A stretch of 64,000 nucleotides of DNA from positions 2,041 through 66,040 of the forward strand of contig CAZINX010000004.1 of assembly GCA_964540795.1 (NCBI GenBank), written 5' to 3'. Below, in pieces: positions 1 to 64,000 of this stretch. How positions within the stretch are numbered: the first letter of the stretch is position 1; each line of letters opens with the position of its first letter. The notes beneath the pieces were generated by a model, which ran no database searches, was not told the origin of the DNA, and saw nothing but the letters and a program-made list of their open reading frames with translations. Origin of the DNA: an uncultured Hyphomicrobiaceae bacterium (GTDB lineage: Bacteria > Pseudomonadota > Alphaproteobacteria > Rhizobiales > Rhodomicrobiaceae). A program made the position numbers and the translations under genes.

Positions 1-751
1 GCCCCAGCATCGCCTCGGCGCGGTCGAGCGCGCCGCGCCTGCGGTATGTCTCTCCCAGATTACCGGTGGCGATGGCTTCCCATTCCCTGTCCGCCAGCTT
101 GTTCCCGAGCGCCAGCACGCGCTCGAAGCTGTTGATCGCGCCGTCCAGCGCCCCGGTGCGAGCTTGCAACTGCCCCAGCATGTTCCAGCCGTCGGGATCG
201 TCCGGGTCCAGCTCCACCGCCCTGGCGTAGGCGTCCATCGCCGCGTGAGTGTCATGCAGGAAGGCGAACGCGCCCTTCTGCCGGTAGAGCGCGGCTTCGT
301 CCGCGGCGATGCGCTCGCGCGCCCGCGCCCGCTCGGCGATCAGCTCCTCGATGGCGGTTTGCGCCGCTTCGCCCGATTTGTCGCGCAGCGCGTCGGCGCG
401 CCCGGCTTTCAGCAGCGTGTCGATACCAGCGTCGAGGTCCGCGCCGAGGCCGTCGCCGGGGGATTGCGCGCCCGCCCCGGCGAGGGCGGCGTCGCTGCCC
501 AGCGCGGATTGCATTTTGGCCATCTGCGCGCGCAGCGCGGCCACCTCCTCGCTCACGTCGCTGATGTCAGCCTTGGTCGCCGCGCCGCCGCCGCGTATCA
601 GCGCGATCACGCCCCAGATGCCTAGCCCCGCGCTGAGGACCGCGCCGATCCATTCCAGCACGTTCTTGATGTGCTCGCCCGGCGTCCATCCGGTCAGCCA
701 CTCGATTCCGGCCCAAATCCAGTCCGCAAACTGTTGCAGCAAATCCAGCAT
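1..751 (-). CDS. TPR-repeat protein with N-terminal membrane anchor (N-terminal part only; gene runs off the left edge)
   Basis: My own reverse-strand translation from ATG (751-749) gives MLDLLQQFADWIWAGIEWLTGW...GLGIWGVIALI (hydrophobic), then an Ala-rich coiled linker. TPR-like repeats follow (AMDAYARAVELDPDDPDGWNMLGQLQ, AINSFERVLALGN, GNLGETYRRRGALDRAEAM). The frame is open to position 1. It is absent from the ORF track because it is open at the edge. Confidence 0.7.
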   Translation of the reverse strand, partial: MLDLLQQFADWIWAGIEWLTGWTPGEHIKNVLEWIGAVLSAGLGIWGVIALIRGGGAATKADISDVSEEVAALRAQMAKMQSALGSDAALAGAGAQSPGDGLGADLDAGIDTLLKAGRADALRDKSGEAAQTAIEELIAERARARERIAADEAALYRQKGAFAFLHDTHAAMDAYARAVELDPDDPDGWNMLGQLQARTGALDGAINSFERVLALGNKLADREWEAIATGNLGETYRRRGALDRAEAMLG

Positions 752-821
752 CCGCTCGCCCTCCCGCGCGCCGCGTTTCCCGCAATTTTATTAAACTGAA
801 TTGACAGCGGCGTGAAGGCGC

Positions 822-1489
822 GGAGCTGTCATCCCGTGCGCGGCGCGGGGGAGTTTTTGCTTTTCGGGCGACATCCGTCGCCCGGGACGGCCTAAGGCCG
901 GCGCGCGGTGGTCGCTTCGCGCCCGTCTTCGACTCCGCGCTTGCCGCCCTGCGGGCGGATTGGAGGTATCCTTGCTGGCGTCCGGCGGAGCTGTCATCCC
1001 GTGCGCGGCGCGGGGCGCAGTCACGCGGCGCAGACACGGGATCCAGAGGCGCGCGATCCCGGATCAGCGCAGCACCGCTTCGCGCTGCAGCGCGTCCGGG
1101 ATGACGCACGGCTTGCTGCGCGGCGGCCGGTGGTCGCTTCGCGCCCGTCTCTGACTCCGGCCTTACAGCGCGCCAGGGCGCGCTGGGGCGGTATCCTTGC
1201 GGGCGTCCGGCGGGGTGTCATCCCGTGCGCGGCGCGGGGCGCAGTCACGCGGCGCAGACACGGGATCGGGAGGGCATGAATCAAGAGCGATCCCGGATCA
1301 GCGCAGCACCGCTTCGCGCTGCAGCGCGTCCGGGATGACTAAGGGTCAGCAGCGCATCACTTCGTGCTGCACTGCGCCCGGGATGACGAACAAGGGCAGC
1401 GCACCGCTTTGCCCTCCGTGCGGATTGGCGGCATCCTTGCGGGCGTCCGCAAGGAACCGCACCCGTCTCCGACTCCGCGCTTGCCGCCC
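822..1489. repeat. Cluster of REP/RIME-like intergenic mosaic repeats (four hand-aligned families A-D)
   Basis: Family A (GTCATCCCGTG...CACGGGAT, 50 bp) is at 993-1042 and 1217-1266, with a 5' fragment at 822-850. Family B (GATCCCGGATCAGCGCAGCACCGCTTCGCGCTGCAGCGCGTCCGGGATGAC, 51 bp, same termini as A but inverted) is at 1055-1105 and 1289-1339, with a variant at 1345-1387. Family C is at 907-949, 1129-1159 and 1462-1489. Family D is at 955-988, 1187-1213 and 1420-1449. A and B each have 8-bp terminal inverted repeats. Confidence 0.85.
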
Positions 1490-1549
1490 GCCGCTCCGGT
1501 GATAGGCTCATGCCACGGCATGGCGCAGCGCAGCAATCGGAGGTGACGC

Positions 1550-2326
1550 ATGAGCGAGACGGACGACCTGCTCTACGAGGTGCGCGACGGCGTCGGCTGG
1601 ATCACCTTTAACCGGCCCGAAGCGCGCAACGCCTTCACCTTCGCGATGTATGAGCGGCTGCGCGAAATCTGCGAGTCGGCGGAGGCCGGCGGCGCGGCGC
1701 GCGTGCTCATCATGCGCGGGGCGGGCGGCAAGGCGTTCGGCGCGGGCACGGATATGAGCCAGTTCCGCGGCTTCTCGAAGCCGGAGGACGCCTGGGCCTA
1801 TGAGCAGCGCATGGAAGCCGTTTTCACCGCAATCGAAAGCTGTCCGGTGCCGACCATCGCCGCGATCAACGGCGCGTGCACCGGCGGCGGCGCGGCCATC
1901 GCGGCGGCGTGCGACCTGCGCATCGCGGACCCGGCGCTGAAATACGGTTTTCCGGTCGCGCGCACGCTGGGGAATTGTCTGTCGGTGTCGAACCTCGCGC
2001 GGCTTAGCGCGCTGATGGGCGCGGCGCGGGTGCGCGAAATCCTGATGACCGCCCGGCTCATCGAGGCGGAGGAAGCGAAGGCCATCGGGCTGGTGAGCGA
2101 GATCGCGGAAGATGTCGATGCGCGCGCCGGCGAACTGGCCGCCACGCTCGCCAGCCACGCGCCGCTGACCCTCCGCGCGACGAAAGAGGGCCTGCGCCGC
2201 CTGCGCGCGGCGGCCGCGCATGTCGATGATCGCGACCTGATCGCCATGTGCTACATGAGCGCCGATTTCCGCGAGGGGCTGGAGGCGTTCTTGTCCAAGC
2301 GCAAGCCGGAGTGGTCCGGCAACTAA
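1550..2326 (+). CDS. enoyl-CoA hydratase/isomerase (crotonase) family protein
   Basis: 258 aa. Crotonase motifs ITFNRPEARNAF, RGAGGKAFGAGTDM and AAINGACTGGGAAIAAACDLRIA are present. GGAGG precedes the ATG. Confidence 0.9.
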   Translation: MSETDDLLYEVRDGVGWITFNRPEARNAFTFAMYERLREICESAEAGGAARVLIMRGAGGKAFGAGTDMSQFRGFSKPEDAWAYEQRMEAVFTAIESCPVPTIAAINGACTGGGAAIAAACDLRIADPALKYGFPVARTLGNCLSVSNLARLSALMGAARVREILMTARLIEAEEAKAIGLVSEIAEDVDARAGELAATLASHAPLTLRATKEGLRRLRAAAAHVDDRDLIAMCYMSADFREGLEAFLSKRKPEWSGN

Positions 2327-2458
2327 GCAACGGTCGCGCCGTCCCACGGTTTGCCGGTTGGCAGAAAATCTGAATTGCATTAGTCTCACGGACTAACTTG
2401 ATCGGCGTCAAACAGACGGGCCGCAACAGGTCCGCAGCCGTGAGAAAGGGAGGAAACC

Positions 2459-2938
<480 letters not shown>

Positions 2939-2979
2939 CGACGGCTCAGGCGAAATCAGGCGGAACGGAGGTCAGCACA

Positions 2980-5352
<2,373 letters not shown>

Positions 5353-5368
5353 GGCGAGGGAGGCTACC

Positions 5369-6178
5369 ATGCACGCATTCGACTATCATCGCCCGAATTC
5401 GGTCGCTGAGGCCGCGCAAATCCTGTCCCAGAAGCCGGAAGCGAGCCTGCTGGCGGGCGGCCAGACGCTGATCCCGACGCTGAAGCAGCGGCTTGCAGCG
5501 CCGTCCGAGGTCATTGATCTGCGCGAGATCACCGAACTGCGCAGGGTCGAGAAGTCCGGCTCCAACATTGTCGTCGGCGCGATGGCGACGCACGCGCAGG
5601 TGGCGAGCAACGCCGAGGTGCAGCGCTCGATCCCTGCGCTGGCGCAACTGGCTGGCGGCATCGGCGATCCGCAGGTCCGCCACGCCGGAACAATCGCCGG
5701 GTCCATCGCCAACAACGATCCGGCGGCAGACTATCCGGCCGCGGTCCTCGGCCTCGGCGCGACAGTGGTGACGAACAAGCGGAAGATTGACGCCGACGCG
5801 TTCTTCACCGGCCTGTTCTCGACCGCGCTGGAGCCGGGCGAGATCATCACCGAGGTCAGCTTCCCGATCCCCAGCAAGGCGGGCTACGCCAAGTTCGAGC
5901 AGCGCGCCTCGCGATATGCGCTGGTCGGCGTGTTCGTTGCGCAGTTCTCCGGCATGTTCTCGACATCCGTGCGCGCAGCGGTCACGGGCGCGGGCGCGGA
6001 TGGCGTGTTCCGCTCAACAGAACTGGAGGCTGCGCTGAAGAGCAGTTGGTCGGCCGACGCCGTGCGCGACATCAAACTGCCGGACAGCGGCTTGCTCAGC
6101 GACCTCCACGCCAGCGCACAGTATCGCGCCGCGCTGATCCCGGTGATGGCGGAACGCGCCGTGGCGAACACGGGATAA
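5369..6178 (+). CDS. coxM: FAD-binding medium subunit (CoxM-type)
   Basis: The start is at ATG 5369 after GAGGGAGG (MHAFDYHRPNS...). Motifs LLAGGQTLIP and AGTIAGSIANNDPAAD are present. Confidence 0.9.
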   Translation: MHAFDYHRPNSVAEAAQILSQKPEASLLAGGQTLIPTLKQRLAAPSEVIDLREITELRRVEKSGSNIVVGAMATHAQVASNAEVQRSIPALAQLAGGIGDPQVRHAGTIAGSIANNDPAADYPAAVLGLGATVVTNKRKIDADAFFTGLFSTALEPGEIITEVSFPIPSKAGYAKFEQRASRYALVGVFVAQFSGMFSTSVRAAVTGAGADGVFRSTELEAALKSSWSADAVRDIKLPDSGLLSDLHASAQYRAALIPVMAERAVANTG

Positions 6179-6193
6179 GGAGACGGGCAGAGA

Positions 6194-7138
6194 TTGGATA
6201 GCGCCGCGCCCACAGGCCCTGACAGCGTGGCAGCCGTGAAGACGCTGCTGCGCGATCACGGCTACATCGCCGACGAGGCCCTGGCGACCGCCACTTTCCT
6301 CGCCCTGACGCTTGAGCGGCCGCTGCTGCTGGAGGGCGAGGCCGGCGTCGGCAAGACCGAACTCGCCAAGGTGCTGGCAGAGGCGCTCGGCCGCCCGCTT
6401 GTGCGCCTGCAATGTTACGAGGGCCTCGATCTCGCCTCGGCCGTCTATGACTGGAACTATTCACGTCAGCTTTTGCATATCCGCGCGGCCGAGGCGGCCG
6501 GCGAGGCGGCGAGCGCCGAGACGGTCGAGCGGGACATCTACGCGCCAGACTATCTGCTGAAACGTCCACTTTTGCAGGCGCTGGAGCTTTCCGCTGAGGG
6601 CGAAGCGCCGGTGCTCCTCATCGACGAGCTGGACCGCGCCGACGAGCCGTTCGAGGCGTTTCTGCTGGAGTTGCTCTCGGATTATCAGGTCACCATCCCC
6701 GAACTCGGCACGATCAAGGCGGACAAGCCGCCGCTGACGATCCTGACCTCGAACCGCACGCGCGAGGTTCACGACGCGCTGCGCCGGCGCTGCTTCTATC
6801 ACTGGGTCGAGTATCCGAGCGTCGAGCGCGAACTGGCGATCCTGCGCCTGAAGGTGCCTGAAGCCGGCGAGGAGTTGACCCGTCAGGTGATCGCCTTTAT
6901 CCATGAAATCCGGTCGATGGACCTCTACAAGAACCCCGGCATCGCCGAGACGATCAACTGGGCGCAGGCGCTCACCGCGCTCAACCATGTCGCGCTGGAC
7001 CCCGATGCCGTAGACACCACGCTCGGCACGCTGCTGAAATATCAGGACGATATAGGCCGCATCGAAGGCAGCGAAGCCGCGCGCGTGCTGGAGAAGATCA
7101 AGGCCGACGCGCGTTCTGGCGGGGGGCAGGCGACATGA
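6194..7138 (+). CDS. coxD: MoxR-type AAA+ ATPase (CoxD-like maturation factor)
   Basis: 314 aa. Walker A is GEAGVGKT and Walker B is VLLIDELD. The start codon is TTG. The gene sits directly after coxM. Confidence 0.85.
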   Translation: MDSAAPTGPDSVAAVKTLLRDHGYIADEALATATFLALTLERPLLLEGEAGVGKTELAKVLAEALGRPLVRLQCYEGLDLASAVYDWNYSRQLLHIRAAEAAGEAASAETVERDIYAPDYLLKRPLLQALELSAEGEAPVLLIDELDRADEPFEAFLLELLSDYQVTIPELGTIKADKPPLTILTSNRTREVHDALRRRCFYHWVEYPSVERELAILRLKVPEAGEELTRQVIAFIHEIRSMDLYKNPGIAETINWAQALTALNHVALDPDAVDTTLGTLLKYQDDIGRIEGSEAARVLEKIKADARSGGGQAT

Positions 7139-8364
7139 CCTCCGGCAGCGCGGCGGAGATTCAGGCGAATATTGTCGCGGCGGAAGTCGATGGCGGGCGC
7201 ATCGCCGACAACATCGCGATGTTCGCGCGGCTGCTGCGCGCCGCCGGTCTGCCCGCCGGGCCGGACAAGACCACGCTGGCGACGCAGGCCGTGCTGGCCG
7301 TCGGCATCGACGACCCCAAACGCTTCTACTGGACGCTGCATTCGGTTTTCGTCGCGCGCCGCGCTGAGCACGACCTGTTCAACCAGGCCTTCGTCATGTT
7401 CTGGCGCGACCCCGGCTTCCTCGACCAGCTCATGTCGCTGATGCTGCCGACCGCGCGCTCCAACCAGGCGCAGGACGACAAGGCGCTCTCGCGGCGCATG
7501 GCCGAGGCGCTGTTCGCCAGCCGGGGGAGCGAGGCGCCGCGCGCCGAGGAGCAGATCGACGTTCATGCGACCGGCTCCTGGAGCGGGCAAGCGCGTTTCC
7601 AGCAAAAGGATTTCGAGCAGATGAGCGCGGCGGAACTGCGCGAGGCGCGCCGCCGGATCGCGGCGATGACGCTGCCGTTCGAGCGTCTGCGCAGCCGCAG
7701 GTTTGCACAGGTATCGACGCGCGGCCGGCTCGACATGCGCCGGATGCTGCGTGATATGTCCGCGCGCGGACCGGATTATCTGCGCCCCGCCTTCCGCCGC
7801 CGCCGCTGGGTGCGCCCGCCGATCATCGTGCTGTGCGACATCTCCGGCTCGATGGACACCTATGCGCGCATCTTCCTGCATTTCATCTATGCGCTGACCA
7901 ACGACCGCGACCGCGTCCACGCCTTCCTGTTCGGCACGGAGCTGACGCCGATTTCCCGGCTGCTCAAGGACCGTGACCCGGATGCCGCCCTGGCGCGTGT
8001 TTCCGGCCGGGTGCGCGACTGGTCGGGCGGCACGCGCATTGGCGACTGTCTCCGCGACTTCAACCGGCACTGGGCGCGGCGCATCTCGGCGCAAAACGCG
8101 ACCGTGCTGCTGTTCACCGACGGGCTGGATCGTGCGGGCGGCGAGGGCGTGGAGCGCGCGGCGCGCAAGCTGGCGGCGAACAGCCGGCGGCTGATCTGGC
8201 TCAACCCGCTACTGCGCAGCGAGGATTACGCGCCGCTTGCCGAAGGGGCGAAGGCGCTGGCCCCGCATGTCCACGAGGTCCGTCAGTGCCACAACCTGAG
8301 CAGTCTCACCGCGCTGGCGGCGGCGCTTTCCGCGGACACAGCGGCTGGAAGGAGGACGGTATGA
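7135..8364 (+). CDS. coxE: VWA domain protein (CoxE-like)
   Basis: 409 aa. The start overlaps the coxD stop in an ATGA. The MIDAS-type motif VLCDISGSMD is present. Confidence 0.85.
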   Translation: MTSGSAAEIQANIVAAEVDGGRIADNIAMFARLLRAAGLPAGPDKTTLATQAVLAVGIDDPKRFYWTLHSVFVARRAEHDLFNQAFVMFWRDPGFLDQLMSLMLPTARSNQAQDDKALSRRMAEALFASRGSEAPRAEEQIDVHATGSWSGQARFQQKDFEQMSAAELREARRRIAAMTLPFERLRSRRFAQVSTRGRLDMRRMLRDMSARGPDYLRPAFRRRRWVRPPIIVLCDISGSMDTYARIFLHFIYALTNDRDRVHAFLFGTELTPISRLLKDRDPDAALARVSGRVRDWSGGTRIGDCLRDFNRHWARRISAQNATVLLFTDGLDRAGGEGVERAARKLAANSRRLIWLNPLLRSEDYAPLAEGAKALAPHVHEVRQCHNLSSLTALAAALSADTAAGRRTV

Positions 8365-8690
8365 GTACGGTGAAAGGATCGGTTCTGGAGACTGCGCGCA
8401 ACTGGACGGAAGAAGGGCGGCGCGTGGCCGTCGCCACGGTGGTCGACACCTGGGGCTCCGCGCCCCAGCCGACCGGCAGCCAGCTCGTCATCGACGCGGA
8501 TGGCAATTTCGAGGGCTCCGTGTCTGGCGGCTGCGTGGAGGGCGATGTGATCGTAGCGGCGGAAGACGCCATCAACAGCGGCAAGCCGGAGATGCTGGAA
8601 TTCGGCGTGGACAACGAAACTGCCTGGCGCGCGGGCCTGGCCTGCGGCGGGCGCATCCGCATCTACGTGGAGCCAATTACGCGGGACTGA
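8361..8690 (+). CDS. XdhC/CoxI family protein, N-terminal-domain-only gene
   Basis: ATG 8361 overlaps the coxE stop in an ATGA. The sequence is MSTVKGSVLETARNW...WGSAPQPTGSQLVIDADGNFEGSVSGGCVE. Confidence 0.8.
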   Translation: MSTVKGSVLETARNWTEEGRRVAVATVVDTWGSAPQPTGSQLVIDADGNFEGSVSGGCVEGDVIVAAEDAINSGKPEMLEFGVDNETAWRAGLACGGRIRIYVEPITRD

Positions 8691-8694
8691 CGCC

Positions 8695-9396
8695 ATGCAG
8701 GTCGACCATCTGCGCACCCTTTCCGAGGATATGGCCGCGCGCCGGCCGGCCGCCCTGTTGACGTGGCTGGAGACCGGCGAACAGCGGATCATCCGCCGCG
8801 ACGAGATCGGCGCTGACACGCCCGCCGCGCTGGCCGAGGCGCTGGGAGAAGGCTTCCGCACCGACAAGAGCCGGACGGTCGAGATCGACGGACGCGAGGT
8901 CTTCATCAACGTCTACAATCCGCCGCTGCGCCTCATCATCATTGGCGCGGTGCACATCGCGCAGGCTCTCGCGCCGATGGCCGAGCAGGCGGGCTATGAC
9001 GTGGTCATCGTCGATCCGCGCACGGCCTTCGCCACGGTGCAGCGGTTTGAACGCGAGCGGCTCGACACGCGCTGGCCGGATGTTGCGCTGCCGGAGATCG
9101 GGCTGGACACGCGCACCGCGCTTGTCGCGCTCACGCATGACCCGAAGCTGGACGATCCTGCGCTGCATCTGGCGGTCGCATCCCCGGCGTTCTACATCGG
9201 CGCGCTAGGGAGCCGGCGCACGCACGCCAAGCGCGTTGAGCGGCTGCGCGAAGCCGGCATGAGCGAAGAGGGCATCGCGCGGATCAGCGCGCCGGTCGGG
9301 CTGTCGATCGGCGCGGTCGGGCCCGTGGAGATAGCCGTGTCGATCCTCGCGGAGATGACCGCCACGCTGCGGGGCAAGAAGCCCGAGCTCGGCTGA
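8695..9396 (+). CDS. XdhC family protein, Rossmann-like C-terminal-domain gene (CoxF-like)
   Basis: 233 aa. Motifs LIIIGAVHIAQALAPMA and GALGSRRTHAKRVERL are present. It starts 4 nt after the previous stop. Confidence 0.8.
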   Translation: MQVDHLRTLSEDMAARRPAALLTWLETGEQRIIRRDEIGADTPAALAEALGEGFRTDKSRTVEIDGREVFINVYNPPLRLIIIGAVHIAQALAPMAEQAGYDVVIVDPRTAFATVQRFERERLDTRWPDVALPEIGLDTRTALVALTHDPKLDDPALHLAVASPAFYIGALGSRRTHAKRVERLREAGMSEEGIARISAPVGLSIGAVGPVEIAVSILAEMTATLRGKKPELG

Positions 9397-9477
9397 TAAG
9401 CGCCATTTTTCCAGCCAAATCTCTTTCGACCCATCTCAGTGTACTCCGTGGGCAGAGCGGCGGGGGCGTGAAGGCGC

Positions 9478-10311
9478 ATGGCGCTCGGCTATTTCGCATT
9501 CGTGCTGGCCTGGACCTGGGGCTTCTGGAGCGTGCCCGTCGTAGTCGGCGGCAACCCTTGGGCGACGCCGAACGTCGCCTTCATCTATGTCGGCGGGGCG
9601 GGGCCGTTGCTGGGCGGCCTGATATTCACTTGTGCGCGTGGCGGACGGTCGGGCCTGCGGGAGCTTGGCGTGCGGCTGGTCGACCTGCGGCGGATCGGGC
9701 CAGTCTGGTGGCTGGCAGTGATTGGTCTCATTCCGCTGATCGAGGCGGCGGCCGCGGTCATCGCCGCGCAGGTGGCTGCTGCGCCGGCAGATGTTTTCAC
9801 GCCATTGACCGAAAATCTCGCCAATCCCGCCGCGTTCCTGGCGCTGGCCGGTTTCACGCTGATGCTCGGCCCGCTGCCCGAGGAGATCGGCTGGCGCGGT
9901 TTCGCCCTTTATGCGCTGCAGGCACGGTTCGCGCCGATCCTTGCCTCGCTGATTCTGGCCGCGGGCTGGGCAGCGTGGCACGCGCCGCTGTTCGTCATGG
10001 ACGGGTATTATGCACCTTTCGGGGGTTCGCCCGCGCCCTGGCAGTTCGCCTATGATATCCTGCTGACCACGCTGCTCATCACCTGGATCTACAACCACAC
10101 GGGCCGCAGCGTGCTCGCGGCTGTGCTGTTTCATTTCATGGGTAATTTCTCGGGAGAGATCGTGGCGTCTTCCGAGACAGGCGATCTCATCGCGACGGCC
10201 CTGACCACGCTTGTCACCGTCGCGGTGATCGCTGCGGGCGGGCTGCGCCGCGCGACCCCAAGGCGGGCGTGGCGACCCCGGCAGGATTCGAACCTGCGAC
10301 CCTCAGATTAG
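9478..10311 (+). CDS. CPBP (CAAX/Abi) family intramembrane metalloprotease
   Basis: 277 aa and polytopic. CPBP motifs EEIGWRGF, WAAWHAPLF and FHFMGNF are present. The last ~14 codons run antisense through tRNA-Arg, so the true stop or C-terminus is uncertain. Confidence 0.75.
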   Translation: MALGYFAFVLAWTWGFWSVPVVVGGNPWATPNVAFIYVGGAGPLLGGLIFTCARGGRSGLRELGVRLVDLRRIGPVWWLAVIGLIPLIEAAAAVIAAQVAAAPADVFTPLTENLANPAAFLALAGFTLMLGPLPEEIGWRGFALYALQARFAPILASLILAAGWAAWHAPLFVMDGYYAPFGGSPAPWQFAYDILLTTLLITWIYNHTGRSVLAAVLFHFMGNFSGEIVASSETGDLIATALTTLVTVAVIAAGGLRRATPRRAWRPRQDSNLRPSD

Positions 10312-10346
10312 GAATCTGATGCTCTATCCTGCTGAGCTACGGGGCC
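10270..10346 (-). tRNA. tRNA-Arg (anticodon CCU)
   Basis: The reverse complement is GGCCCCGTAGCTCAGCAGGATAGAGCATCAGATTCCTAATCTGAGGGTCGCAGGTTCGAATCCTGCCGGGGTCGCCA. It folds by hand into a 77-nt cloverleaf with anticodon loop TTCCTAA and an encoded CCA. Confidence 0.9.
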
Positions 10347-10395
10347 GTGCCCGAGATGTAGCACAATTCGCGCGCCAAAACAGCCTTGCCAAGGC

Positions 10396-10424
10396 TTGCA
10401 TCCGCAGCGCGCCTGTTACATAAT
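10396..10424 (+). promoter_or_regulatory. sigma70-like promoter candidate for the thermonuclease gene
   Basis: The pattern is TTGCAT (10396-10401), a 17-nt spacer, then CATAAT (10419-10424), about 30 nt upstream of ATG 10454. This is pattern only. Confidence 0.35.
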
Positions 10425-10453
10425 GCGTAAATAAATGACGGGGAGTTTTGCGT

Positions 10454-11293
10454 ATGAGGGCATTATCGAGGGGCGGGGGCCGAACGCTCGCGCTAATCAT
10501 TGCGGCAGTCATGCTGCTTGGCGCCGACATGGCCCGGGCCGCCTGCGATCTCAAGGACGCTGGCAAGGCGACGATCGTCGAGGTTCTCAACACGGAATCG
10601 CTGCTGCTGGAGGACGGCCGGGCGATCCGCCTTGTCGGCACGTTGAGCCCGCGCACCGAGACGCGCTGGGCGCAGGCGATGGGCCTTGAGGACAAGATTA
10701 TGGCCTCGCTGGAGGAGCGGCTGCTCGGCAAGGAAGTTCGGCTGCGCTTCGGCGCGCGCGAGCGGGACCGCTACGGGCGGCTGCTGACGCATGTGTTCGT
10801 CGGCGAAGGCGATGAACCGATCTGGGTGCAGGAGGCGCTGATCCGCGACGGGCTGGCGATGGTTTATTCGTTCGCTGATAATCGCGATTGCGTGCGCGAA
10901 CTGCAGCGCTCAGAGCGCGCCGCGCGCGAGGCGGAGGCGGGTTTGTGGGAGCAGGGCGTGTTCCGCGTGCGGGATGCGGCCGATCTCGACAGCCTGGACG
11001 GCCTTCTCTACAGCTTCCAGATCGTCGAGGGGCGCGTCGAGGATGTCGCCGAGAGCCGCGGGCGAATTTACCTGAATTTCGGCGATGACTGGCGCACCGA
11101 CTTTACCGCGACGGTCGCCCCGTCAGACCGCGACAGCTTCAGCGGCTCCGGCATCCAGCTTCCCGATCTGGAGGGGCGCGCCGTCCGCGTGCGCGGCTGG
11201 CTGGAGCGGCGAAACGGTCCCATGATCGACGTGACGCATCCCGAGCAGATCGAACTGGTGGGCGCTGGGGACAGCGCCGCGCTGGCCGACTGA
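10454..11293 (+). CDS. secreted thermonuclease (staphylococcal-nuclease-like, SNase) family protein
   Basis: The start is ATG 10454 after GGGGAG. The signal peptide is MRALSRGGGRTLALIIAAVMLLGADMARA. SNase-like blocks are present (LLLEDGRAIRLVG, RYGRLLTHVFV, QEALIRDGLAMVY, AREAEAGLWE). Confidence 0.8.
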   Translation: MRALSRGGGRTLALIIAAVMLLGADMARAACDLKDAGKATIVEVLNTESLLLEDGRAIRLVGTLSPRTETRWAQAMGLEDKIMASLEERLLGKEVRLRFGARERDRYGRLLTHVFVGEGDEPIWVQEALIRDGLAMVYSFADNRDCVRELQRSERAAREAEAGLWEQGVFRVRDAADLDSLDGLLYSFQIVEGRVEDVAESRGRIYLNFGDDWRTDFTATVAPSDRDSFSGSGIQLPDLEGRAVRVRGWLERRNGPMIDVTHPEQIELVGAGDSAALAD

Positions 11294-11303
11294 CGCCTCG
11301 TTC

Positions 11304-12023
11304 TCAGGAAGTGGCGCTGGTCTGCTCTTCCTTCATACGGGAGCGCGTTGCATCCACCAGCGCCTGAAACAGATGCCGCTGGTGGCTGTGATAGACGAGC
11401 AATTCGGGGTGCCACTGAACCCCGATCAGGAATGGGCGTTCGCGGTCCTCGACTCCCTGAATGATATGCTCCTCGTCATGCGCGGCGGCGACCAGGTTGC
11501 TCGCCAGCCGGTCGACCGCCTGGTGATGGATCGCATTCACGAAGACCCGGGGATGCTTGATGAGCCGCGCCAGCTTCGTGCCGGGCACCAACTCGATGCG
11601 CAGGCGCGGCATCACCGTGCGGCGGTTGGTGCGCCACAGCTTCTCGTCGAGGTCGTGGTGCAGCGTCCCGCCGAAGAAGACGTTGAGCATCTGCGCGCCC
11701 CGGCAGACGCCCATGATTGGCAGCCCGCGCGGCACCGCGCGCTCCAGCGCGGCAAGCTCGAAGCGGTCGCGCTCCTCGTCGATGCGGACGTCCAGCGTGA
11801 AATCGCCCTCGTAGAACCGCGCGGAGATGTCGTCGCCTCCGCCTATCAGCAGCCCGTCAAGATCATCCACGACCTCCGGCGGACAGTTTGCGCCGATCCG
11901 CTTCGGCCGCGCGCCCGCAAGCCTCAGCGCGAGCGCATTCCAGGCATAGCTGCACCGCCCGCGATGCCGCGAGGTTGACACGCCGATCAGGGGCCGTCTG
12001 GCGTTCTCCTCCGTTCCTCCCAC
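11304..12023 (-). CDS. class-I glutamine amidotransferase / peptidase C26 (gamma-glutamyl-GABA hydrolase-like)
   Basis: The catalytic motifs PIMGVCRGAQMLN and IGVQWHPE are present. I prefer the GTG start at 12023 (AGGAG 5 nt upstream). An alternative ATG lies at 12122. The rest of the 599-aa track ORF is antisense to the channel gene. Confidence 0.8.
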   Translation of the reverse strand: MGGTEENARRPLIGVSTSRHRGRCSYAWNALALRLAGARPKRIGANCPPEVVDDLDGLLIGGGDDISARFYEGDFTLDVRIDEERDRFELAALERAVPRGLPIMGVCRGAQMLNVFFGGTLHHDLDEKLWRTNRRTVMPRLRIELVPGTKLARLIKHPRVFVNAIHHQAVDRLASNLVAAAHDEEHIIQGVEDRERPFLIGVQWHPELLVYHSHQRHLFQALVDATRSRMKEEQTSATS

Positions 12024-12107
12024 CGATTCTCCTATTTCCTGCGGGCTTGGCGATGCCCATGACAGGGCCTGCGATCTTGCCAAAATGCACCGCGAAGGCG
12101 ATATCAC

Positions 12108-13094
12108 GTGGCGGCGCACCATGCCAGCCGCGCCCCGTTCCGGGGCGGTCATCCGTTCCTTGGAGGAGTGCCGTTGAGCGAAACCCGTGCGAAGTCTGTC
12201 TCGAAACGCGATGTTCCGGAATGGCGGGCGCGGCTGCGCACGCTCGTGGAGCATCCGCTCTGGGAACGCACGATCCTTGCGATCATCATCATGAACGCGG
12301 TCACGCTCGGTCTGGAGACCAGCGACAGCGTGATGGCGCGCATGGGCCCGCTGCTGCTCACGCTGGATGCAATCTTTCTGACGATCTTCGTTATCGAGAT
12401 CGCCGCGCGGCTGATCGCCCATGGCGCGCGGTTCTGGCGCGATCCGTGGAGCGTGTTCGACTTCACCGTGGTGGCCGTTGCGCTCATCCCGACGACCGAA
12501 AGCCTCTCCGGCCTGCGTGCGCTGCGCATCCTGCGCGCGTTGCGCCTGATTTCGGCGGTGCCGTCGATGCGCCGGGTCGTGGCCGGGCTGTTCCGCGCGA
12601 TCCCCGGCATGACGGCGGTCGTGGCGCTGCTTGCGCTGATCTTCTACGTGTTCTCCGTCATGGCGACGATGCTCTATGGCGACACCTTCCCGGAGTATTT
12701 CGGGACGATCGGGGAGTCGGCCTATTCGCTGTTCCAGATCATGACGCTGGAAAGCTGGTCGCAGGGCATCGTGCGGCCGGTGCTGGAAGTGCATCCGCTG
12801 GCCTGGCTGTTCTTCATTCCGTTCATCCTGATGACCTCCTTCGCAGTGCTGAACCTGTTCATCGGTATTATCGTGGATTCGATGCAGGAGCAGGCGCGCG
12901 AGCGGCTGGAGGCTCTCCAGGGACAAGGCCAGCAAGATACCGAGGGCCAGCGTCAGGCGTTGGAAGACGAGCATGACTGGCAGGCTGGCGAGTTCCGCAA
13001 GCTCATGGAAGAGCTGAAAAGCGTGCGCGCCGAGGTCGCCTCGCTGCGCGCCGAGCTTGACGCCGCGCGGGGCGACAACAAGCCGAATGGCTGA
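12108..13094 (+). CDS. bacterial voltage-gated sodium channel (NaChBac/BacNaV family ion transport protein)
   Basis: It has six TM segments. The S4 segment has Arg every third residue (LRALRILRALRLISAVPSMRRV). The pore is FQIMTLESWSQGIV (TLESWS at nt 12744-12761). There is a C-terminal coiled coil. The start codon (GTG 12108) is uncertain. Confidence 0.85.
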   Translation: MAAHHASRAPFRGGHPFLGGVPLSETRAKSVSKRDVPEWRARLRTLVEHPLWERTILAIIIMNAVTLGLETSDSVMARMGPLLLTLDAIFLTIFVIEIAARLIAHGARFWRDPWSVFDFTVVAVALIPTTESLSGLRALRILRALRLISAVPSMRRVVAGLFRAIPGMTAVVALLALIFYVFSVMATMLYGDTFPEYFGTIGESAYSLFQIMTLESWSQGIVRPVLEVHPLAWLFFIPFILMTSFAVLNLFIGIIVDSMQEQARERLEALQGQGQQDTEGQRQALEDEHDWQAGEFRKLMEELKSVRAEVASLRAELDAARGDNKPNG

Positions 13095-13146
13095 GATCTG
13101 CAAAGGCCGGTGGCCCAGCGCGCCGGAATCGGCATAAGGTCACGAC

Positions 13147-13941
13147 ATGAAGCAATACCATGACCTCATGCGCCGCGCTCTCGACGAGGGCGTCCGGGTC
13201 CACGACCGGACCGGCGTCGGCACGCTCAGCGTGTTCGGCCACCAGATGCGCTTCGATCTGGACGACGGCTTCCCGCTGGTCACGACGAAGAAGCTGCACC
13301 TGAAGTCGATCATCCACGAGCTGCTCTGGTTTCTGTCCGGCGACACGAACACCGCCTATCTCAAGCGCCACGGCGTCAGCATCTGGGACGAGTGGGCTGA
13401 TGAAAACGGCGATCTCGGCCCGGTTTACGGCTACCAGTGGCGTTCCTGGCCCGCGCGGGACGGCGGTACGATCGACCAGATCGCCGAGGTCGTTGAGGCG
13501 ATCAAGACAAACCCGCATTCGCGCCGGCACATTGTCACAGCCTGGAACCCGGCCGATCTCGACCGCATGGCGCTGCCGCCCTGTCACTGCCTGTTCCAGT
13601 TTCACGTGGCCGCGGGGCGGCTCTCCTGTCAGCTCTATCAGCGCTCGGGCGACATCTTCCTCGGCGTGCCGTTCAACATCGCCTCCTATGCGCTGCTGAC
13701 GATGATGACCGCACAGGTGACGGGCCTGCGCCCCGGCGAATTCATTCACACGCTCGGTGACGCGCACCTGTACCTGAACCATCTGGATCAGGCGCGCGAG
13801 CAGCTCAACCGTGATCCGCGCCCGCTGCCGGCCATGACGTTGAACCCGGAGGTGACCTCGCTGTTCGACTTCACCTATGACGACTTCCGGCTCACGGGCT
13901 ACGACCCGCACCCGCACATCAAGGCGGAGGTCGCGGTCTAG
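13147..13941 (+). CDS. thyA: thymidylate synthase
   Basis: 264 aa, beginning [15 protein letters not shown]. It contains [11 protein letters not shown] and the catalytic [10 protein letters not shown]. Confidence 0.95.
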
Positions 13942-14471
13942 TGGCGGAGGGCGAGGCCAAAGTGGCGATGATCGTCGCCATGGACGAAAACGGCGTCATC
14001 GGCCGCGAGGGCGCGCTGCCGTGGCGTCTGTCCGCAGACCTCAAGCTGTTCAAGCGTCTGACGATGGGCAAGCCGCTCATTATGGGCCGCAAGACATTCC
14101 AGTCGATCGGCAGGCCGCTGGAGGGTCGCGACAATATCGTCGTCACGCGCAACAAGGGCTTCACGGCGCAGGGCGTAGACGTCGCGCCCTCGCCGAAAGC
14201 GGCGCTGTGGCTGGCGCGCGGGTTTGCGAGGGCGCGCGGCGCAAGCGAGATCATGGTGATCGGCGGGGCGGACATCTTCGAGGCGTTCTTGCCGGAGACG
14301 CAGCGGATCTATCTCACGCGGGTCCATGCGAATGTCGCCGGCGACACATATTTCCCGGCCCTGCCGCCGGAGGAATGGCGTACGACGCTCAGCGAGCATT
14401 ACGGAGCGGGCGCGCGGGACGAGTACGACTTCACCTTCACGATCGTCGATCGGGTCGGTGTGGACGGCTAG
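13941..14471 (+). CDS. folA: dihydrofolate reductase
   Basis: The motif is IVAMDENGVIGREGALPWRLSADLKLFKRLTMGKPLIMGRKTFQSIG. GTG 13941 overlaps the thyA stop. In-frame alternative starts are at 13962 and 13968. Confidence 0.9.
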   Translation: MAEGEAKVAMIVAMDENGVIGREGALPWRLSADLKLFKRLTMGKPLIMGRKTFQSIGRPLEGRDNIVVTRNKGFTAQGVDVAPSPKAALWLARGFARARGASEIMVIGGADIFEAFLPETQRIYLTRVHANVAGDTYFPALPPEEWRTTLSEHYGAGARDEYDFTFTIVDRVGVDG

Positions 14472-15106
14472 GCCGCGCCCGCAAGATTGTGCCGTCCGCC
14501 GCCAGCGGCTTCGAGCGCCTCGCTCGCCGCGGACCAGATTTTCCGGTCATCATCCTGAGCGCGCATATCCATCATCCAGCGCGAGATCAGCGCGCCCAGT
14601 CCGAACAGCAGCACAGCGCCGATGGCCGTAATCATGAACAGCGTGCCACGGTCGAGCGGCAGAGACCCCAATGGCGCGACCTGCCACGCCAGCGCCGCGA
14701 AAAGCGCCGGAACAGTCGATAGCAGCCCGAAGCCGAGCGCGTTCGTCAGACCCGGCTCGCCGCGCAGGCGCGGCAGATTATGCGACAGCCGCGCGACGGC
14801 GCCCGTGGTCTGGTTCACAAGGGCGATGCAGTAGGTGTTGCCCTGCGGCTTGTCCTCTGGCGCGGCCCAGACCACCGTGACCGTGTGACCGTTTTCCAGC
14901 GGGATGCCGGCGTTGCTCAGGCTGACTTCCATGTCCGGCCCGTCCGCCTGCTGCAGCGTGAATTGCACATGCTCGACCACCCGCTCGGCCACGACGACCC
15001 GGCCTTTCGAAGCGATGGGCGTCCCGGATGCGTTGGCGAACGCCTCCATCCAGGATCTGAGATTCTTGACCGTGCCCGTCGCCGCCCAGGCGTGAAATTC
15101 AGCCAT
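14468..15106 (-). CDS. hypothetical membrane-anchored protein (soluble N-domain, two C-terminal TM helices)
   Basis: 212 aa with high GC3 codon usage. TM candidates are GFGLLSTVPALFAALAWQVAPLG and LFMITAIGAVLLFGLGALISRWMM. It lies 44 nt downstream of the MFS gene on the same strand. I recognise no family. Confidence 0.6.
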   Translation of the reverse strand: MAEFHAWAATGTVKNLRSWMEAFANASGTPIASKGRVVVAERVVEHVQFTLQQADGPDMEVSLSNAGIPLENGHTVTVVWAAPEDKPQGNTYCIALVNQTTGAVARLSHNLPRLRGEPGLTNALGFGLLSTVPALFAALAWQVAPLGSLPLDRGTLFMITAIGAVLLFGLGALISRWMMDMRAQDDDRKIWSAASEALEAAGGGRHNLAGAA

Positions 15107-15149
15107 GCCGTCCTTCCCGAACGAAGCGCCGCGGGCCCGTCCACATCGC

Positions 15150-16805
15150 TCAAGACGTCTCCGTCAGCTCGCGCCCGCGCGTGTCGCGCAGGAACAGGCC
15201 GCCGATCACAATGCTCATAACGGCAATGATGATCGGATACCACAGGCCGTAATAGATATTGCCGGTCGCCGCGACCGCCGCCGTCCCGATGAGCGGCAGC
15301 ATACCGCCGAACCAGCCATTGCCGATGTGGTAGGGCACGGAGACCGAGGTGTAGCGGATCTGGGTCGGGAACATCTCGACCAGCAGGGCGGCGATCGGCG
15401 CGTAAACCATCGCCACATAGCCGATCATCACCACGATGATGAACACCGCCAGCGGCAGGTTGATGTCGCGCGGATCGGCCTGTTCGGGGAAGCCTGCAGC
15501 CCGCAATGCCGACAGCACGGCATCGCCATTCGTCTCACGCTGCCAGTTCTCGATGGGGACAGGGTCGCTGTCGCCCACGGTGATCGTCTGCGGCGCGTTT
15601 ACCGGAACGTTGATGATCGCGAAGGATACGCCGCGGTCGGTGAGGAAGTCGCGCGCCCGATCGCAGTCGGTAAAGTTCGACCACGGCCCCACGAAAACAT
15701 GCAGCTGACAGTTATCCGGGTTCGCGCGCAAGCTCACCTCGGTGCGCTCTTGAAACGCCACCAGGTCCGGGTTCACCGCCTGCGCCAGCATCTGGAAGAG
15801 CGGGAAATAGGTCATCGCGGCGAGCAGGCAGCCTGCGAGGATGACCTGCTTGCGGCCGATCCGGTCGGACAGCCAGCCGAAGAACAGGAACAGCGGAATG
15901 CTGATGAGCAGTGCCGAGATCATGATGCCGTAGGCGATCAGGTAATCGACCTTCATCGTGATCTGCAGGAAGAACAGCGCGTAAAACTGGCCCGTGTACC
16001 AGATCACGCCTTGCCCCGCCGCCGCGCCCAGCAGCGCCAGCAGCGCGTTCTTGTTGTTCGGATAGCGCAGGAAAGCGTCGCGGAGCGGGTGCTTGGAGTC
16101 CTGGCCCCGCGACTTGATGTACTGGAACAGCGGTGACTCGCTCAGGCGCAGGCGGATGTAGATCGACAGGATCAGCAGTACAAGCGACAGCAGGAACGGA
16201 ATGCGCCAGCCCCACTCGGCGAAATCCTGTTCATCGATCACGAGCCGGCACGCCAGAATGACGATCAGCGAGAGCAGGAAGCCGCCGCTCGCCGTCGTCT
16301 GGATCAAGCTGGTGACATAGCCGCGATGCTCGCTGACGGTGTGTTCCGCCACATAGGTTGCCGCGCCGCCGTATTCGCCGCCGAGCGCCAGGCCCTGCGT
16401 GATGCGCAGAGTAACAAGCAGCGCCGGGGCGAGCCAGCCGACCTGCTCGAAGGTGGGCAGCAGGCCAATCGCGAAGGTCGCTCCGCCCATGAGCAGGATG
16501 GTGATGAGAAAGACGTATTTGCGCCCGACCGTGTCGCCGAACCGCCCAAACAGTATCGCGCCGAAGGGCCGAACGATGAAGCCTGCCGCATAAGTCGCGA
16601 AGGCCGCCAGCAGGGCCGCCGTCTCATTGCCTGGCGGGAAGAACAGGAAGGCGAAAAACGGGGCGAGCGTTGCATAAAGAAAAAAATCGTACCATTCAAA
16701 CACCGTGCCGACAGACGATGCGAAAGTGACCTTCCGCAATTCTCTCGGACGAATATGAATGATATCCGGGACACCTTGGTGCCGCGTGCGGATGACCTGA
16801 ACCAC
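15150..16805 (-). CDS. MFS transporter, metabolite:H+ symporter (MHS) family, with ~110-aa hydrophilic insert
   Basis: 551 aa. The GTG start is preceded by GGGAGGGG. MHS motifs FEWYDFFLYA and GRFGDTVGRKY are present. The insert spans about residues 342-452 (nt 15450-15782). Confidence 0.85.
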   Translation of the reverse strand: MVQVIRTRHQGVPDIIHIRPRELRKVTFASSVGTVFEWYDFFLYATLAPFFAFLFFPPGNETAALLAAFATYAAGFIVRPFGAILFGRFGDTVGRKYVFLITILLMGGATFAIGLLPTFEQVGWLAPALLVTLRITQGLALGGEYGGAATYVAEHTVSEHRGYVTSLIQTTASGGFLLSLIVILACRLVIDEQDFAEWGWRIPFLLSLVLLILSIYIRLRLSESPLFQYIKSRGQDSKHPLRDAFLRYPNNKNALLALLGAAAGQGVIWYTGQFYALFFLQITMKVDYLIAYGIMISALLISIPLFLFFGWLSDRIGRKQVILAGCLLAAMTYFPLFQMLAQAVNPDLVAFQERTEVSLRANPDNCQLHVFVGPWSNFTDCDRARDFLTDRGVSFAIINVPVNAPQTITVGDSDPVPIENWQRETNGDAVLSALRAAGFPEQADPRDINLPLAVFIIVVMIGYVAMVYAPIAALLVEMFPTQIRYTSVSVPYHIGNGWFGGMLPLIGTAAVAATGNIYYGLWYPIIIAVMSIVIGGLFLRDTRGRELTETS

Positions 16806-16872
16806 GGTCGCCCCTCCCAGAAAATTCTTGTTTTTCCAAGGCGATATTCTGCGGCGGCCGGGATGCCGGTAT

Positions 16873-16897
16873 GTGTTGCATTCCAGCTTTGGAACAC
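16873..16897. promoter_or_regulatory. inverted repeat in the AT-rich MFS promoter region (operator candidate)
   Basis: GTGTTGCA-N9-TGGAACAC, with 7 of 8 arm positions complementary, lies 70-90 nt upstream of the MFS start. Confidence 0.2.
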
Positions 16898-16936
16898 TGA
16901 GGCGTTGTATAGAAATAAATCAAAATTAAGGCTTTG

Positions 16937-16973
16937 GTCTTGGGCGCGAGACATTCAGGCCAGCGCCCAAGAC
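16937..16973 (-). terminator. hairpin terminator candidate after the aminotransferase gene
   Basis: There is a perfect 11-bp stem, GTCTTGGGCGC / GCGCCCAAGAC, with a 15-nt loop. On the minus strand it is followed by CAAAGCCTTAATTTTGATTTATTT. Confidence 0.55.
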
Positions 16974-16991
16974 ACGCCGGCCGCCGCGCGT

Positions 16992-18365
16992 TTAGCGCGG
17001 CAGCGTTTCGTCAACGGCCTGCCTTGTGGCCGCGACGACTTTGTCAACTTCCTCATGCGTGATGCACAGCGGCGGCGCGAAGCCGAGAATGTCGCCCTGC
17101 GGCATCGCCCGCGCGATGACGCCGTGGCGGGCGAGCGCCGCCGTCACCGTTGGACCGACCTTTTTCGCCGGGTCAAAGAAGGTCCGGCTGGCCTTGTCCT
17201 CGACGAACTCGACCGCCGCGAGCAGCCCTTCGCCGCGGACCTCGCCGACATGCGGGTGATCCGCCAGCGCCTCCCTGAGCTGCGCGTTAAAATAGGCGCC
17301 GACCTCGCGCGCGTTCGGCACGAGGGCCATCTTGTCGATCAGCTCCAGATTGGCGACGCCCGCCGCCGCGCAGACGGGATGCGCCGAATAGGTCCAGCTG
17401 TGCCCGAACGGGCCGAACTCGTCGGTGCCGCGCTCCAACACCTCCCAGACCTTGTGCGAGACAATCGAGCCGGACAGCGGGGCATAAGCCGAAGTGAGGC
17501 CCTTGGCGATGGCGATGATGTCCGGCTCCAGACCGTAATGCGCAGAGCCGAACATGGAGCCGAGCCGGCCAAAGCCGGTCACGACCTCGTCTGCGATCAG
17601 CAGAATGTCGTATTTCTTCAGGATCGGCTGGATCGCCTCCCAGTAGCCTGCCGGCGGCGGGACGATCCCGCCGGTGCCGAGCATCGGCTCGCCGATGAAC
17701 GCGGCGATCGTATCGGGCCCCTCGGCGAGGATCAGCTCCTCCAGCTTCTGGGCGCAGTACGCGCTGAACTCTGCCTCGCTCATTCCTGAGTCGGGCCGGC
17801 GCAGATAATACGGGGCTTCGGTGTGCAGCACCCGGTCGAGCGGCAGGTCGAACTTCTTGTGAAACATTTCCAGCCCGGTCAGCGAGCCGGACATCAGACC
17901 CGAGCCATGATAACCGCGCCAGCGGGAGATGATCTTCTTCTTGTCGGGCCGGCCGAGCACGTTGTTGTAGTACCAGACCAGCTTGATGTTGGTCTCGTTC
18001 GCGTCGGAGCCGCCCAGGCCGAAATAGACCTTCGACATGTTCGCGGGCGCGCGCTCCAGGACCATCTTCGCCAGCGTGATCGACGCTTCCGTGCCGTGGC
18101 CGACATAAGCGTGGTAGAAGGCGAGGTCGCGCGCCTGCTGCGCCATCGCCTCGGCGATCTCCTGCCGGCCGTAGCCGACATTGACGCAGTAAAGCCCGGC
18201 GAAGGCGTCCAGCAGCTTGTTGCCGTCGCGGTCCTCGATATAGACGCCGGAGCCGCTCGACACGATCCGGTTGGGGCTGTCGCCGCGGGCGTGCTGGGCG
18301 AGATGAGTCGAGGGATGAAAGAAATAATCCCGATCCCATTGATCCAGCTGGTCATTCTTGAGCAT
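16992..18365 (-). CDS. class-III (omega) PLP aminotransferase
   Basis: The start is ATG 18365 (MLKNDQLDQWDRDYFFHP...). Motifs GLYCVNVGYGR, ADEVVTGFGRLG and the Lys-bearing IAIAKGLTSAY are present. The longer track ORF is an upstream extension. Confidence 0.9.
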   Translation of the reverse strand: MLKNDQLDQWDRDYFFHPSTHLAQHARGDSPNRIVSSGSGVYIEDRDGNKLLDAFAGLYCVNVGYGRQEIAEAMAQQARDLAFYHAYVGHGTEASITLAKMVLERAPANMSKVYFGLGGSDANETNIKLVWYYNNVLGRPDKKKIISRWRGYHGSGLMSGSLTGLEMFHKKFDLPLDRVLHTEAPYYLRRPDSGMSEAEFSAYCAQKLEELILAEGPDTIAAFIGEPMLGTGGIVPPPAGYWEAIQPILKKYDILLIADEVVTGFGRLGSMFGSAHYGLEPDIIAIAKGLTSAYAPLSGSIVSHKVWEVLERGTDEFGPFGHSWTYSAHPVCAAAGVANLELIDKMALVPNAREVGAYFNAQLREALADHPHVGEVRGEGLLAAVEFVEDKASRTFFDPAKKVGPTVTAALARHGVIARAMPQGDILGFAPPLCITHEEVDKVVAATRQAVDETLPR

Positions 18366-18423
18366 GTTTCGTTCCTTCTTCCCCGAGGGCGACCGTTTTG
18401 ATAAAGCGGCATTAAACGCCGGA

Positions 18424-18445
18424 TGCGCGGCGTTTCGCAACCCGC
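18424..18445. promoter_or_regulatory. inverted repeat in the divergent aminotransferase / hydrolase promoter region
   Basis: AAACGCC-N8-GGCGTTT has perfect 7-bp arms and lies in the 110-bp divergent spacer. Confidence 0.2.
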
Positions 18446-18475
18446 CGCCGTGCAGGCCAGCCGGATCGGACAGCC

Positions 18476-19657
18476 ATGAGCGAACCCGTGCTTCCGTTTT
18501 CGCGCGCAGAATACGCAGCCCGCGTCGCAAAGACGCGCGCGGCGATGGAGGCGCGGGGCATCGATTTGCTGGCGGTGTCCGACCCTTCCAACATAGCCTG
18601 GCTGACGGGCTATGACGGCTGGTCGTTCTACACCCATCAATGCGTGCTGCTGAGCCTGGAGGGCGAGCCCGTCTGGTGGGGTCGCGGCATTGATCTGCCC
18701 GGCGCGTGGCGCACCGTGACGATGAGTCATGAAAACATCGTCGGCTATGACGACACCTACGTGCAGAACCCCGAAAAGCACGCGATGGAGGCGCTGGCGG
18801 ATCTGATCCTGGAGCGCGGCTTGGGGCAGGCGGTCATCGGTGTGGAGATGGAGAACTACTACTTCTCTGCCGCCGCCTATCTCACGCTGGTCAAGCACCT
18901 GCCCGACGCGACCTTCCGCGACGCGACCGCGCTGGTGAACTGGCAGCGCGCGGTGAAAAGCGCGGTCGAGATCGAATACATGCGCCGGGCCGCCCGCATC
19001 GTTGAGCGCGTGCATGAGATCATCTTCGAGCGCGCCGAGCCGGGCCTGCCGAAACACGAACTGGTGGCGGACATCTACCATGCGGCGATCCGTGGCGCGG
19101 ACGGCCACTGGGGCGACTACCCGGCCATTGTGCCGATCGTGCCGTCCGGGCTGGACGCCACTGCCGCGCATCTCACCTGGGACGACCGCCCACTGGCCGA
19201 AGGCGAGACCACCTTTTTCGAGATCGCCGGGGTGCATCGCCGCTATCACTGCCCGCAGTCGCGCACGCTTTTCCTCGGCGAGCCGCCGCAGAAATACCGG
19301 GACGCGGAAATCGCCGTGCTCTCGGGCATCGAGGCCGCGCTGGAGGCCGCCAAGCCCGGCAACCGCTGCGAGGATGTGGCGATCGCGTTCAACGAGACGC
19401 TCAACCGTTTCGGCTTCGTGAAGGAAAGCCGCTGCGGCTACCCCATCGGGCTCTCGTATCCGCCGGACTGGGGCGAGCGCACGATGTCGTTCCGCCGCGG
19501 CGACGAGACCGTGCTGGAGCCGGGCATGACTTTCCACTTCATGCCGGCGCTGTGGCTGGATGACGGCGGGCTGGAGATCAGCGAGCCGATCCTGATCACC
19601 GACGACGGGGTGGAGTGCCTCACCGAGACGCCGCGCCGCATGTTCGTGAAGGCATAG
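18476..19657 (+). CDS. M24 (creatinase/Xaa-Pro peptidase fold) hydrolase, ectoine hydrolase DoeA/EutD-like
   Basis: 393 aa. The N-terminus (FSRAEYAARVAKTRAAMEARGIDLLAVSDPSNIAWLTGYDGWSFY) and the M24 core (FFEIAGVHRRYH, GYPIGLSYPP, EPGMTFHF) are present. The DoeA assignment rests on memory of the family plus gene context. Confidence 0.75.
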   Translation: MSEPVLPFSRAEYAARVAKTRAAMEARGIDLLAVSDPSNIAWLTGYDGWSFYTHQCVLLSLEGEPVWWGRGIDLPGAWRTVTMSHENIVGYDDTYVQNPEKHAMEALADLILERGLGQAVIGVEMENYYFSAAAYLTLVKHLPDATFRDATALVNWQRAVKSAVEIEYMRRAARIVERVHEIIFERAEPGLPKHELVADIYHAAIRGADGHWGDYPAIVPIVPSGLDATAAHLTWDDRPLAEGETTFFEIAGVHRRYHCPQSRTLFLGEPPQKYRDAEIAVLSGIEAALEAAKPGNRCEDVAIAFNETLNRFGFVKESRCGYPIGLSYPPDWGERTMSFRRGDETVLEPGMTFHFMPALWLDDGGLEISEPILITDDGVECLTETPRRMFVKA

Positions 19658-19659
19658 CC

Positions 19660-20655
19660 ATGCCGCTGCGCAATCCAATCAGCCCGACGATCCCGTTCGA
19701 TCAGGACGGCGCGCATCACGGCTTCCTGCGTCTCCCGTATAGCCGCGACGACTCCGCCTGGGGGTCTGTGATGATCCCGATCAGCGTGATCCGCAACGGC
19801 GACGGGCCGACCGCGCTGTTCACCGGCGGCAACCACGGCGATGAGTACGAGGGGCCGGTGGCGCTACAACACCTGGCCGCGACGCTCGACCCGGCGACCA
19901 TCACGGGGCGCGTCATTATCGTGCCCGCCTTCAATTACCCGGCGTTTCGCGCGGCAAGCCGCACTTCGCCGATCGACGGCGGCAACCTGAACCGCTGCTG
20001 CCCCGGCCGCCCGGATGGCACTGTGACGGAAAAGATCGCCCACTATGTCTGCACTGAACTCGTGCCGATGGCCGATCTCGTGCTCGACTTTCACTCAGGC
20101 GGCAAGACGCTCGACTTCATCCCGTTCGCGGCAGCGCACATTCTGGAGGACAAGGCGCAGGAGGCCGCCTGCATGGCGGCGATGCGGGCGTTCAACGCGC
20201 CCTACAGTATGCGGATGCTGGAGATCGACAGCGCCGGGATGTTCGATACGGACGTGGAGGCGCAGGGCAAGGCGTTCGTCACCACCGAATTGGGCGGCGG
20301 CGGCACGGCCACGGCGCGCTCCATCGCCATCGCGAAGAAGGGCGCGCGCAACCTCCTGATCCATGCCGGCATCCTGGAGGGTTTGCCGGAAATGGCGTCA
20401 AGCATCGAGATGGACATGCCGGACGGCGACTGCTTCGTCTTCGCCGAGCATGACGGGCTGATCGAGCCGACCGCCGATCTCGGCGATTACGTTCGGCAGG
20501 GCGAGGAGGTCGCGCGCGTCTGGCCAACCGACCGCACCGGCGTGCCGCCCGTCAGGTATGCGGCGAAGCGCGACGGCATCCTCGCCGCGCGGCACTTCCC
20601 CGGTCTCGTCAAGGCGGGCGACTGCATGGCCGTTGTCGCCGAGGTGCTCGGCTGA
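19660..20655 (+). CDS. AstE/AspA-family zinc deacylase, N-acetyl-2,4-diaminobutyrate deacetylase DoeB/EutE-like
   Basis: ATG 19660 lies 3 nt after the previous stop. Motifs GGNHGDEYEGP, NRCCPG and DFHSGG are present. Confidence 0.75.
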   Translation: MPLRNPISPTIPFDQDGAHHGFLRLPYSRDDSAWGSVMIPISVIRNGDGPTALFTGGNHGDEYEGPVALQHLAATLDPATITGRVIIVPAFNYPAFRAASRTSPIDGGNLNRCCPGRPDGTVTEKIAHYVCTELVPMADLVLDFHSGGKTLDFIPFAAAHILEDKAQEAACMAAMRAFNAPYSMRMLEIDSAGMFDTDVEAQGKAFVTTELGGGGTATARSIAIAKKGARNLLIHAGILEGLPEMASSIEMDMPDGDCFVFAEHDGLIEPTADLGDYVRQGEEVARVWPTDRTGVPPVRYAAKRDGILAARHFPGLVKAGDCMAVVAEVLG

Positions 20656-20737
20656 CGCGATCGTCCCAGGCGCGACGAGCGCCGCCAATCCGTGATATTT
20701 TCCGTCGCAACGGTGCCGCGAATTTTTGGAGAGCCGC

Positions 20738-21673
20738 ATGAGCTGGAACCCCGCCCTTGACCCCGTCTGCCCGTCGGCTGAGGACCTCGACCGCATCGAA
20801 ACCATCATCGTCCCGCGCGCACGCGATCTCGGCGGGTTCGAGGTGCGCCGCGCGCTGCCCTCGCCGAAGCGGCAGATGGTGGGGCCGTTCATCTTTTTCG
20901 ACCAGATGGGGCCGGCGGACTTCCTGACCGGCAAGGGCATCGACGTCCGCCCGCATCCGCATATCGGGCTGGCGACGGTCACCTATCTCTATCGCGGCGA
21001 GTTCCAGCATCGCGACTCGCTCGGGACCGACCAGATGATCTACCCCGGCGAGGTCAACTGGATGATCGCGGGCCACGGCGTCACGCATTCCGAGCGCACC
21101 AGCGCCGAGACGCGCGCCCAGCCGCACAAGCTGTTCGGTATCCAGACCTGGGTGGCGCTGCCGGAAGACCATGAAGAGACCGGCGCGGCCTTCGAGCATC
21201 ACGGGAAAGAGGCGCTGCCCTACTTCGACGCCGAGGGCAAGAAGGTGCGGCTCATCATCGGCGAGGCGTATGGCGAGCGCGCGCCGGTCAAGACCTTCTC
21301 CGAAATGTTCTATGCCGATGCGGCGCTTGATCCGGGCGCGCTGCTCCCGCTGCCCGACAACCACGAGGATCGCGGCGTCTACGTCGTCGAAGGCTCGATC
21401 GAGGTTGGCGGCGATACCTTCGAAGCCGGCCGCATGATGGTGTTCCGCCCCGGCGATCCGATAAGCGTGAAGGCCGGGCCGCAGGGCGCGCGGCTGATCC
21501 TGCTGGGCGGGGAAACCTTGAACGGCCCGCGCTACATCTGGTGGAATTTTGTCGCCTCGTCGCAGGACAAGATCGAGCACGCCAAGCGCGCCTGGGCCGA
21601 GGGCGACTGGGCGTATGGCCGGTTTCAGCTGCCGCCGGGCGACAGGGGCGAATTCATCCCGCTACCCGAATGA
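20738..21673 (+). CDS. pirin family protein
   Basis: The start is ATG 20738 after GGAGAG. The cupin metal motif is RPHPHIGLATVTYL...GHGVTHSE. Confidence 0.9.
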   Translation: MSWNPALDPVCPSAEDLDRIETIIVPRARDLGGFEVRRALPSPKRQMVGPFIFFDQMGPADFLTGKGIDVRPHPHIGLATVTYLYRGEFQHRDSLGTDQMIYPGEVNWMIAGHGVTHSERTSAETRAQPHKLFGIQTWVALPEDHEETGAAFEHHGKEALPYFDAEGKKVRLIIGEAYGERAPVKTFSEMFYADAALDPGALLPLPDNHEDRGVYVVEGSIEVGGDTFEAGRMMVFRPGDPISVKAGPQGARLILLGGETLNGPRYIWWNFVASSQDKIEHAKRAWAEGDWAYGRFQLPPGDRGEFIPLPE

Positions 21674-21680
21674 GGACCGC

Positions 21681-22229
21681 ATGACGATCATTCAGCCCAA
21701 TGCGATGGTTCAGCGCGCCCGCGAGCACTGGCGCTATGACGGCAGCGCGCGCCCGCCATTCGCCGAAGAGCCGGGGCCGCGGCAGGAGTCCGTCTGGGAT
21801 TTCCCGCGCCCGCCGCGCATCGAACCGGCCAGCAAGCCGCTAAGCGTGATGCTGGGCGACACCGGGCTTGCCCGCACGACGCGCGGGATGCGCGTGCTGG
21901 AGACGGCTGGCGCGCCGACCTTCTACTTCCCGCCGGAAGACGTGAACACGCACCTGCTGCGCCGCACGGGCGACAGCTTCCATTGCGAGTGGAAAGGCAT
22001 TTCCGAGGAATTGGCGGCTGAGGGCGTCCAGCGCGCCGGCTGGGTGCTGATCCAGGCCTATCCCGAATTCGGCGGTCTGGTCGGCTGGTACGCGTTCTAC
22101 CCGCAAGAGTTGGCCTGTTATGTTGGCGACGAACGCGCTGCGAGCCAGCCCGGCGGCTATTACGGCGGCTGGGTGACCTCCGAGATCGCCGGGCCGATCA
22201 AGGGCGCGCTCGGCAGCGCAAGCTGGTGA
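21681..22229 (+). CDS. DUF427 domain protein
   Basis: ATG 21681 lies 7 nt after the pirin stop. Recognisable blocks are VLETAGAPTFYFPPEDV, CEWKGIS and GWYAFYP. Confidence 0.75.
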   Translation: MTIIQPNAMVQRAREHWRYDGSARPPFAEEPGPRQESVWDFPRPPRIEPASKPLSVMLGDTGLARTTRGMRVLETAGAPTFYFPPEDVNTHLLRRTGDSFHCEWKGISEELAAEGVQRAGWVLIQAYPEFGGLVGWYAFYPQELACYVGDERAASQPGGYYGGWVTSEIAGPIKGALGSASW

Positions 22230-22305
22230 GCGGGGCGCGGCGTCACAGAAGATACACGCCAGCCCGGCATAGTCGCGGCGATTCACATGCTAGGGAGAGC
22301 CGCGA

Positions 22306-22824
22306 TTGACCGGGATCTGGGACGCCGTGCTCGCTTTCGTGCGTGACCACGAGGCATATCTTTTGCCGATCGCATTTCTCATCTGCATGGCCGAGTCGGT
22401 GATCGTCGTCTCGCTGTTCGTGCCGAGCACGATCATCCTGCTCGCCTCCTCCACGCTGCTAGGCGCGAGCGGGGTCGGCGTCGCCACGCTGTGGATCGCC
22501 GCCGGGCTGGGCGCTGCCCTTGGCGACTGGGTGTCTTACGGGTTGGGGCGGTTCACTTACCGCCGGATGCGGCACCGCTGGCCGTTCTATCAGAATCGGC
22601 GCACGGTCGCGCGCGGGCGGCTGTTCTTCGCGCAGTGGGGGTGGGCGAGCCTGTTCCTCGCGCGATTCATGGGGCCGCTGCGCTCGTTTACGCCGCTGGT
22701 GGCGGGGATTTGCCGGATGCCGATGTTGCCCTTCGGGCTGGCGAGTCTGATGTCGGCTTTTGTCTGGGCGGCGGCCGTGCTGGCGCCGACGGGCATCGGC
22801 GCGGGCTTCCTGCTCGGAAGATGA
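22306..22824 (+). CDS. DedA/VTT-domain membrane protein
   Basis: 172 aa. The TTG start is preceded by GGGAGAG. It contains GDWVSYGLGR, FFAQWGWASLFLARF and GPLRSFTPLVAG. Confidence 0.85.
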   Translation: MTGIWDAVLAFVRDHEAYLLPIAFLICMAESVIVVSLFVPSTIILLASSTLLGASGVGVATLWIAAGLGAALGDWVSYGLGRFTYRRMRHRWPFYQNRRTVARGRLFFAQWGWASLFLARFMGPLRSFTPLVAGICRMPMLPFGLASLMSAFVWAAAVLAPTGIGAGFLLGR

Positions 22825-22825
22825 T

Positions 22826-22849
22826 GGGCGGGGCGCGACGACCCCGCCC
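22826..22849. terminator. GC hairpin between convergent dedA and the substrate-binding-protein gene
   Basis: GGGCGGGG-cgcgacga-CCCCGCCC forms a perfect 8-bp stem. There is no clear U-tract on either strand. Confidence 0.4.
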
Positions 22850-22856
22850 GGCAGTC

Positions 22857-24050
22857 CTACTCGATAAGCGCGACGTCGACGATCTCGCCGTCCTGGATTT
22901 CCCAGTGACCGATCGTGCCCGGCACGTCGCCGGCCTCATCAAAGTCCACGGAACCAGCCGCGCCCTCATAGTTGATGTCCTGACCGTCAGCCAGCAGCTG
23001 GACGGCCTTCTCCCACTCGCCCGGCAGGATCACCTCGCCCGGCGGGTTGGCGACATCGCGGAGATTGTCGCGGATCGCTTCGCGGTCGTTGGAGCCGGCC
23101 TTCTGCGCCGCCAGCGCGATCGCAAACGCCGCGTCATAGGCTGTGTCGTAGTACGGTTTGCCCGGCAGCTCGCCATATTCGGCGATATAGGCCTCGCGGA
23201 ACACGCGCCGGCCTTCCGAATCGGGCGCCTGCGGCACCGTGCCGAACGCGCCCTCAAGGATATCCGCGCCGATCCGTTCCACGATTTCCGGCGCCTTCAT
23301 GCCGTCCGTGAACACGAAGCGGTCGAAATAGCCTCCCTCAAGCGCCTGGCGCAGGATCACGCTGCCGCTTTCGGGATAGGCGATGAGCAGCAGCGCCTCA
23401 GCGTTGACGCCAGCGGCCCGTTGCAATTCGCCGCGATAGGACGACTGCCCCTGTTCAAAGGCGATGGGGGCCGTGACATTGCCCTCGAAAGCCTCGACGA
23501 AAGCGTCGGCCAGCCCCTGGCCATAGTCGTTGTTCACATACATGACCCCGACGTTGGTGAGCCCCTTTTCCTCGACCAGCTTCGCCAGCGCCACGCCCTG
23601 GAATGCGTCGGACGGCACCGAGCGGAACAGGAAGTCATTGTCCTCCAGCGTCGTGATCGTGGGCGAGGTCGAGGCGTTCGAGATCTGCGCCACGCCCTCG
23701 CGGCTGGTCACGGTCCTTGCGACCGGGATGGTCACGCCCGAGGAGAGCGCGCCGACGATGGCATCAACGCTGTCGACGTTAATGAGCTTCTGCGCAGCGT
23801 CAACGCCGGCCTGCGGCTGGGTCTGCGTGTCCGCGACAATGACCTCGATGTCTTCGCCGTTCACGCCGCCGGCCGCGTTGATCTGCTGGGCGGCGAACTG
23901 AATGCCGGTCAGGTCCGCCTCGCCGAACGCCTGCAGATCGCCGGTCATCGGCATCAGCGCGCCGATCTTGAGCGGCTCCGCCTGCGCCGGCGCCGCCATC
24001 GCCACGCCGACCGCCGCGGCGGCCAGCGCCTGGAAGATACGAGTCCTCAT
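22857..24050 (-). CDS. ABC transporter periplasmic substrate-binding protein (LivJ/K-like, branched-chain amino acid family)
   Basis: 397 aa. The signal peptide is MRTRIFQALAAAAVGVAMAAPAQA. It has type-I PBP features (GALMPMTGDLQAFG, NNDYGQG). Confidence 0.9.
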   Translation of the reverse strand: MRTRIFQALAAAAVGVAMAAPAQAEPLKIGALMPMTGDLQAFGEADLTGIQFAAQQINAAGGVNGEDIEVIVADTQTQPQAGVDAAQKLINVDSVDAIVGALSSGVTIPVARTVTSREGVAQISNASTSPTITTLEDNDFLFRSVPSDAFQGVALAKLVEEKGLTNVGVMYVNNDYGQGLADAFVEAFEGNVTAPIAFEQGQSSYRGELQRAAGVNAEALLLIAYPESGSVILRQALEGGYFDRFVFTDGMKAPEIVERIGADILEGAFGTVPQAPDSEGRRVFREAYIAEYGELPGKPYYDTAYDAAFAIALAAQKAGSNDREAIRDNLRDVANPPGEVILPGEWEKAVQLLADGQDINYEGAAGSVDFDEAGDVPGTIGHWEIQDGEIVDVALIE

Positions 24051-24344
24051 GCTTTCACCTCCCTTCGTGTGCCCCGCATGGGGCGAAACAGCGCGCGGAA
24101 GTTAGCACGACCGTTCAAATTGAGCCAGAAAGCTGCGTTTCAACCGCAGGAGTTTTCCGGGCGCCGCCGCCTCTCGGCGCGCGGGCGCATCTCACGCGCA
24201 AAGCGTTGCAATCCCGCGCCGATTGTTTCATGCATCCCGCGCGTCCTTGCGGGCATGGACATCAACCGAATTTTCATATTGAACGTTGCGGGGGCGCGCT
24301 GCCGCACAGAGTGATGGCGCATATGGCAGGCAGGGGCATTTCGC

Positions 24345-25109
24345 GTGATTGTCGTCGAGAACGTGTCAAAGTCATTCGGGGGGCTGAAGGCGGTGCGTGA
24401 CTGCTCGCTGGAGGTCGCGGACGGCTCCATCACCGGGCTGATCGGGCCGAACGGCGCGGGCAAGTCGACGCTGTTCGGGATCATCGCCGGCTTCATCCGC
24501 GCGGATTCCGGCCGCGTGCTGCTGGATGGGCGCGACATCACCGGCGTGACGCCGCACCGGCTGTTTCATCTCGGGCTGATCCGCACCTTTCAGATCCCGC
24601 ATGAATTCAGCCGCATGACCGTGCGCGAAAACCTGATGCTCGTGCCCGCCGCGCAGAAGGGCGAGAGCCTCGTGGCCTCGTGGCTGGGCTGGGGCGCTGT
24701 GCGCCGGCAGGAGGTCGAGATCGCCAACAAGGCGGATGAGGTGCTCGAATTCCTGCAGCTCTCCCACCTTGCTGACGAACTTGCCGGGCGGCTGTCGGGT
24801 GGGCAGAAGAAGCTGCTCGATCTCGGCCGCGCGATGATGACCGACGCAAAGGTCGTGCTGCTCGATGAGCCGGGCGCGGGCGTGAACCGGACCCTGCTGG
24901 CGCAGATCGTCGAGACGATCCGCCGGCTGAACCGGGAGCGCGGCTACACCTTCTGCCTGATCGAGCATGACATGGACATGATCGCGGAGCTTTGCGATCC
25001 GGTCATCTGCATGGCGCAGGGCGCCGTTCTGGCCCGGGGCACGATGGCGGAAATTCGTGCGAACGAGGCAGTGCGCGAAGCATATCTCGGCCATGCCGAG
25101 CCGGCATGA
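24345..25109 (+). CDS. ABC transporter ATP-binding protein (LivG-like)
   Basis: Walker A is GPNGAGKST, the signature is LSGGQKKLL, and Walker B is VVLLDEP. The start codon is GTG. Confidence 0.9.
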   Translation: MIVVENVSKSFGGLKAVRDCSLEVADGSITGLIGPNGAGKSTLFGIIAGFIRADSGRVLLDGRDITGVTPHRLFHLGLIRTFQIPHEFSRMTVRENLMLVPAAQKGESLVASWLGWGAVRRQEVEIANKADEVLEFLQLSHLADELAGRLSGGQKKLLDLGRAMMTDAKVVLLDEPGAGVNRTLLAQIVETIRRLNRERGYTFCLIEHDMDMIAELCDPVICMAQGAVLARGTMAEIRANEAVREAYLGHAEPA

Positions 25110-25127
25110 GGCAAATGGGGGGGCGGT

Positions 25128-25832
25128 GTGAGCCTGCTGGCGGCAAGCGACATCTACGGCGGCTATGGTGGCGTCGATATCCTCAACGGCGTCAGCTTGC
25201 GCGTCGAGCCGGGCGAGATCGTCACGATCGTCGGGCCGAACGGCGCGGGGAAATCCACCTTCATCAAGGCGCTGGCCGGTCTCGTGACCATCCGCGCGGG
25301 CGAAGTGCGCTTCGACGGGCAGGACATCACCCACATCGCGCCGGAAACCGCCGCGCGCATCGGCATCTCCTATGTCCCGCAGGAGCGCAACGTGTTCACC
25401 TCCATGAGCGTCATGGAGAATTTGGAGATGGGCGCATTCCTGCGCACGGACGACTACAGCGGCCAGCTTGAGAAGATCTTCACGCTGTTCCCCCGCCTGC
25501 GCGAGCGGCGCTCCCAGCCGGTCTGGCAGATGTCTGGCGGCGAGCGGCAGATGGTGGCGATGGGGCGCGCGCTGATGCTGGAGCCGAAGCTGCTGATCCT
25601 GGACGAGCCCACGGCGGGTCTGTCGCCGCTTTTCATGGATCAGGTCTTCGAGCAGGTGAAGGAGATCAACAGCCTTGGCATCGGCATCCTGATGGTCGAG
25701 CAGAACGCGAAACAGGCGCTGGCGGTTTCGGATCGCGGCTATGTGCTGGCGATGGGGCGCAACCGCTACGAGGACCGCGCCGACCGGATGTTGCAGAACA
25801 GGGAGATCGCCGAGATGTTTCTTGGCGGGTGA
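25128..25832 (+). CDS. ABC transporter ATP-binding protein (LivF-like)
   Basis: It contains GPNGAGKST, MSGGERQMV and LLILDEP. The start codon is GTG. Confidence 0.9.
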   Translation: MSLLAASDIYGGYGGVDILNGVSLRVEPGEIVTIVGPNGAGKSTFIKALAGLVTIRAGEVRFDGQDITHIAPETAARIGISYVPQERNVFTSMSVMENLEMGAFLRTDDYSGQLEKIFTLFPRLRERRSQPVWQMSGGERQMVAMGRALMLEPKLLILDEPTAGLSPLFMDQVFEQVKEINSLGIGILMVEQNAKQALAVSDRGYVLAMGRNRYEDRADRMLQNREIAEMFLGG

Positions 25833-25858
25833 GTTTGGCGGCAGAATAACGAGGGCGC

Positions 25859-26725
25859 ATGATCGGCGACATCATCCAGCTCCTGATCTACGGGATCGTC
25901 ACGGGCAGCATCCTCGCGCTCGGCGCGATCGGCGTCTCGCTCGTCTTCTCGATCCTGCGCTTCGCGCATTTCGCGCATGGCGACCTGATGACGGTCGGAG
26001 CGTATGCCGCGCTGGTGATCGTCGCGGGCGCGGGTATGCCGATCGTCGTGGCCGCGCCCTTCGCGATTCTCGTCGTCGCCGCCGTCGCCATCGCCACTGA
26101 GCTGACGGTCTACCGGCCGCTGCGCGCCAGCTCGCCGATCGTGCTGCTGATCTCGTCGTTCGGCATGGCGCTGATCCTGCGCAGCGCGGTCCAGCTCATC
26201 TGGGGTACCGGCAACGAGGTCTACTCGGCGGGCATCCAGCTTCCGATCCGCGTCGGGGACATCGCCATCAAGCCCGACCACCTCTGGATCATCGCGGGCA
26301 CGCTCGCGCTGATCGCCGCGCTGCATGTGTTCCTGCAATACACCAAATTCGGCAAGGCGATGCGGGCAATGGCGGACAATGTCGATCTCGCGCGCATCTC
26401 CGGCATTCCGACGAACCGGGTCATCCTGATCGCCTGGGTTATCGCGGGCGGTCTGGCGGCGATGGCCGGCATCTTCCTCGCGATGGACACGCGCCTGCAT
26501 CCGGTTATGGGCTGGCAATTGCTGCTGCCGGTGTTTGCAGCGGCGATCGTGGGCGGCATCGGCCGGCCCTACGGTGCAATGGCGGGCGGTCTTCTGATCG
26601 GCGTGGCGATGGAAATGTCCACGATGGTATTCAACCCGGCCTACAAGCAGGCGGTGGCCTTTGCGCTGATGGTTGCGACGCTCATCGTCCGCCCCACCGG
26701 GATCTTCCGCGGGAGTTCGCTATGA
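25859..26725 (+). CDS. branched-chain amino acid ABC permease (LivH-like)
   Basis: 288 aa and polytopic. It contains FAHGDLMTVGAY and GKAMRAMADN. Confidence 0.9.
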   Translation: MIGDIIQLLIYGIVTGSILALGAIGVSLVFSILRFAHFAHGDLMTVGAYAALVIVAGAGMPIVVAAPFAILVVAAVAIATELTVYRPLRASSPIVLLISSFGMALILRSAVQLIWGTGNEVYSAGIQLPIRVGDIAIKPDHLWIIAGTLALIAALHVFLQYTKFGKAMRAMADNVDLARISGIPTNRVILIAWVIAGGLAAMAGIFLAMDTRLHPVMGWQLLLPVFAAAIVGGIGRPYGAMAGGLLIGVAMEMSTMVFNPAYKQAVAFALMVATLIVRPTGIFRGSSL

Positions 26726-26756
26726 CCGATGCGCGCGCAGGCGGGGAGGACTGCTG

Positions 26757-27701
26757 ATGGAGCTAGCCGGCCTGCTGAGCTATTTCGTGTTCTTCGCCTC
26801 CTTCGCGTGCATCTACGCGATCATGGCGCTTGGCCTGAACATCCAGTGGGGGATGACCGGGCAGATCAATATCGGCATCGCCGGGTTCTACGCCGTCGGC
26901 GCCTATACCTCCGCGATCCTGACAACGCCGCCCAGCCCCGACCATCTCGGCGGCTTCGCACTGCCGGTGATCGCCGGTCTGATCGGTGCGGTGATTGTGA
27001 GCGCGGTGATTGCGCTGCTGATCGGCATGATTACCGTGAACCTGCGCTCCGACTATCTTGCCATCGCGACGATCGGGCTGGCCGAGATCATCCGTTTCCT
27101 CATCAAGAACGAGGAGCAGATCACGCATGGCGTCCGCGGCATCTCCGACATTCCACGCCCGTTGCTTGAGAGCGGGCCGCTTGCCGGGCCGGTGTTCCTG
27201 CTCATCGCCCTGATTGCCGTTGTGATCGCCTATTTCCTCGTGGAACGCGCGCGCGTCTCGCCCTGGGGCCGGGTGCTCCGCGCCATCCGCGACAACGAGG
27301 ACGCGGCGAAGGCGGCGGGCAAGAATGTGGTGAGCTTCCGGCTTCAGGCGTTCGTTGTCGGGTCCGCGCTGATGGGCTTCGCCGGCGGCCTTTACGCGCA
27401 TTTCTTCGGCTTTATTTCGCCAGAGGCATTCCAGCCGGTCTTCGGCACCTTCATCGTCTGGGCCATGCTGATTGTCGGCGGCAGCGGCAACAACAAGGGC
27501 GCGCTGCTGGGCACCGTGCTGGTCTGGCTGGTCTGGTCGGGGACCGAGATCGTCACGCGCGCCTTGCCGCCCGACATGGCCACGCAGGCGGGCGCTGCGC
27601 GTGTGCTCATGATCGGCGTTCTGCTCCAGATCGTGCTCCTGACCCGGCGGCAGGGGGTGCTGCCCGAGAAGCGGCCGAGGCCCATTCCGCGCGACCGCTG
27701 A
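26757..27701 (+). CDS. branched-chain amino acid ABC permease (LivM-like)
   Basis: The start is ATG 26757 (MELAGLLSYFVFF...). The sequence GLNIQWGMTGQINIGIAGFYAVGAY is present. The track ORF from 26673 is an upstream extension. Confidence 0.85.
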   Translation: MELAGLLSYFVFFASFACIYAIMALGLNIQWGMTGQINIGIAGFYAVGAYTSAILTTPPSPDHLGGFALPVIAGLIGAVIVSAVIALLIGMITVNLRSDYLAIATIGLAEIIRFLIKNEEQITHGVRGISDIPRPLLESGPLAGPVFLLIALIAVVIAYFLVERARVSPWGRVLRAIRDNEDAAKAAGKNVVSFRLQAFVVGSALMGFAGGLYAHFFGFISPEAFQPVFGTFIVWAMLIVGGSGNNKGALLGTVLVWLVWSGTEIVTRALPPDMATQAGAARVLMIGVLLQIVLLTRRQGVLPEKRPRPIPRDR

Positions 27702-27813
27702 GCCGGCAATACTGCACAAGACTTTTTAGCCGCGACGCGCAAAATGAATGCTCCGCACGGCGCGCTGTCCTAAACTCTGGCAGTGCGGAAGCTGACAAAG
27801 AGGAGGATCGCCC

Positions 27814-28236
27814 GTGTTCAAGACAATTGTTGTTCCAGTCGCGCTGTCGGAAGTCGAAAAAGCCCAGCCCATGCTTCACGCCGCGCGCCAACTCGGCGGC
27901 GAGGATTCGCGCATCATCCTGATGAGCGTTGTCGAGGACATTCCCACTTACGTCGCGGCCGAACTCCCGGGCGGCTTCCTGGATCGCGCCAGGCAGAACG
28001 CGCATTCGGCGCTCTCCAAGATCGCGGACGAGGCCGGGGTGCAGGCGGAGATCGTCGTTCGCAGCGGCCAGGCCTCCGCCGGCATCCTTGGCACGGCGAA
28101 GGAAAAGAACGCCGACGCCATCATCATCGCGTCGCATCAGCCGGGCTTTAGCGATTACCTGCTCGGCTCGACGGCGCATCGCGTCGTGCGGCACGCAAAA
28201 TGCTCCGTGCTGGTGCTGCGCTCGCCCGAGCGTTGA
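27814..28236 (+). CDS. universal stress protein (UspA family)
   Basis: 140 aa. The GTG start follows GAGGAGGA. The C-terminal motif is LLGSTAHRVVRHAKCSVLVLR. Confidence 0.85.
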   Translation: MFKTIVVPVALSEVEKAQPMLHAARQLGGEDSRIILMSVVEDIPTYVAAELPGGFLDRARQNAHSALSKIADEAGVQAEIVVRSGQASAGILGTAKEKNADAIIIASHQPGFSDYLLGSTAHRVVRHAKCSVLVLRSPER

Positions 28237-28262
28237 CGCCCGCCAACAGGAAAGGTCTGCGG

Positions 28263-28427
28263 ATGGACGCCCTTCAGAACATTATGATCCTGCTCATCGC
28301 CGGCACCGTGATCTGGATTTTCCTGAAGCTGAAAGAGCGGATCGAGTTTCTGGAGCATGAGGTGCGCTGGCTGCGGAGCGAGCTGGACGGTCTCAAAGGC
28401 GGATATCGCGGCGGAAACTACGAATAG
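28263..28427 (+). CDS. small membrane protein with C-terminal coiled coil (hypothetical)
   Basis: 54 aa, MDALQNIMILLIAGTVIWIFLKLKERIEFLEHEVRWLRSELDGLKGGYRGGNYE. GGAAAGG lies 7 nt before the ATG. GC3 is high. Confidence 0.5.
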   Translation: MDALQNIMILLIAGTVIWIFLKLKERIEFLEHEVRWLRSELDGLKGGYRGGNYE

Positions 28428-28514
28428 GCGTGTCCGGGAGCGGGCAGCGCGCTCCGTTGCCGGCACGGTTATCACGGGGCGCCGCCTGTTTCGGATCAAA
28501 CAGCGAGAACGTCA

Positions 28515-29357
28515 ATGTCGCTCCCCCTTGGCGGCGCTTACAACTTCCGCGGCCACGAAATCTGCTACGGCGTCATGGGGCCGGAGGGCGCGCCCGCGCT
28601 CGTCCTGCTGCACGGCACGCCGTTTTCCGTGCAGGAGTGGCGCCGCGTAGCGACTTGGCTGGCCCGGCATTTCCGCGTCCATTTTCACGACATGCTCGGC
28701 TATGGCGCGTCCGCGAAGGGCGATCTGCGCGATGTCTCGCTCGGCATCCAGAACGAAGTGTTCGCCGCGCTGCTCGATCATTGGGGGCTGGAGCGCCCGC
28801 ATGTCGTGGCGCATGACTTCGGCGGCGCGACGGCGCTGCGCGCGCATCTCCTGAACGGGCGCGATTATGCCTCGCTCACGCTGATCGACCCCGTGGCGAT
28901 CCGCCCCTGGGGCTCGCCCTTCGTCGCGCATGTCCGCCACCACGAGGCCGCCTTCGCCGGAATGCCAGCCTACATGCATGAGGCGCTGCTGGATGCTTAC
29001 TTGCGCACAGCGATTGCGCGCCCGATCTCGACGGAGGAGCTTGCGCCCTACAAAGCGCCGTGGCTGGGCGAGACCGGGCAGATCGCGTTTTACCGCCAGA
29101 TCGCGCATATGGACGTGAAATACACCGACGAGGTGGAGCCGCGCTATGGAGACCTGCGCTGCCCGGCGCAGGTGCTCTGGGGAACCGAGGATCAATGGAT
29201 TCCCATCGAGACTGGGCGGCGCTTCCACGCCATGCTGCCGGAATGCCGCTTCGTCGAGGTGCCGGGGGCGGGGCATCTGGTGCAGGAGGACGCGCCGGAA
29301 GCGATCATCGCCGCGCTCGCGGAATTTCCGCCGCTGGCTCCAACGATCCACGCGTGA
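28515..29357 (+). CDS. alpha/beta hydrolase (Asp-nucleophile, dehalogenase/epoxide-hydrolase-like subgroup)
   Basis: 280 aa. It has HGTPFS, the nucleophile elbow VVAHDFGG, and the C-terminal GAGHLVQEDAPE. Confidence 0.85.
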   Translation: MSLPLGGAYNFRGHEICYGVMGPEGAPALVLLHGTPFSVQEWRRVATWLARHFRVHFHDMLGYGASAKGDLRDVSLGIQNEVFAALLDHWGLERPHVVAHDFGGATALRAHLLNGRDYASLTLIDPVAIRPWGSPFVAHVRHHEAAFAGMPAYMHEALLDAYLRTAIARPISTEELAPYKAPWLGETGQIAFYRQIAHMDVKYTDEVEPRYGDLRCPAQVLWGTEDQWIPIETGRRFHAMLPECRFVEVPGAGHLVQEDAPEAIIAALAEFPPLAPTIHA

Positions 29358-29359
29358 GC

Positions 29360-30001
29360 CTATTCGATCAGCACGGGCGTCTCGCAGATATGCGCGTCGC
29401 TGCCGATCTGCTGAACAAGGAAGTCCGCCACGTTCGCCCGCGAAATCTTGCCGAGCTTCCATTCCCGCGCATCAGTCAGCACCTGGTAGCGGCCAGTGTG
29501 CGGCCCGTCGGTCAGGATACCGGGCCGCGCGATCGTCCAATCCAGACCGCTGCGGCGGATGATCCACTCCTGGATGTCCTTGTCGTCATAGGCGCGCTTC
29601 AGAAGCCCTTGCCGCCCTAACGCCTGGTACAGAAACCCGCCGCGCCCCGCGCTGTCGCCCGCGCCAAAGCCGGTGACGCAGATTAGCCGCCTGGCCCCGA
29701 CCTCCTTCATTGCGTCCACCAGAACGCGCGTGGCATCCGAGAAGAGCGTTACGGAGCCGATAACGTTTCGCGGGCTTAAGGAGATGCCGAGCGCCTGGAT
29801 CACGACGTCGTCCGGGCCGATCGCGGCGCGCACCGCATCGGGGTCCAGCGCGTCGCCGTCCACCTTTTCCAGATTGGGATGCTCATCCGGGATCGTCGAG
29901 GCAGTGCGGGCGAAGGCGCGCACCTGATAGCCGGCTTCCAGCGCGCGGCGCACGGTTGCCAGCCCGATCCCCTTGCTCGCGCCGAAAATGACGACTTTCA
30001 T
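29360..30001 (-). CDS. NAD(P)H-binding oxidoreductase (atypical SDR, NmrA/BVR-B-like)
   Basis: 213 aa. The Rossmann motif is MKVVIFGASKGIGLA. It is convergent with the hydrolase gene with a 2-nt gap. Confidence 0.85.
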   Translation of the reverse strand: MKVVIFGASKGIGLATVRRALEAGYQVRAFARTASTIPDEHPNLEKVDGDALDPDAVRAAIGPDDVVIQALGISLSPRNVIGSVTLFSDATRVLVDAMKEVGARRLICVTGFGAGDSAGRGGFLYQALGRQGLLKRAYDDKDIQEWIIRRSGLDWTIARPGILTDGPHTGRYQVLTDAREWKLGKISRANVADFLVQQIGSDAHICETPVLIE

Positions 30002-30018
30002 CCCATTGATCCTTTCGT

Positions 30019-30426
30019 TCAGGCGAGCGCTAAGACCATAACGCCGAGCAGCGCGACCATCTGCACAAGGTTGATGACAACGCTTGCCCGGTGAAGTGAT
30101 TCGAAGCGGTTGACGGCCGCCGCGCCCATGTCCCGCGCCGCGTTGATCCGCGGCATAAGCCAGAAGCGCGAGAGGACGAACAGCGCCGCCACTGCCGCCA
30201 GAATGACGCCCTCAAGCGTGCCGAGCGCCAGCACGGCCGCGAGCGCGCTCACGATCGCCAGAACGTCATAATATCGCGGGAACAGCCGCCGGATGAACGC
30301 GCCGGCCTCGTCCTCGGGGAAATGCGCGAACACCAGCGGCGCGACCACGGCGGCGAAGAACAACATCGCGCCGAGAACCCCGGCGGCGAGCAGTGCAGCA
30401 ATGTCGATGAGGGCAAAACTGTCCAT
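30019..30426 (-). CDS. DUF4149 (TMEM205-like) membrane protein
   Basis: 135 aa with four hydrophobic segments. It contains FFAAVVAPLVFAHFPEDEAGAFIRRLFPRYY. Confidence 0.7.
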   Translation of the reverse strand: MDSFALIDIAALLAAGVLGAMLFFAAVVAPLVFAHFPEDEAGAFIRRLFPRYYDVLAIVSALAAVLALGTLEGVILAAVAALFVLSRFWLMPRINAARDMGAAAVNRFESLHRASVVINLVQMVALLGVMVLALA

Positions 30427-30543
30427 CTCTTCCGCCTTTCTTGTGCGGCAGTATGAAGCGATTGGCGCAGGCAGACGTTAACAATCCGCGCATGGTGCGG
30501 CGCGTACCCTCTCTACGCATCGCACCTTAGACGGATTGGAGAC

Positions 30544-31767
30544 ATGGCCGCGCACCCCGAACCAACGCGTGAGGCGGGTTTGGCACGCCTTGCGGACTTC
30601 GTGCCGCGCGCCGGGCGTGACTACGCAAAGCTGCGCAATTTTGACTTCGGGCCAGAACGACACACGCAGGTCTCCGGCCTGTCGCCCTGGCTTCGGCACC
30701 GGCTCGTGCTGGAGCAAGAGGTGGTCGCGCAGACGCTTGAGCGTCACAGCCTCTCATCGGCGGAGAAATTCGTGCAGGAGGTGGTCTGGCGCACCTATTT
30801 CAAGGGCTTCATGGAGCAGCGGCCAGGCATCTGGCGGGCCTATCGCCGGGATGTCGCCGCGCTCGCCGAGCGGCTGGAGGCCGAGCCGGGCCTGCGTACG
30901 GGCTATGCCGAGGCGGTCGAGGGGCGCACCGGCATTGACTGTTTCGACGCCTGGGCGCGCGAGCTGATCGAGACCGGCTATCTGCACAATCATGCCCGCA
31001 TGTGGTTCGCCAGCATCTGGATTTTCACCCTGCGTCTGCCGTGGCAGCTCGGCGCGGATTTCTTCCTGCGGCACCTGCTGGATGGCGATCCGGCCTCGAA
31101 CACGCTGGGCTGGCGCTGGGTTGGGGGGCTGCACACCCGCGGCAAGACATATCTGGCGCGGCCGGACAACATCGCGAAATTCACCGAGGGGCGGTTCAAC
31201 CCGTCGGGCCAGCTGGCGACATCCGCGCCGCCGCTAAGTGAGGATGAGGACCATCCGCTCGTGCCCCTGCGGCACAGGGAGTCGCCGGTTAAGCCGCGCC
31301 GGGCGGGCCTGCTGGTGACCGAGGAAGATTGCGCGCCGGAGACGATCGCCTGGCCCGCGCGGCCGGTTGCCGCAATCGGCCTCACGGCCACACAGGCGCG
31401 CTCGCCCCTGCCGGTGTCGGAGGGCGCGTGCAGCTTCGCGGAAGGCGCGGTCGCCGACGCGCTCGCCCGGGCCGGCGCGCATTTCGGCGCCGAAAGCCAG
31501 CAGCCGAAGACGGCGGATTGGGGCGCGGCGCTGACGGACTGGGCGCGCACAAATGATCTGGATACCGTGTTGACGGCTTACGCGCCGATTGGCCCGGCGG
31601 CCGAGCGCCTCGCGGCGGCGCGTGCGGCGCTGGCGGATGCGGGCGTCTCGCTCATCGAGGTGTTGCGCCCGTGGGACGCGGCGGCGTGGCCCCACGCGAC
31701 CAAGGGCTTCTTCAAGCTGAAGAAGCAGATGCCGGCGCTTATCGAAGCGGCAGCCATATCTCGTTGA
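30544..31767 (+). CDS. photolyase/cryptochrome-related protein that begins in the FAD-binding helical domain and has a 170-aa C-terminal extension
   Basis: 407 aa. The FAD-domain block is TGIDCFDAWARELIETGYLHNHARMWFASIWIFTLRLPWQLGADFFLRHLLDGDPASNTLGWRWVGG. No N-terminal alpha/beta domain is possible, because only 118 bp separate it from the divergent gene. Confidence 0.8.
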   Translation: MAAHPEPTREAGLARLADFVPRAGRDYAKLRNFDFGPERHTQVSGLSPWLRHRLVLEQEVVAQTLERHSLSSAEKFVQEVVWRTYFKGFMEQRPGIWRAYRRDVAALAERLEAEPGLRTGYAEAVEGRTGIDCFDAWARELIETGYLHNHARMWFASIWIFTLRLPWQLGADFFLRHLLDGDPASNTLGWRWVGGLHTRGKTYLARPDNIAKFTEGRFNPSGQLATSAPPLSEDEDHPLVPLRHRESPVKPRRAGLLVTEEDCAPETIAWPARPVAAIGLTATQARSPLPVSEGACSFAEGAVADALARAGAHFGAESQQPKTADWGAALTDWARTNDLDTVLTAYAPIGPAAERLAAARAALADAGVSLIEVLRPWDAAAWPHATKGFFKLKKQMPALIEAAAISR

Positions 31768-31782
31768 ATCGACAACGGAAAA

Positions 31783-31867
31783 TGGTGGAGGAGGTTGGAT
31801 TCGAACCAACGTAGGCATAGCCAGCGGATTTACAGTCCGCCCCCTTTAGCCACTCGGGCACTCCTCC
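31783..31867 (-). tRNA. tRNA-Tyr (anticodon GUA), copy 1
   Basis: The reverse complement is GGAGGAGTGCCCGAGTGGCTAAAGGGGGCGGACTGTAAATCCGCTGGCTATGCCTACGTTGGTTCGAATCCAACCTCCTCCACCA. It is an 85-nt class II tRNA with a long variable arm, anticodon loop CTGTAAA and an encoded CCA. Confidence 0.95.
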
Positions 31868-31935
31868 AAAATCCCGGAGCCCCTTCGGCGCGGATGGCCT
31901 TGGCGGGAATGGGTTGTGCGCGGATCGCCCACGTC
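31783..31935. repeat. left copy of the 153-bp direct repeat (tRNA-Tyr plus 68 nt of its 5' flank)
   Basis: By hand alignment to 34525-34677, the tRNA is 85/85 identical and the flank 61/68 identical, with no indels. The period is 2742 bp. Confidence 0.9.
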
Positions 31936-32054
31936 GCGCCGACCCGGTACAATTACCCTCTGCACCGGGACGAAAATGAGCATCATTACTTGGCGCAAGA
32001 TGACCGGCACCTCTGAATAATCCAGCCAAAATATACAAATCTTGTTGAGCGGGA

Positions 32055-33260
32055 ATGCGCGAGATGCCATTTCGTATTCCTGTCGGAATATCCCTTGACC
32101 GTCCAAAGCATTCATACTATCAAATCATCAGCCAAACAGAGGCATACGGGTTGTATAAAAGAATATTGGTCAACCTCTATGATAGGGAAAAATGGAGCAC
32201 TCTTATGGTTGTCGTTCTTAAAGAAGCATCGGCAAAAAGCAAAGGCATCGTAATGTTCACTCATAAAGAACGGCAACAAATCGAACACCCCAGTCGACGG
32301 GTGAGAAAATATATCTCAGGACTTCGAAATAATTATGTGATTGGTATGCACTTTGGGGGCTATCAAGCAAACGCCGTGCCGGATATATGGTGTATTGATT
32401 TTTTTATGGGCTCTCCAAATGTTTATACTGTAGCTCCAATATCAAAAACTCCAAGAATTCACCTTGCAAGTAGGAATTTTGTTCCGAATTATTTTGATTC
32501 AAAAGACAGACCTAAGTCGCCACGTTGGGATATCATCAATATCTCAAATGGAGGTAGGAATAAGAAGCTGGCCGAGTTCTTTTACGTCATGCAGGCGGTT
32601 ATGAAGAGGCGTCCAGAAACACGAATATTATTAATATCGCCTATTGTGACTGGCAAAAAAGCCGATAAAGAGTTATTTAATAATTATTACAGTTTGTTTT
32701 CCCAAGATCAAAGACGCCGTTTTACGTTCCTTCCGCTACATAGAGATCGCGAATTATATCCAATAGGCCGAGAAGATATTGCATTTTTGATGCGTAATAG
32801 TCGTTATTTGACATTATTTAGCGAGCGAGAGGGAGAATCTAGGGTTATTGCAGAGGCGCTGTGTTGTGGCTGCAAAGTCATTGTTCGCAGCTACCTACAG
32901 GGGGGGGGTCGGGATTTTCTAACACCAGAAAATTCTTTCCAGTTTTCGACATTGCAAGAGGCTCCTGATATATTCATAAATGCGCTAGAAGACGATACTA
33001 CGTTTGATAGCAAAGAAATCATAAAATACTTGCGAGTAGACTACACCAAAACTATATTTGAGTCCGAATTGAGGTCTGTTTTTGCCCACTATGGATTGCG
33101 TTGGGACGGACAACTTAAGCCACTTGAACTTGACCAGGCTTTGCCCGGGCATAGTAAGCTGCTCGACGAAAGATATAGGTCTGGCATGACCGATGATCTT
33201 GTCAAGGAATCAAAGATGTATAGTTTCTTGAAAGACGTTTACTTTGAGAAAACTATATGA
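32055..33260 (+). CDS. GT-B fold glycosyltransferase (family-1/GT4-like C-terminal domain), N-terminal half unassigned
   Basis: 401 aa. It contains RYLTLFSEREGESRVIAEALCCGCKVIVRSYLQGGGRDFLTPENSFQF, with an E-x7-E motif (EGESRVIAE). The start is uncertain: ATG 32055 has a weak RBS, and an internal ATG (MVVVLKE...) has GGAG 8 nt upstream. Confidence 0.7.
   Translation: MREMPFRIPVGISLDRPKHSYYQIISQTEAYGLYKRILVNLYDREKWSTLMVVVLKEASAKSKGIVMFTHKERQQIEHPSRRVRKYISGLRNNYVIGMHFGGYQANAVPDIWCIDFFMGSPNVYTVAPISKTPRIHLASRNFVPNYFDSKDRPKSPRWDIINISNGGRNKKLAEFFYVMQAVMKRRPETRILLISPIVTGKKADKELFNNYYSLFSQDQRRRFTFLPLHRDRELYPIGREDIAFLMRNSRYLTLFSEREGESRVIAEALCCGCKVIVRSYLQGGGRDFLTPENSFQFSTLQEAPDIFINALEDDTTFDSKEIIKYLRVDYTKTIFESELRSVFAHYGLRWDGQLKPLELDQALPGHSKLLDERYRSGMTDDLVKESKMYSFLKDVYFEKTI
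32900..32908 (+). repeat. homopolymeric G9 tract inside the glycosyltransferase CDS
   Basis: The tract reads CAG GGG GGG GGT and encodes QGGG, immediately after the E-x7-E motif. It sits in otherwise ~35% G+C DNA. Confidence 0.9.
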
Positions 33261-33345
33261 GTACCAATCCGTACAGTCGCTTGCCTCGAGTAAAGATAGA
33301 TACCAGTACACCATCTTCGTTCGTGGACCAATTTCATGCGTGACG

Positions 33346-34266
33346 TTAATAATATGCCATTACTAAAGCTGCGCGTTCTCCATCCGAGTCCTGCGGGAGC
33401 CCGCGATGGATGCCAGCTTGATCGGAGATTACAAGAGAGCCCTTGGAGCTCAGAACAGGAACCACCGATTGCAAGTCGATGAGCGGCGCTTCTGTTGAGC
33501 TGAAGGTCATTTGCGCGATCGCTTGGTTCATCCATCGCCATGGCCCGTCTTGAGCGGAGCCCCTAACGTAGCAGTATGGTCCATCTTCGAGGCGATTGAC
33601 GTCAGATAGATACACAAATCCCTTTAGTTTTCGCTTGTAACGGTCAACGTGAAATCCCCGCGTCTTCATTACGCCACGATTAATATAAAGATTTAGGTTG
33701 CGTGGCTGAACGGCCATACCGTCTCCGCTTAGCAAGCTGAGAATGGAATTGTTCGAAAATGGATCGCGCAATTCTTGTTGACTAGTGCCAGCAAGTCGAT
33801 CAAAATTAAAGGTATCAATCATTCCTTCGTCAGCCCCACGCCGCACATCTGCTACTGTCTTAGAATATGATGCCAGCGCCTGATAGCTGTTGAGCTTATA
33901 ATGTGCCGACTGCACTAAAATTCTATCGTCCTCAAAGTTATGATTATTGGATGACTGCGCCAATGCTGCCTCTAAGACCTTCAAACATTCCTCAGCAATA
34001 GATAGCTGAGAGGCTCTAAGAAAGTTTCTGACGACAACAATACCTTCAGAATCGAGAATTTTCCGGGCTTCAATAATATCGCTCGATTTCTGGACGCGTT
34101 CTACTGTAATTTCGTTGAGGCGCCGTTGAATAACGTCCATCGATAGCTCTTTGATCACCGATAAAAAACTATCGTTAATATTGCTTAGCGCTTTTTGATC
34201 TATCAGATATTCATCATGTTTTTGGCCGCGCGGGAGCAACTTTGACTTTAAGCGCATTTTTAGCAT
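33346..34266 (-). CDS. PhyH-like Fe(II)/2-oxoglutarate-dependent oxygenase
   Basis: 306 aa. The RBS GAGGT lies 6 nt before the ATG. It has H-x-D in GFHVDRYK, then LSDVNRLEDGPYCYVRGS and a distal His in GSLVISDQAGIHRG. Confidence 0.7.
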   Translation of the reverse strand: MLKMRLKSKLLPRGQKHDEYLIDQKALSNINDSFLSVIKELSMDVIQRRLNEITVERVQKSSDIIEARKILDSEGIVVVRNFLRASQLSIAEECLKVLEAALAQSSNNHNFEDDRILVQSAHYKLNSYQALASYSKTVADVRRGADEGMIDTFNFDRLAGTSQQELRDPFSNNSILSLLSGDGMAVQPRNLNLYINRGVMKTRGFHVDRYKRKLKGFVYLSDVNRLEDGPYCYVRGSAQDGPWRWMNQAIAQMTFSSTEAPLIDLQSVVPVLSSKGSLVISDQAGIHRGLPQDSDGERAALVMAYY

Positions 34267-34524
34267 ATTGACACCTCATTCGGACTTTTCGCCAGCCGAT
34301 CACTCTATGGCTCTTAAACCTCTGGGCAATATTATCAAAAAATTTTGGGTTGCCAATCAACGGATCCGGCAATCTGCAGGTCGTTATCTTAACTCTGGTA
34401 ACTTTCCTCCGCAACTACCTTTCGTCTGGCACCAAATTTTCAAGGAGCGCGGAAGCGTTGCCCTGAAAGGCTATTAAAATCGCTTCTCCTGACTTACTGG
34501 CGTATCATTCATATATCGATGAAT

Positions 34525-34609
34525 TGGTGGAGGAGGTTGGATTCGAACCAACGTAGGCATAGCCAGCGGATTTACAGTCCGCCCCCTTTAGCCACTCGGG
34601 CACTCCTCC
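34525..34609 (-). tRNA. tRNA-Tyr (anticodon GUA), copy 2
   Basis: It is identical over all 85 nt to copy 1. Confidence 0.95.
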
Positions 34610-34677
34610 ATAATCCCGGAGTCCCTTCGGCGCGGATGGCCTTGGCGGGAATCGGTCGCGCGCGGATCGCCCGCGAC
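34525..34677. repeat. right copy of the 153-bp direct repeat
   Basis: See the left copy. The seven mismatches all lie in the 68-nt flank. Confidence 0.9.
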
Positions 34678-34738
34678 CTTTTCTGTGTTATGGGAGGCTG
34701 TGATCGTTCTGTCAACCGCAGCCGAATGTTGCGCACCG

Positions 34739-35536
34739 ATGAGCCGACAGCCGAAATCGCGCGGGCCAAACACACCGGCTGCCAAACGCCGCAGCGCCAA
34801 GCCTGCGGCCGGCCGGCGCGTGGGCGTCATGATCTTTGGCCTACACGCGGCACGCGCCGCGATTGCCAACACCGAACGCAAAATCCGCGCGGTTCTGGCG
34901 ACCGCCAATGCCGCCGAAAAGCTGAGCGATGTACTCGCCGCGCGTGGGCTGACGCCGCAAATCGTCCGGCCCGACGATCTCGCGGCCCGTTTAGGCGCGA
35001 GCGCGGTGCATCAGGGCGTGGTCGTGGAGACCGAGCCGCTGCCGCCGCGCGACATCGCGAGCTTCGAGGCTCTCAACCTCGTCGTCGTGCTCGACCAAGT
35101 CACCGATCCGCAGAATGTCGGCGCGATCCTGCGCAGCGCGGCCGCCTTTGGCGCGGACGGGCTGGTGACGACCGCGCGGCACTCGCCGCCGCTGGAAGGC
35201 GCCCTGGCCAAGGCCGCGTCGGGCGGGCTGGAGCATGTGCCGGTGGCGCTGATCCCGAACCTCGCGCGCGGGCTGGAAGAGTTGGGCGAACGCGGCGTCA
35301 TGCGGATCGGACTGGATTCGTGCGGCGATCAGGTGTTCGAGGATTTGCCGGCGTTCGACCGGCTGGCGCTCGTGCTCGGCGCGGAGGACAAGGGCCTGCG
35401 CCGCCTCACCCGCGCGCACTGCGACGCGGTTTGCGCGCTGGCCGCGCCGGGCGCGATTCATAGCCTGAATGTTTCGAACGCCGCGGCCATCGCTCTGCAT
35501 CACGCCTGGCTCAAGCGGCGGCAGGCGTCCAGATAG
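34739..35536 (+). CDS. rlmB: 23S rRNA (guanosine-2'-O)-methyltransferase RlmB (SpoU/TrmH family)
   Basis: The start is ATG 34739 (MSRQPKSRGPNTPAAKRR...). SpoU motifs VVLDQVTDPQNVGAILRSAAAFG, LVLGAEDKGLR and SLNVSNAAAIAL are present. Confidence 0.85.
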   Translation: MSRQPKSRGPNTPAAKRRSAKPAAGRRVGVMIFGLHAARAAIANTERKIRAVLATANAAEKLSDVLAARGLTPQIVRPDDLAARLGASAVHQGVVVETEPLPPRDIASFEALNLVVVLDQVTDPQNVGAILRSAAAFGADGLVTTARHSPPLEGALAKAASGGLEHVPVALIPNLARGLEELGERGVMRIGLDSCGDQVFEDLPAFDRLALVLGAEDKGLRRLTRAHCDAVCALAAPGAIHSLNVSNAAAIALHHAWLKRRQASR

Positions 35537-35572
35537 ACCGCGGCGCGCGCGCCCGGACGCCTGCGCGAAGCC

Positions 35573-35833
35573 CTACTTGTAGTGCTTGTAGCGCCGGTCT
35601 TCGCGATAGTATTGGCACACCGGCTCGCCTTTAAGCTTGTAGGCCGTCTTCTTGATGATGTTGAACGGCCACTTGTACATATGGCACTTCTCGCCAACCA
35701 GATAGGCGACGACCAGATAAGCGCCCACGCCGATCGCGATGGCGCCGCCATCGGCCTTCGCGCGATCAACCGGCGCAGCGGCAAGCGACACGGCCAGGGC
35801 CGCGCCGCCCACGACGCTCAACAGTTTGTTCAT
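35573..35833 (-). CDS. small secreted/membrane protein, Lys/Tyr-rich C-terminus (hypothetical)
   Basis: 86 aa. The signal peptide is MNKLLSVVGGAALAVSLAAAPVDRAKA, followed by a hydrophobic segment. It has two Cys and the tail YYREDRRYKHYK. Confidence 0.55.
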   Translation of the reverse strand: MNKLLSVVGGAALAVSLAAAPVDRAKADGGAIAIGVGAYLVVAYLVGEKCHMYKWPFNIIKKTAYKLKGEPVCQYYREDRRYKHYK

Positions 35834-36003
35834 GGTAAAACTTCCTCAAGCCAAAACGAAGCAGTCCCCATTACATGCTTCAGCTTTCTTAATAATCGGT
35901 TGAGGGATGGGAGCCGTTCGTCGAAAAACGGCACAAGGTCGAGGTCGGCGAGGCCGGAGCATGTGCGGGACACAAGACTTGTGATTGCCCGGTCGAGCGT
36001 CGA

Positions 36004-36639
36004 TCAGATAAGCAGGCCGAAGCCCATCCCCGGCATCATCTGCTGCAGCCCGGCGGCGAAGCCCAGCATCGGCGCGAACGCGAACGCCGCGAAGTCGTTC
36101 GGCCGCCCGCTCGCACGACCGGACTGGGGCGGCTGAGGCGCGCGAAGAAGCGGCTGCTGCCATGGGGTCGGCTGCGTGAGGCCGCGCCACCAGGCGATGC
36201 TCATCCCGAACATATCCGCACCGGTGACAGGCCCGGCGCCCCGCGTGAAGGCGCTGAAGGTCTGGGGCGAGGCGTAGGCCAGCGGCCAGGCGGCCGAGGG
36301 CATCAACCGCTGCATCGGGGTCAGGGCCCAGCCGAACGTGGCGTGCATGAGCCGCTCATAGGCGATCGCGTTCCGGACACGGCCGAAGGCAACACTGAGG
36401 CCATGCCATGTGCGGCTGAGCGTGGTCGTGACGTGAAGCGCCATCTCACGGGAAGCGCCGTGCGTTATGCCGGTCAAGGTTCGGGAGCGTTGTTCCGGCT
36501 TTGTGACGGGCGCAGACTGCTGGCGCTTTTGCGCGCCGCTTCCACCTCCGCTTGCGCCGCATGGCGCAGCGGTCGCCGTCCCAACGGCCATCAGAGGCAA
36601 GAGCCAGAACACCGCATTGATCCCATAACTGAAATGCAA
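36004..36639 (-). CDS. hypothetical secreted protein, Trp/Pro/Gln- and Met/Gly/Phe-rich C-terminus
   Basis: 211 aa. My hand translation shows strongly G/C-ending codons, typical of real genes here. The N-terminal hydrophobic segment is INAVFWLLPLMAVGTATAAP. I recognise no family. Confidence 0.55.
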   Translation of the reverse strand: MHFSYGINAVFWLLPLMAVGTATAAPCGASGGGSGAQKRQQSAPVTKPEQRSRTLTGITHGASREMALHVTTTLSRTWHGLSVAFGRVRNAIAYERLMHATFGWALTPMQRLMPSAAWPLAYASPQTFSAFTRGAGPVTGADMFGMSIAWWRGLTQPTPWQQPLLRAPQPPQSGRASGRPNDFAAFAFAPMLGFAAGLQQMMPGMGFGLLI

Positions 36640-36647
36640 CTTTTCCT

Positions 36648-36676
36648 ATAATAAACAGGCAAATATTGCGTCGCAA
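36648..36676 (-). promoter_or_regulatory. sigma70-like promoter candidate, would give a leaderless or near-leaderless mRNA for the 36639 gene
   Basis: The minus strand reads TTGCGA-N17-TATTAT. The -10 element ends 8 nt before ATG 36639. This is pattern only. Confidence 0.3.
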
Positions 36677-36733
36677 CAAAAATGTGCGGCGCAACACGAG
36701 ATCAAACTTGCGGTCAAGCCCGCGGTGCCGGCT

Positions 36734-37138
36734 TCAGCAGCCGTCCGGCCATGCTGCGCGCGGGCGCGTTGGCGCGGGGACATAAACGCGCTGGCGTTTG
36801 TGAACCCAGCGCTGGCTCGGCCCGTGATACCGCGCGACGTTTTCGTATGGCTTCAGCAGCACCCGCTTCTTGCGGTAGACGATGTGGCCCGAGCGCGTGC
36901 GGACCTTCACCTTGCGGTACCCATAGACGCCCGGCAGGCGCTCGATCCGGTAAATGCCGGGCCGGTCGACGACATGCTCGCGCACAACCCGGTGATGCAC
37001 GCGCGGCTCATGCATGAGCGTGCAGCCGTCGTCGCCGCGCAGCCAGTCGCCCAGGGCCTGGGCGGGCCGCAGATCGCCCGATACGCCGAACGCAAACGCG
37101 ACGACACCCAGAACAAGACACAAACTCAACTTTTTCAT
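36734..37138 (-). CDS. hypothetical secreted basic protein
   Basis: 134 aa. The signal peptide is MKKLSLCLVLGVVAFAFGVSG. The mature part is Arg/His/Tyr-rich. GC3 is high. Confidence 0.6.
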   Translation of the reverse strand: MKKLSLCLVLGVVAFAFGVSGDLRPAQALGDWLRGDDGCTLMHEPRVHHRVVREHVVDRPGIYRIERLPGVYGYRKVKVRTRSGHIVYRKKRVLLKPYENVARYHGPSQRWVHKRQRVYVPAPTRPRAAWPDGC

Positions 37139-37229
37139 ATTTAACCACCGTATCGGATTGATACACGCATCCTAGCGGGACCCTTCCAGCGCCGCAAAGC
37201 CGGAGACCAGAATTTGTAAATGAAACCTG

Positions 37230-37244
37230 TTCACACTGTGTGAA
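37230..37244. promoter_or_regulatory. perfect 15-bp palindrome upstream of the large glutamate dehydrogenase gene (operator candidate)
   Basis: TTCACAC-T-GTGTGAA lies about 105 nt upstream of ATG 37347. Confidence 0.3.
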
Positions 37245-37346
37245 GATGTGGAGGCCCTTGTTCTCTGCCTACTAATGCGGCACGCTGCCCGTGATCGTGG
37301 GCAATCCTCGACGTGCCGACCGACAGACAAGAAAACAGGAAGCGTC

Positions 37347-40300
37347 ATGGCCTCCGCCGTCGAGCCTCTTCCGAGTTCCAGCATGGACGATGTTCTCACG
37401 GCGCTCGACGCGATTGCGGCGTCCGGGAACATCACAGATACCGATAATCTGACGACCTTCACGCGGCTCCTCTACAGCGACCTCAACGAGGCCGACCTGC
37501 GCCAGTCGGATGCGCAGGCGCTGGCGGCGCTGGCGCGCGAGACCTTTGCGTTCTTTCATAAGCGCCAGCGCGGCACGCCAAATGCGCGCATCAGCCGCGC
37601 GCCGACCGGGCCGGGCGGGGCAACGCGGACCATCGTTCATATCGTCAACGACGACATGCCGTTCCTGGTCGACTCGGTACTCGGCGAGGTCATCGACCGC
37701 GGCCTGAAGCTCGACTGGATTGCCCACCCGATCCTGCATGTCGGGCGCGACCCGGACTGCCGCCTTCTCTATCTCGACGAGCACAAGGCGAAGGAGCCGC
37801 CTGTCGAGGAGATGCCGGAAGCCGGGCTGGAGAGCGTCATGGTCATCCAGCTTGAGGACATGCCGTCCGAGACCGAGCGCAATGTCCTGCAAAAGGCGAT
37901 CATCCAGACGCTTCATGACGTGCGCGCCGTCGTCGGCGACTGGAAGCCTATGATGGCGCGTTTCCGCGAAGCCGTCGAACGCTACAAGACCGGCAATCCG
38001 CCGGTGCCGGAGGATGAGCGCGCGGAGTCGATCCGCTTTCTGGAGTGGATTTCCGATCGCAACTTCGTCTTCCTCGGGATGCGGAACTACCGCTTCGAGC
38101 CGAACAGCGAACCGCCCGAGCTGGCGCCCGATCCCGAGTCCGGCATGGGCATCCTGCGCGACATCAACGCCAAGCTGCTGCGCCAGCCGGGAGAGGGGAC
38201 CAGTATGCGCTCCGAGGCGGTGGAGGTTTTCCTGCGCCCGGAGCCGCTCATCATCACCAAGGGCAATCTGCGCTCGCGCGTCCACCGGCGCGTGAACATG
38301 GATACGATCAGCATGAAGCTTTATGACCGGGAGGAGCATCCGGTCGGCGAAATCCGCGTTGCGGGCCTGTTCACCGCGTCGGCCTACACGCGCTCTGTCG
38401 AGGACATCCCGTTCCTGCGGCGCAAGGCCAAGCTTGTGCTCGACCGTTCGGGCTTCCCCGAGCAGAGCCATTCCTGGCGCGCGCTGCGCACCGTGCTCGA
38501 CACCTATCCGCGCGACGAGCTGTTCCAGATCGACGTGGATCAGCTTTTGTCCTTCGCCACTGAAATCCTCTCGCTCGAACTCAAGCCGAAGACCCGAGCT
38601 TTCGTGCGCTATGACACCTTCGGCCGGTTCGCCTCGGTGCTGATCTATGTCGCGCGCGACCGCTTCTCGACGGAAAAGCGCGTGCGCATCTGCGAGTATC
38701 TGGCGGAGGCGTTCGGCGGCGAGGTGACGAAGGCGACGCCATTCTTCACCAGCGCGCCGCTTGTGCGGCTGCACGTCATCGTCTGGCGCACCGGCGCCGA
38801 GCCGATCGGCCCCGCCCCGGCCGACCTCGAAGAACAGGTCGAAAATATCGTCCGCTCCTGGCGCGAGACGCTGCGCGACCGCCTGCGCGAAATCCATGGC
38901 GAGCGCGCGGGCGGCCTGATCGCGCGTTACAGCGATGCTTTCTCCGCGGGCTATGAAGAGTACAACTCCACTTACCGCGCGCTCGGCGACATCCAGAAGC
39001 TGGAAGAGTTGTGTCCCGAGTGCCCGATCACCGTGGAGTTCTGCAAGGACGAGAGTTGCGGCCCGACCCAGGTGCGTGTGAGCCTCTATCAGCTCGATGA
39101 GCCAATCTCGCTGAGCCGGCGCGTGCCGATCTTCGAGAACATGGGCTTTGCCGCCAGTTCGGAGCGCACCTTCACGGTCGAGCCGCAGATTGGCGGTGAG
39201 CGGCGCACGGTTTATCTGCACGACATCCTGCTGGAGCCGCGCACCGAGGGCGCAATCGAGATCGACGCCGTGCGCGAGCGGCTGGAAAACGGCTTCCTGC
39301 GCGTCTGGTATGGCGAGGCGGTGAACGACGCCTATAACGGCCTGATCCTGCGCGCCGGGCTGACATGGCGCGAGGCGGCCGTGTTCCGCGCTTACGGCTC
39401 CTATCTCCGCCAGATCGGCGCGCCGTTCGGCCAGGGCTATATGGCCGGTACGCTTCAGCGGCATCGCGACATCGCGCGCGATCTGATCGCAGTATTCCAC
39501 CGGCTTTTCGACCCCGGCCCGAACCCGGCCGAGGCTGAGGACCCCGACGCGCTCGCCGCGCGGATCGAGGACGCGCTCGACGCCGTCGCCAGCCTCGACG
39601 AGGACCGCATCCTGCGGCGCTTCCTGAACGTCATTCAGGCGACGATGCGCACAAACTTCTACCGCCACGGTCCGGTTGACGGCGGCCCGGCAACGATTGC
39701 CTTCAAGCTGGCGAGCAGGCAGATCGAGGGGCTGCCGCTGCCGCACCCCTACGCCGAGATTTTCGTGCATTCGCCGCGCGTGGAGGGCGTCCACTTGCGC
39801 AGCGGGCCGATCGCGCGCGGCGGTATCCGCTGGTCCGACCGGGCGCAGGACTTCCGCACCGAGGTGCTCGGGCTGGCCAAGGCGCAGCAGGTGAAGAACG
39901 CCGTGATCGTGCCGCAGGGCGCGAAGGGCGGCTTCTACCCGCGACAGATTCCGGCCGATGCAGGGCGCGAGGCGCGGATGGAAGAAGGCGTGGCCTGCTA
40001 CAAGCAGTTCATTTCCAGCCTGCTCTCCATCACCGACAACCTGAAGGAAGACCTTGTTATCCCGCCGGAGCGGGTGGTGCGCCGCGACGGCGATGACGCC
40101 TACCTCGTCGTGGCGGCGGACAAGGGCACAGCGACCTTCTCCGACATCGCCAACCAGATCGCGCAGGAAAACGACTTCTGGCTGGACGATGCTTTCGCGT
40201 CGGGCGGTTCGGCGGGCTATGACCACAAGAAGATGGGCATCACGGCGCGCGGCGCCTGGGAGGCGGTCAAGCGGCACTTCCGTGAGCTGAACCACGACAT

Positions 40301-42203
40301 TCAGAAAGAACCGTTCACCGCGATCGGGATCGGCGACATGTCAGGCGACGTGTTCGGCAACGGAATGCTGCTCTCCAAACAGACCCGGCTGCTCGCCGCC
40401 TTCGACCATCGGGACATCTTCATCGACCCCGATCCCGACCCGGTGACGAGTTGGGGGGAGCGCAAGCGCCTGTTCGATATCGCGCGGATCACCTGGCAGG
40501 ACTACGACCGCAGCAAGATCTCCAAGGGCGGGGGCGTGTTCAGCCGCAGCGCCAAGGCGATCCCGCTGACGCCGGAAATCCGCAAACTGACGGGGCTGGA
40601 GGCCGACGAGGTCACGCCCAACCAGCTCATCAATGCGATCCTGCGGATGCAGGCCGACCTGCTCTGGTTCGGCGGCATCGGCACGTTTGTCCGCGCCGCC
40701 AGCGAAACCAACGCCGACGTCAACGACCGCGCCAACGACGCCGTGCGCGTCACCGCGAGCGAGCTGCGTGTGCGGGTGATCGGCGAGGGCGCGAACCTGG
40801 GCATCACCCAGCGGGGGCGCATCCAGTTCGCCATGCGCGGCGGGCGCGTGAACACCGACGCGATAGACAATTCGGCGGGCGTCAACTCGTCGGACTTCGA
40901 GGTCAACATCAAGATCGCGCTGGGCAAGGCCGGGCGCGCCGGCAAGATCACCCGCGAAGAGCGCAACGACATCCTCGCCAGTATGACCGACGAAGTCGCG
41001 CATGACTGCCTGCGCAACAACTATCTGCAGACGCTGGCGATCAGCCTTGGCGCCCGGCGCGGGCTGGCCGATCTGGGCTTTCAGGCGCGGCTGATGGAGG
41101 CGCTGGAAGACAGCGGCCTCAACCGCGATGTGGAGGACCTGCCGAGCAACGCCGAAATCCGAGGCCGCAGCCAGCAGAACCAGCCGCTGACCCGGCCAGA
41201 GCTGGCGGTGCTGCTCGCCTGGGCGAAGATCGACCTGTATGACCGGCTGGTCGACTCCCCGGTCTGCCGCGACCCGCATCTCAGCTACGCGCTGCAGGAC
41301 TATTTCCCGGAGACGCTGCGCACCCGCTTCGCCGACGAAATCGAAGCGCACCCGCTGCGCCGCGAGATTATCGCCACGCAGCTCGCCAATGCGATCATCA
41401 ACCGGGGCGGCTCGACCTTCATCGTCCGGCTGGTGCAGGAGACGGGCAATTCCGCCGACGAGATCGCCTACGCCTTCGCGGCGGTGATGCAGAGCTACGG
41501 CTTCCGGCGGCTCTATGACGCCATCGACGCGATCGACAACCAGATCGACGGGATGCGCCAGCTCGATCTTTATCTCCTTCTGCAGAATGAAGTCCGGCGG
41601 CAAACCGCCTGGTTCCTGCGTCACGGTCGCTTTGAGCGCGGGCTGGAGCCGGTCATCTCGCGCTATCGCGACGGGATCGCGCGCATCTCCGACCATCTTG
41701 ACGCTGTGCTCCCGGCGGAACAGGCCCAGCACGTCAAGGTCACGCAGGCCGATTATGACGCGGCAGGCGTGCCGGAAAGCCTTGCCGGCAAGCTCGCCGA
41801 GCTGGGGCCGCTCGGTGACGCCCCGGACATCATTCTCACTGCCGAAGAAGGCGGCTATGATCTGCTGCAGACCGCGCGGGTGTATTATCAACTGTCCGGC
41901 TATTTCTGCATGGGGGCGCTGCGCCGCGTCGCGGAGGGGCTGGCGCAGACCGACTATTACGACCGGCTGGCGGTCAACACGACGATGGAGCTGGCGGCGG
42001 TGGCGCTGCGCGCGCTGACCCTGCGCATTCTGAATGAGGCGGAGATGCAGGCGACCGACCCGGATTTCGATGCCTGGTTCGAGCAGACGAGCGCGGCCGT
42101 ATCGCGGACGCGGGGCGGCATCGTTTCGCTGATCGAAGGCGGCGAGCCGTCGCTGGCGAAGCTGACCGTCGCCGTCGCGCAACTGCGTGATCTCGCCGGA
42201 TGA
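37347..42203 (+). CDS. gdhB: NAD-specific glutamate dehydrogenase, large (about 180 kDa) class
   Basis: It is 1618 aa from ATG 37347 (AGGAAG RBS). The length and blocks are typical of the large GDH family (GGIRWSDR, VPQGAKGGF, VVAADKGTATFSD, GITARGAWE, IGIGDMSGDVFGNGML). Confidence 0.9.
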   Translation: MASAVEPLPSSSMDDVLTALDAIAASGNITDTDNLTTFTRLLYSDLNEADLRQSDAQALAALARETFAFFHKRQRGTPNARISRAPTGPGGATRTIVHIVNDDMPFLVDSVLGEVIDRGLKLDWIAHPILHVGRDPDCRLLYLDEHKAKEPPVEEMPEAGLESVMVIQLEDMPSETERNVLQKAIIQTLHDVRAVVGDWKPMMARFREAVERYKTGNPPVPEDERAESIRFLEWISDRNFVFLGMRNYRFEPNSEPPELAPDPESGMGILRDINAKLLRQPGEGTSMRSEAVEVFLRPEPLIITKGNLRSRVHRRVNMDTISMKLYDREEHPVGEIRVAGLFTASAYTRSVEDIPFLRRKAKLVLDRSGFPEQSHSWRALRTVLDTYPRDELFQIDVDQLLSFATEILSLELKPKTRAFVRYDTFGRFASVLIYVARDRFSTEKRVRICEYLAEAFGGEVTKATPFFTSAPLVRLHVIVWRTGAEPIGPAPADLEEQVENIVRSWRETLRDRLREIHGERAGGLIARYSDAFSAGYEEYNSTYRALGDIQKLEELCPECPITVEFCKDESCGPTQVRVSLYQLDEPISLSRRVPIFENMGFAASSERTFTVEPQIGGERRTVYLHDILLEPRTEGAIEIDAVRERLENGFLRVWYGEAVNDAYNGLILRAGLTWREAAVFRAYGSYLRQIGAPFGQGYMAGTLQRHRDIARDLIAVFHRLFDPGPNPAEAEDPDALAARIEDALDAVASLDEDRILRRFLNVIQATMRTNFYRHGPVDGGPATIAFKLASRQIEGLPLPHPYAEIFVHSPRVEGVHLRSGPIARGGIRWSDRAQDFRTEVLGLAKAQQVKNAVIVPQGAKGGFYPRQIPADAGREARMEEGVACYKQFISSLLSITDNLKEDLVIPPERVVRRDGDDAYLVVAADKGTATFSDIANQIAQENDFWLDDAFASGGSAGYDHKKMGITARGAWEAVKRHFRELNHDIQKEPFTAIGIGDMSGDVFGNGMLLSKQTRLLAAFDHRDIFIDPDPDPVTSWGERKRLFDIARITWQDYDRSKISKGGGVFSRSAKAIPLTPEIRKLTGLEADEVTPNQLINAILRMQADLLWFGGIGTFVRAASETNADVNDRANDAVRVTASELRVRVIGEGANLGITQRGRIQFAMRGGRVNTDAIDNSAGVNSSDFEVNIKIALGKAGRAGKITREERNDILASMTDEVAHDCLRNNYLQTLAISLGARRGLADLGFQARLMEALEDSGLNRDVEDLPSNAEIRGRSQQNQPLTRPELAVLLAWAKIDLYDRLVDSPVCRDPHLSYALQDYFPETLRTRFADEIEAHPLRREIIATQLANAIINRGGSTFIVRLVQETGNSADEIAYAFAAVMQSYGFRRLYDAIDAIDNQIDGMRQLDLYLLLQNEVRRQTAWFLRHGRFERGLEPVISRYRDGIARISDHLDAVLPAEQAQHVKVTQADYDAAGVPESLAGKLAELGPLGDAPDIILTAEEGGYDLLQTARVYYQLSGYFCMGALRRVAEGLAQTDYYDRLAVNTTMELAAVALRALTLRILNEAEMQATDPDFDAWFEQTSAAVSRTRGGIVSLIEGGEPSLAKLTVAVAQLRDLAG

Positions 42204-43588
42204 GCAGCGTGGCCGAAAGCGCCGCGCCCGCGCAGACCCGCGCCAGCCCGAAAGGAATCGGCGGCTGGGTGCTGTTCGACTGGGCCGCGCAGCCGTTCTA
42301 CACGCTCATAACCACCTTTCTGTTCGCGCCCTATTTCGTGCAAGGCTTCATGACCGATCCGGTCGCCGGGCAGTCGCTCTGGGGCTTCGTGACGGCCGCG
42401 GCGGGCGTCGCGGTCGCGCTGCTCAGCCCCATGCTCGGCGCGATGGCCGATGCCAGCGGGCGGCTGAAGCCCTGGATTTTCGGCTGGTCGGTGGTGTTCA
42501 TCGCGGCGCAGGCGGCGCTGTGGTTCGCGGCGCCGGGCGATATGGGCGCGCTGCCGCTCATCATTACGGCCATTGTCGCGGCAATCCTGGCGGCGGAGTT
42601 CTCCACGGTGCTGACCAACGCGATGATGCCCTCGCTGGTCGGGCCGCGCGCGCAGGGGCGGCTGTCGGGTTTCGGCTGGGCGGCGGGTTATGCCGGGGGG
42701 CTGCTGGCGCTGGTAATTTTCGCAGCGTTTCTGCTGGTACAGGATGGGGCGGACGAGACGCTGCTCGGCTTCGCGCCGCTGCTGCCGCTCGACCCCGAAG
42801 CGGGCGAGGGCGCGCGCTTCACCGGGCCGTTCGCAGCGGTGTGGTATCTCATTTTCGTGGTGCCGCTGTTCCTGTTCACGCCGGATTTGCGCGGGCCAAA
42901 GCACGCGCTCTCCGCCGCAGCGCGCAGCGGCTGGCGCGAGTTCGGGCGCACGGTGCGCAATGTCTGGAAATACAAGAACGTCGTACGCTTCCTGTTTGCC
43001 CGGCTGCTCTACACCGACGGGCTTTCTGCGATCTTTGCGTTTGGCGGCATTTACGCGGTGTCGGTTTTCGGCTGGGGCTCGGCGACGCTCGGGCTGTTCG
43101 GCATCGTGCTTGCCGCGACCGCGGGGATCGGGGCGGCGCTCGGCGGCGTCTTGGACGACCGTGTCGGCGCGAAGCCGGTGATCCTCGCGGCGCTGCTTTT
43201 GCTCATCACCGGATCGGTCGGCGCGCTGTCCATCGATCGCGACTCCGTGCTGTTCGTCGTGCCCATCGCGGGCGGCCCGGAGCCGGGCGGGCTGGCCAGC
43301 TTCGCGGAGCAGGCCTATCTGGGCTTTGCCATCCTCATCGGGCTGGCAGCCGGGCCGCTGCAATCGGCCAGCCGCAGCTTCATGGCGCGCATCGCCCCGC
43401 CCGACAAGTCGGCGGAGTTCTTCGGGCTTTACGCGTTCTCCGGGAAAATCACAGCCTTCGCCGCGCCGCTTCTGGTCGCGGGCGTGACCGTGCTCAGCGA
43501 CAGCCAGCGCATCGGCATCGCCAGCATCGGCGTGTTCCTGGTCGCAGGCTTCATCGCCATGCTGTTTGTCAAGCCCGCCTCTCGGTAA
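42200..43588 (+). CDS. MFS transporter, UMF1 (Atg22-like) family
   Basis: 462 aa. The N-terminal block is [25 protein letters not shown]. Its ATG overlaps the gdhB TGA in an ATGA. Confidence 0.85.
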
Positions 43589-43610
43589 TTCGCTTTGTGA
43601 AATAATCATC

Positions 43611-43697
43611 GTCATTGCGAGCGAAGCGACGCAATCCAGCCACGGGATGCCGACTTGTGCGGCTGGATTGCTTCAGCCCGTTGGGCTTCGCAAAGAC
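43611..43697. repeat. REP-type palindromic element (GTCATTGCGAGCGAAGCG family)
   Basis: The sequence is GTCATTGCGAGCGAAGCGACGCAATCCAGCC...GGCTGGATTGCTTC...GCTTCGCAAAGAC. It has nested inverted repeats and lies between the convergent MFS and purH genes. Confidence 0.8.
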
Positions 43698-43714
43698 AGA
43701 CGTCGTCGGGCCGC

Positions 43715-45337
43715 TCAATGGCGGAAGTGGCGCATCCCGGTGAACACCATCGTCACGCCGTGCGCGTCCGCCGCAGCGATCACCTCATCATCGCGCTGGC
43801 TCCCGCCCGGCTGGATCACGGCCTTCGCGCCGGCCTTCACCGTCTCCAGCAGACCGTCGGCGAACGGGAAGAACGCATCCGACGCCGCAACCATCCCCCG
43901 CGGCATCTCCGTGGCCTGCGGCATCTCGTTGGCAAGCCCGGACTCGCGCTTGGCGCGCGCGGCGTCCTCCGCCTTGTGCGCGGCGATGCGCGCCGAGTCG
44001 ACCCGGCTCATCTGCCCCGCGCCGATGCCGACCGTCGCGCCGTCGCGCGCATAGACGATCGCGTTCGACTTCACATGCTTGCAGACGCGGAAGGCGAAGA
44101 TCAGATCAGCCAATTCCTGCTCGCTCGGCGTGCGCTTTGTGACCACCCGCACATCGTCCGGCCCGATGCGCCCGTTGTCCCGCGTCTGGACCAGCAGCCC
44201 GCCCGCGACGCTGCGCAGATGTAGGCCCTCCGCGGCGGGGTCCGGCAGATCACCAGCCAGGAGCAGGCGGACATTCTTCTTTTGCGCGATGATGTCGAGC
44301 GCCGCCTGGTCCGCATCGGGCGCGATGATGACCTCGGTGAAAATCTCCATCATCTTCGCGGCCGCTTCGGCGTCGAGCGTGCGGTTGGCCGCGATGATCC
44401 CGCCGAATGCGCTCACCCGGTCGCTCATCAGCGCCTTGTCATAGGCTTCGGCCACCGTCTCGCCCAGCGCAACGCCACAGGGGTTGGCGTGCTTGATGAT
44501 CGCCACGGCCGCGCTGTCCGCCGGGTCAAACTCCGCGACAAGCTCATAGGCCGCGTCGGTGTCGTTGATGTTGTTGTAGCTCAGTTCCTTGCCCTGCACC
44601 TGCCGGGCGGTCGCGATGCCTGGGCGCGCGGGCGAGGTGCCGCCGACATAAAACGCTGCATTCTGGTGCGCGTTCTCGCCGTAGCGCAGCGTCTGCTTGT
44701 GTTCGCCGGAGAAGCTGCGCCATTTCGGTTCCTTCTCGCCGATCTGCTCGGCGAACCAGGCGCTGACGGCGGCATCGTAGGCGGCGGTGCGCGCATAGGC
44801 CTTCGCGGCCAGCGCGCGGCGTGTCCTGGCGCGGACATGGCCGTGCTGGCGCATCTCGTCGAGGACGAGCGGATAGTCGGCTGGATCGACCACCACTGTC
44901 ACATGCGCATGGTTCTTCGCCGCCGCGCGGATCATCGCCGGGCCGCCGATGTCGATATTCTCGATGCAGGCGTCGAAATCCCCGCCCTGCGCGACCGTCT
45001 GCGCGAAGGGGTAGAGGTTCACCGCCAGCAGATCGATCGGCGCGATGCCGTGCGTGTCCATTGCCTGGGCGTGCTGCGGGTTGTTCCGCTCTGCCAGCAG
45101 GCCGCCATGCACCTTCGGGTGCAGCGTCTTCACCCGGCCATCCATGATCTCGGGAAAGTTGGTCACCTCCGAAATGTCATGGACGCTCAGGTTGTTTTCG
45201 CGCAGCAGCGATGCCGTGCCGCCTGTGGAGATCAGCTCGACGCGCAGGCCGGCGAGTTCGCGGGCGAAGTCGACCACGCCCGTCTTGTCGGAGACGGAAA
45301 TCAGGGCGCGGCGGATAACGGGTTCGGTGTCAGGCAT
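43715..45337 (-). CDS. purH: bifunctional AICAR transformylase / IMP cyclohydrolase
   Basis: The start is ATG 45337 ([21 protein letters not shown]...). The C-terminus is [11 protein letters not shown]. Confidence 0.95.
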
Positions 45338-45380
45338 GTGCGGTTCCGGCAATGGCTGTGTCCGCCGCCGGCCGCGCGCC

Positions 45381-47114
45381 TCACTCGAAGGGGCTGGGCC
45401 TGGCCGGCGCGGACGTGGTTTTTTGAAAGCTCCATTCCACGTTGGGCGGCGGATAGCAAGGGCCTGTCAACACGATCTGCAGGCAGCGCCGGCGAAAGAT
45501 CGGGTCGGCCAGGAAGATGCTTTCCTCGATTTCCAGCGTCGCGCCCCTGGCCGAAAACTGCCAGCGTTCGCCATTCGGCAGCATCAGCGCGACGCCGCGT
45601 TCATCCGGCAACAGGCTCACCTTGACGCGCGGATGCAGATGGAAGCGGATGGCGAACATCGCATCGGCCGAGGCGGCCGTGGCGCTCTTGCGCGGGTCGA
45701 GAAGCTGATCGACGCCATCCAGACGATCCCCGTCATTAGACAGCTTCAGCAGGCGCTGATGCAAGAGGCCAAAGCGATCGCGGTAACCATCGTGTGCGCC
45801 GCGCAGCGTGACCTGTGCGTCGCCGATGGAGATTTCGCTGCGCACCGCCTTGGGGTTGGACAGCAGATAGATTTCTCGCGGGGGCTGGAGCAACTGGCGC
45901 TTGATGAGCCGGGAGGAGGAGGCGTCGTTGATCGTGAGGGTGGAGTGCGCGGCGGTGGCGCGCGAGACGATGTGCCACTCGCTCTCCTCGTCGCCCGGCG
46001 CCCCGCAGTTGACGACGATCTCATTCTCGCCGGAGCTGAACTCGAAGGCCAGGCAGCCGGCGCAAGCGCCCTCGCTGGCCGAGAGCGGCGGCGGCTCGCC
46101 CACATCGGTAATCACGACGGCCTCGCCCTTCGCCAGCCGCGCATACCCGGATTTGGTCATCAGGTTTTCCGCCGGCGCGAGCGAGTCGTCATAGGCGAGG
46201 ATGTTGGCGATCTCATCAACGCGCGTGGCCGCCATGCCGTTGAAGCGCGCGAGCGCGCCGTTGCCCAGCCGCATGAAGCGCAACATCGGCGCCATGCGCG
46301 CGATCGCCTCGTTCAGCGCCTCGGGCACATCGAAGCCGCGGCTGACGAAGCATTGCCGCAGAGGCAGCAGATCGAGCAGGATGTCGACGATCGCGCCGGG
46401 GTTGCGCGAGACATGCGCGCCATCGGGCAGGATTTGCCGGTCCAGCTCCGAGGCGAGCGAGGGCGTGTAGGACGCCAGATGTGATTCGAACTCCGCAACG
46501 CACAGCGTCGCCAGCGTGGACGCGATCAACGCGCGAAGGCGGGCGACGTTCTGGCCCTCGTCACGTCCGCTGAGCGAGAGCGTATGCAGCTGCCGCGTTA
46601 GTCCGGCCATGTAGGCGTCATAGAAATCCGCGTCGGCGCGTTCGAGCACGAAGCCGGCATGGGACAGCCACGCGATCAGCCGGCGCGCGGCGATGTCCGT
46701 TTCCCATGCGAAGTCGGGGGCGCGCGCGCCGAGCGCAAGCCAGTCGCGAATCAGGGCGCGGGCCCGCTCACGGGCGACGTCGTCCTGCGCCGCGTGAAGG
46801 TGGCGCAGCCAGCTGAAGGCGTGCAACTCCCGCAACCAGGGCTGCGAGGGCGGGCGCACCTCGAACGGCGATTGCGACCCGATGGGCGCGACCGCGCCGG
46901 CCAGACCGAAATACCCGTCATACATCTCCGCCGATAGCGAGGGGTCGGCGGTGCGCAGGTCTTGCGGAATAAGCACGAACTGGTACGCCGCGGGCGGTCC
47001 GGCGACCCATCGCAGCGGCGCGGAGCCGATCACGGTTTTCATCGCGGCGCGCCCCGCGTGTGAGGCGGCCATTGCGGCCAGGCGCATTTTCTCGGTCATG
47101 TCGTTAGTAGCCAT
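45381..47114 (-). CDS. heparinase II/III family protein
   Basis: 577 aa. The assignment comes from recalled family features and the conserved position between purH and rsmB in alphaproteobacteria. Confidence 0.7.
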
Positions 47115-47201
47115 GACGGGGCGGCTTCGACGTTTTTTGATTGCTCGAACTATATCTTCCCACCCCTTCGCGGCGGAATAGAGACGCGGCGTAGCCTTCG
47201 A

Positions 47202-48554
47202 TTATGCACGGGTCTTGCACAACCGCGCGACGAAAAACCCGTCGATGCCGCTCATGGCCGGGGCTTCCGCCGGGAATTGGTGCGGCAGCGTGCGGATGAC
47301 GCCGGGCGGGCGAACCCATTCCGGCCGCGCGCCAAGCGGGGCGGGGTCGATCGGCTCTAGCGTGAGGTCGTCGCGCCGGGCCAGCAGGCGCTCGATCTGG
47401 TCGTAGCCCTCCTCCGGCTCCAGAGAGCAGGTGCAATAGACGAGAACGCCGCCGGGACGCAGCATCGCGACCGCATTGTCGAGCAGGCGCATTTGCAGAC
47501 CGGCGAGTTTTTCCAGGTCGGCGGGACGTTTGAGGTGCGAGATATCCGGGTGGCGGCGAATCGTGCCGGTGGCGGTGCAGGGCGCGTCGAGCAGGACGGC
47601 GTCAAAGGGCGCGTCTGGCCGCCATTCGGTGGCGTCGGCGGCGACCGTTTCCGCCTCCAGGTTCAGCCGCGCAAGGTTCTCGCGCAGGCGCTCCAGCCGC
47701 TTGGCGGACTGATCGACCGCGACCACGTGCGCCCCGGCTTGGGCCAGCTGCGCGGTCTTGCCGCCCGGCGCGGCGCACAGGTCGGCCACGCGCCGCCCAG
47801 CCATATCCCCGAGCACGCGCGCAGGCAGCGCCGCCGCGGCGTCCTGCACCCACCATGCGCCCTCGTCATAACCCGCCAGCGCCTCGATCCGGCCGCGGGC
47901 CGCGAGCCTTACGGTTCCCGTCGGCAGCGCCACCCCGCCGAGCCGCGCAGCCCAACCGTCGGGCTCGGCTTTCACGGTGAGGTCGAGAGGCGGCTCGATC
48001 AGGTGCTGCGCGGCGATCGCGTGGGCGGTTGCCTTGCCGTAATGCGCGGCCCAGCGGTCCCACAGCCAGTCCGGCGTGTTCAGCCGGGCGGCGTCCTGCG
48101 CCGCGATGATCTCGGCGCCCGCGCCGGCGACGCGCCGCAGCACGGCATTGGCGAGCGAACCGAAGCGGCGGGCGCTCCGGTCGCGCCGGGTTTGCTCCAC
48201 GGCGATGTTGATGACGGCGTGCGCAGGCGTTTCCATGAAGAGAAGCTGCGCTCCGGCCGTCAGCAGGATTTCGTCGAGCAGCCCGCGGTTGTCGGGCAGC
48301 GGCGTGGTGATGAACCGCGCGAGCGAGTCGTCGATCTGGCCCTTGCGGCGCAGCACCGTGCTGACCATCGCGCGGACGAAGGCGCGGTCGTTCGGCGCAA
48401 GCGGCGGCTCCGCCCGGTCGAGCAGGCCCAGCGCCTCGTCGAGCGGCTGATGCTTGGCGAGGACCTGCCGGAGGATGCGCGCGCAGAGATCGCGCGTGTC
48501 AAAGCCCGAGGGCGGGGCAGACGCCCCGGATTTTCGCTTGGTCGCTTGGCTCAC
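47202..48554 (-). CDS. rsmB: RsmB/NOP-family 16S rRNA m5C methyltransferase
   Basis: 450 aa. The SAM motif is VADLCAAPGGKT. The catalytic region is DAVLLDAPCTATGTIRRHPD...LVYCTCS. Confidence 0.8.
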   Translation of the reverse strand: MSQATKRKSGASAPPSGFDTRDLCARILRQVLAKHQPLDEALGLLDRAEPPLAPNDRAFVRAMVSTVLRRKGQIDDSLARFITTPLPDNRGLLDEILLTAGAQLLFMETPAHAVINIAVEQTRRDRSARRFGSLANAVLRRVAGAGAEIIAAQDAARLNTPDWLWDRWAAHYGKATAHAIAAQHLIEPPLDLTVKAEPDGWAARLGGVALPTGTVRLAARGRIEALAGYDEGAWWVQDAAAALPARVLGDMAGRRVADLCAAPGGKTAQLAQAGAHVVAVDQSAKRLERLRENLARLNLEAETVAADATEWRPDAPFDAVLLDAPCTATGTIRRHPDISHLKRPADLEKLAGLQMRLLDNAVAMLRPGGVLVYCTCSLEPEEGYDQIERLLARRDDLTLEPIDPAPLGARPEWVRPPGVIRTLPHQFPAEAPAMSGIDGFFVARLCKTRA

Positions 48555-48584
48555 AGGTGTCGCGCCCTGACCGGCGCTGTTCGC

Positions 48585-49508
48585 TTAGCCCCAGGGGCCT
48601 TCGCTGCGCGCGCCCCACGGGCCGCCCTCGGCCGCGCTCACGCTGCCGCCCTGACCCATTTCGCTAGCCATTGCCCGCAGCCGCGCGATGCGCTCCTCGG
48701 TCGGCGGGTGCGTGGAGAACAGGTTGTCCATGCGCAGTCCGGCCAGCGGATTGATGATGAACATATGCGCGGTCGCCGGGTTGCGTTCGGCATGATCGTT
48801 CTGGATGCGCTTGGCCGCGCCGGAGATCTTTTCCAGCGCAGAGGCCAGCCAGAGCGGGCGCTGGCAGATTTCGGCGCCGAGTTGGTCGGCCTTGTATTCG
48901 CGCGCGCGGCTGATCGACATCTGGATGAGCGCCGCGGCGATTGGCGCGAGGATGACCAGAAGCAGAATGCCGATGATCCCGAATGGGCTGTTGTTGTCGC
49001 GCGAGCCGCCGAAGAACAGTCCGAACTGCGCCAGCATCGAAATCGCGCCGCCGATCGTTGCGGCGATGGTCATGATGAGCGTGTCGCGGTTCTCTACATG
49101 CGCCAGCTCATGCGCCATCACGCCGGCGACCTCCTCGCGGCTCAGTGTCCGCAAAAGCCCTACGGTCGCGGCAACGGCGGCGTTCTCCGGGTTGCGCCCA
49201 GTCGCGAAGGCGTTGGGCTGATCCTCGTGGATCAGATACACCTTCGGCATCGGCAGGTTCGCGTTGCGCGCGAGCTGGCGGACAATGTCATATAGCTCCG
49301 GCGCCGTGCGTTCGTCGACCTCCTGCGCGCCGCTCATGCGCAGCACGATCTTGTCGGCGTTCCAGTAACTTATGAAGTTCATGCCGGCGGCGATCACGAA
49401 GGCGATCAACATGCCCGCCTGGCCGCCAATGGCATAACCGACGAGGACGAAAAGAGCGGTCAGCAATGCCAGCAGCATTGCCGTGCGCACATAGTTCATG
49501 TCATCCAC
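48585..49508 (-). CDS. htpX: zinc metalloprotease HtpX
   Basis: 307 aa. It has [10 protein letters not shown] and four TM segments. Confidence 0.9.
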
Positions 49509-49545
49509 TCCGCTTGTGGTCGCTGCGCCGGCACCGGCTTAGCGC

Positions 49546-50025
49546 CTAGATGAACTCGACTTTCAGAATCTCGTAGTCCTTGCTGCCCTTCGGCGTGACG
49601 ACCTCGACGCTGTCGCCGACGGACTTCCCGATCAGCGCGCGGGCGATCGGCGAGTTGATGGCGATGCGACCCTGCTTCACATCGGCTTCGTCGTCGCCGA
49701 CGATCTGATAGCGCAGTTCCTCGTCAGTCTCTTCGTCGACGATCGTGACGGTCGCGCCGAATTTGACCGTGTCGCCGGAAAGTTTCGACACGTCGATGAT
49801 TTGCGCGCGCGAGAGCTTGTCTTCGATGTCGGCGACGCGCGCCTCATTCAGACTCTGCTGCTCTTTCGCGGCATGGTATTCGGCGTTCTCGGAAAGATCA
49901 CCGTGTTCGCGCGCCTCGGCAATCGCCTGGATAATGCGCGGTCGCTCCTCCGATTTCAGGCGTTTCACTTCACGCTCCAGCGAAGCATAACCTTCAGCGG
50001 TCATAGGAACTTTTTCTTGCGACAT
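49546..50025 (-). CDS. greA: transcription elongation factor GreA
   Basis: 159 aa. It contains [20 protein letters not shown] and a C-terminal FKBP-like domain. Confidence 0.95.
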
Positions 50026-50119
50026 TTCCAGCCGTCTCCTGATTCCGGTTCAGTGCCGGATTTCACTCTAGCATTTGTGATTGAAGCAGCGTTTCGGGTC
50101 GTAATGCAATGCCCGCCGT

Positions 50120-53452
<3,333 letters not shown>

Positions 53453-53861
53453 TCAGCTCGCGCCGTGCGCCTGTTGGCCAGAGAAGTGGCGGGCCGTCGT
53501 CGCGCGCCCGCAATTGCGGCTCACGCGCTTATAAAGGATGTGACGCGCGAATCAACAAGGTCGTGTGAGAGAGCGTTGCCCGGTTGTTGCCGCGACCGCA
53601 CCGAGCCGGTCGCGGAGCGCGAGGCGGCCGAGCGCAAAATTGCGCGATGCCCATTGTGGAAAAGGGCGGCGTCATTCTGTATACTCGTTAAAAATTCAGG
53701 GATTTTCACCGGCCTGCTTCACACATAACGCTGATCGGTCGCCCACTTTCCTCTGACGATTTGCGATGTCCGCCAAGTGAGGGCAACACCAAGCCAAGAC
53801 TATCGGCGGAACGCTGAAGTTGCGTTCGTCTCAGCACACCGAACACAATACCAGGGTACGA

Positions 53862-55583
53862 ATGGAAGCGATCACTCAATCCCCTTTCGGAGAAATCGCG
53901 GCGCTGCTCGTGCTTGCCGCGCTCACCGGGTTCTTCGGAATCATCCTGCGGCAGCCGCTGATTGTCAGCTTCATTGCCGTCGGGCTGATCGCCGGGCCGT
54001 CCGGGCTGGACGTGGTGCACTCGGATGAGCAGATCGACCTTCTCGCCGAACTTGGCATCGCCGTCTTGTTGTTCCTCGTGGGCATCAAGCTGGACGTTAA
54101 GCTGATCCGGTCTCTCGGTACGGTGTCGCTGCTGACGGGCCTTGGACAGGTCGCTTTCACGTCGATCTTCGGATACTTCATCGGACTCGCGCTCGGTCTC
54201 GGGCACGTCACGAGCCTTTATGTCGCGGTAGCACTGACCTTTTCGTCCACGATCATCATCGTCAAACTGCTGTCCGACAAGCGCGAGATTGACGCGCTGC
54301 ATGGCCAGATCGCCCTTGGATTTCTGATTGTTCAGGACCTGGTCGTGGTGCTGGCGATGATCGTATTGTCGGCGATAGGCATCGGCGCTGGCGCGGACGG
54401 CGGCGGGGGGGCCGCCGATGTGCTGCTGGCGCTGGCCTCGGGGGTTGCGCTGGTCGCTTTAGTCGTGCTGTTCGTCCGCTACGTCGCGGACCCGCTGACG
54501 GAGCGGCTGGCCCGCGCGCCCGAACTGCTTGTCATCTTCGCCATCGCCCAGGCGGCGATGTTTGCGGCAATCGGTGATCTGGTCGGGCTCGGCAAGGAGA
54601 TCGGCGGTCTTCTGGCCGGCGTCTCGCTTGCGTCGACCCCGTACCGCGAAACCATCGCGGCGCGGCTCGCGCCCTTGCGCGACTTTTTGCTGCTGTTCTT
54701 CTTCATCGCCCTCGGGGCCACGCTCGATCTCTCGCTGCTTGGCACACATGTCACCGGGGCTATCGTCTTCTCGTTGTTCGTTCTTATCGGCAACCCGCTG
54801 ATCGTTCTCGCGATCATGGGCGCGATGGGATATCGCAAGCGCACCGGCTTTCTCGCCGGGCTGACAGTTGCGCAAATCAGCGAATTCTCGCTGATCTTCA
54901 TCGCGATGGGCGTGTCGCTCGGCCATGTCGAGCAGGACGCGCTCGGCCTCGTGACGCTGGTGGGTCTCGTGACCATCGCGGCGTCGACCTACATGATCAC
55001 GTACTCGCACAAGCTGTATCCCCTCTTCGAGCCTTATCTCGGCGTGTTCGAGCGCAAGGGCACGCCCCGCGAATCCGCCGATCAAGCTGAATTCGCGGGA
55101 CGCGATTACGACGTGCTGATCTTCGGTCTCGGACGATTCGGCACGGCGATCGGGATGCGATTGGCCAAGCGGGGCTTCCGCGTGCTGGGCGTGGATTTCA
55201 ACCCGCTGGCCGTGCGGCGCTGGCGCGAGCTGGGGCTGGATGCGGAATACGGCGACGCGGGCGAGCCGGAATTCGTGAAAGACCTGCCCCTCGCAAAAGC
55301 TCAGTGGGTCGTCTCCACCGTCCCGGTTCATGCGACCGGGCTGAGCCATGAGGATCCCCGCAATACGCTGATCCAGTTGATCCGCATGGCCGGTTTCCGC
55401 GGGCGCATCGCGGTGACCTCGCACCACAAACGCGACACCGAGCAGCTGTTCGCCGCTGGAGCCGACATTGTTCTGGAGCCGTTTCAGGACGCGGCGGACC
55501 GGGCCGTGGAGCTTGTTTGCGGCGCGGAAGAAGAGCAGCGCACGGAAATTCCTCAGATCGAGACAGAGGAGACGGCGTCCTGA
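53862..55583 (+). CDS. cation:proton antiporter (CPA2, Kef-type) with C-terminal RCK/TrkA-N domain
   Basis: The start is ATG 53862 (MEAITQSPFGEIAALLVL...). It has a polytopic N-domain and a Rossmann motif, VLIFGLGRFGTAIG. Confidence 0.85.
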   Translation: MEAITQSPFGEIAALLVLAALTGFFGIILRQPLIVSFIAVGLIAGPSGLDVVHSDEQIDLLAELGIAVLLFLVGIKLDVKLIRSLGTVSLLTGLGQVAFTSIFGYFIGLALGLGHVTSLYVAVALTFSSTIIIVKLLSDKREIDALHGQIALGFLIVQDLVVVLAMIVLSAIGIGAGADGGGGAADVLLALASGVALVALVVLFVRYVADPLTERLARAPELLVIFAIAQAAMFAAIGDLVGLGKEIGGLLAGVSLASTPYRETIAARLAPLRDFLLLFFFIALGATLDLSLLGTHVTGAIVFSLFVLIGNPLIVLAIMGAMGYRKRTGFLAGLTVAQISEFSLIFIAMGVSLGHVEQDALGLVTLVGLVTIAASTYMITYSHKLYPLFEPYLGVFERKGTPRESADQAEFAGRDYDVLIFGLGRFGTAIGMRLAKRGFRVLGVDFNPLAVRRWRELGLDAEYGDAGEPEFVKDLPLAKAQWVVSTVPVHATGLSHEDPRNTLIQLIRMAGFRGRIAVTSHHKRDTEQLFAAGADIVLEPFQDAADRAVELVCGAEEEQRTEIPQIETEETAS

Positions 55584-55649
55584 TACAGTGCACCGCCCCC
55601 CCCCGCGCCGGCAAGCTATGCATGTGCGGGCGTGTGCCGAAGGGTAAAC

Positions 55650-55688
55650 GGCGCGGCGGTCAGGGCGAAACCAGCTACGCGCCGCGCC
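55650..55688. terminator. hairpin between convergent kef-type and patatin-like genes
   Basis: GGCGCGGCG-(21 nt)-CGCCGCGCC forms a perfect 9-bp stem that abuts the patatin stop codon. The U-tract is weak. Confidence 0.35.
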
Positions 55689-58088
55689 TCATTCCGCCAC
55701 AGCGGCCTGCGCGCGGGCGGGCGGAAGCTCTGTGATGATGTCGGCGAGACTGCAGCGATTGTTGTTCAGCTTGTTCACCAGCTGAATGAAGTTGCGGAAC
55801 GACGGGCTCCGCCCGAAGACCGCCGCGGTCTCCGAGTCCGGCGTGTAAGCCGGGATCCTGCACTCGCTCGGGAACCCGATCTGCTCGGCGATCATGTTCT
55901 GGGTCGTCCGCGACAGGTGCCATCCCAGCGGCATGTAGAAGTAGTCGTGCTGCAGCTCCACCGAGTAGAACCGCTCGAACGCCTCGCCCGTCTTGACGCG
56001 CCATTTCGCCAACTGGCCGCGCCGCCGCCGCGTCTTGTCGAGCGTCATGACCGGCGCGCCAAACTCGGTTAGCCCCGCCGGCTCCAGATCGGCGGTGAAG
56101 TCCTCATTCAGGATGATGATGCGAAATTCCGGTTGAACATCGAGCGTGTCCGACAGCCGGTCGATCCGCTGCTTGATGCCGTTGACCAGGTCGATCGCGG
56201 TCTCGATCGCCGAGCTTTCGAAATAGCCGCCATCCACCAGGTTCTTCTGCGAGAAGTGGAACGGCGAAATCTGCCGCGGATAGGCCCCCGGCGGCAGGAT
56301 GATCGGGAATCGCGCGCTCAGGCTGACGGCAGTGGCGAGCGAGATGTCTTGCTCGGCCGGCAGGCCGTCCTCGCCCTCCGCCATGATCGGGTAGACGAAC
56401 TCCATCGGCACGATCGGGTCTTTCAGGAACGGCGCCACGATGAAACGCTCGCCGGTCTCCACGCTGGTGGTGTTGAGCACGAGGGTGGGCGCCTGCACCT
56501 CCGGGTCGCGGAAATCGGCCGAAACGCTGAGGAAGTTTTGCTCAAACGGAATCTCTCCCTCTGCCTCGCCGCCGTGGGCGCGGTTCGTGTCGAGCCATGC
56601 GTGATTCAGGCTGGCCTCGAAGGCGCGGGCGCGGTCGAGAACACCGAAGCCGGGCACGATGAACCGCTGAAAGAAGTCCGGGAACAGTGCGCCGGACAGC
56701 ACCGGCGACAGGAAGTCATGGCCCAGATAGGTGCGGATGTCGCGTTCGAGGTCGCTGACGCGCCCGTCCGTCCTGGCCTGAAGCTCGCAGTAATCCCCCA
56801 TCACCTCCGGGCTTTCGCTGCGCCGCGCCTGTAGCCAGAAGCTGTTGAACACGCTCGCGCCCAGGCTGCCGCCGGAGACGCCGCTGATGGCGAAAACGTG
56901 GTGGCGCAGCGCAGGGCAGGCCGTGTAAAGCCGCGCCATCGTCAGCGCCGCGAGATTGGCCGCATAGACGCCGCCGCCCTGCGCCGCGACCACATAGACC
57001 GGATAGGTCTGCTGAGCGCTGTTGGCATACAGCCGTTTGCGCTCGTCCGGCCGGGCGTCGAGCCAGTCCAGGAAGGCGATGTAAAGGTCGTCCGGCTTGG
57101 CCTGAGCCTCAGGGCTGGCCGGCTGCATCCGCACGCGATGGTTGTTGTTCCAGTTGAAGAACGCGAAGATCAGCGCCGCCGAGACGAGAATGGTGACCGC
57201 CGGGATACCGATAACGTCATAGATGCGCGTACAGCCCGCCAGCAGATAGGTCAGCGCCATCAGAAAGATGCAGATGATGGCGAAGCTGCCCGCGCCCGTG
57301 ATGATCCAGGTGACGAGCAGCGGCCCGCCGCCGAGCGAGCGGATGATCGGCTGGGCCGCCACCAGCGCGATGATCGCGCCGATCGCGACCACGATCGGAA
57401 TGAAATACCGCAGCGAGAACGGCTGCTCGCCGAAATGCGTGCCGCGCTGCGTTGCGCGCCACAGCAGAAACAGGAACATCACCAGCATCAGCGCCGCCGT
57501 CGCCTGAATGGCGATCAGCAGATACACCGCCACCTGATTGTAATTGTCGACGATGTCGGTGATGTAGGGCGGGAAATCGGTTTGCCCGCGCAGGCTCTGG
57601 ACGATGTCCTGGGAGACGACCGCGAACTGTCCGCCGACGGTCTCGCGCTCTTCGGCGCTGGGGATGCCGACCTCCGCGATCAGCCCGACGGTCGAGACGA
57701 CGCCGGCCGGCATCATTGCCATCATGACGCCGATGATCGGAAGCAGCGCGATAATCATCGAAAAGACATGAGAGATGACCCGCGCGAGCGGGCTGAAGGT
57801 GATATGCGGGTCAATATCGACGGAATTTTTCCAGAGCGAGCGCGACATCGACCAGAGAAAATAGCTCAGCGCTGCCAGCAGGATCAGCGAGATGATCGGC
57901 CGGTACGGCGCCGTCTCAACTTCGAGCGCCAGTGCGCGGTAGATTTCTCGGGTCTGGCCGGGGACGTAGAAAACGATGAATGCGCCGACCGAGATCAGCA
58001 GCGGCGCGCGCATATCCCAGATGACGTCGCCGATAATCTTGAAAAAGCGCCAGATGAGCGGCAGCTGCCCAGCTTCGCGTTGCGACAT
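55689..58088 (-). CDS. patatin-like phospholipase with a large N-terminal polytopic membrane domain
   Basis: It is 799 aa from ATG 58088 (alternative TTG at 58139). About 7-8 hydrophobic segments lie in the first ~330 aa. Then come the oxyanion AAQGGGVYAA, the nucleophile elbow ISGVSGGSLG and the catalytic Asp in LVDGGYFES. Confidence 0.8.
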   Translation of the reverse strand: MSQREAGQLPLIWRFFKIIGDVIWDMRAPLLISVGAFIVFYVPGQTREIYRALALEVETAPYRPIISLILLAALSYFLWSMSRSLWKNSVDIDPHITFSPLARVISHVFSMIIALLPIIGVMMAMMPAGVVSTVGLIAEVGIPSAEERETVGGQFAVVSQDIVQSLRGQTDFPPYITDIVDNYNQVAVYLLIAIQATAALMLVMFLFLLWRATQRGTHFGEQPFSLRYFIPIVVAIGAIIALVAAQPIIRSLGGGPLLVTWIITGAGSFAIICIFLMALTYLLAGCTRIYDVIGIPAVTILVSAALIFAFFNWNNNHRVRMQPASPEAQAKPDDLYIAFLDWLDARPDERKRLYANSAQQTYPVYVVAAQGGGVYAANLAALTMARLYTACPALRHHVFAISGVSGGSLGASVFNSFWLQARRSESPEVMGDYCELQARTDGRVSDLERDIRTYLGHDFLSPVLSGALFPDFFQRFIVPGFGVLDRARAFEASLNHAWLDTNRAHGGEAEGEIPFEQNFLSVSADFRDPEVQAPTLVLNTTSVETGERFIVAPFLKDPIVPMEFVYPIMAEGEDGLPAEQDISLATAVSLSARFPIILPPGAYPRQISPFHFSQKNLVDGGYFESSAIETAIDLVNGIKQRIDRLSDTLDVQPEFRIIILNEDFTADLEPAGLTEFGAPVMTLDKTRRRRGQLAKWRVKTGEAFERFYSVELQHDYFYMPLGWHLSRTTQNMIAEQIGFPSECRIPAYTPDSETAAVFGRSPSFRNFIQLVNKLNNNRCSLADIITELPPARAQAAVAE

Positions 58089-58204
58089 GGCTCGATACCC
58101 CCGGCTAAACCGGCCGTGTTGACCGTTTGTTAACCACAACTACCACGCAGACGCCTTTCGCAGAAGCGGTCGCGCGCTGTCCGCGGCCCGATTGTCCCCG
58201 ACCT

Positions 58205-58540
58205 TCAGATTTCGCAGTTGTTGCGCTGAAGAAAGCGCAGCAGGGTCTCGTAGCGCTCCTTGTCCTCAGCGGGGACGGAGTCGTCGTTCAGGATCTTGTC
58301 CTGCACCTGCAGATCGCTCAGCGAGGGGTCGCAGTCCTGCACCTGCTCGGCAAACATGCGGCCATAGAAGCGGTCGCGCGGGCAATAGCCGTAACGCACC
58401 AGCATTTCCATGCGCAATTCTGTCAGCGTCGGGCACTGAAGCCTTGAAAAGTCCTGGGCCAATGCGCCCGTCGCCGCCGCCGGCCCGAGGAACAGCGCAA
58501 TCAACAACGCGCGTCCCGTGCGTGACAGTTTCGCAGTCAT
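58205..58540 (-). CDS. small secreted 4-Cys protein (weak YARHG-like motif)
   Basis: 111 aa. The signal peptide ends ...ATGALA-QD. The stretch LTELRMEMLVRYGYCPRDRFYGRMF resembles the YARHG motif, from memory only. It lies directly upstream of, and on the same strand as, the patatin gene. Confidence 0.6.
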   Translation of the reverse strand: MTAKLSRTGRALLIALFLGPAAATGALAQDFSRLQCPTLTELRMEMLVRYGYCPRDRFYGRMFAEQVQDCDPSLSDLQVQDKILNDDSVPAEDKERYETLLRFLQRNNCEI

Positions 58541-58888
58541 GAATGCCTCCCAACCTGCCTATCCGCTTCAACCATGAGACATGGCGAATGAATAGGCGCT
58601 GAATACGCGGGCAAGCGCGGCACACGCGCGCCAGAGACCGCGTCAAAAGCTGCCGCCATATGTTGCGGCGACTGTGCCGAACCGGGATGCCGCGTGCAAC
58701 TGAATAGCGCGGGAGGCCGCGCGCGGCGAACGCCCTTGTGTCATTTCCGCCAGCCGCTTTCACGCCGGGTAACATTGGCTCAAAGCCGCGCCAGTGCGCC
58801 TGTCATCGGTGAGCCGAGTGAGCCAATATCAACACTTCGAGGATAAGCTGTTTTCAGGGTCGGGAGAGCCGCACGCCAAGGGCAATCA

Positions 58889-60175
58889 ATGGCAGCAGAC
58901 ACCACAGCCTCACTGGTCAGCGGCGCGACAGCCGCCCGTCCTGCCGATCGGCGCAGCGTTCCCGCCGTAACACCATCCCAAACCGTGGCATGGCCGGGCA
59001 TCCGGCTTGAGCGCATCGAGCCATTCTCCGGCCTCGGGGCCGAGGTCCTTGCAGTGCTGCGCACCTATCTGCGCCGTGTCGAGTTTGGCGCGGGCGAGCC
59101 GTTGTTCCGCGAAGGCGACCGGGCGGGCGGACGGCTTTACATCATCCTGTCGGGGGAGGTGTCGATCTGCAAAAGCGGGCACGACCCCGTCAGCCGCGCC
59201 CCGCTGGAATACGAGATTGCAGTGCGCGGGCCTGAGCAGATCGTCGGGTCCGTGTCGCTGCTAGACCGCCGGCCGGCCTCGGCGACGGCGCGCTGCCGCA
59301 GCGAGGTGACTGCGGCCGTCCTCGATCTCGACGCGATCCCGAGGGGCTCGATGCCGCGGAAGGTGCGCCGCGCGCTGGAAAACCAACTCGCCTTTTACCT
59401 GGCGACGCGGCTGCGCGACACGCTGGACGCGCGAGTCGATGCGCTGCGCAACGAGGCCGAACTGGCCGGCTATCGCAATGCCATCGCGCTGGTGCTGGTG
59501 GGCGCGCTGTCGATGCTGTCGGTCTATACGCTGGCGTTCGGCGCGGTCGCCGGCATGGACATCTCTCAGGAGACGCGGCTGGCAATCACCCCGCTGGTCA
59601 TCCTGGCCTTCGCCGCGGCGTTCCTCGCGGTCATCCGGCTCAGTCGCTTTCCGCCCGCCTTCTACGGGCTGCGGCTCGACAATTGGCGGCCCGCGCTCCG
59701 CCTGGCGGTCAAGGCATCGCTGATCTTCGTTGCGGGTATGGCGGCGTTGAAATGGCTGCTGATTGTCAGCGTGCCCGGTTTGGAGGGCTGGACGGTCATC
59801 ACGCCGGCGAGCATCGCTGATGGACAATTCTCATGGGGGCTTTACGCCAGCGTCATCGTGCTCTACGCGCTGTTCGTGCCCGCGCAGGAGTTCGTCGCGC
59901 GCTGCGGCATTCAGGCCCCACTTTATGCCTTCCTCGACGGGTCGGAGCTGGGGCGGCGCACCTGGGCGATCCTCGTATCGAATTTCGCCTTCGCCGCCGC
60001 GCACGCGCACACCAACCCGACCTTCGCGCTTGCGACCTTCGTGCCGGGCATCTTCTGGGGCTGGCTGTTCGCGCGCACGCACTCGCTGCTGGCGGTGTCG
60101 GTGTCGCACGTGATCATCGGCGGGACGGGCATTTTCCTGTTCGGGATCGAGGATTTCCTCGCCGCACTGTTCTAG
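58889..60175 (+). CDS. cyclic-nucleotide-binding domain fused to a CPBP (CAAX/Abi) intramembrane protease domain
   Basis: 428 aa. The cNMP domain is FSGLGAEVLAVLRTYLRRVEFGAGEPLFREGDRAGGRLYIILSGEV...IVGSVSLLDRRPASATARC. About 6 TM segments follow, with CPBP motifs PAQEFVARCG, FAFAAAHAH and SVSHVIIGG. Confidence 0.75.
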   Translation: MAADTTASLVSGATAARPADRRSVPAVTPSQTVAWPGIRLERIEPFSGLGAEVLAVLRTYLRRVEFGAGEPLFREGDRAGGRLYIILSGEVSICKSGHDPVSRAPLEYEIAVRGPEQIVGSVSLLDRRPASATARCRSEVTAAVLDLDAIPRGSMPRKVRRALENQLAFYLATRLRDTLDARVDALRNEAELAGYRNAIALVLVGALSMLSVYTLAFGAVAGMDISQETRLAITPLVILAFAAAFLAVIRLSRFPPAFYGLRLDNWRPALRLAVKASLIFVAGMAALKWLLIVSVPGLEGWTVITPASIADGQFSWGLYASVIVLYALFVPAQEFVARCGIQAPLYAFLDGSELGRRTWAILVSNFAFAAAHAHTNPTFALATFVPGIFWGWLFARTHSLLAVSVSHVIIGGTGIFLFGIEDFLAALF

Positions 60176-60201
60176 AGCGCCTCGCGTTCCACAGCCGCTA
60201 T

Positions 60202-60284
60202 GTCATTGCGAGCGAAGCGAAGCAATCCAGTCCCGTCCAGCATCGCCGCTGGATTGCTTCGGCCTTGTCAGGCCTCGCAATGAC
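60202..60284. repeat. REP-type palindromic element (GTCATTGCGAGCGAAGCG family)
   Basis: The sequence is GTCATTGCGAGCGAAGCGAAGCAATCCAG...CTGGATTGCTTCGGCC...CTCGCAATGAC. It lies between the convergent cNMP-CPBP and yejF genes. Confidence 0.85.
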
Positions 60285-60309
60285 CTGCGTTGAGCGCCCG
60301 AAAAAGATC

Positions 60310-61941
<1,632 letters not shown>

Positions 61942-61948
61942 ACCCGCC

Positions 61949-63055
61949 TCACCGGAACGTCTTGCGCGGGTCGAGCGCGTCGCGCACCGCCTCGCCAATG
62001 AAGATCAGCAGGCTGAGCATGATCGCGATGACCATGAACGCGGTGATGCCGAGCCACGGCGCCTGCAGGTTGTTCTTGCCCTGCGCCAGCAATTCGCCCA
62101 GCGACGGCGAGCCGGGCGGCAGACCGAACCCAAGGAAGTCGAGCGAGGTCAGCGTCGTGATCGAGGCGTTCAGCAGAAACGGCATGAAGGTGATCGTCGC
62201 CACCATCGCGTTTGGCAGCAGGTGCTTGAACATGATTTTGCCGTCGCTCAGGCCCAGCGCCCGCGCCGCGTGGATGTACTCGAAATTGCGTCCTCGAAGG
62301 AACTCCGCGCGCACCACGCCCACGAGCGCGACCCAGCTGAACAACAGCAATATCCCGAGCAGTATCCAGAAATTCGGCTCGATCACCGCCGCGATGATGA
62401 TGAGCAGGTATAGAGTCGGGATCGCCTGCCAGACCTCGATGACGCGCTGGAAAATCAGGTCGGTCCAGCCGCCGAAATAGCCCTGCACCGCGCCCGCCGC
62501 GATGCCGATCGCCGATGAGAGGATGGTCAGCGTCAGCCCGAACAGCACCGATATACGGAAGCCGTAGATGACCCGGGCGAGCACGTCGCGGCCCTGGTCG
62601 TCGGTGCCGAGCATGTTCTCCGATGACGGCGGCGCGGGCGCGGGCACCGGCAGGTCGTAGTTGATCGTCTCGTAGCTGTAGCGGATCGGCGGCCAGATCA
62701 TCCAGCCGCCGCCTTCCTGAATCAGCTCCTGCACATAAGGGTCGCGGTATTCGGCCTCAGTGGCGAATTCGCCGCCAAACGCCGTCTCCGGGTAAAAGTT
62801 GAAGATCGGCGTATAGTACCCGCCCTGGTACTGGATCAGGATCGGCTTGTCGTTGGCGATGAACTCCGCGAACAGCGAGACGATGAAGAGGATCAGGAAA
62901 ATCCACAGGCTCCAGAAGCCGCGCCTGTTCGCCTTGAAGTTGTTCCAGCGGCGCTTGTTCAGAGGCGACAGCTCGAACCAGCGGCGTCGTGGCGGAACGG
63001 CCGCCCCAGCCTCGATGTAGCCTTCGGGTTCGAAATGGCTGACCTTCTGTTCCAT
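61949..63055 (-). CDS. yejE: peptide/microcin-type ABC permease (YejE-like)
   Basis: 368 aa. It is a BPD-type permease containing GTDDQGRDVLARVIYG. Confidence 0.85.
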   Translation of the reverse strand: MEQKVSHFEPEGYIEAGAAVPPRRRWFELSPLNKRRWNNFKANRRGFWSLWIFLILFIVSLFAEFIANDKPILIQYQGGYYTPIFNFYPETAFGGEFATEAEYRDPYVQELIQEGGGWMIWPPIRYSYETINYDLPVPAPAPPSSENMLGTDDQGRDVLARVIYGFRISVLFGLTLTILSSAIGIAAGAVQGYFGGWTDLIFQRVIEVWQAIPTLYLLIIIAAVIEPNFWILLGILLLFSWVALVGVVRAEFLRGRNFEYIHAARALGLSDGKIMFKHLLPNAMVATITFMPFLLNASITTLTSLDFLGFGLPPGSPSLGELLAQGKNNLQAPWLGITAFMVIAIMLSLLIFIGEAVRDALDPRKTFR

Positions 63056-63059
63056 GGCG

Positions 63060-64000
63060 TCAGACCTCCCGCGATTCGAAATCGATGCGCGGATCGATCC
63101 AGGTGTAGGTCAGATCCGAGATCAGATTGATGACCAGCCCCATCAGCGAAAAGATGTAAAGCGTGGCGAAGACCACCGGGTAATCACGGTTGACGATCGA
63201 CTCGAACGACAGCAGCCCCAGCCCGTCGAGCGAAAAGATCGTCTCGATCAGCAGCGAGCCGGTGAAGAACGCCGCGATGAATGCGCCGGGGAAGCCCGCC
63301 ACGATAATCAGCATCGCGTTGCGGAACACATGGCCGTAGAGCACGCGCGTCTCGCTCAGGCCCTTGGCACGCGCGGTCATCACATACTGCTTCTTGATCT
63401 CGTCGAGGAACGAGTTCTTGGTCAGGAACGTGGTGGTCGCGAACGCCGACAGCGACAGCGCGAGCAGCGGCAGCGTCAGGTGCCAGAAATAATCGACGAT
63501 CTTCATCGGCCAGCTCAACTCGTCCCAGTTGTCCGATGTCAGTCCGCGCAGCGGGAACCAGTCGAGGAAGGTGCCGCCGGCGAACAGCACGATCAGCAGC
63601 ACCGCGAACAGGAAGCCCGGAACCGCATAGGCGACCACCACCACGCTGCTGGTCCAGACGTCGAAGCTGGTGCCGTCCTTCACCGCCTTACGGATGCCCA
63701 GCGGGATCGAGATGCCGTAGGATATCAGCGTCATCCACAAGCCGAGCGAGATCGAGACGGGCAGCTTTTCGGCGATAAGCTCAAGGACGCCGACGTCGCG
63801 GAAGTAGCTCTCCCCGAAGTCGAAGGTGATGTAATTCCACATCATCATCACGAAGCGCTCGTGCGGCGGCTTGTCGAAGCCGAATTGCTTTTCGAGCTGC
63901 GCAATGAATTCCGGGTCGAGGCCCTGCGCGCCTCGGTATTGGGATGACCCCTCGCCAGCGCCCTCGCCGCCGGCGGCCGCGCCGAAATCGCCGGTCTCGG
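63060..64000 (-). CDS. yejB: peptide/microcin-type ABC permease (YejB-like), N-terminus beyond the right edge
   Basis: My translation upstream of the track ORF stays open to position 64000: ...[67 protein letters not shown]. Confidence 0.85.

Follow-up and report, generated by a model that had tools for sequence, protein, structure and literature searches.

A low-G+C gene pair bracketed by two complete tRNA-Tyr genes, with no integrase, in an uncultured Dichotomicrobium relative

In the 64-kb stretch of DNA analysed here (the window), a low-G+C islet was found between two complete copies of tRNA-Tyr. This islet is a clean and fairly ordinary case of horizontal gene transfer, a kind of event that has already been described. 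[quoted passage not shown] The host, an uncultured Dichotomicrobium relative (Hyphomicrobiales, ~66% G+C), would have gained a 2.6-kb low-G+C cassette horizontally, and this cassette would have entered precisely where the single tRNA-Tyr of the locus terminates (3′ CCA), in the 15-nt gap separating it from a convergent photolyase-like gene. The event would have copied 153 bp of target, comprising a 68-nt transcribed leader and the whole 85-nt tRNA, and because of this copying the insert would have become bracketed by two complete tRNA-Tyr genes.

The locus is framed by native genes. On the left, a photolyase-related FAD-binding protein is encoded on the plus strand at 30544–31767 (Pfam FAD_binding_7, E 2.5e-25), convergent with tRNA-Tyr and with its stop codon 15 nt from the 3′ end of the left tRNA copy. 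On the right, rlmB, coding for the 23S rRNA Gm2251 methyltransferase (34739–35536, plus strand; SpoU_methylase E 2e-34; TIGR00186 E 8.5e-44), is divergent from tRNA-Tyr, and its synteny matches that of relatives. The unique insert (31934–34521) has 2588 bp and 43.9% G+C, against 65.7% in the remainder of the window. The initial annotation had reported an abrupt fall in G+C between the repeats and suggested a sliding-window profile; in 300-nt windows the discontinuity was indeed present, with 36–46% G+C between the repeats versus 60–75% in the flanks, the islet being the sole AT-rich patch across the 64 kb. Moreover, the G+C content at third codon positions (GC3) was 0.38 and 0.47 in the two islet genes versus 0.81–0.86 in host genes, and the limits of these drops (~22 points in G+C, ~40 points in GC3) coincide exactly with the inner edges of the repeat arms.

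Only two ORFs, convergent as previously listed, occupy the insert: ORF1 (32205–33260, plus strand, 351 aa) and ORF2 (33346–34266, minus strand, 306 aa). The non-coding left end (31934–32204; 45.8% G+C over the whole segment) gave only chance matches to native DNA or relatives by blastn-short, and neither a Pfam match in its ORFs nor a promoter-like site was found in it; by eye, its first ~85 nt seemed richer in G+C than the remainder. The non-coding right end (34267–34524), placed between the 3′ end of the right tRNA and ORF2, presents a σ70-like site on the minus strand (34356–34329), and no canonical terminator was seen there behind the right tRNA.

Both tRNA-Tyr(GUA) genes lie on the minus strand, at 31783–31867 and 34525–34609, and were called by ARAGORN, with the anticodon written gta, and by Rfam (60.3 bits each). 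The repeat search returned one direct repeat of 154 nt (31780–31933 and 34522–34675), with 95% identity and a spacing of 2742, each arm consisting of the leader and the complete tRNA and ending at the encoded CCA; the length is given as 153 or 154 nt, the 68-nt leader plus the 85-nt tRNA amounting to 153. In the base-by-base comparison the tRNA copies were identical at 85/85 positions, and the leaders (31868–31935 on the left, 34610–34677 on the right, minus strand) at 61/68 without indels, which reproduced exactly the identities and the 2742-bp period given earlier for this pair. The leader mismatches fall at 31869, 31880, 31911, 31915, 31917, 31931 and 31934.

The tRNA promoter was placed outside the repeat. 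It is composed of a –35 TTGACA (34715–34710) and a –10 CATAAC (34692–34687) on the minus strand, separated by a 17-nt spacer, and its sequence is identical upstream of the right copy and in the related loci L173, L007 and L174. This promoter was absent upstream of the left copy, where no promoter could be recognized. Since the conserved promoter stands only upstream of the right copy, the left copy is predicted to be promoterless, and the duplicated 68 nt correspond, as read from the sequence, to the transcribed 5′ leader and not to the promoter; the initial annotation had assigned these 68 nt to the promoter side, which the position of the promoter at 34715–34687 contradicts. The leader of the right copy, when folded, contains a 5′ hairpin (34654–34678) whose stem is preserved in relatives by wobble or compensatory changes, and the 5′ edge of the repeat falls within the 5′ arm of this hairpin. 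The arms cease to match at the CCA at one end and within the leader hairpin at the other, with no additional native DNA between the insert and either arm. Of the native surroundings, the right copy has retained promoter and leader and lost the 3′ flank; the left copy still has this flank, its downstream sequence being alignable with those of L173 and L007.

Comparison with relatives revealed the empty site. Three related genomes, whose flanking proteins are 80–89% identical, carry a single tRNA-Tyr. In L173 the photolyase-like orthologue is 89% identical and the gene order is the same, and in L007 the corresponding protein is 83% identical with the same neighbouring genes; both loci present one tRNA-Tyr, native G+C and no islet. 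Both arms match the single-copy target of L173, and the tRNA seems identical to that of L173 in the alignment. Because L173 and L007, the closest available relatives, have the same neighbours with a single tRNA and without the islet, the islet is read as an insertion that duplicated its target. This alignment, recommended in the initial annotation, together with the sharp contrast in composition, upholds its view of the islet as horizontally acquired foreign DNA. Its proposal that the tRNA and its promoter were duplicated during acquisition stands as regards the timing of the duplication; what was copied, in turn, was the leader and not the promoter.

Integrase-less insertions with target duplications of 46–270 bp, often of lower G+C, have been published (PMC2853133, PMC3457768), and insertion with long target duplication (Nobusato et al. 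2000, Gene 259:99; Furuta et al. 2010, PMC2853133; Lim et al. 2012, PMC3457768) is known mostly from restriction-modification systems, where the repeats measure 46 bp, and from an rRNA gene, where they reach 270 nt. The islet resembles these cases in being a short, foreign, low-G+C segment without a mobility gene and absent from a close relative, flanked by repeats of tens to hundreds of bp (here 153/154 nt, well over 30 bp) that match a single-copy target and would make deletion or amplification possible. It differs from them in what was duplicated, an entire essential tRNA gene together with its transcribed leader, in its cargo, a pair of glycan-modification genes, and in the divergence of its arms, which amounts to 4.6% and is confined to the leader. 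To our knowledge, long target duplication has no established biochemistry, which counts against this explanation. A further observation pointing away from it is that the 3′ boundary lies exactly at the CCA, a classical hallmark of tyrosine-integrase islands.

That position is also the main attraction of the alternative that survives best, although it seems unlikely: a classical tRNA-targeting element that has lost its tyrosine integrase by deletion or is served by one in trans (a cis-mobilisable remnant), and whose attP happened to carry the whole tRNA-Tyr and its leader. No integrase or transposase was detected by Pfam in the islet ORFs, small ORFs or non-coding parts, nor any recombinase domain in 36 other ORFs of the window (30 long ones plus the flanking genes), and the islet gave no PADLOC, PHROG, plasmid or phage matches; the earlier statement that integrase and transposase were missing is therefore extended to all the scanned ORFs. 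The scan spanned 64 kb of the genome, which leaves room for an integrase in trans; against a degraded one in cis, the islet offers only 271 + 258 nt of non-coding DNA with no Pfam match and no space for a pseudogene. The second tRNA-Tyr, moreover, is a complete gene with 68 nt of leader and not a displaced fragment, in agreement with the initial annotation, which had seen no partial-tRNA att scar, and this leader shares 93% identity with that of the host. The leader is lineage-specific: it aligns only in part with L007 and L174, and with L001 it could not be aligned. An AT-rich foreign element would not be expected to carry a leader that is unconserved outside the close lineage. Because no recombinase is encoded and the leader is peculiar to the lineage of the host, resident DNA, and not a foreign attP, appears to have been the source of the repeat.

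In the phages HP1 of Haemophilus and T12 of Streptococcus, the att homology extends from the site of crossover as far as the 3′ end of the transcription unit, on a phage with its own integrase. In contrast, the extra homology of the islet extends 5′ into a lineage-specific leader, with no phage or integrase. These phages, which PMC2853133 cites for att sites spanning a whole tRNA, share with the islet direct repeats that contain a complete tRNA, and the same paper attributes whole-tRNA att identities to a few phages (its refs 55 and 57), which favours the integrase-based element. Similarly, the tyrosine-integrase tRNA islands catalogued by Islander (PMC4383910) consist of foreign DNA of atypical composition, absent from relatives, located at the exact 3′ end of a tRNA that remains functional, with a tRNA repeat at the far end. 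The islet departs from them by its lack of an integrase, its size of only 2.7 kb and its displaced copy, a whole tRNA with 68 nt of host-specific leader instead of a fragment; an integrase inside and a displaced fragment in the same orientation are two defining Islander features, and neither was found here. Islander rejects matches within full-length tRNA genes (PMC4383910); pipelines of this type would drop the islet both at the integrase filter and at the full-length-tDNA filter.

A somewhat less likely possibility still is that the structure first arose in another, closely related lineage and later reached the host by homologous recombination, as a circular or tandem tRNA-islet-tRNA unit that entered by a Campbell-type crossover in the tRNA body, the left leader being donor DNA. 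The tRNA body seems identical in the window, L173 and L001, so that 85 bp would be perfectly homologous between species. The right leader, with 96.6% identity, is the orthologue of that of L173, and the left one is more distant (93.4% to the right copy and 90.2% to L173); five of the six internal leader differences, over ~66 nt, are private to the left copy. The six mismatches are all located in the leader, the tRNA having none (P = 0.008 under random placement). If the arms were identical at birth, the left leader gained five changes and the right one at most one, and this unevenness would require either that constraint was weaker on the left copy or that its arm was brought in from a closely related genome. 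Leaders identical at 61/68 beside tRNAs identical at 85/85 are compatible with both, given that in-situ decay of a promoterless leader predicts the same pattern. The changes at 31931 and 31917 compensate each other within the leader hairpin, where a C:G pair became U:A, which hints at selection on a functional leader and not at free decay; like the unevenness, this weighs against insertion with long target duplication. Importation shifts the origin of the tRNA-islet association just one step back, and the searches yielded no other genome carrying either the cassette or this variant of the left leader. Under insertion with long target duplication in the host's own lineage, the five private substitutions in ~66 nt and a four-fold-site divergence of 0.225 between the window and L173 are compatible with an event that followed the split from the L173 lineage.

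The initial annotation had also considered a pre-existing tandem tRNA-Tyr pair between which foreign DNA was later captured. The end product, two complete tRNA-Tyr genes in tandem orientation, is what such a history would leave, and E. coli tyrT-tyrV offers a parallel: two identical tandem tRNA-Tyr genes served by one promoter, reducible to one by unequal or homologous recombination and separated by ~200 bp of native DNA. Unlike tyrT-tyrV, the islet has a spacer of 2.6 kb of foreign protein-coding DNA and its relatives are single-copy; no tandem pair was found at the locus in any relative examined (30 related loci plus L173 and L174). Furthermore, two events would be required, with the insert hitting the duplication junction exactly and native spacer left on neither side, so that this order of events is improbable and the claim of a pre-existing pair is unsupported.

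The repeated unit spans from ~4–8 nt past the predicted tRNA-Tyr transcription start to the mature CCA, being almost exactly a 3′-processed pre-tRNA. It is conceivable, although hardly probable, that the islet represents a type of recombinase-free mobile cassette that uses a whole, universally conserved tRNA transcription unit as a portable homology arm and passes between related bacteria through homologous recombination; in a more exotic variant, the duplication would have been templated by the pre-tRNA transcript or an R-loop, and not by DNA breakage.

An assembly artefact, which the initial annotation had named as a possible refutation of the second tRNA copy, would require a free 2742-bp circle (islet, one leader and one tRNA-Tyr) threaded into the chromosome via the 85-bp tRNA, and is very improbable. 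A short-k de Bruijn loop through a tRNA node looks alike whether the unit is integrated or episomal, and the separately built Logan contig SRR15425357_88805, from five samples, ends 29–30 nt within the tRNA on either side. Since this contig matches the window exactly over 31839–34554, both junctions (islet, left leader and 5′ part of the tRNA; 3′ part of the tRNA and islet) were reproduced. The unit encodes no replication protein, only the glycosyltransferase and the oxygenase described below, and yet was assembled in the five samples; it has no plasmid or phage similarity, and the 187-kb NCBI contig resolves through it. The distinct leaders, which differ at 6–7 positions, together with the independent Logan contig, indicate that the tRNA repeat is neither a collapse nor a duplication artefact. 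Finally, surface-glycan genes are often AT-rich even when long-resident, but ancient native genes of odd composition lost by relatives are effectively refuted by the seamless single-tRNA sites of L173 and L007, the confinement of the compositional drop exactly between the arms, nearest protein relatives of 57% and 39% identity, and the marine metagenomic origin and low G+C of most related loci.

The cargo had been considered functionally unassigned, and both genes could be given a predicted function. The start of ORF1 was set at M51 of a 401-aa ORF opening at 32055, because homology to relatives starts at residue 49–51, with a conserved N-terminus (M..KGI..FTHKE). Its homologues comprise ~210 clusters at E ≤ 1e-30 among 1.84e9 representatives, and 12/12 aligned family members matched Glycos_transf_1 at E ≤ 0.01 (best 3e-10), the protein of the window itself scoring 16.9 bits, under the Pfam cut-off of 26.4. 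An E209-x7-E217 motif in the C-terminal domain is invariant in the family alignment, and the AF2 model (pLDDT 76) found TarM, PimA, BshA, WaaG and MshA as best Foldseek matches (E 7e-9 to 1e-6, TM ~0.45–0.5). With the two Rossmann domains of the GT-B fold and the E-x7-E motif, ORF1 is a putative GT4-like, retaining glycosyltransferase. ORF2, in turn, matched Pfam PhyH (PF05721) with 23.2 bits, above the cut-off of 22; H206-x-D208, H287, R288 and R298 were invariant in 32 homologues, and its AF2 model (pLDDT 92.7) matched 8zyb, SnoK, AviO1, HygX, EvdO1 and KanJ in Foldseek (E ~1e-9 to 3e-10). The domain, the double-stranded β-helix fold, the iron triad and the 2-oxoglutarate-binding basic residue identify ORF2 as a predicted PhyH-type Fe(II)/2-oxoglutarate oxygenase.

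Homologues of ORF1 and ORF2 are adjacent in at least 13 other loci. The oxygenase relatives usually lie within nonulosonic-acid or polysaccharide (capsule, O-antigen) clusters of low-G+C marine bacteria. Homologues have NeuB, CMP-sugar synthetase, DegT and acetyltransferase genes as neighbours; of the 31 loci that measure at least 8 kb, 18 have a NeuB homologue no more than 10 kb away. The search for a donor lineage advised in the initial annotation led mostly to marine metagenomes, the loci of cargo relatives presenting a median G+C of 29%. The pair resembles glycan-decorating modules (serotype-converting gtr or oac genes, and the glycosyltransferase and tailoring pairs of nonulosonic-acid, capsule or O-antigen clusters) in being small, AT-rich and horizontally mobile. 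It differs from them by the absence of a flippase, of the bactoprenol-linked gtrA/B logic and of a phage context, and no nonulosonic-acid pathway gene was found within the 64-kb window.

In the host, the cargo pair, here detached from its glycan cluster, probably decorates a surface glycan, as suggested by homology, fold and gene neighbourhood. ORF2 is located downstream of the right tRNA copy in the same orientation, with 258 nt between them, and transcription of this copy could run from the tRNA promoter into the oxygenase gene on the same strand, the left copy being left with its native 3′ flank and no promoter. The earlier proposal that the long repeat allows the cassette to be deleted or amplified while always leaving a tRNA-Tyr is supported in principle: RecA-type recombination between the 153-bp arms would either restore the exact ancestral single-copy site or amplify the cassette.

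The AT-rich islet of 2588 bp (31934-34521) is enclosed by a single direct repeat of 154 nt (31780-31933 and 34522-34675), whose two arms are 95% identical with a spacing of 2742, each carrying a tRNA-Tyr(GUA) gene and its 5′ leader on the minus strand (left copy 31783-31867, right copy 34525-34609). The initial annotation had described two identical tRNA genes, an adjoining 68-nt stretch and a period of 2742, and this description was reproduced by ARAGORN, Rfam, a repeat search and base-by-base comparison: the tRNA bodies were identical at 85/85 positions and the adjoining 68 nt at 61/68, without indels (mismatches at 31869, 31880, 31911, 31915, 31917, 31931 and 31934). The six mismatches of the repeat were all confined to the leader, leaving the tRNA free of them; random placement along the repeat would give this distribution with P = 0.008. 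Between 31500 and 35000, Rfam revealed no structured RNA besides the two tRNAs. A collapsed or duplicated assembly repeat, which would have made the second tRNA copy an artefact, was ruled out because the two leaders differ and because a Logan contig (SRR15425357_88805, an independent build, 5 samples) matched the window exactly from 31839 to 34554, covering both junctions and ending 29-30 nt into the identical tRNA bodies.

The sharp fall in G+C noticed earlier between the repeats was borne out by the computed profile, in which 300-nt windows dropped from 60-75% outside to 36-46% between the arms. The unique 2588 bp presented 43.9% G+C versus 65.7% in the remaining window, no other 1-kb block of the 64 kb fell below 60%, and GC3 was 0.38 and 0.47 in the two islet genes versus 0.81-0.86 in host genes. 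Elsewhere in the window, an 816-aa ORF with no Pfam match at E ≤ 1e-5 (55689-58139, minus strand) had a host-like GC3 of 0.86. The non-coding stretches of the islet comprised only 271 and 258 nt, leaving no room for a pseudogene of a recombinase, and the comparison of these ends with native DNA and the loci of relatives, in search of traces of a donor promoter or native spacer, gave only chance matches of 13-15 nt. Moreover, neither the islet nor the 36 window ORFs scanned yielded an integrase or transposase domain, as the initial annotation had stated for the islet. The window carries a second tRNA site, a tRNA-Arg(CCT) gene (10270-10346, minus strand) adjoining a staphylococcal-nuclease-like gene (10448-11293), which showed neither a repeat nor a compositional anomaly, so that no island is evident there. 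A molybdopterin-dependent dehydrogenase cluster of the CO-dehydrogenase or xanthine-dehydrogenase type was also observed at 2590-9396, comprising a large subunit with MoCoBD domains, an FAD-binding subunit, an AAA ATPase, a CoxE-like VWA protein and XdhC.

The islet lies in an otherwise native locus, flanked on the left by genes for a DUF4149 protein (30019-30426, minus strand) and a photolyase-related FAD-binding protein (30544-31767, plus strand), the latter ending 15 nt from the left tRNA, and on the right by rlmB (34739-35536, plus strand), which points away from the right tRNA. A scan of a genome collection with RlmB as query revealed that rlmB adjoins tRNA-Tyr, tRNA-Gly, often tuf, and tRNA-Trp in most Alphaproteobacteria, and that the nearest relatives, uncultured Hyphomicrobiaceae MAGs, have a solitary tRNA-Tyr. 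The comparison of loci L005-L030 with the window, L001, L004, L007 and L173 likewise placed tRNA-Tyr alone beside rlmB in the Hyphomicrobiaceae clade, indicating that the tRNA-Gly/tuf part was relocated. Three closer relatives were found by a search with the photolyase-like protein. The first (L173, GCA_964474225.1, 89% identical in this protein) was collinear with the window from the Usp gene through to that of the large glutamate dehydrogenase, with a single tRNA-Tyr and native G+C throughout; similarly, L007 (83% identical) shared the immediate neighbours, one tRNA-Tyr and native G+C. The alignment of the rlmB/tRNA-Tyr locus thus revealed one copy and no islet in both, and the islet is an insertion in the lineage of the window, the single tRNA-Tyr being the ancestral state. 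The third, Dichotomicrobium thermohalophilum (L174, QXDF01000001.1, 80%), also had a lone tRNA-Tyr beside rlmB, and there the interval separating the 3′ end of this tRNA from the photolyase-like gene carried three native-G+C genes (9235-11625), coding for an acetyltransferase, a D-Ser-dehydratase-like protein and a HAD hydrolase. Since these genes are absent from the window and L173, the tRNA-Tyr 3′ flank is a recurrent point of gene-content change and is variable within the family. At 16992-20655 of the window, adjacent genes for a class-III aminotransferase, an M24/creatinase-like peptidase and a deacylase of the AstE/AspA family resemble an ectoine-degradation (doe-like) cluster, which would suit a halophilic Dichotomicrobium relative.

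The 68 nt beside the tRNA had been regarded as its promoter side, with the promoter, in one of the two scenarios proposed, duplicated together with the gene, a view that was revised when both arms were aligned with L173, L007 and L174. The native tRNA-Tyr promoter (TTGACA at 34715-34710, a 17-nt spacer and CATAAC at 34692-34687, minus strand) was identical in the right copy and the three relatives and is located outside the repeat, while nothing similar was aligned upstream of the left copy, where a consensus scan also gave no promoter-like site. Therefore, the duplicated 68 nt represent the transcribed 5′ leader, and the repeat extends from a point some 4-8 nt past the predicted transcription start (near 34680) to the encoded CCA. 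Its 5′ edge falls inside the 5′ arm of a G+C-rich hairpin placed by folding and alignment at the 5′ end of the leader (34654-34678, minus strand; 4457-4481 in L173), whose stem is kept in relatives by wobble or compensatory changes, such as the C-to-U changes giving G:U pairs in L173. In the left copy, the C:G pair at 34673/34659 is replaced by a compensatory U:A pair at 31931/31917, and a third private change breaks a hairpin pair. This hairpin, with no Rfam match, looks like a conserved pre-tRNA leader element on the basis of these substitutions. The right leader is orthologous to that of L173 (96.6% identity), and the left one is 90.2% identical to that of L173 and 93.4% to the right leader; of the six internal differences, five occur in the left copy alone. 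The duplicated leader could be aligned only in part with L007 and L174, and not with the related locus L001.

The leader is thus host-lineage DNA, 93% identical to the resident leader and alignable only within the lineage, so a foreign AT-rich element was not its source as an attP, and the repeat was copied from resident DNA or from that of a very close relative. This origin, and the departure from integrase-mobilised tDNA islands, which carry the integrase inside and displace a tRNA fragment, whereas the islet has no integrase and its displaced copy is a full gene (PMC4383910), lead us to favour, with middling confidence, a single recombinase-independent insertion that would have duplicated its own target, tRNA-Tyr plus leader. 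Insertion with long target duplication, involving 46-270 bp, has been described for restriction-modification genes, for an rRNA gene and for other DNAs (PMC2853133, PMC3457768); the present case differs in its target, a complete tRNA gene with its leader, and in its cargo, a recurrent glycosyltransferase-oxygenase pair. Loss of an integrase, or its action in trans, is rather unlikely, the exact CCA boundary being the best argument in its favour. Formation of the structure in a close relative, followed by its transfer through homologous recombination, would explain why the left leader diverges and has a compensatory pair, and seems a little less probable still. The capture of DNA between a pre-existing tandem tRNA-Tyr pair, one of the options first proposed, was rejected as improbable, since every relative checked has one copy and none a pair, and since it requires insertion exactly at the duplication junction. 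Only a slim chance is given to the whole pre-tRNA unit having served as a portable homology arm, or to a duplication templated by the transcript. It is very doubtful that a free circle was threaded into the chromosome by the assembler, as it would lack a replication gene and yet was assembled in 5 samples. That the islet consists of native genes with an unusual composition was considered and rejected as scarcely credible. Literature searches on tyrT/tyrV recombination and on integrase-less tRNA islands gave nothing usable. Regarding timing, the five private left-leader changes in about 66 nt and a four-fold-site divergence of 0.225 from L173 are compatible with an insertion that postdates the divergence from the L173 lineage, which fits the barely ameliorated composition.

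The islet had been taken as functionally unassigned, but its cargo consists of a GT4-like glycosyltransferase (ORF1) and a PhyH-type Fe(II)/2OG oxygenase (ORF2). ORF1 (32205-33260) is best read as 351 aa starting at M51, where the homology of relatives begins, the N-terminus is conserved and an independent gene call agrees; the 401-aa version had no exact look-up match and was rejected. Alone, the window ORF1 fell below the Pfam Glycos_transf_1 cut-off, and all 12 aligned family members matched that Pfam model (12/12, best E 3e-10), with an invariant E-x7-E motif. Its model (pLDDT 76) matched the GT4 enzymes TarM, PimA, BshA, WaaG and MshA, and a full HMMER scan gave about 210 clusters at E ≤ 1e-30. 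ORF2 (33346-34266, minus strand; 306 aa) was above the Pfam PhyH threshold and belongs to a small family, with 39 matches among 5.8 billion proteins and a best non-self identity of 57%. The TRGFH-x-D motif, H287-R288 and R298, invariant in 32 homologues, are the predicted Fe(II)/2OG triad and 2OG-binding arginine, and the AlphaFold model (pLDDT 92.7) matched the alpha-KG oxygenases SnoK, SnoN, AviO1, EvdO1, HygX and KanJ (E about 1e-9 to 3e-10), several of which tailor natural-product sugars.

This GT4-like and PhyH-type pair is recurrent and uncharacterised. Homologues of both genes were immediate neighbours, in co-directional and convergent arrangements, in at least 13 other fetched loci, mostly metagenome contigs (among them L085, at 10001-11920, L092, L110, L116, L118, L126, L135, L142 and L152). 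The fetched loci with ORF1 or ORF2 relatives, mostly from a metagenome scan of marine samples, had a median G+C of 29%. In annotated contexts, the neighbouring genes coded for NeuB, CMP-sugar synthetase, DegT aminotransferases, acetyltransferases, pyruvyl transferase, GT-D-like proteins and capsule synthesis. Of the 31 loci measuring at least 8 kb, 18 had a NeuB homologue no more than 10 kb away, and no such homologue was found in the 64-kb window. As the oxygenase relatives usually reside in nonulosonic-acid or polysaccharide loci, the pair is a candidate glycan-tailoring module, in which a glycosyltransferase would act with an oxidative tailoring enzyme, and which appears here to be detached from its usual biosynthetic cluster. 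No tRNA was found in 91 fetched loci with either homologue (about 608 kb, the window serving as positive control), so the tRNA-flanked arrangement is not a property of the pair. Likewise, the islet DNA and both proteins had no match in a plasmid collection, nor the islet DNA in a phage collection; a viral-contig scan gave one weak oxygenase match (26% identity), and PADLOC and PHROGs searches of the pair gave none, indicating that the cassette does not belong to the known defence or phage modules.

None of these results overturns current understanding. They nonetheless provide a well-documented natural case of a foreign cassette at a tRNA gene without a recombinase gene of its own, with empty sites supplied by relatives and a target duplication consisting of the complete tRNA and its leader. 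Standard island finders need an integrase and discard matches in full-length tRNA genes (PMC4383910), so such islets are systematically missed. The perfect identity of the two tRNAs may result from selection or gene conversion, or from an identical donor sequence, and recombination between the arms would precisely restore an L173-like site or amplify the cassette. The right tRNA kept its promoter and leader and lost its native 3′ flank, and no canonical terminator was found after it. Since ORF2 follows this tRNA after 258 nt on the same strand, the strong tRNA promoter may drive its transcription in addition to its own σ70-like site (34356-34329), while the left tRNA, having no recognisable promoter, may depend on read-through. 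Promoter and leader being cleanly separated here, it becomes testable which of the two tRNAs is expressed and whether the oxygenase gene is driven by the tRNA promoter.

Follow-up and report, generated by a model that had tools for sequence, protein, structure and literature searches.

A two-gene glycosyltransferase-oxygenase insert at a tRNA-Tyr gene, probably a tailoring module for nonulosonic-acid surface glycans

Two convergent genes in a low-GC insert

The 64-kb window (the whole stretch of DNA that was analysed, 64,000 nucleotides) carries two convergent genes whose stop codons lie 85 nt apart. The gene at 32205..33260 on the plus strand encodes a GT-B (GT4-like, probably retaining) glycosyltransferase (GT) of 351 aa, and the gene at 33346..34266 on the minus strand encodes a PhyH-family Fe(II)/2-oxoglutarate (2OG) oxygenase of 306 aa that belongs to what we call the PhyH-A clade. 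A sequence-only reading of this DNA had described both open reading frames (ORFs), their convergent orientation, the motifs EGESRVIAE, GCKVIV and GGGRDFL in the GT, and the motifs GFHVDRYK, EDGPYCYVRGS and AGIHRG in the oxygenase, and we found all of them. It had also stated that neither protein has a transmembrane segment or signal peptide; none is apparent in our analysis, since no 19-residue window of a Kyte-Doolittle scan exceeds the threshold of 1.6 in either protein (maxima of 1.18 and 1.31). The convergent order is itself an exception, as most relatives of the two genes are co-directional, often with overlapping reading frames.

The same reading had given the GT a length of 401 aa, with a start at 32055. 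The ORF is real; however, this length is very likely 50 aa too great. All 99 of the 99 homologs in alignment A4 begin at M51 of the window protein and M1 is invariant, the database's own gene call (P0001) is 351 aa long, and a GGAG lies 7 nt upstream of the revised ATG; based on these three observations, we place the gene at 32205-33260. The fold is an ordinary GT-B fold, and an N-terminal half of ~170 aa that had seemed unassignable thus resolves into the spurious extension and a small Rossmann domain. Neither gene is disrupted, and each retains all family-invariant residues. In a consensus scan, weak matches to promoter-like sites (TTGATT-18-GATAAT and TTGGCA-16-TAATAT with a TG) are present at 34329..34360 on the minus strand, ~60-95 nt upstream of the oxygenase ATG, and there is no comparable promoter-like site in the upstream region of the GT. 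A promoter and terminator scan found no clear terminator between the convergent genes.

The earlier reading overlooked that these two genes sit, with nothing else, in a low-GC insert with sharp boundaries, flanked on each side by a complete tRNA-Tyr gene. In composition profiles, the foreign insert spans 31934..34521 (2,588 bp, 43.9% GC) and contains two genes only; the flanks have 65-66% GC and the genome is that of a Dichotomicrobium-like alphaproteobacterium with 65% GC. The GC3 values of the insert genes are 0.38 and 0.47, as compared to 0.81-0.86 in host genes. Within the insert there is no other ORF above 100 aa and no coding space left, the only Rfam families found are the two tRNAs, with no further RNA family in the insert, and we detected no integrase (tyrosine or serine recombinase) or other mobility gene in it.

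The insert is bounded by a 154-nt direct repeat (repeat search, family D1) in two copies, at 31780..31933 and 34522..34675, that are 95% identical and that hold a complete tRNA-Tyr together with ~66 nt of 5' leader. The tRNA-Tyr(GTA) of copy 1 is at 31783..31867 on the minus strand (ARAGORN; Rfam tRNA, 60.3 bits) with 15 nt between its 3' end and the stop codon of an FAD_binding_7 gene, while that of copy 2 is at 34525..34609 on the minus strand (ARAGORN and Rfam), next to rlmB. The region upstream of copy 2 aligns with the single copy in D. thermohalophilum, TTGACA box included; in contrast, copy 1 is without the ancestral promoter region, and its homology to copy 2 and to D. thermohalophilum stops ~66 nt upstream of the tRNA (alignment A5). 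Judging from this alignment, copy 2 is the ancestral copy, and foreign DNA starts immediately past its 3' CCA. In D. thermohalophilum there is a single tRNA-Tyr, and the cargo at this site is different and of native GC. Because the 154-nt repeat spans the tRNA and a 66-nt leader and there is no integrase, two origins would fit: a small circle that carried a tRNA gene and integrated by a single homologous crossover, or what is left of a decayed, cis-mobilisable island. For the window itself the finding is modest: the tRNA-Tyr site is variable and carries a foreign islet that is intact and of recent origin.

Folds and families of the two proteins

The window proteins' own Pfam matches are weak, and their fold and family assignments therefore rest on family profiles and predicted structures. 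In single-sequence Pfam and NCBIfam scans we obtained marginal matches only. The GT scores 16.7 bits against Pfam Glycos_transf_1 (PF00534), under the threshold of 26.4, and precomputed PF00534 or PF13692 matches are present in most of its 99 homologs. A single-sequence homolog search returned only 3 relatives of the GT and a profile search was needed to expose the family, a small separate clade with 270 representatives at E <= 1e-30. The predicted structure of the GT (AF2 pLDDT 95.4, pTM 0.93) has two Rossmann-like domains in a GT-B fold, and its best 50 PDB structural matches in Foldseek are all GT-B transferases, including GtfA, TarM, BshA, PimB', SdgB and OtsA. BshA also ranks first among PDB sequences in a profile search with the GT family (E = 2e-4). 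The E-x7-E glutamates (E209 and E217) are invariant in 100 sequences and form, together with K120, a pattern typical of GT4 transferases; in the N-terminal domain, the FTHKE and GMH motifs are conserved. The family profile, the predicted structure and the E-x7-E bear out the proposed GT-B/GT4-type class, and the mechanism is probably retaining.

The oxygenase matches Pfam PhyH (PF05721) over residues 73-299 with 23.2 bits against a cutoff of 22, a small margin. In an alignment of 39 sequences (the window protein and 38 homologs), H206 and D208 of the metal triad H206-x-D208...H287 are invariant, and H287 and R298 are conserved at >= 90%; R298 would be the basic residue that binds 2OG. The predicted structure (AF2 pLDDT 93.1) is a double-stranded beta-helix of the PhyH type, matched by Foldseek at probability 1.0 to DhiD, EvdO1, SnoK, KanJ and others, with further matches to AviO1, HygX and SnoN. 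Several of these nearest solved oxygenases (EvdO1, AviO1, HygX, SnoK/SnoN and KanJ) act on sugar moieties. Pfam, the triad and the predicted fold thus agree with the PhyH-like Fe(II)/2OG oxygenase first proposed, and structure searches with the two models recovered GT-B transferases for one and PhyH-type enzymes for the other. The closest relative of the oxygenase, P0006, lies on a contig of only 1.9 kb with an uninformative context.

Relatives of the pair in surface-glycan loci

We found 52 loci that carry both the GT family and the PhyH-type oxygenase family. In the set of GT-anchored metagenome loci that extend at least 1 kb to each side (31 loci), a PhyH-type ORF lies <=300 nt from the GT in 18 and <=5 kb in 22. 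Anchored on the oxygenase, the GT family abuts PhyH-A in 9 of 24 close PhyH-A genome loci (in Stappiaceae, Idiomarina, Marinobacter, Psychrobacter, Marinomonas and Aeoliella), as compared to 0 of 56 loci with only weaker PhyH-profile matches. The pair is often translationally coupled in relatives, and one protein (P0183, 675 aa) is a natural fusion in which the GT makes up residues 1-348 and the PhyH domain residues 447-640. The co-occurrence expected of a joint module is therefore seen, with the two families as immediate neighbours in dozens of loci and fused in one protein, and this linkage and the fusion support the proposal that the two genes work together. The remaining 15 of the 24 PhyH-A genome loci are without a GT of this family, so the oxygenase is not strictly dependent on it. 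The GTs nearest to the window GT (37-42% identity) are in loci with PIG-L, methyltransferase and PhyH-B genes, while the oxygenases nearest to the window oxygenase (46-50% identity) are in pse operons that do not have this GT. Because the closest relatives of each come from different contexts, the exact combination in the window is unprecedented.

The pair had been read as an orphan whose target could not be told; in contrast, relatives of both families sit in nonulosonic-acid (NulO) surface-glycan loci, which are pseudaminic-acid-type and contain NeuB. The usual gene order in relatives is GT family, PhyH-A, PseB, PseC, PseF, PseG, (PseH), PseI and a GT-D-like gene. The PhyH-A clade is found inside pseBCFGHI-like operons, and in Marinobacter algicola and Marinobacter F3R11 it lies between PseB and PseC. 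When we counted loci of at least 10 kb, NeuB/PseI homologs were present in 28 of 39 GT-family loci and 21 of 29 PhyH-A loci (~72%). The comparison set with only weaker PhyH-profile matches has NeuB in 25 of 46 long loci and is no true negative control, because NeuB is frequent there too. The GT-PhyH pair with a NulO/glycan module recurs in loci L170-L196, and across the relatives the contexts hold Wza/Wzb/Wzc, ABC exporters, Wzy, initiating transferases and NulO synthesis genes. PIG-L deacetylase is a frequent neighbour of the GT family, and PseG homologs accompany it in the Idiomarina, Marinobacter, Psychrobacter and Marinomonas loci. To our knowledge, neither the canonical six-enzyme pseudaminic acid pathway (PseB, C, H, G, I and F) nor canonical legionaminic acid biosynthesis includes an oxygenase step. 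In the literature on PhyH-type and other dioxygenases with pseudaminic or nonulosonic acids, capsules or O-antigens, we found no characterised homolog; one candidate paper names a dioxygenase only in the title of a cited work.

As the sequence-only reading had it, the insert holds no sugar-nucleotide, flippase, polymerase or regulator gene and the module is separate from pathway genes in the window. Probes for NulO and other glycan pathways gave no match in the 64-kb window except generic ABC ATPases, and it may be that this host offers the module no substrate.

Proposed role, alternatives and known systems

Because the same families form a conserved, once fused, pair in such clusters, the pair most likely tailors a NulO-type surface glycan. 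We favour, as probable though with some reserve, the reading that it is a horizontally acquired two-enzyme tailoring module for NulO surface glycans of a pseudaminic-acid-type or NeuB-dependent kind. The oxygenase would oxidise, and most simply hydroxylate, a C-H bond of a NulO sugar or of its nucleotide-linked precursor, and the GT would transfer a hexose or HexNAc to that glycan, perhaps to the newly made hydroxyl group, in which case hydroxylation would precede glycosylation. The nearest structural relatives of the GT and the frequent PIG-L deacetylase neighbour suggest a donor of the UDP-GlcNAc type. We put forward only tentatively, as possible but rather doubtful, a broader proposal in which pseudaminic-acid-type NulO pathways include a further, so far unrecognised step by an Fe/2OG oxygenase, the oxidised NulO is then glycosylated by a dedicated GT4-like enzyme, and the pair is mobile as a minimal, integrase-free tRNA cassette that re-decorates the recipient's glycan. 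NulO sugars shape how phages and the immune system recognise the cell surface. If the proposal were true, transfer of the cassette would change a serotype or phage receptor in one step, and a cassette of two genes that moves with no integrase of its own would be a very economical means of varying the surface. An Fe/2OG enzyme that is conserved in pseudaminic/legionaminic-type operons and coupled or fused to a dedicated GT predicts undescribed NulO derivatives or linkages, and the gene pair is testable in cultivable Marinobacter, Psychrobacter, Idiomarina and Marinomonas strains.

The two enzymes could also belong to the same NulO-type glycan pathway and act independently rather than sequentially, which we consider unlikely but a serious alternative. 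The oxygenase would then tailor the NulO or its precursor by hydroxylation, SnoN-like epimerisation or KanJ-like oxidative deamination, a range that fits the diverse chemistries of its structural neighbours, and the GT would add an unrelated residue elsewhere in the repeat unit. The position of PhyH-A between PseB and PseC points to a role at the level of nucleotide sugars, ahead of any transfer step, and the PhyH-A genome loci that are without this GT have GT-D-like and PS_pyruv_trans neighbours instead; however, the overlapping frames in many loci and the GT-PhyH fusion indicate tight coupling, and in the window the pair travels alone. It is improbable, in our estimate, that the GT-like protein is instead a PseG- or NeuC/LegG-like enzyme of NulO precursor synthesis, a nucleotide-sugar hydrolase or epimerase with a GT-B fold. 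NulO pathways do include GT-B-fold enzymes, PseG and NeuC, and a His in the first beta-alpha loop of the N-domain (the FTHKE motif) is conserved in the GT family, at a position that may resemble that of the catalytic His of PseG. In four genera, though, a PseG homolog already accompanies the GT family, K120 and the invariant E-x7-E are those of a GT4 transferase, and the top structural matches are all bona fide transferases.

We regard it as very unlikely that the target of the module is, rather than a surface polymer, a natural product or other small molecule, for example a glycoside that resembles aminoglycosides or orthosomycins, or a low-molecular-weight glycoside of the BshA/BshB type. 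Such a role would agree with the natural-product tailoring enzymes that are the closest solved oxygenases, with BshA as the best PDB sequence match and with the frequent PIG-L (BshB-like) deacetylase neighbours; yet the relatives' contexts hold the export, polymerisation and NulO genes listed above and no PKS, NRPS or aminoglycoside core genes. Oxygenase and GT pairs that act on DNA are known (base J, phage hmC glycosylation), and the nucleic-acid target named among the earlier options would make the pair a base-hydroxylating and then glycosylating system for hypermodification, phage defence or counter-defence. Beyond this general precedent, the GT family occurs on 27 IMG/VR contigs. We consider a nucleic-acid target extremely unlikely, as the oxygenase has a PhyH fold, neither its profile matches nor its structure matches include TET/JBP, searches with PADLOC and PHROGs were negative, and no relative has a DNA-metabolism gene next to it or sits in a DNA-modification context, the contexts being glycan loci. 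The IMG/VR contigs carry the same NulO/glycan module and are flanked by glycan genes, so we rejected a viral origin and judge them probably cellular. Little probability also goes to the insert being an assembly chimera or an inert passenger that is functionless in this host. The window is metagenome-derived, a k=31 graph alone would look the same for the tandem arrangement as for an unoccupied site with a separate 2.74-kb circle, and no substrate pathway is nearby in the 64-kb window. In contrast, the island contig carries the host-type, copy-specific 66-nt leader, and its depth tracks that of the flanks in four metagenomes (16.2, 13, 20.4 and 21.9 against ~15-17, 9.5, 18.6 and 17-20), with the tRNA unitig at ~2x flank depth. 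The insert thus has the host's abundance and an assembly chimera is unlikely, while both ORFs are intact with every invariant residue, which speaks against a passenger.

Like tRNA-linked genomic islands and CIMEs (att-flanked islands without an integrase), the insert has a foreign composition, begins at the exact tRNA 3' end and is flanked by direct repeats. However, its repeat spans the whole tRNA and a 66-nt leader instead of a 3' fragment, and the insert is unusually small at 2.6 kb, with no integrase or mobility gene. As compared to the retaining GT4-type enzymes BshA, GtfA, TarM, SdgB and PimB', the GT likewise has a two-domain GT-B architecture (Foldseek probability 1.0, TM 0.44-0.57), an invariant E-x7-E and a conserved C-terminal-domain Lys; in contrast, identity is only 9-17%, and the N-terminal domain of its family is small (~105 aa) with its own FTHKE and GMH motifs.

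The oxygenase shares the PhyH-type double-stranded beta-helix, the HxD...H triad and a C-terminal Arg placed for 2OG binding with EvdO1, AviO1, HygX, SnoK/SnoN and KanJ, natural-product enzymes that act on carbohydrate C-H bonds, at 12-18% identity and a TM of ~0.5, and it has an extra N-terminal helical segment. Those enzymes are found in antibiotic clusters, whereas PhyH-A relatives are found in surface-glycan (pse/NeuB) loci. KdoO is an Fe/2OG Kdo 3-hydroxylase that makes Ko in the LPS inner core. The oxygenase has no match to the Kdo_hydroxy family of Pfam at E <= 1, and KdoO is absent among its top 50 Foldseek matches; the likeness is conceptual only, and KdoO, as Fe/2OG hydroxylation of a 2-keto-3-deoxy ulosonic acid in a surface glycan, may serve as a functional analogy that implies no family membership. 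With respect to the pseudaminic acid operon, the window has no pse gene within 64 kb, whereas relatives of the oxygenase are embedded in or lie directly before such operons, often with the GT family immediately upstream.

Structure of the two genes and their proteins

We found that both open reading frames lie where the sequence-only reading had placed them, the glycosyltransferase (GT) at 32055-33260 on the forward strand and the oxygenase at 33346-34266 on the reverse strand, and that all of the motifs it cited are present in the two proteins. Neither protein has a transmembrane helix or a signal peptide, as had been stated (19-residue Kyte-Doolittle maxima of 1.18 and 1.31). However, the 401-aa length given for the GT is almost certainly too long. 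Because M51 of that reading is the start in 99 of 99 homologs, the protein database's own call of the gene (P0001) is 351 aa and GGAG stands 7 nt upstream of the ATG at M51, we place the gene at 32205-33260 on the forward strand (351 aa).

A single-sequence search of 5.8 billion proteins returned 3 relatives of the GT, and a profile built on those 3 returned at least 100, mostly labelled as generic group-1 glycosyltransferases. An HMM search covering all 1.84 billion representatives gives the GT family 270 members at E ≤ 1e-30; at looser thresholds it merges with the generic GT4 enzymes, with 541 matches at 1e-10 and 5,832 at 1e-3. The Glycos_transf_1 Pfam score of the window GT is marginal (16.7 bits vs a cutoff of 26.4), and an NCBIfam scan of the window proteins gave nothing useful. 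With a 100-sequence alignment as input, the AlphaFold2 model is confident (pLDDT 95.4, pTM 0.93), and the structures that match it best in the PDB, GtfA, TarM, BshA, PimB', SdgB and OtsA (probability 1.0, TM 0.44-0.57), are without exception GT-B transferases. These are retaining enzymes. A sequence-profile search of the PDB likewise ranks BshA first (E = 2e-4). No variation is seen in the alignment at E209 and E217 (the E-x7-E pair), K120 or D109. The model, the PDB matches and the E-x7-E motif bear out the GT-B/GT4 fold called earlier; the N-terminal half, which had been left unassigned, is actually a compact Rossmann domain of ~105 aa carrying family-specific FTHKE and GMH motifs.

The PhyH Pfam score of the oxygenase is marginal as well (23.2 bits vs a cutoff of 22), and its 38 homologs, at 33-57% identity, are mostly without annotation. 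H206 and D208 never vary in the alignment, and H287 and R298 are kept in at least 90% of its sequences. The closest matches of the confident model (pLDDT 93.1) are Fe/2OG enzymes of the PhyH family, many of them acting on sugar moieties (EvdO1, AviO1, HygX, SnoK, SnoN and KanJ); DhiD, EasH and AsqJ are likewise among the PDB matches. Triad conservation and these matches uphold the PhyH-like Fe(II)/2OG assignment. Each family is a subclade of a well-known enzyme superfamily but is itself uncharacterised, and we found no characterised homolog of either protein in the published literature.

Linkage of the two families and their glycan context

The sequence-only reading had proposed that the two enzymes act together as a module, to be judged by whether their families co-occur as neighbours. 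We searched six-frame ORFs of all fetched loci with HMMs of both families, using oxygenase-anchored loci drawn from 185,579 species genomes and GT-anchored loci from metagenomes, and found both families in 52 loci. Of the 31 GT-anchored loci that extend 1 kb or more to both sides, a PhyH-type ORF lies within 300 nt of the GT in 18 and within 5 kb in 22. The GT family abuts an oxygenase of PhyH-A, the clade of the 306-aa window enzyme, in 9/24 genome loci with a close PhyH-A relative (Stappiaceae, two Idiomarina, two Marinobacter, Psychrobacter, Marinomonas and Aeoliella); the remaining loci include one with a weaker GT and one with GT remnants. In loci holding only weaker PhyH-profile matches, the GT family was found within 300 nt in 0/56. 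Most marine metagenome members of the GT family are partnered by PhyH-B, a shorter subtype of about 235-290 aa. In most pairs both genes run in the same direction, their reading frames often overlapping, and the convergent layout of the window is only occasional elsewhere (e.g. L001, L119 and L191). In one metagenomic representative of 675 aa (P0183), a GT at residues 1-348 is fused to a PhyH domain at 447-640 (42 bits in Pfam; 98% hhalign probability against the oxygenase family). It is the sole such fusion in the best 150 representatives and, being known from protein sequence alone, may be a gene-calling artefact. By co-occurrence, in the 52 loci and in P0183, the proposed module holds: it is real and its two enzymes are coupled. 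The earlier interpretation as a whole is partly supported.

The pair had been described as an orphan, but relatives of both families recur in loci for nonulosonic acid (NulO) glycans. Across maps of 23 named genomes, the recurrent order is GT family, PhyH-A, PseB, PseC, PseF, PseG, (PseH), PseI and a GT-D-like gene. The oxygenase gene of Thioalkalivibrio versutus comes immediately after a PseB-PseC-PseF-PseG-PseH-PseI-like operon; Psychrobacter has Wza-Wzb-Wzc, further on an ABC exporter, GT, oxygenase, PseB, PseC and PseF, and later NeuB; in two Marinobacter genomes, the oxygenase sits between PseB and PseC. Further loci hold the pair together with NeuB, CMP-sugar synthetase, methyltransferases, PIG-L deacetylase and ABC transporters. 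In raw counts that ignore kinship, among loci of 10 kb or longer, 28/39 with the GT family and 21/29 with PhyH-A have a NeuB/PseI homolog. NeuB is also present in 25/46 long loci with only weaker PhyH-profile matches, which are thus not a clean negative control.

GT-D-like proteins of ~1,000 aa accompany PhyH-A in pse operons in 18/29 long PhyH-A loci (such proteins occur in L004, L005, L008, L011-L020, L025 and L026), at times with a polysaccharide pyruvyl transferase also beside PhyH-A. These are candidate NulO transferases or polymerases for such loci.

A low-GC insert at a tRNA-Tyr site

The earlier reading, right on genes and motifs and wrong on the GT start, had overlooked that the pair lies in a low-GC, tRNA-flanked island. 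By composition profile the insert spans 31934-34521 (2,588 bp); the two genes are its entire cargo, and no integrase or further ORF fits in it. Its GC content is 43.9% vs 65-66% for the genome, and GC3 of its genes is 0.38 and 0.47 vs 0.81-0.86 for host genes. A 154-nt direct repeat (copies 95% identical) flanks the insert on both sides, each copy comprising a complete tRNA-Tyr(GTA), identical in sequence, and a leader of ~66 nt.

One flank protein clusters at ≥90% identity with Dichotomicrobium thermohalophilum, in which the syntenic site (L197, QXDF01000001 5678-8225, the counterpart of window 31780-34675) has a single tRNA-Tyr adjoining rlmB. There, the place of copy 1 and the insert is taken by three genes of native GC, encoding a HAD hydrolase, a D-serine-dehydratase-like protein and an acetyltransferase. 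Between these two genomes, the stretch from tRNA-Tyr/rlmB to the FAD_binding_7 gene is a variable site. Because the promoter region upstream of copy 2 matches D. thermohalophilum, the alignment shows copy 2 to be the ancestral tRNA-Tyr. Copy 1 has only the tRNA and leader in common with copy 2 and D. thermohalophilum, and foreign DNA starts immediately past the CCA end of copy 2. Copy 1 (31783-31867) is without the TTGACA-containing stretch that is conserved upstream of the ancestral copy. This repeat and junction geometry would result if the chromosomal tRNA region had recombined, by one crossover, with a small circle bearing a related tRNA-leader segment; alternatively, the insert could be the remnant of a decayed, att-flanked island.

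As the window is metagenome-derived, we used contigs and their depth in four runs to test for a chimera. All four have one 2,716-nt contig that runs from tRNA copy 1 through the copy-specific leader and the insert to tRNA copy 2, at depths of 16.2, 13, 20.4 and 21.9 (flanks about 15-17, 9.5, 18.6 and 17-20), and the 86-nt tRNA unitig has about twice the depth of the flanks. The k=31 graph on its own fits an integrated copy or an empty site plus a 2.74-kb circle alike; since insert depth tracks the flanks and the tRNA unitig doubles it, the data support one integrated copy per genome. In run X2, a 487-nt contig (2.8x) touches 31445-31465 and 35245-35265 with 412 unrelated letters between; as its anchors are only 21 nt, random similarity of GC-rich sequence is the likeliest explanation, rather than an excision junction. 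In four sediment metagenomes from another study, 151-167-nt fragments at 2-4x depth are 99-100% identical to the insert within window 32056-34041, and host-flank matches there are 91-96% identical. This hints that the insert spread recently, or that the same strain is present there in low numbers; related strains may be sharing the insert.

Candidate role of the pair

Taken together, we conclude that the window pair is most likely a mobile version of a module in which two enzymes tailor NulO-type surface glycans. Most economically, the oxygenase would oxidise a C-H position of the NulO or of a nucleotide-linked precursor, and its place between PseB and PseC favours the precursor as its point of action; the GT would add a hexose or HexNAc after or alongside oxidation. 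To our knowledge no oxygenase is known in NulO pathways, and our literature searches turned up no description of such a step. Counting against NulO tailoring in this Dichotomicrobium-like host, no NulO or other glycan genes lie within the 64-kb window. The nearest relatives of the window GT are in PIG-L/PhyH-B loci and those of the oxygenase in pse operons without the GT family, so the combination is, judged by its relatives, new; this too counts against the NulO-tailoring reading, as does a promoter-like site upstream of the oxygenase only and none for the GT.

A DNA- or phage-type target, also raised earlier, is unsupported, with zero matches in the defence-system and phage protein libraries (PADLOC, PHROGs). 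The GT family does occur on 27 IMG/VR contigs (L170-L196), some labelled GVMAG and all very AT-rich (21-42% GC), where it is found with PhyH-B, NeuB, CMP-sugar synthetase and PIG-L, the same module as in the other loci. Because the flanks sampled in two of the 27 (L171 and L184) hold ordinary glycan genes, along with a PIN-PhoH protein, we regard these contigs as probably cellular; they could be hypervariable islands of cells that were misclassified, or else glycan clusters of giant viruses.

Under the favoured NulO-tailoring reading, the GT may use a GlcNAc-type donor, given that it resembles UDP-GlcNAc-dependent enzymes and often has PIG-L as a neighbour. A PIG-L/LmbE-type deacetylase repeatedly adjoins the GT subclade nearest the window's GT (L003, L168 and L170-L176), an arrangement that recalls BshA/BshB, a pair in which GlcNAc transfer is followed by deacetylation.
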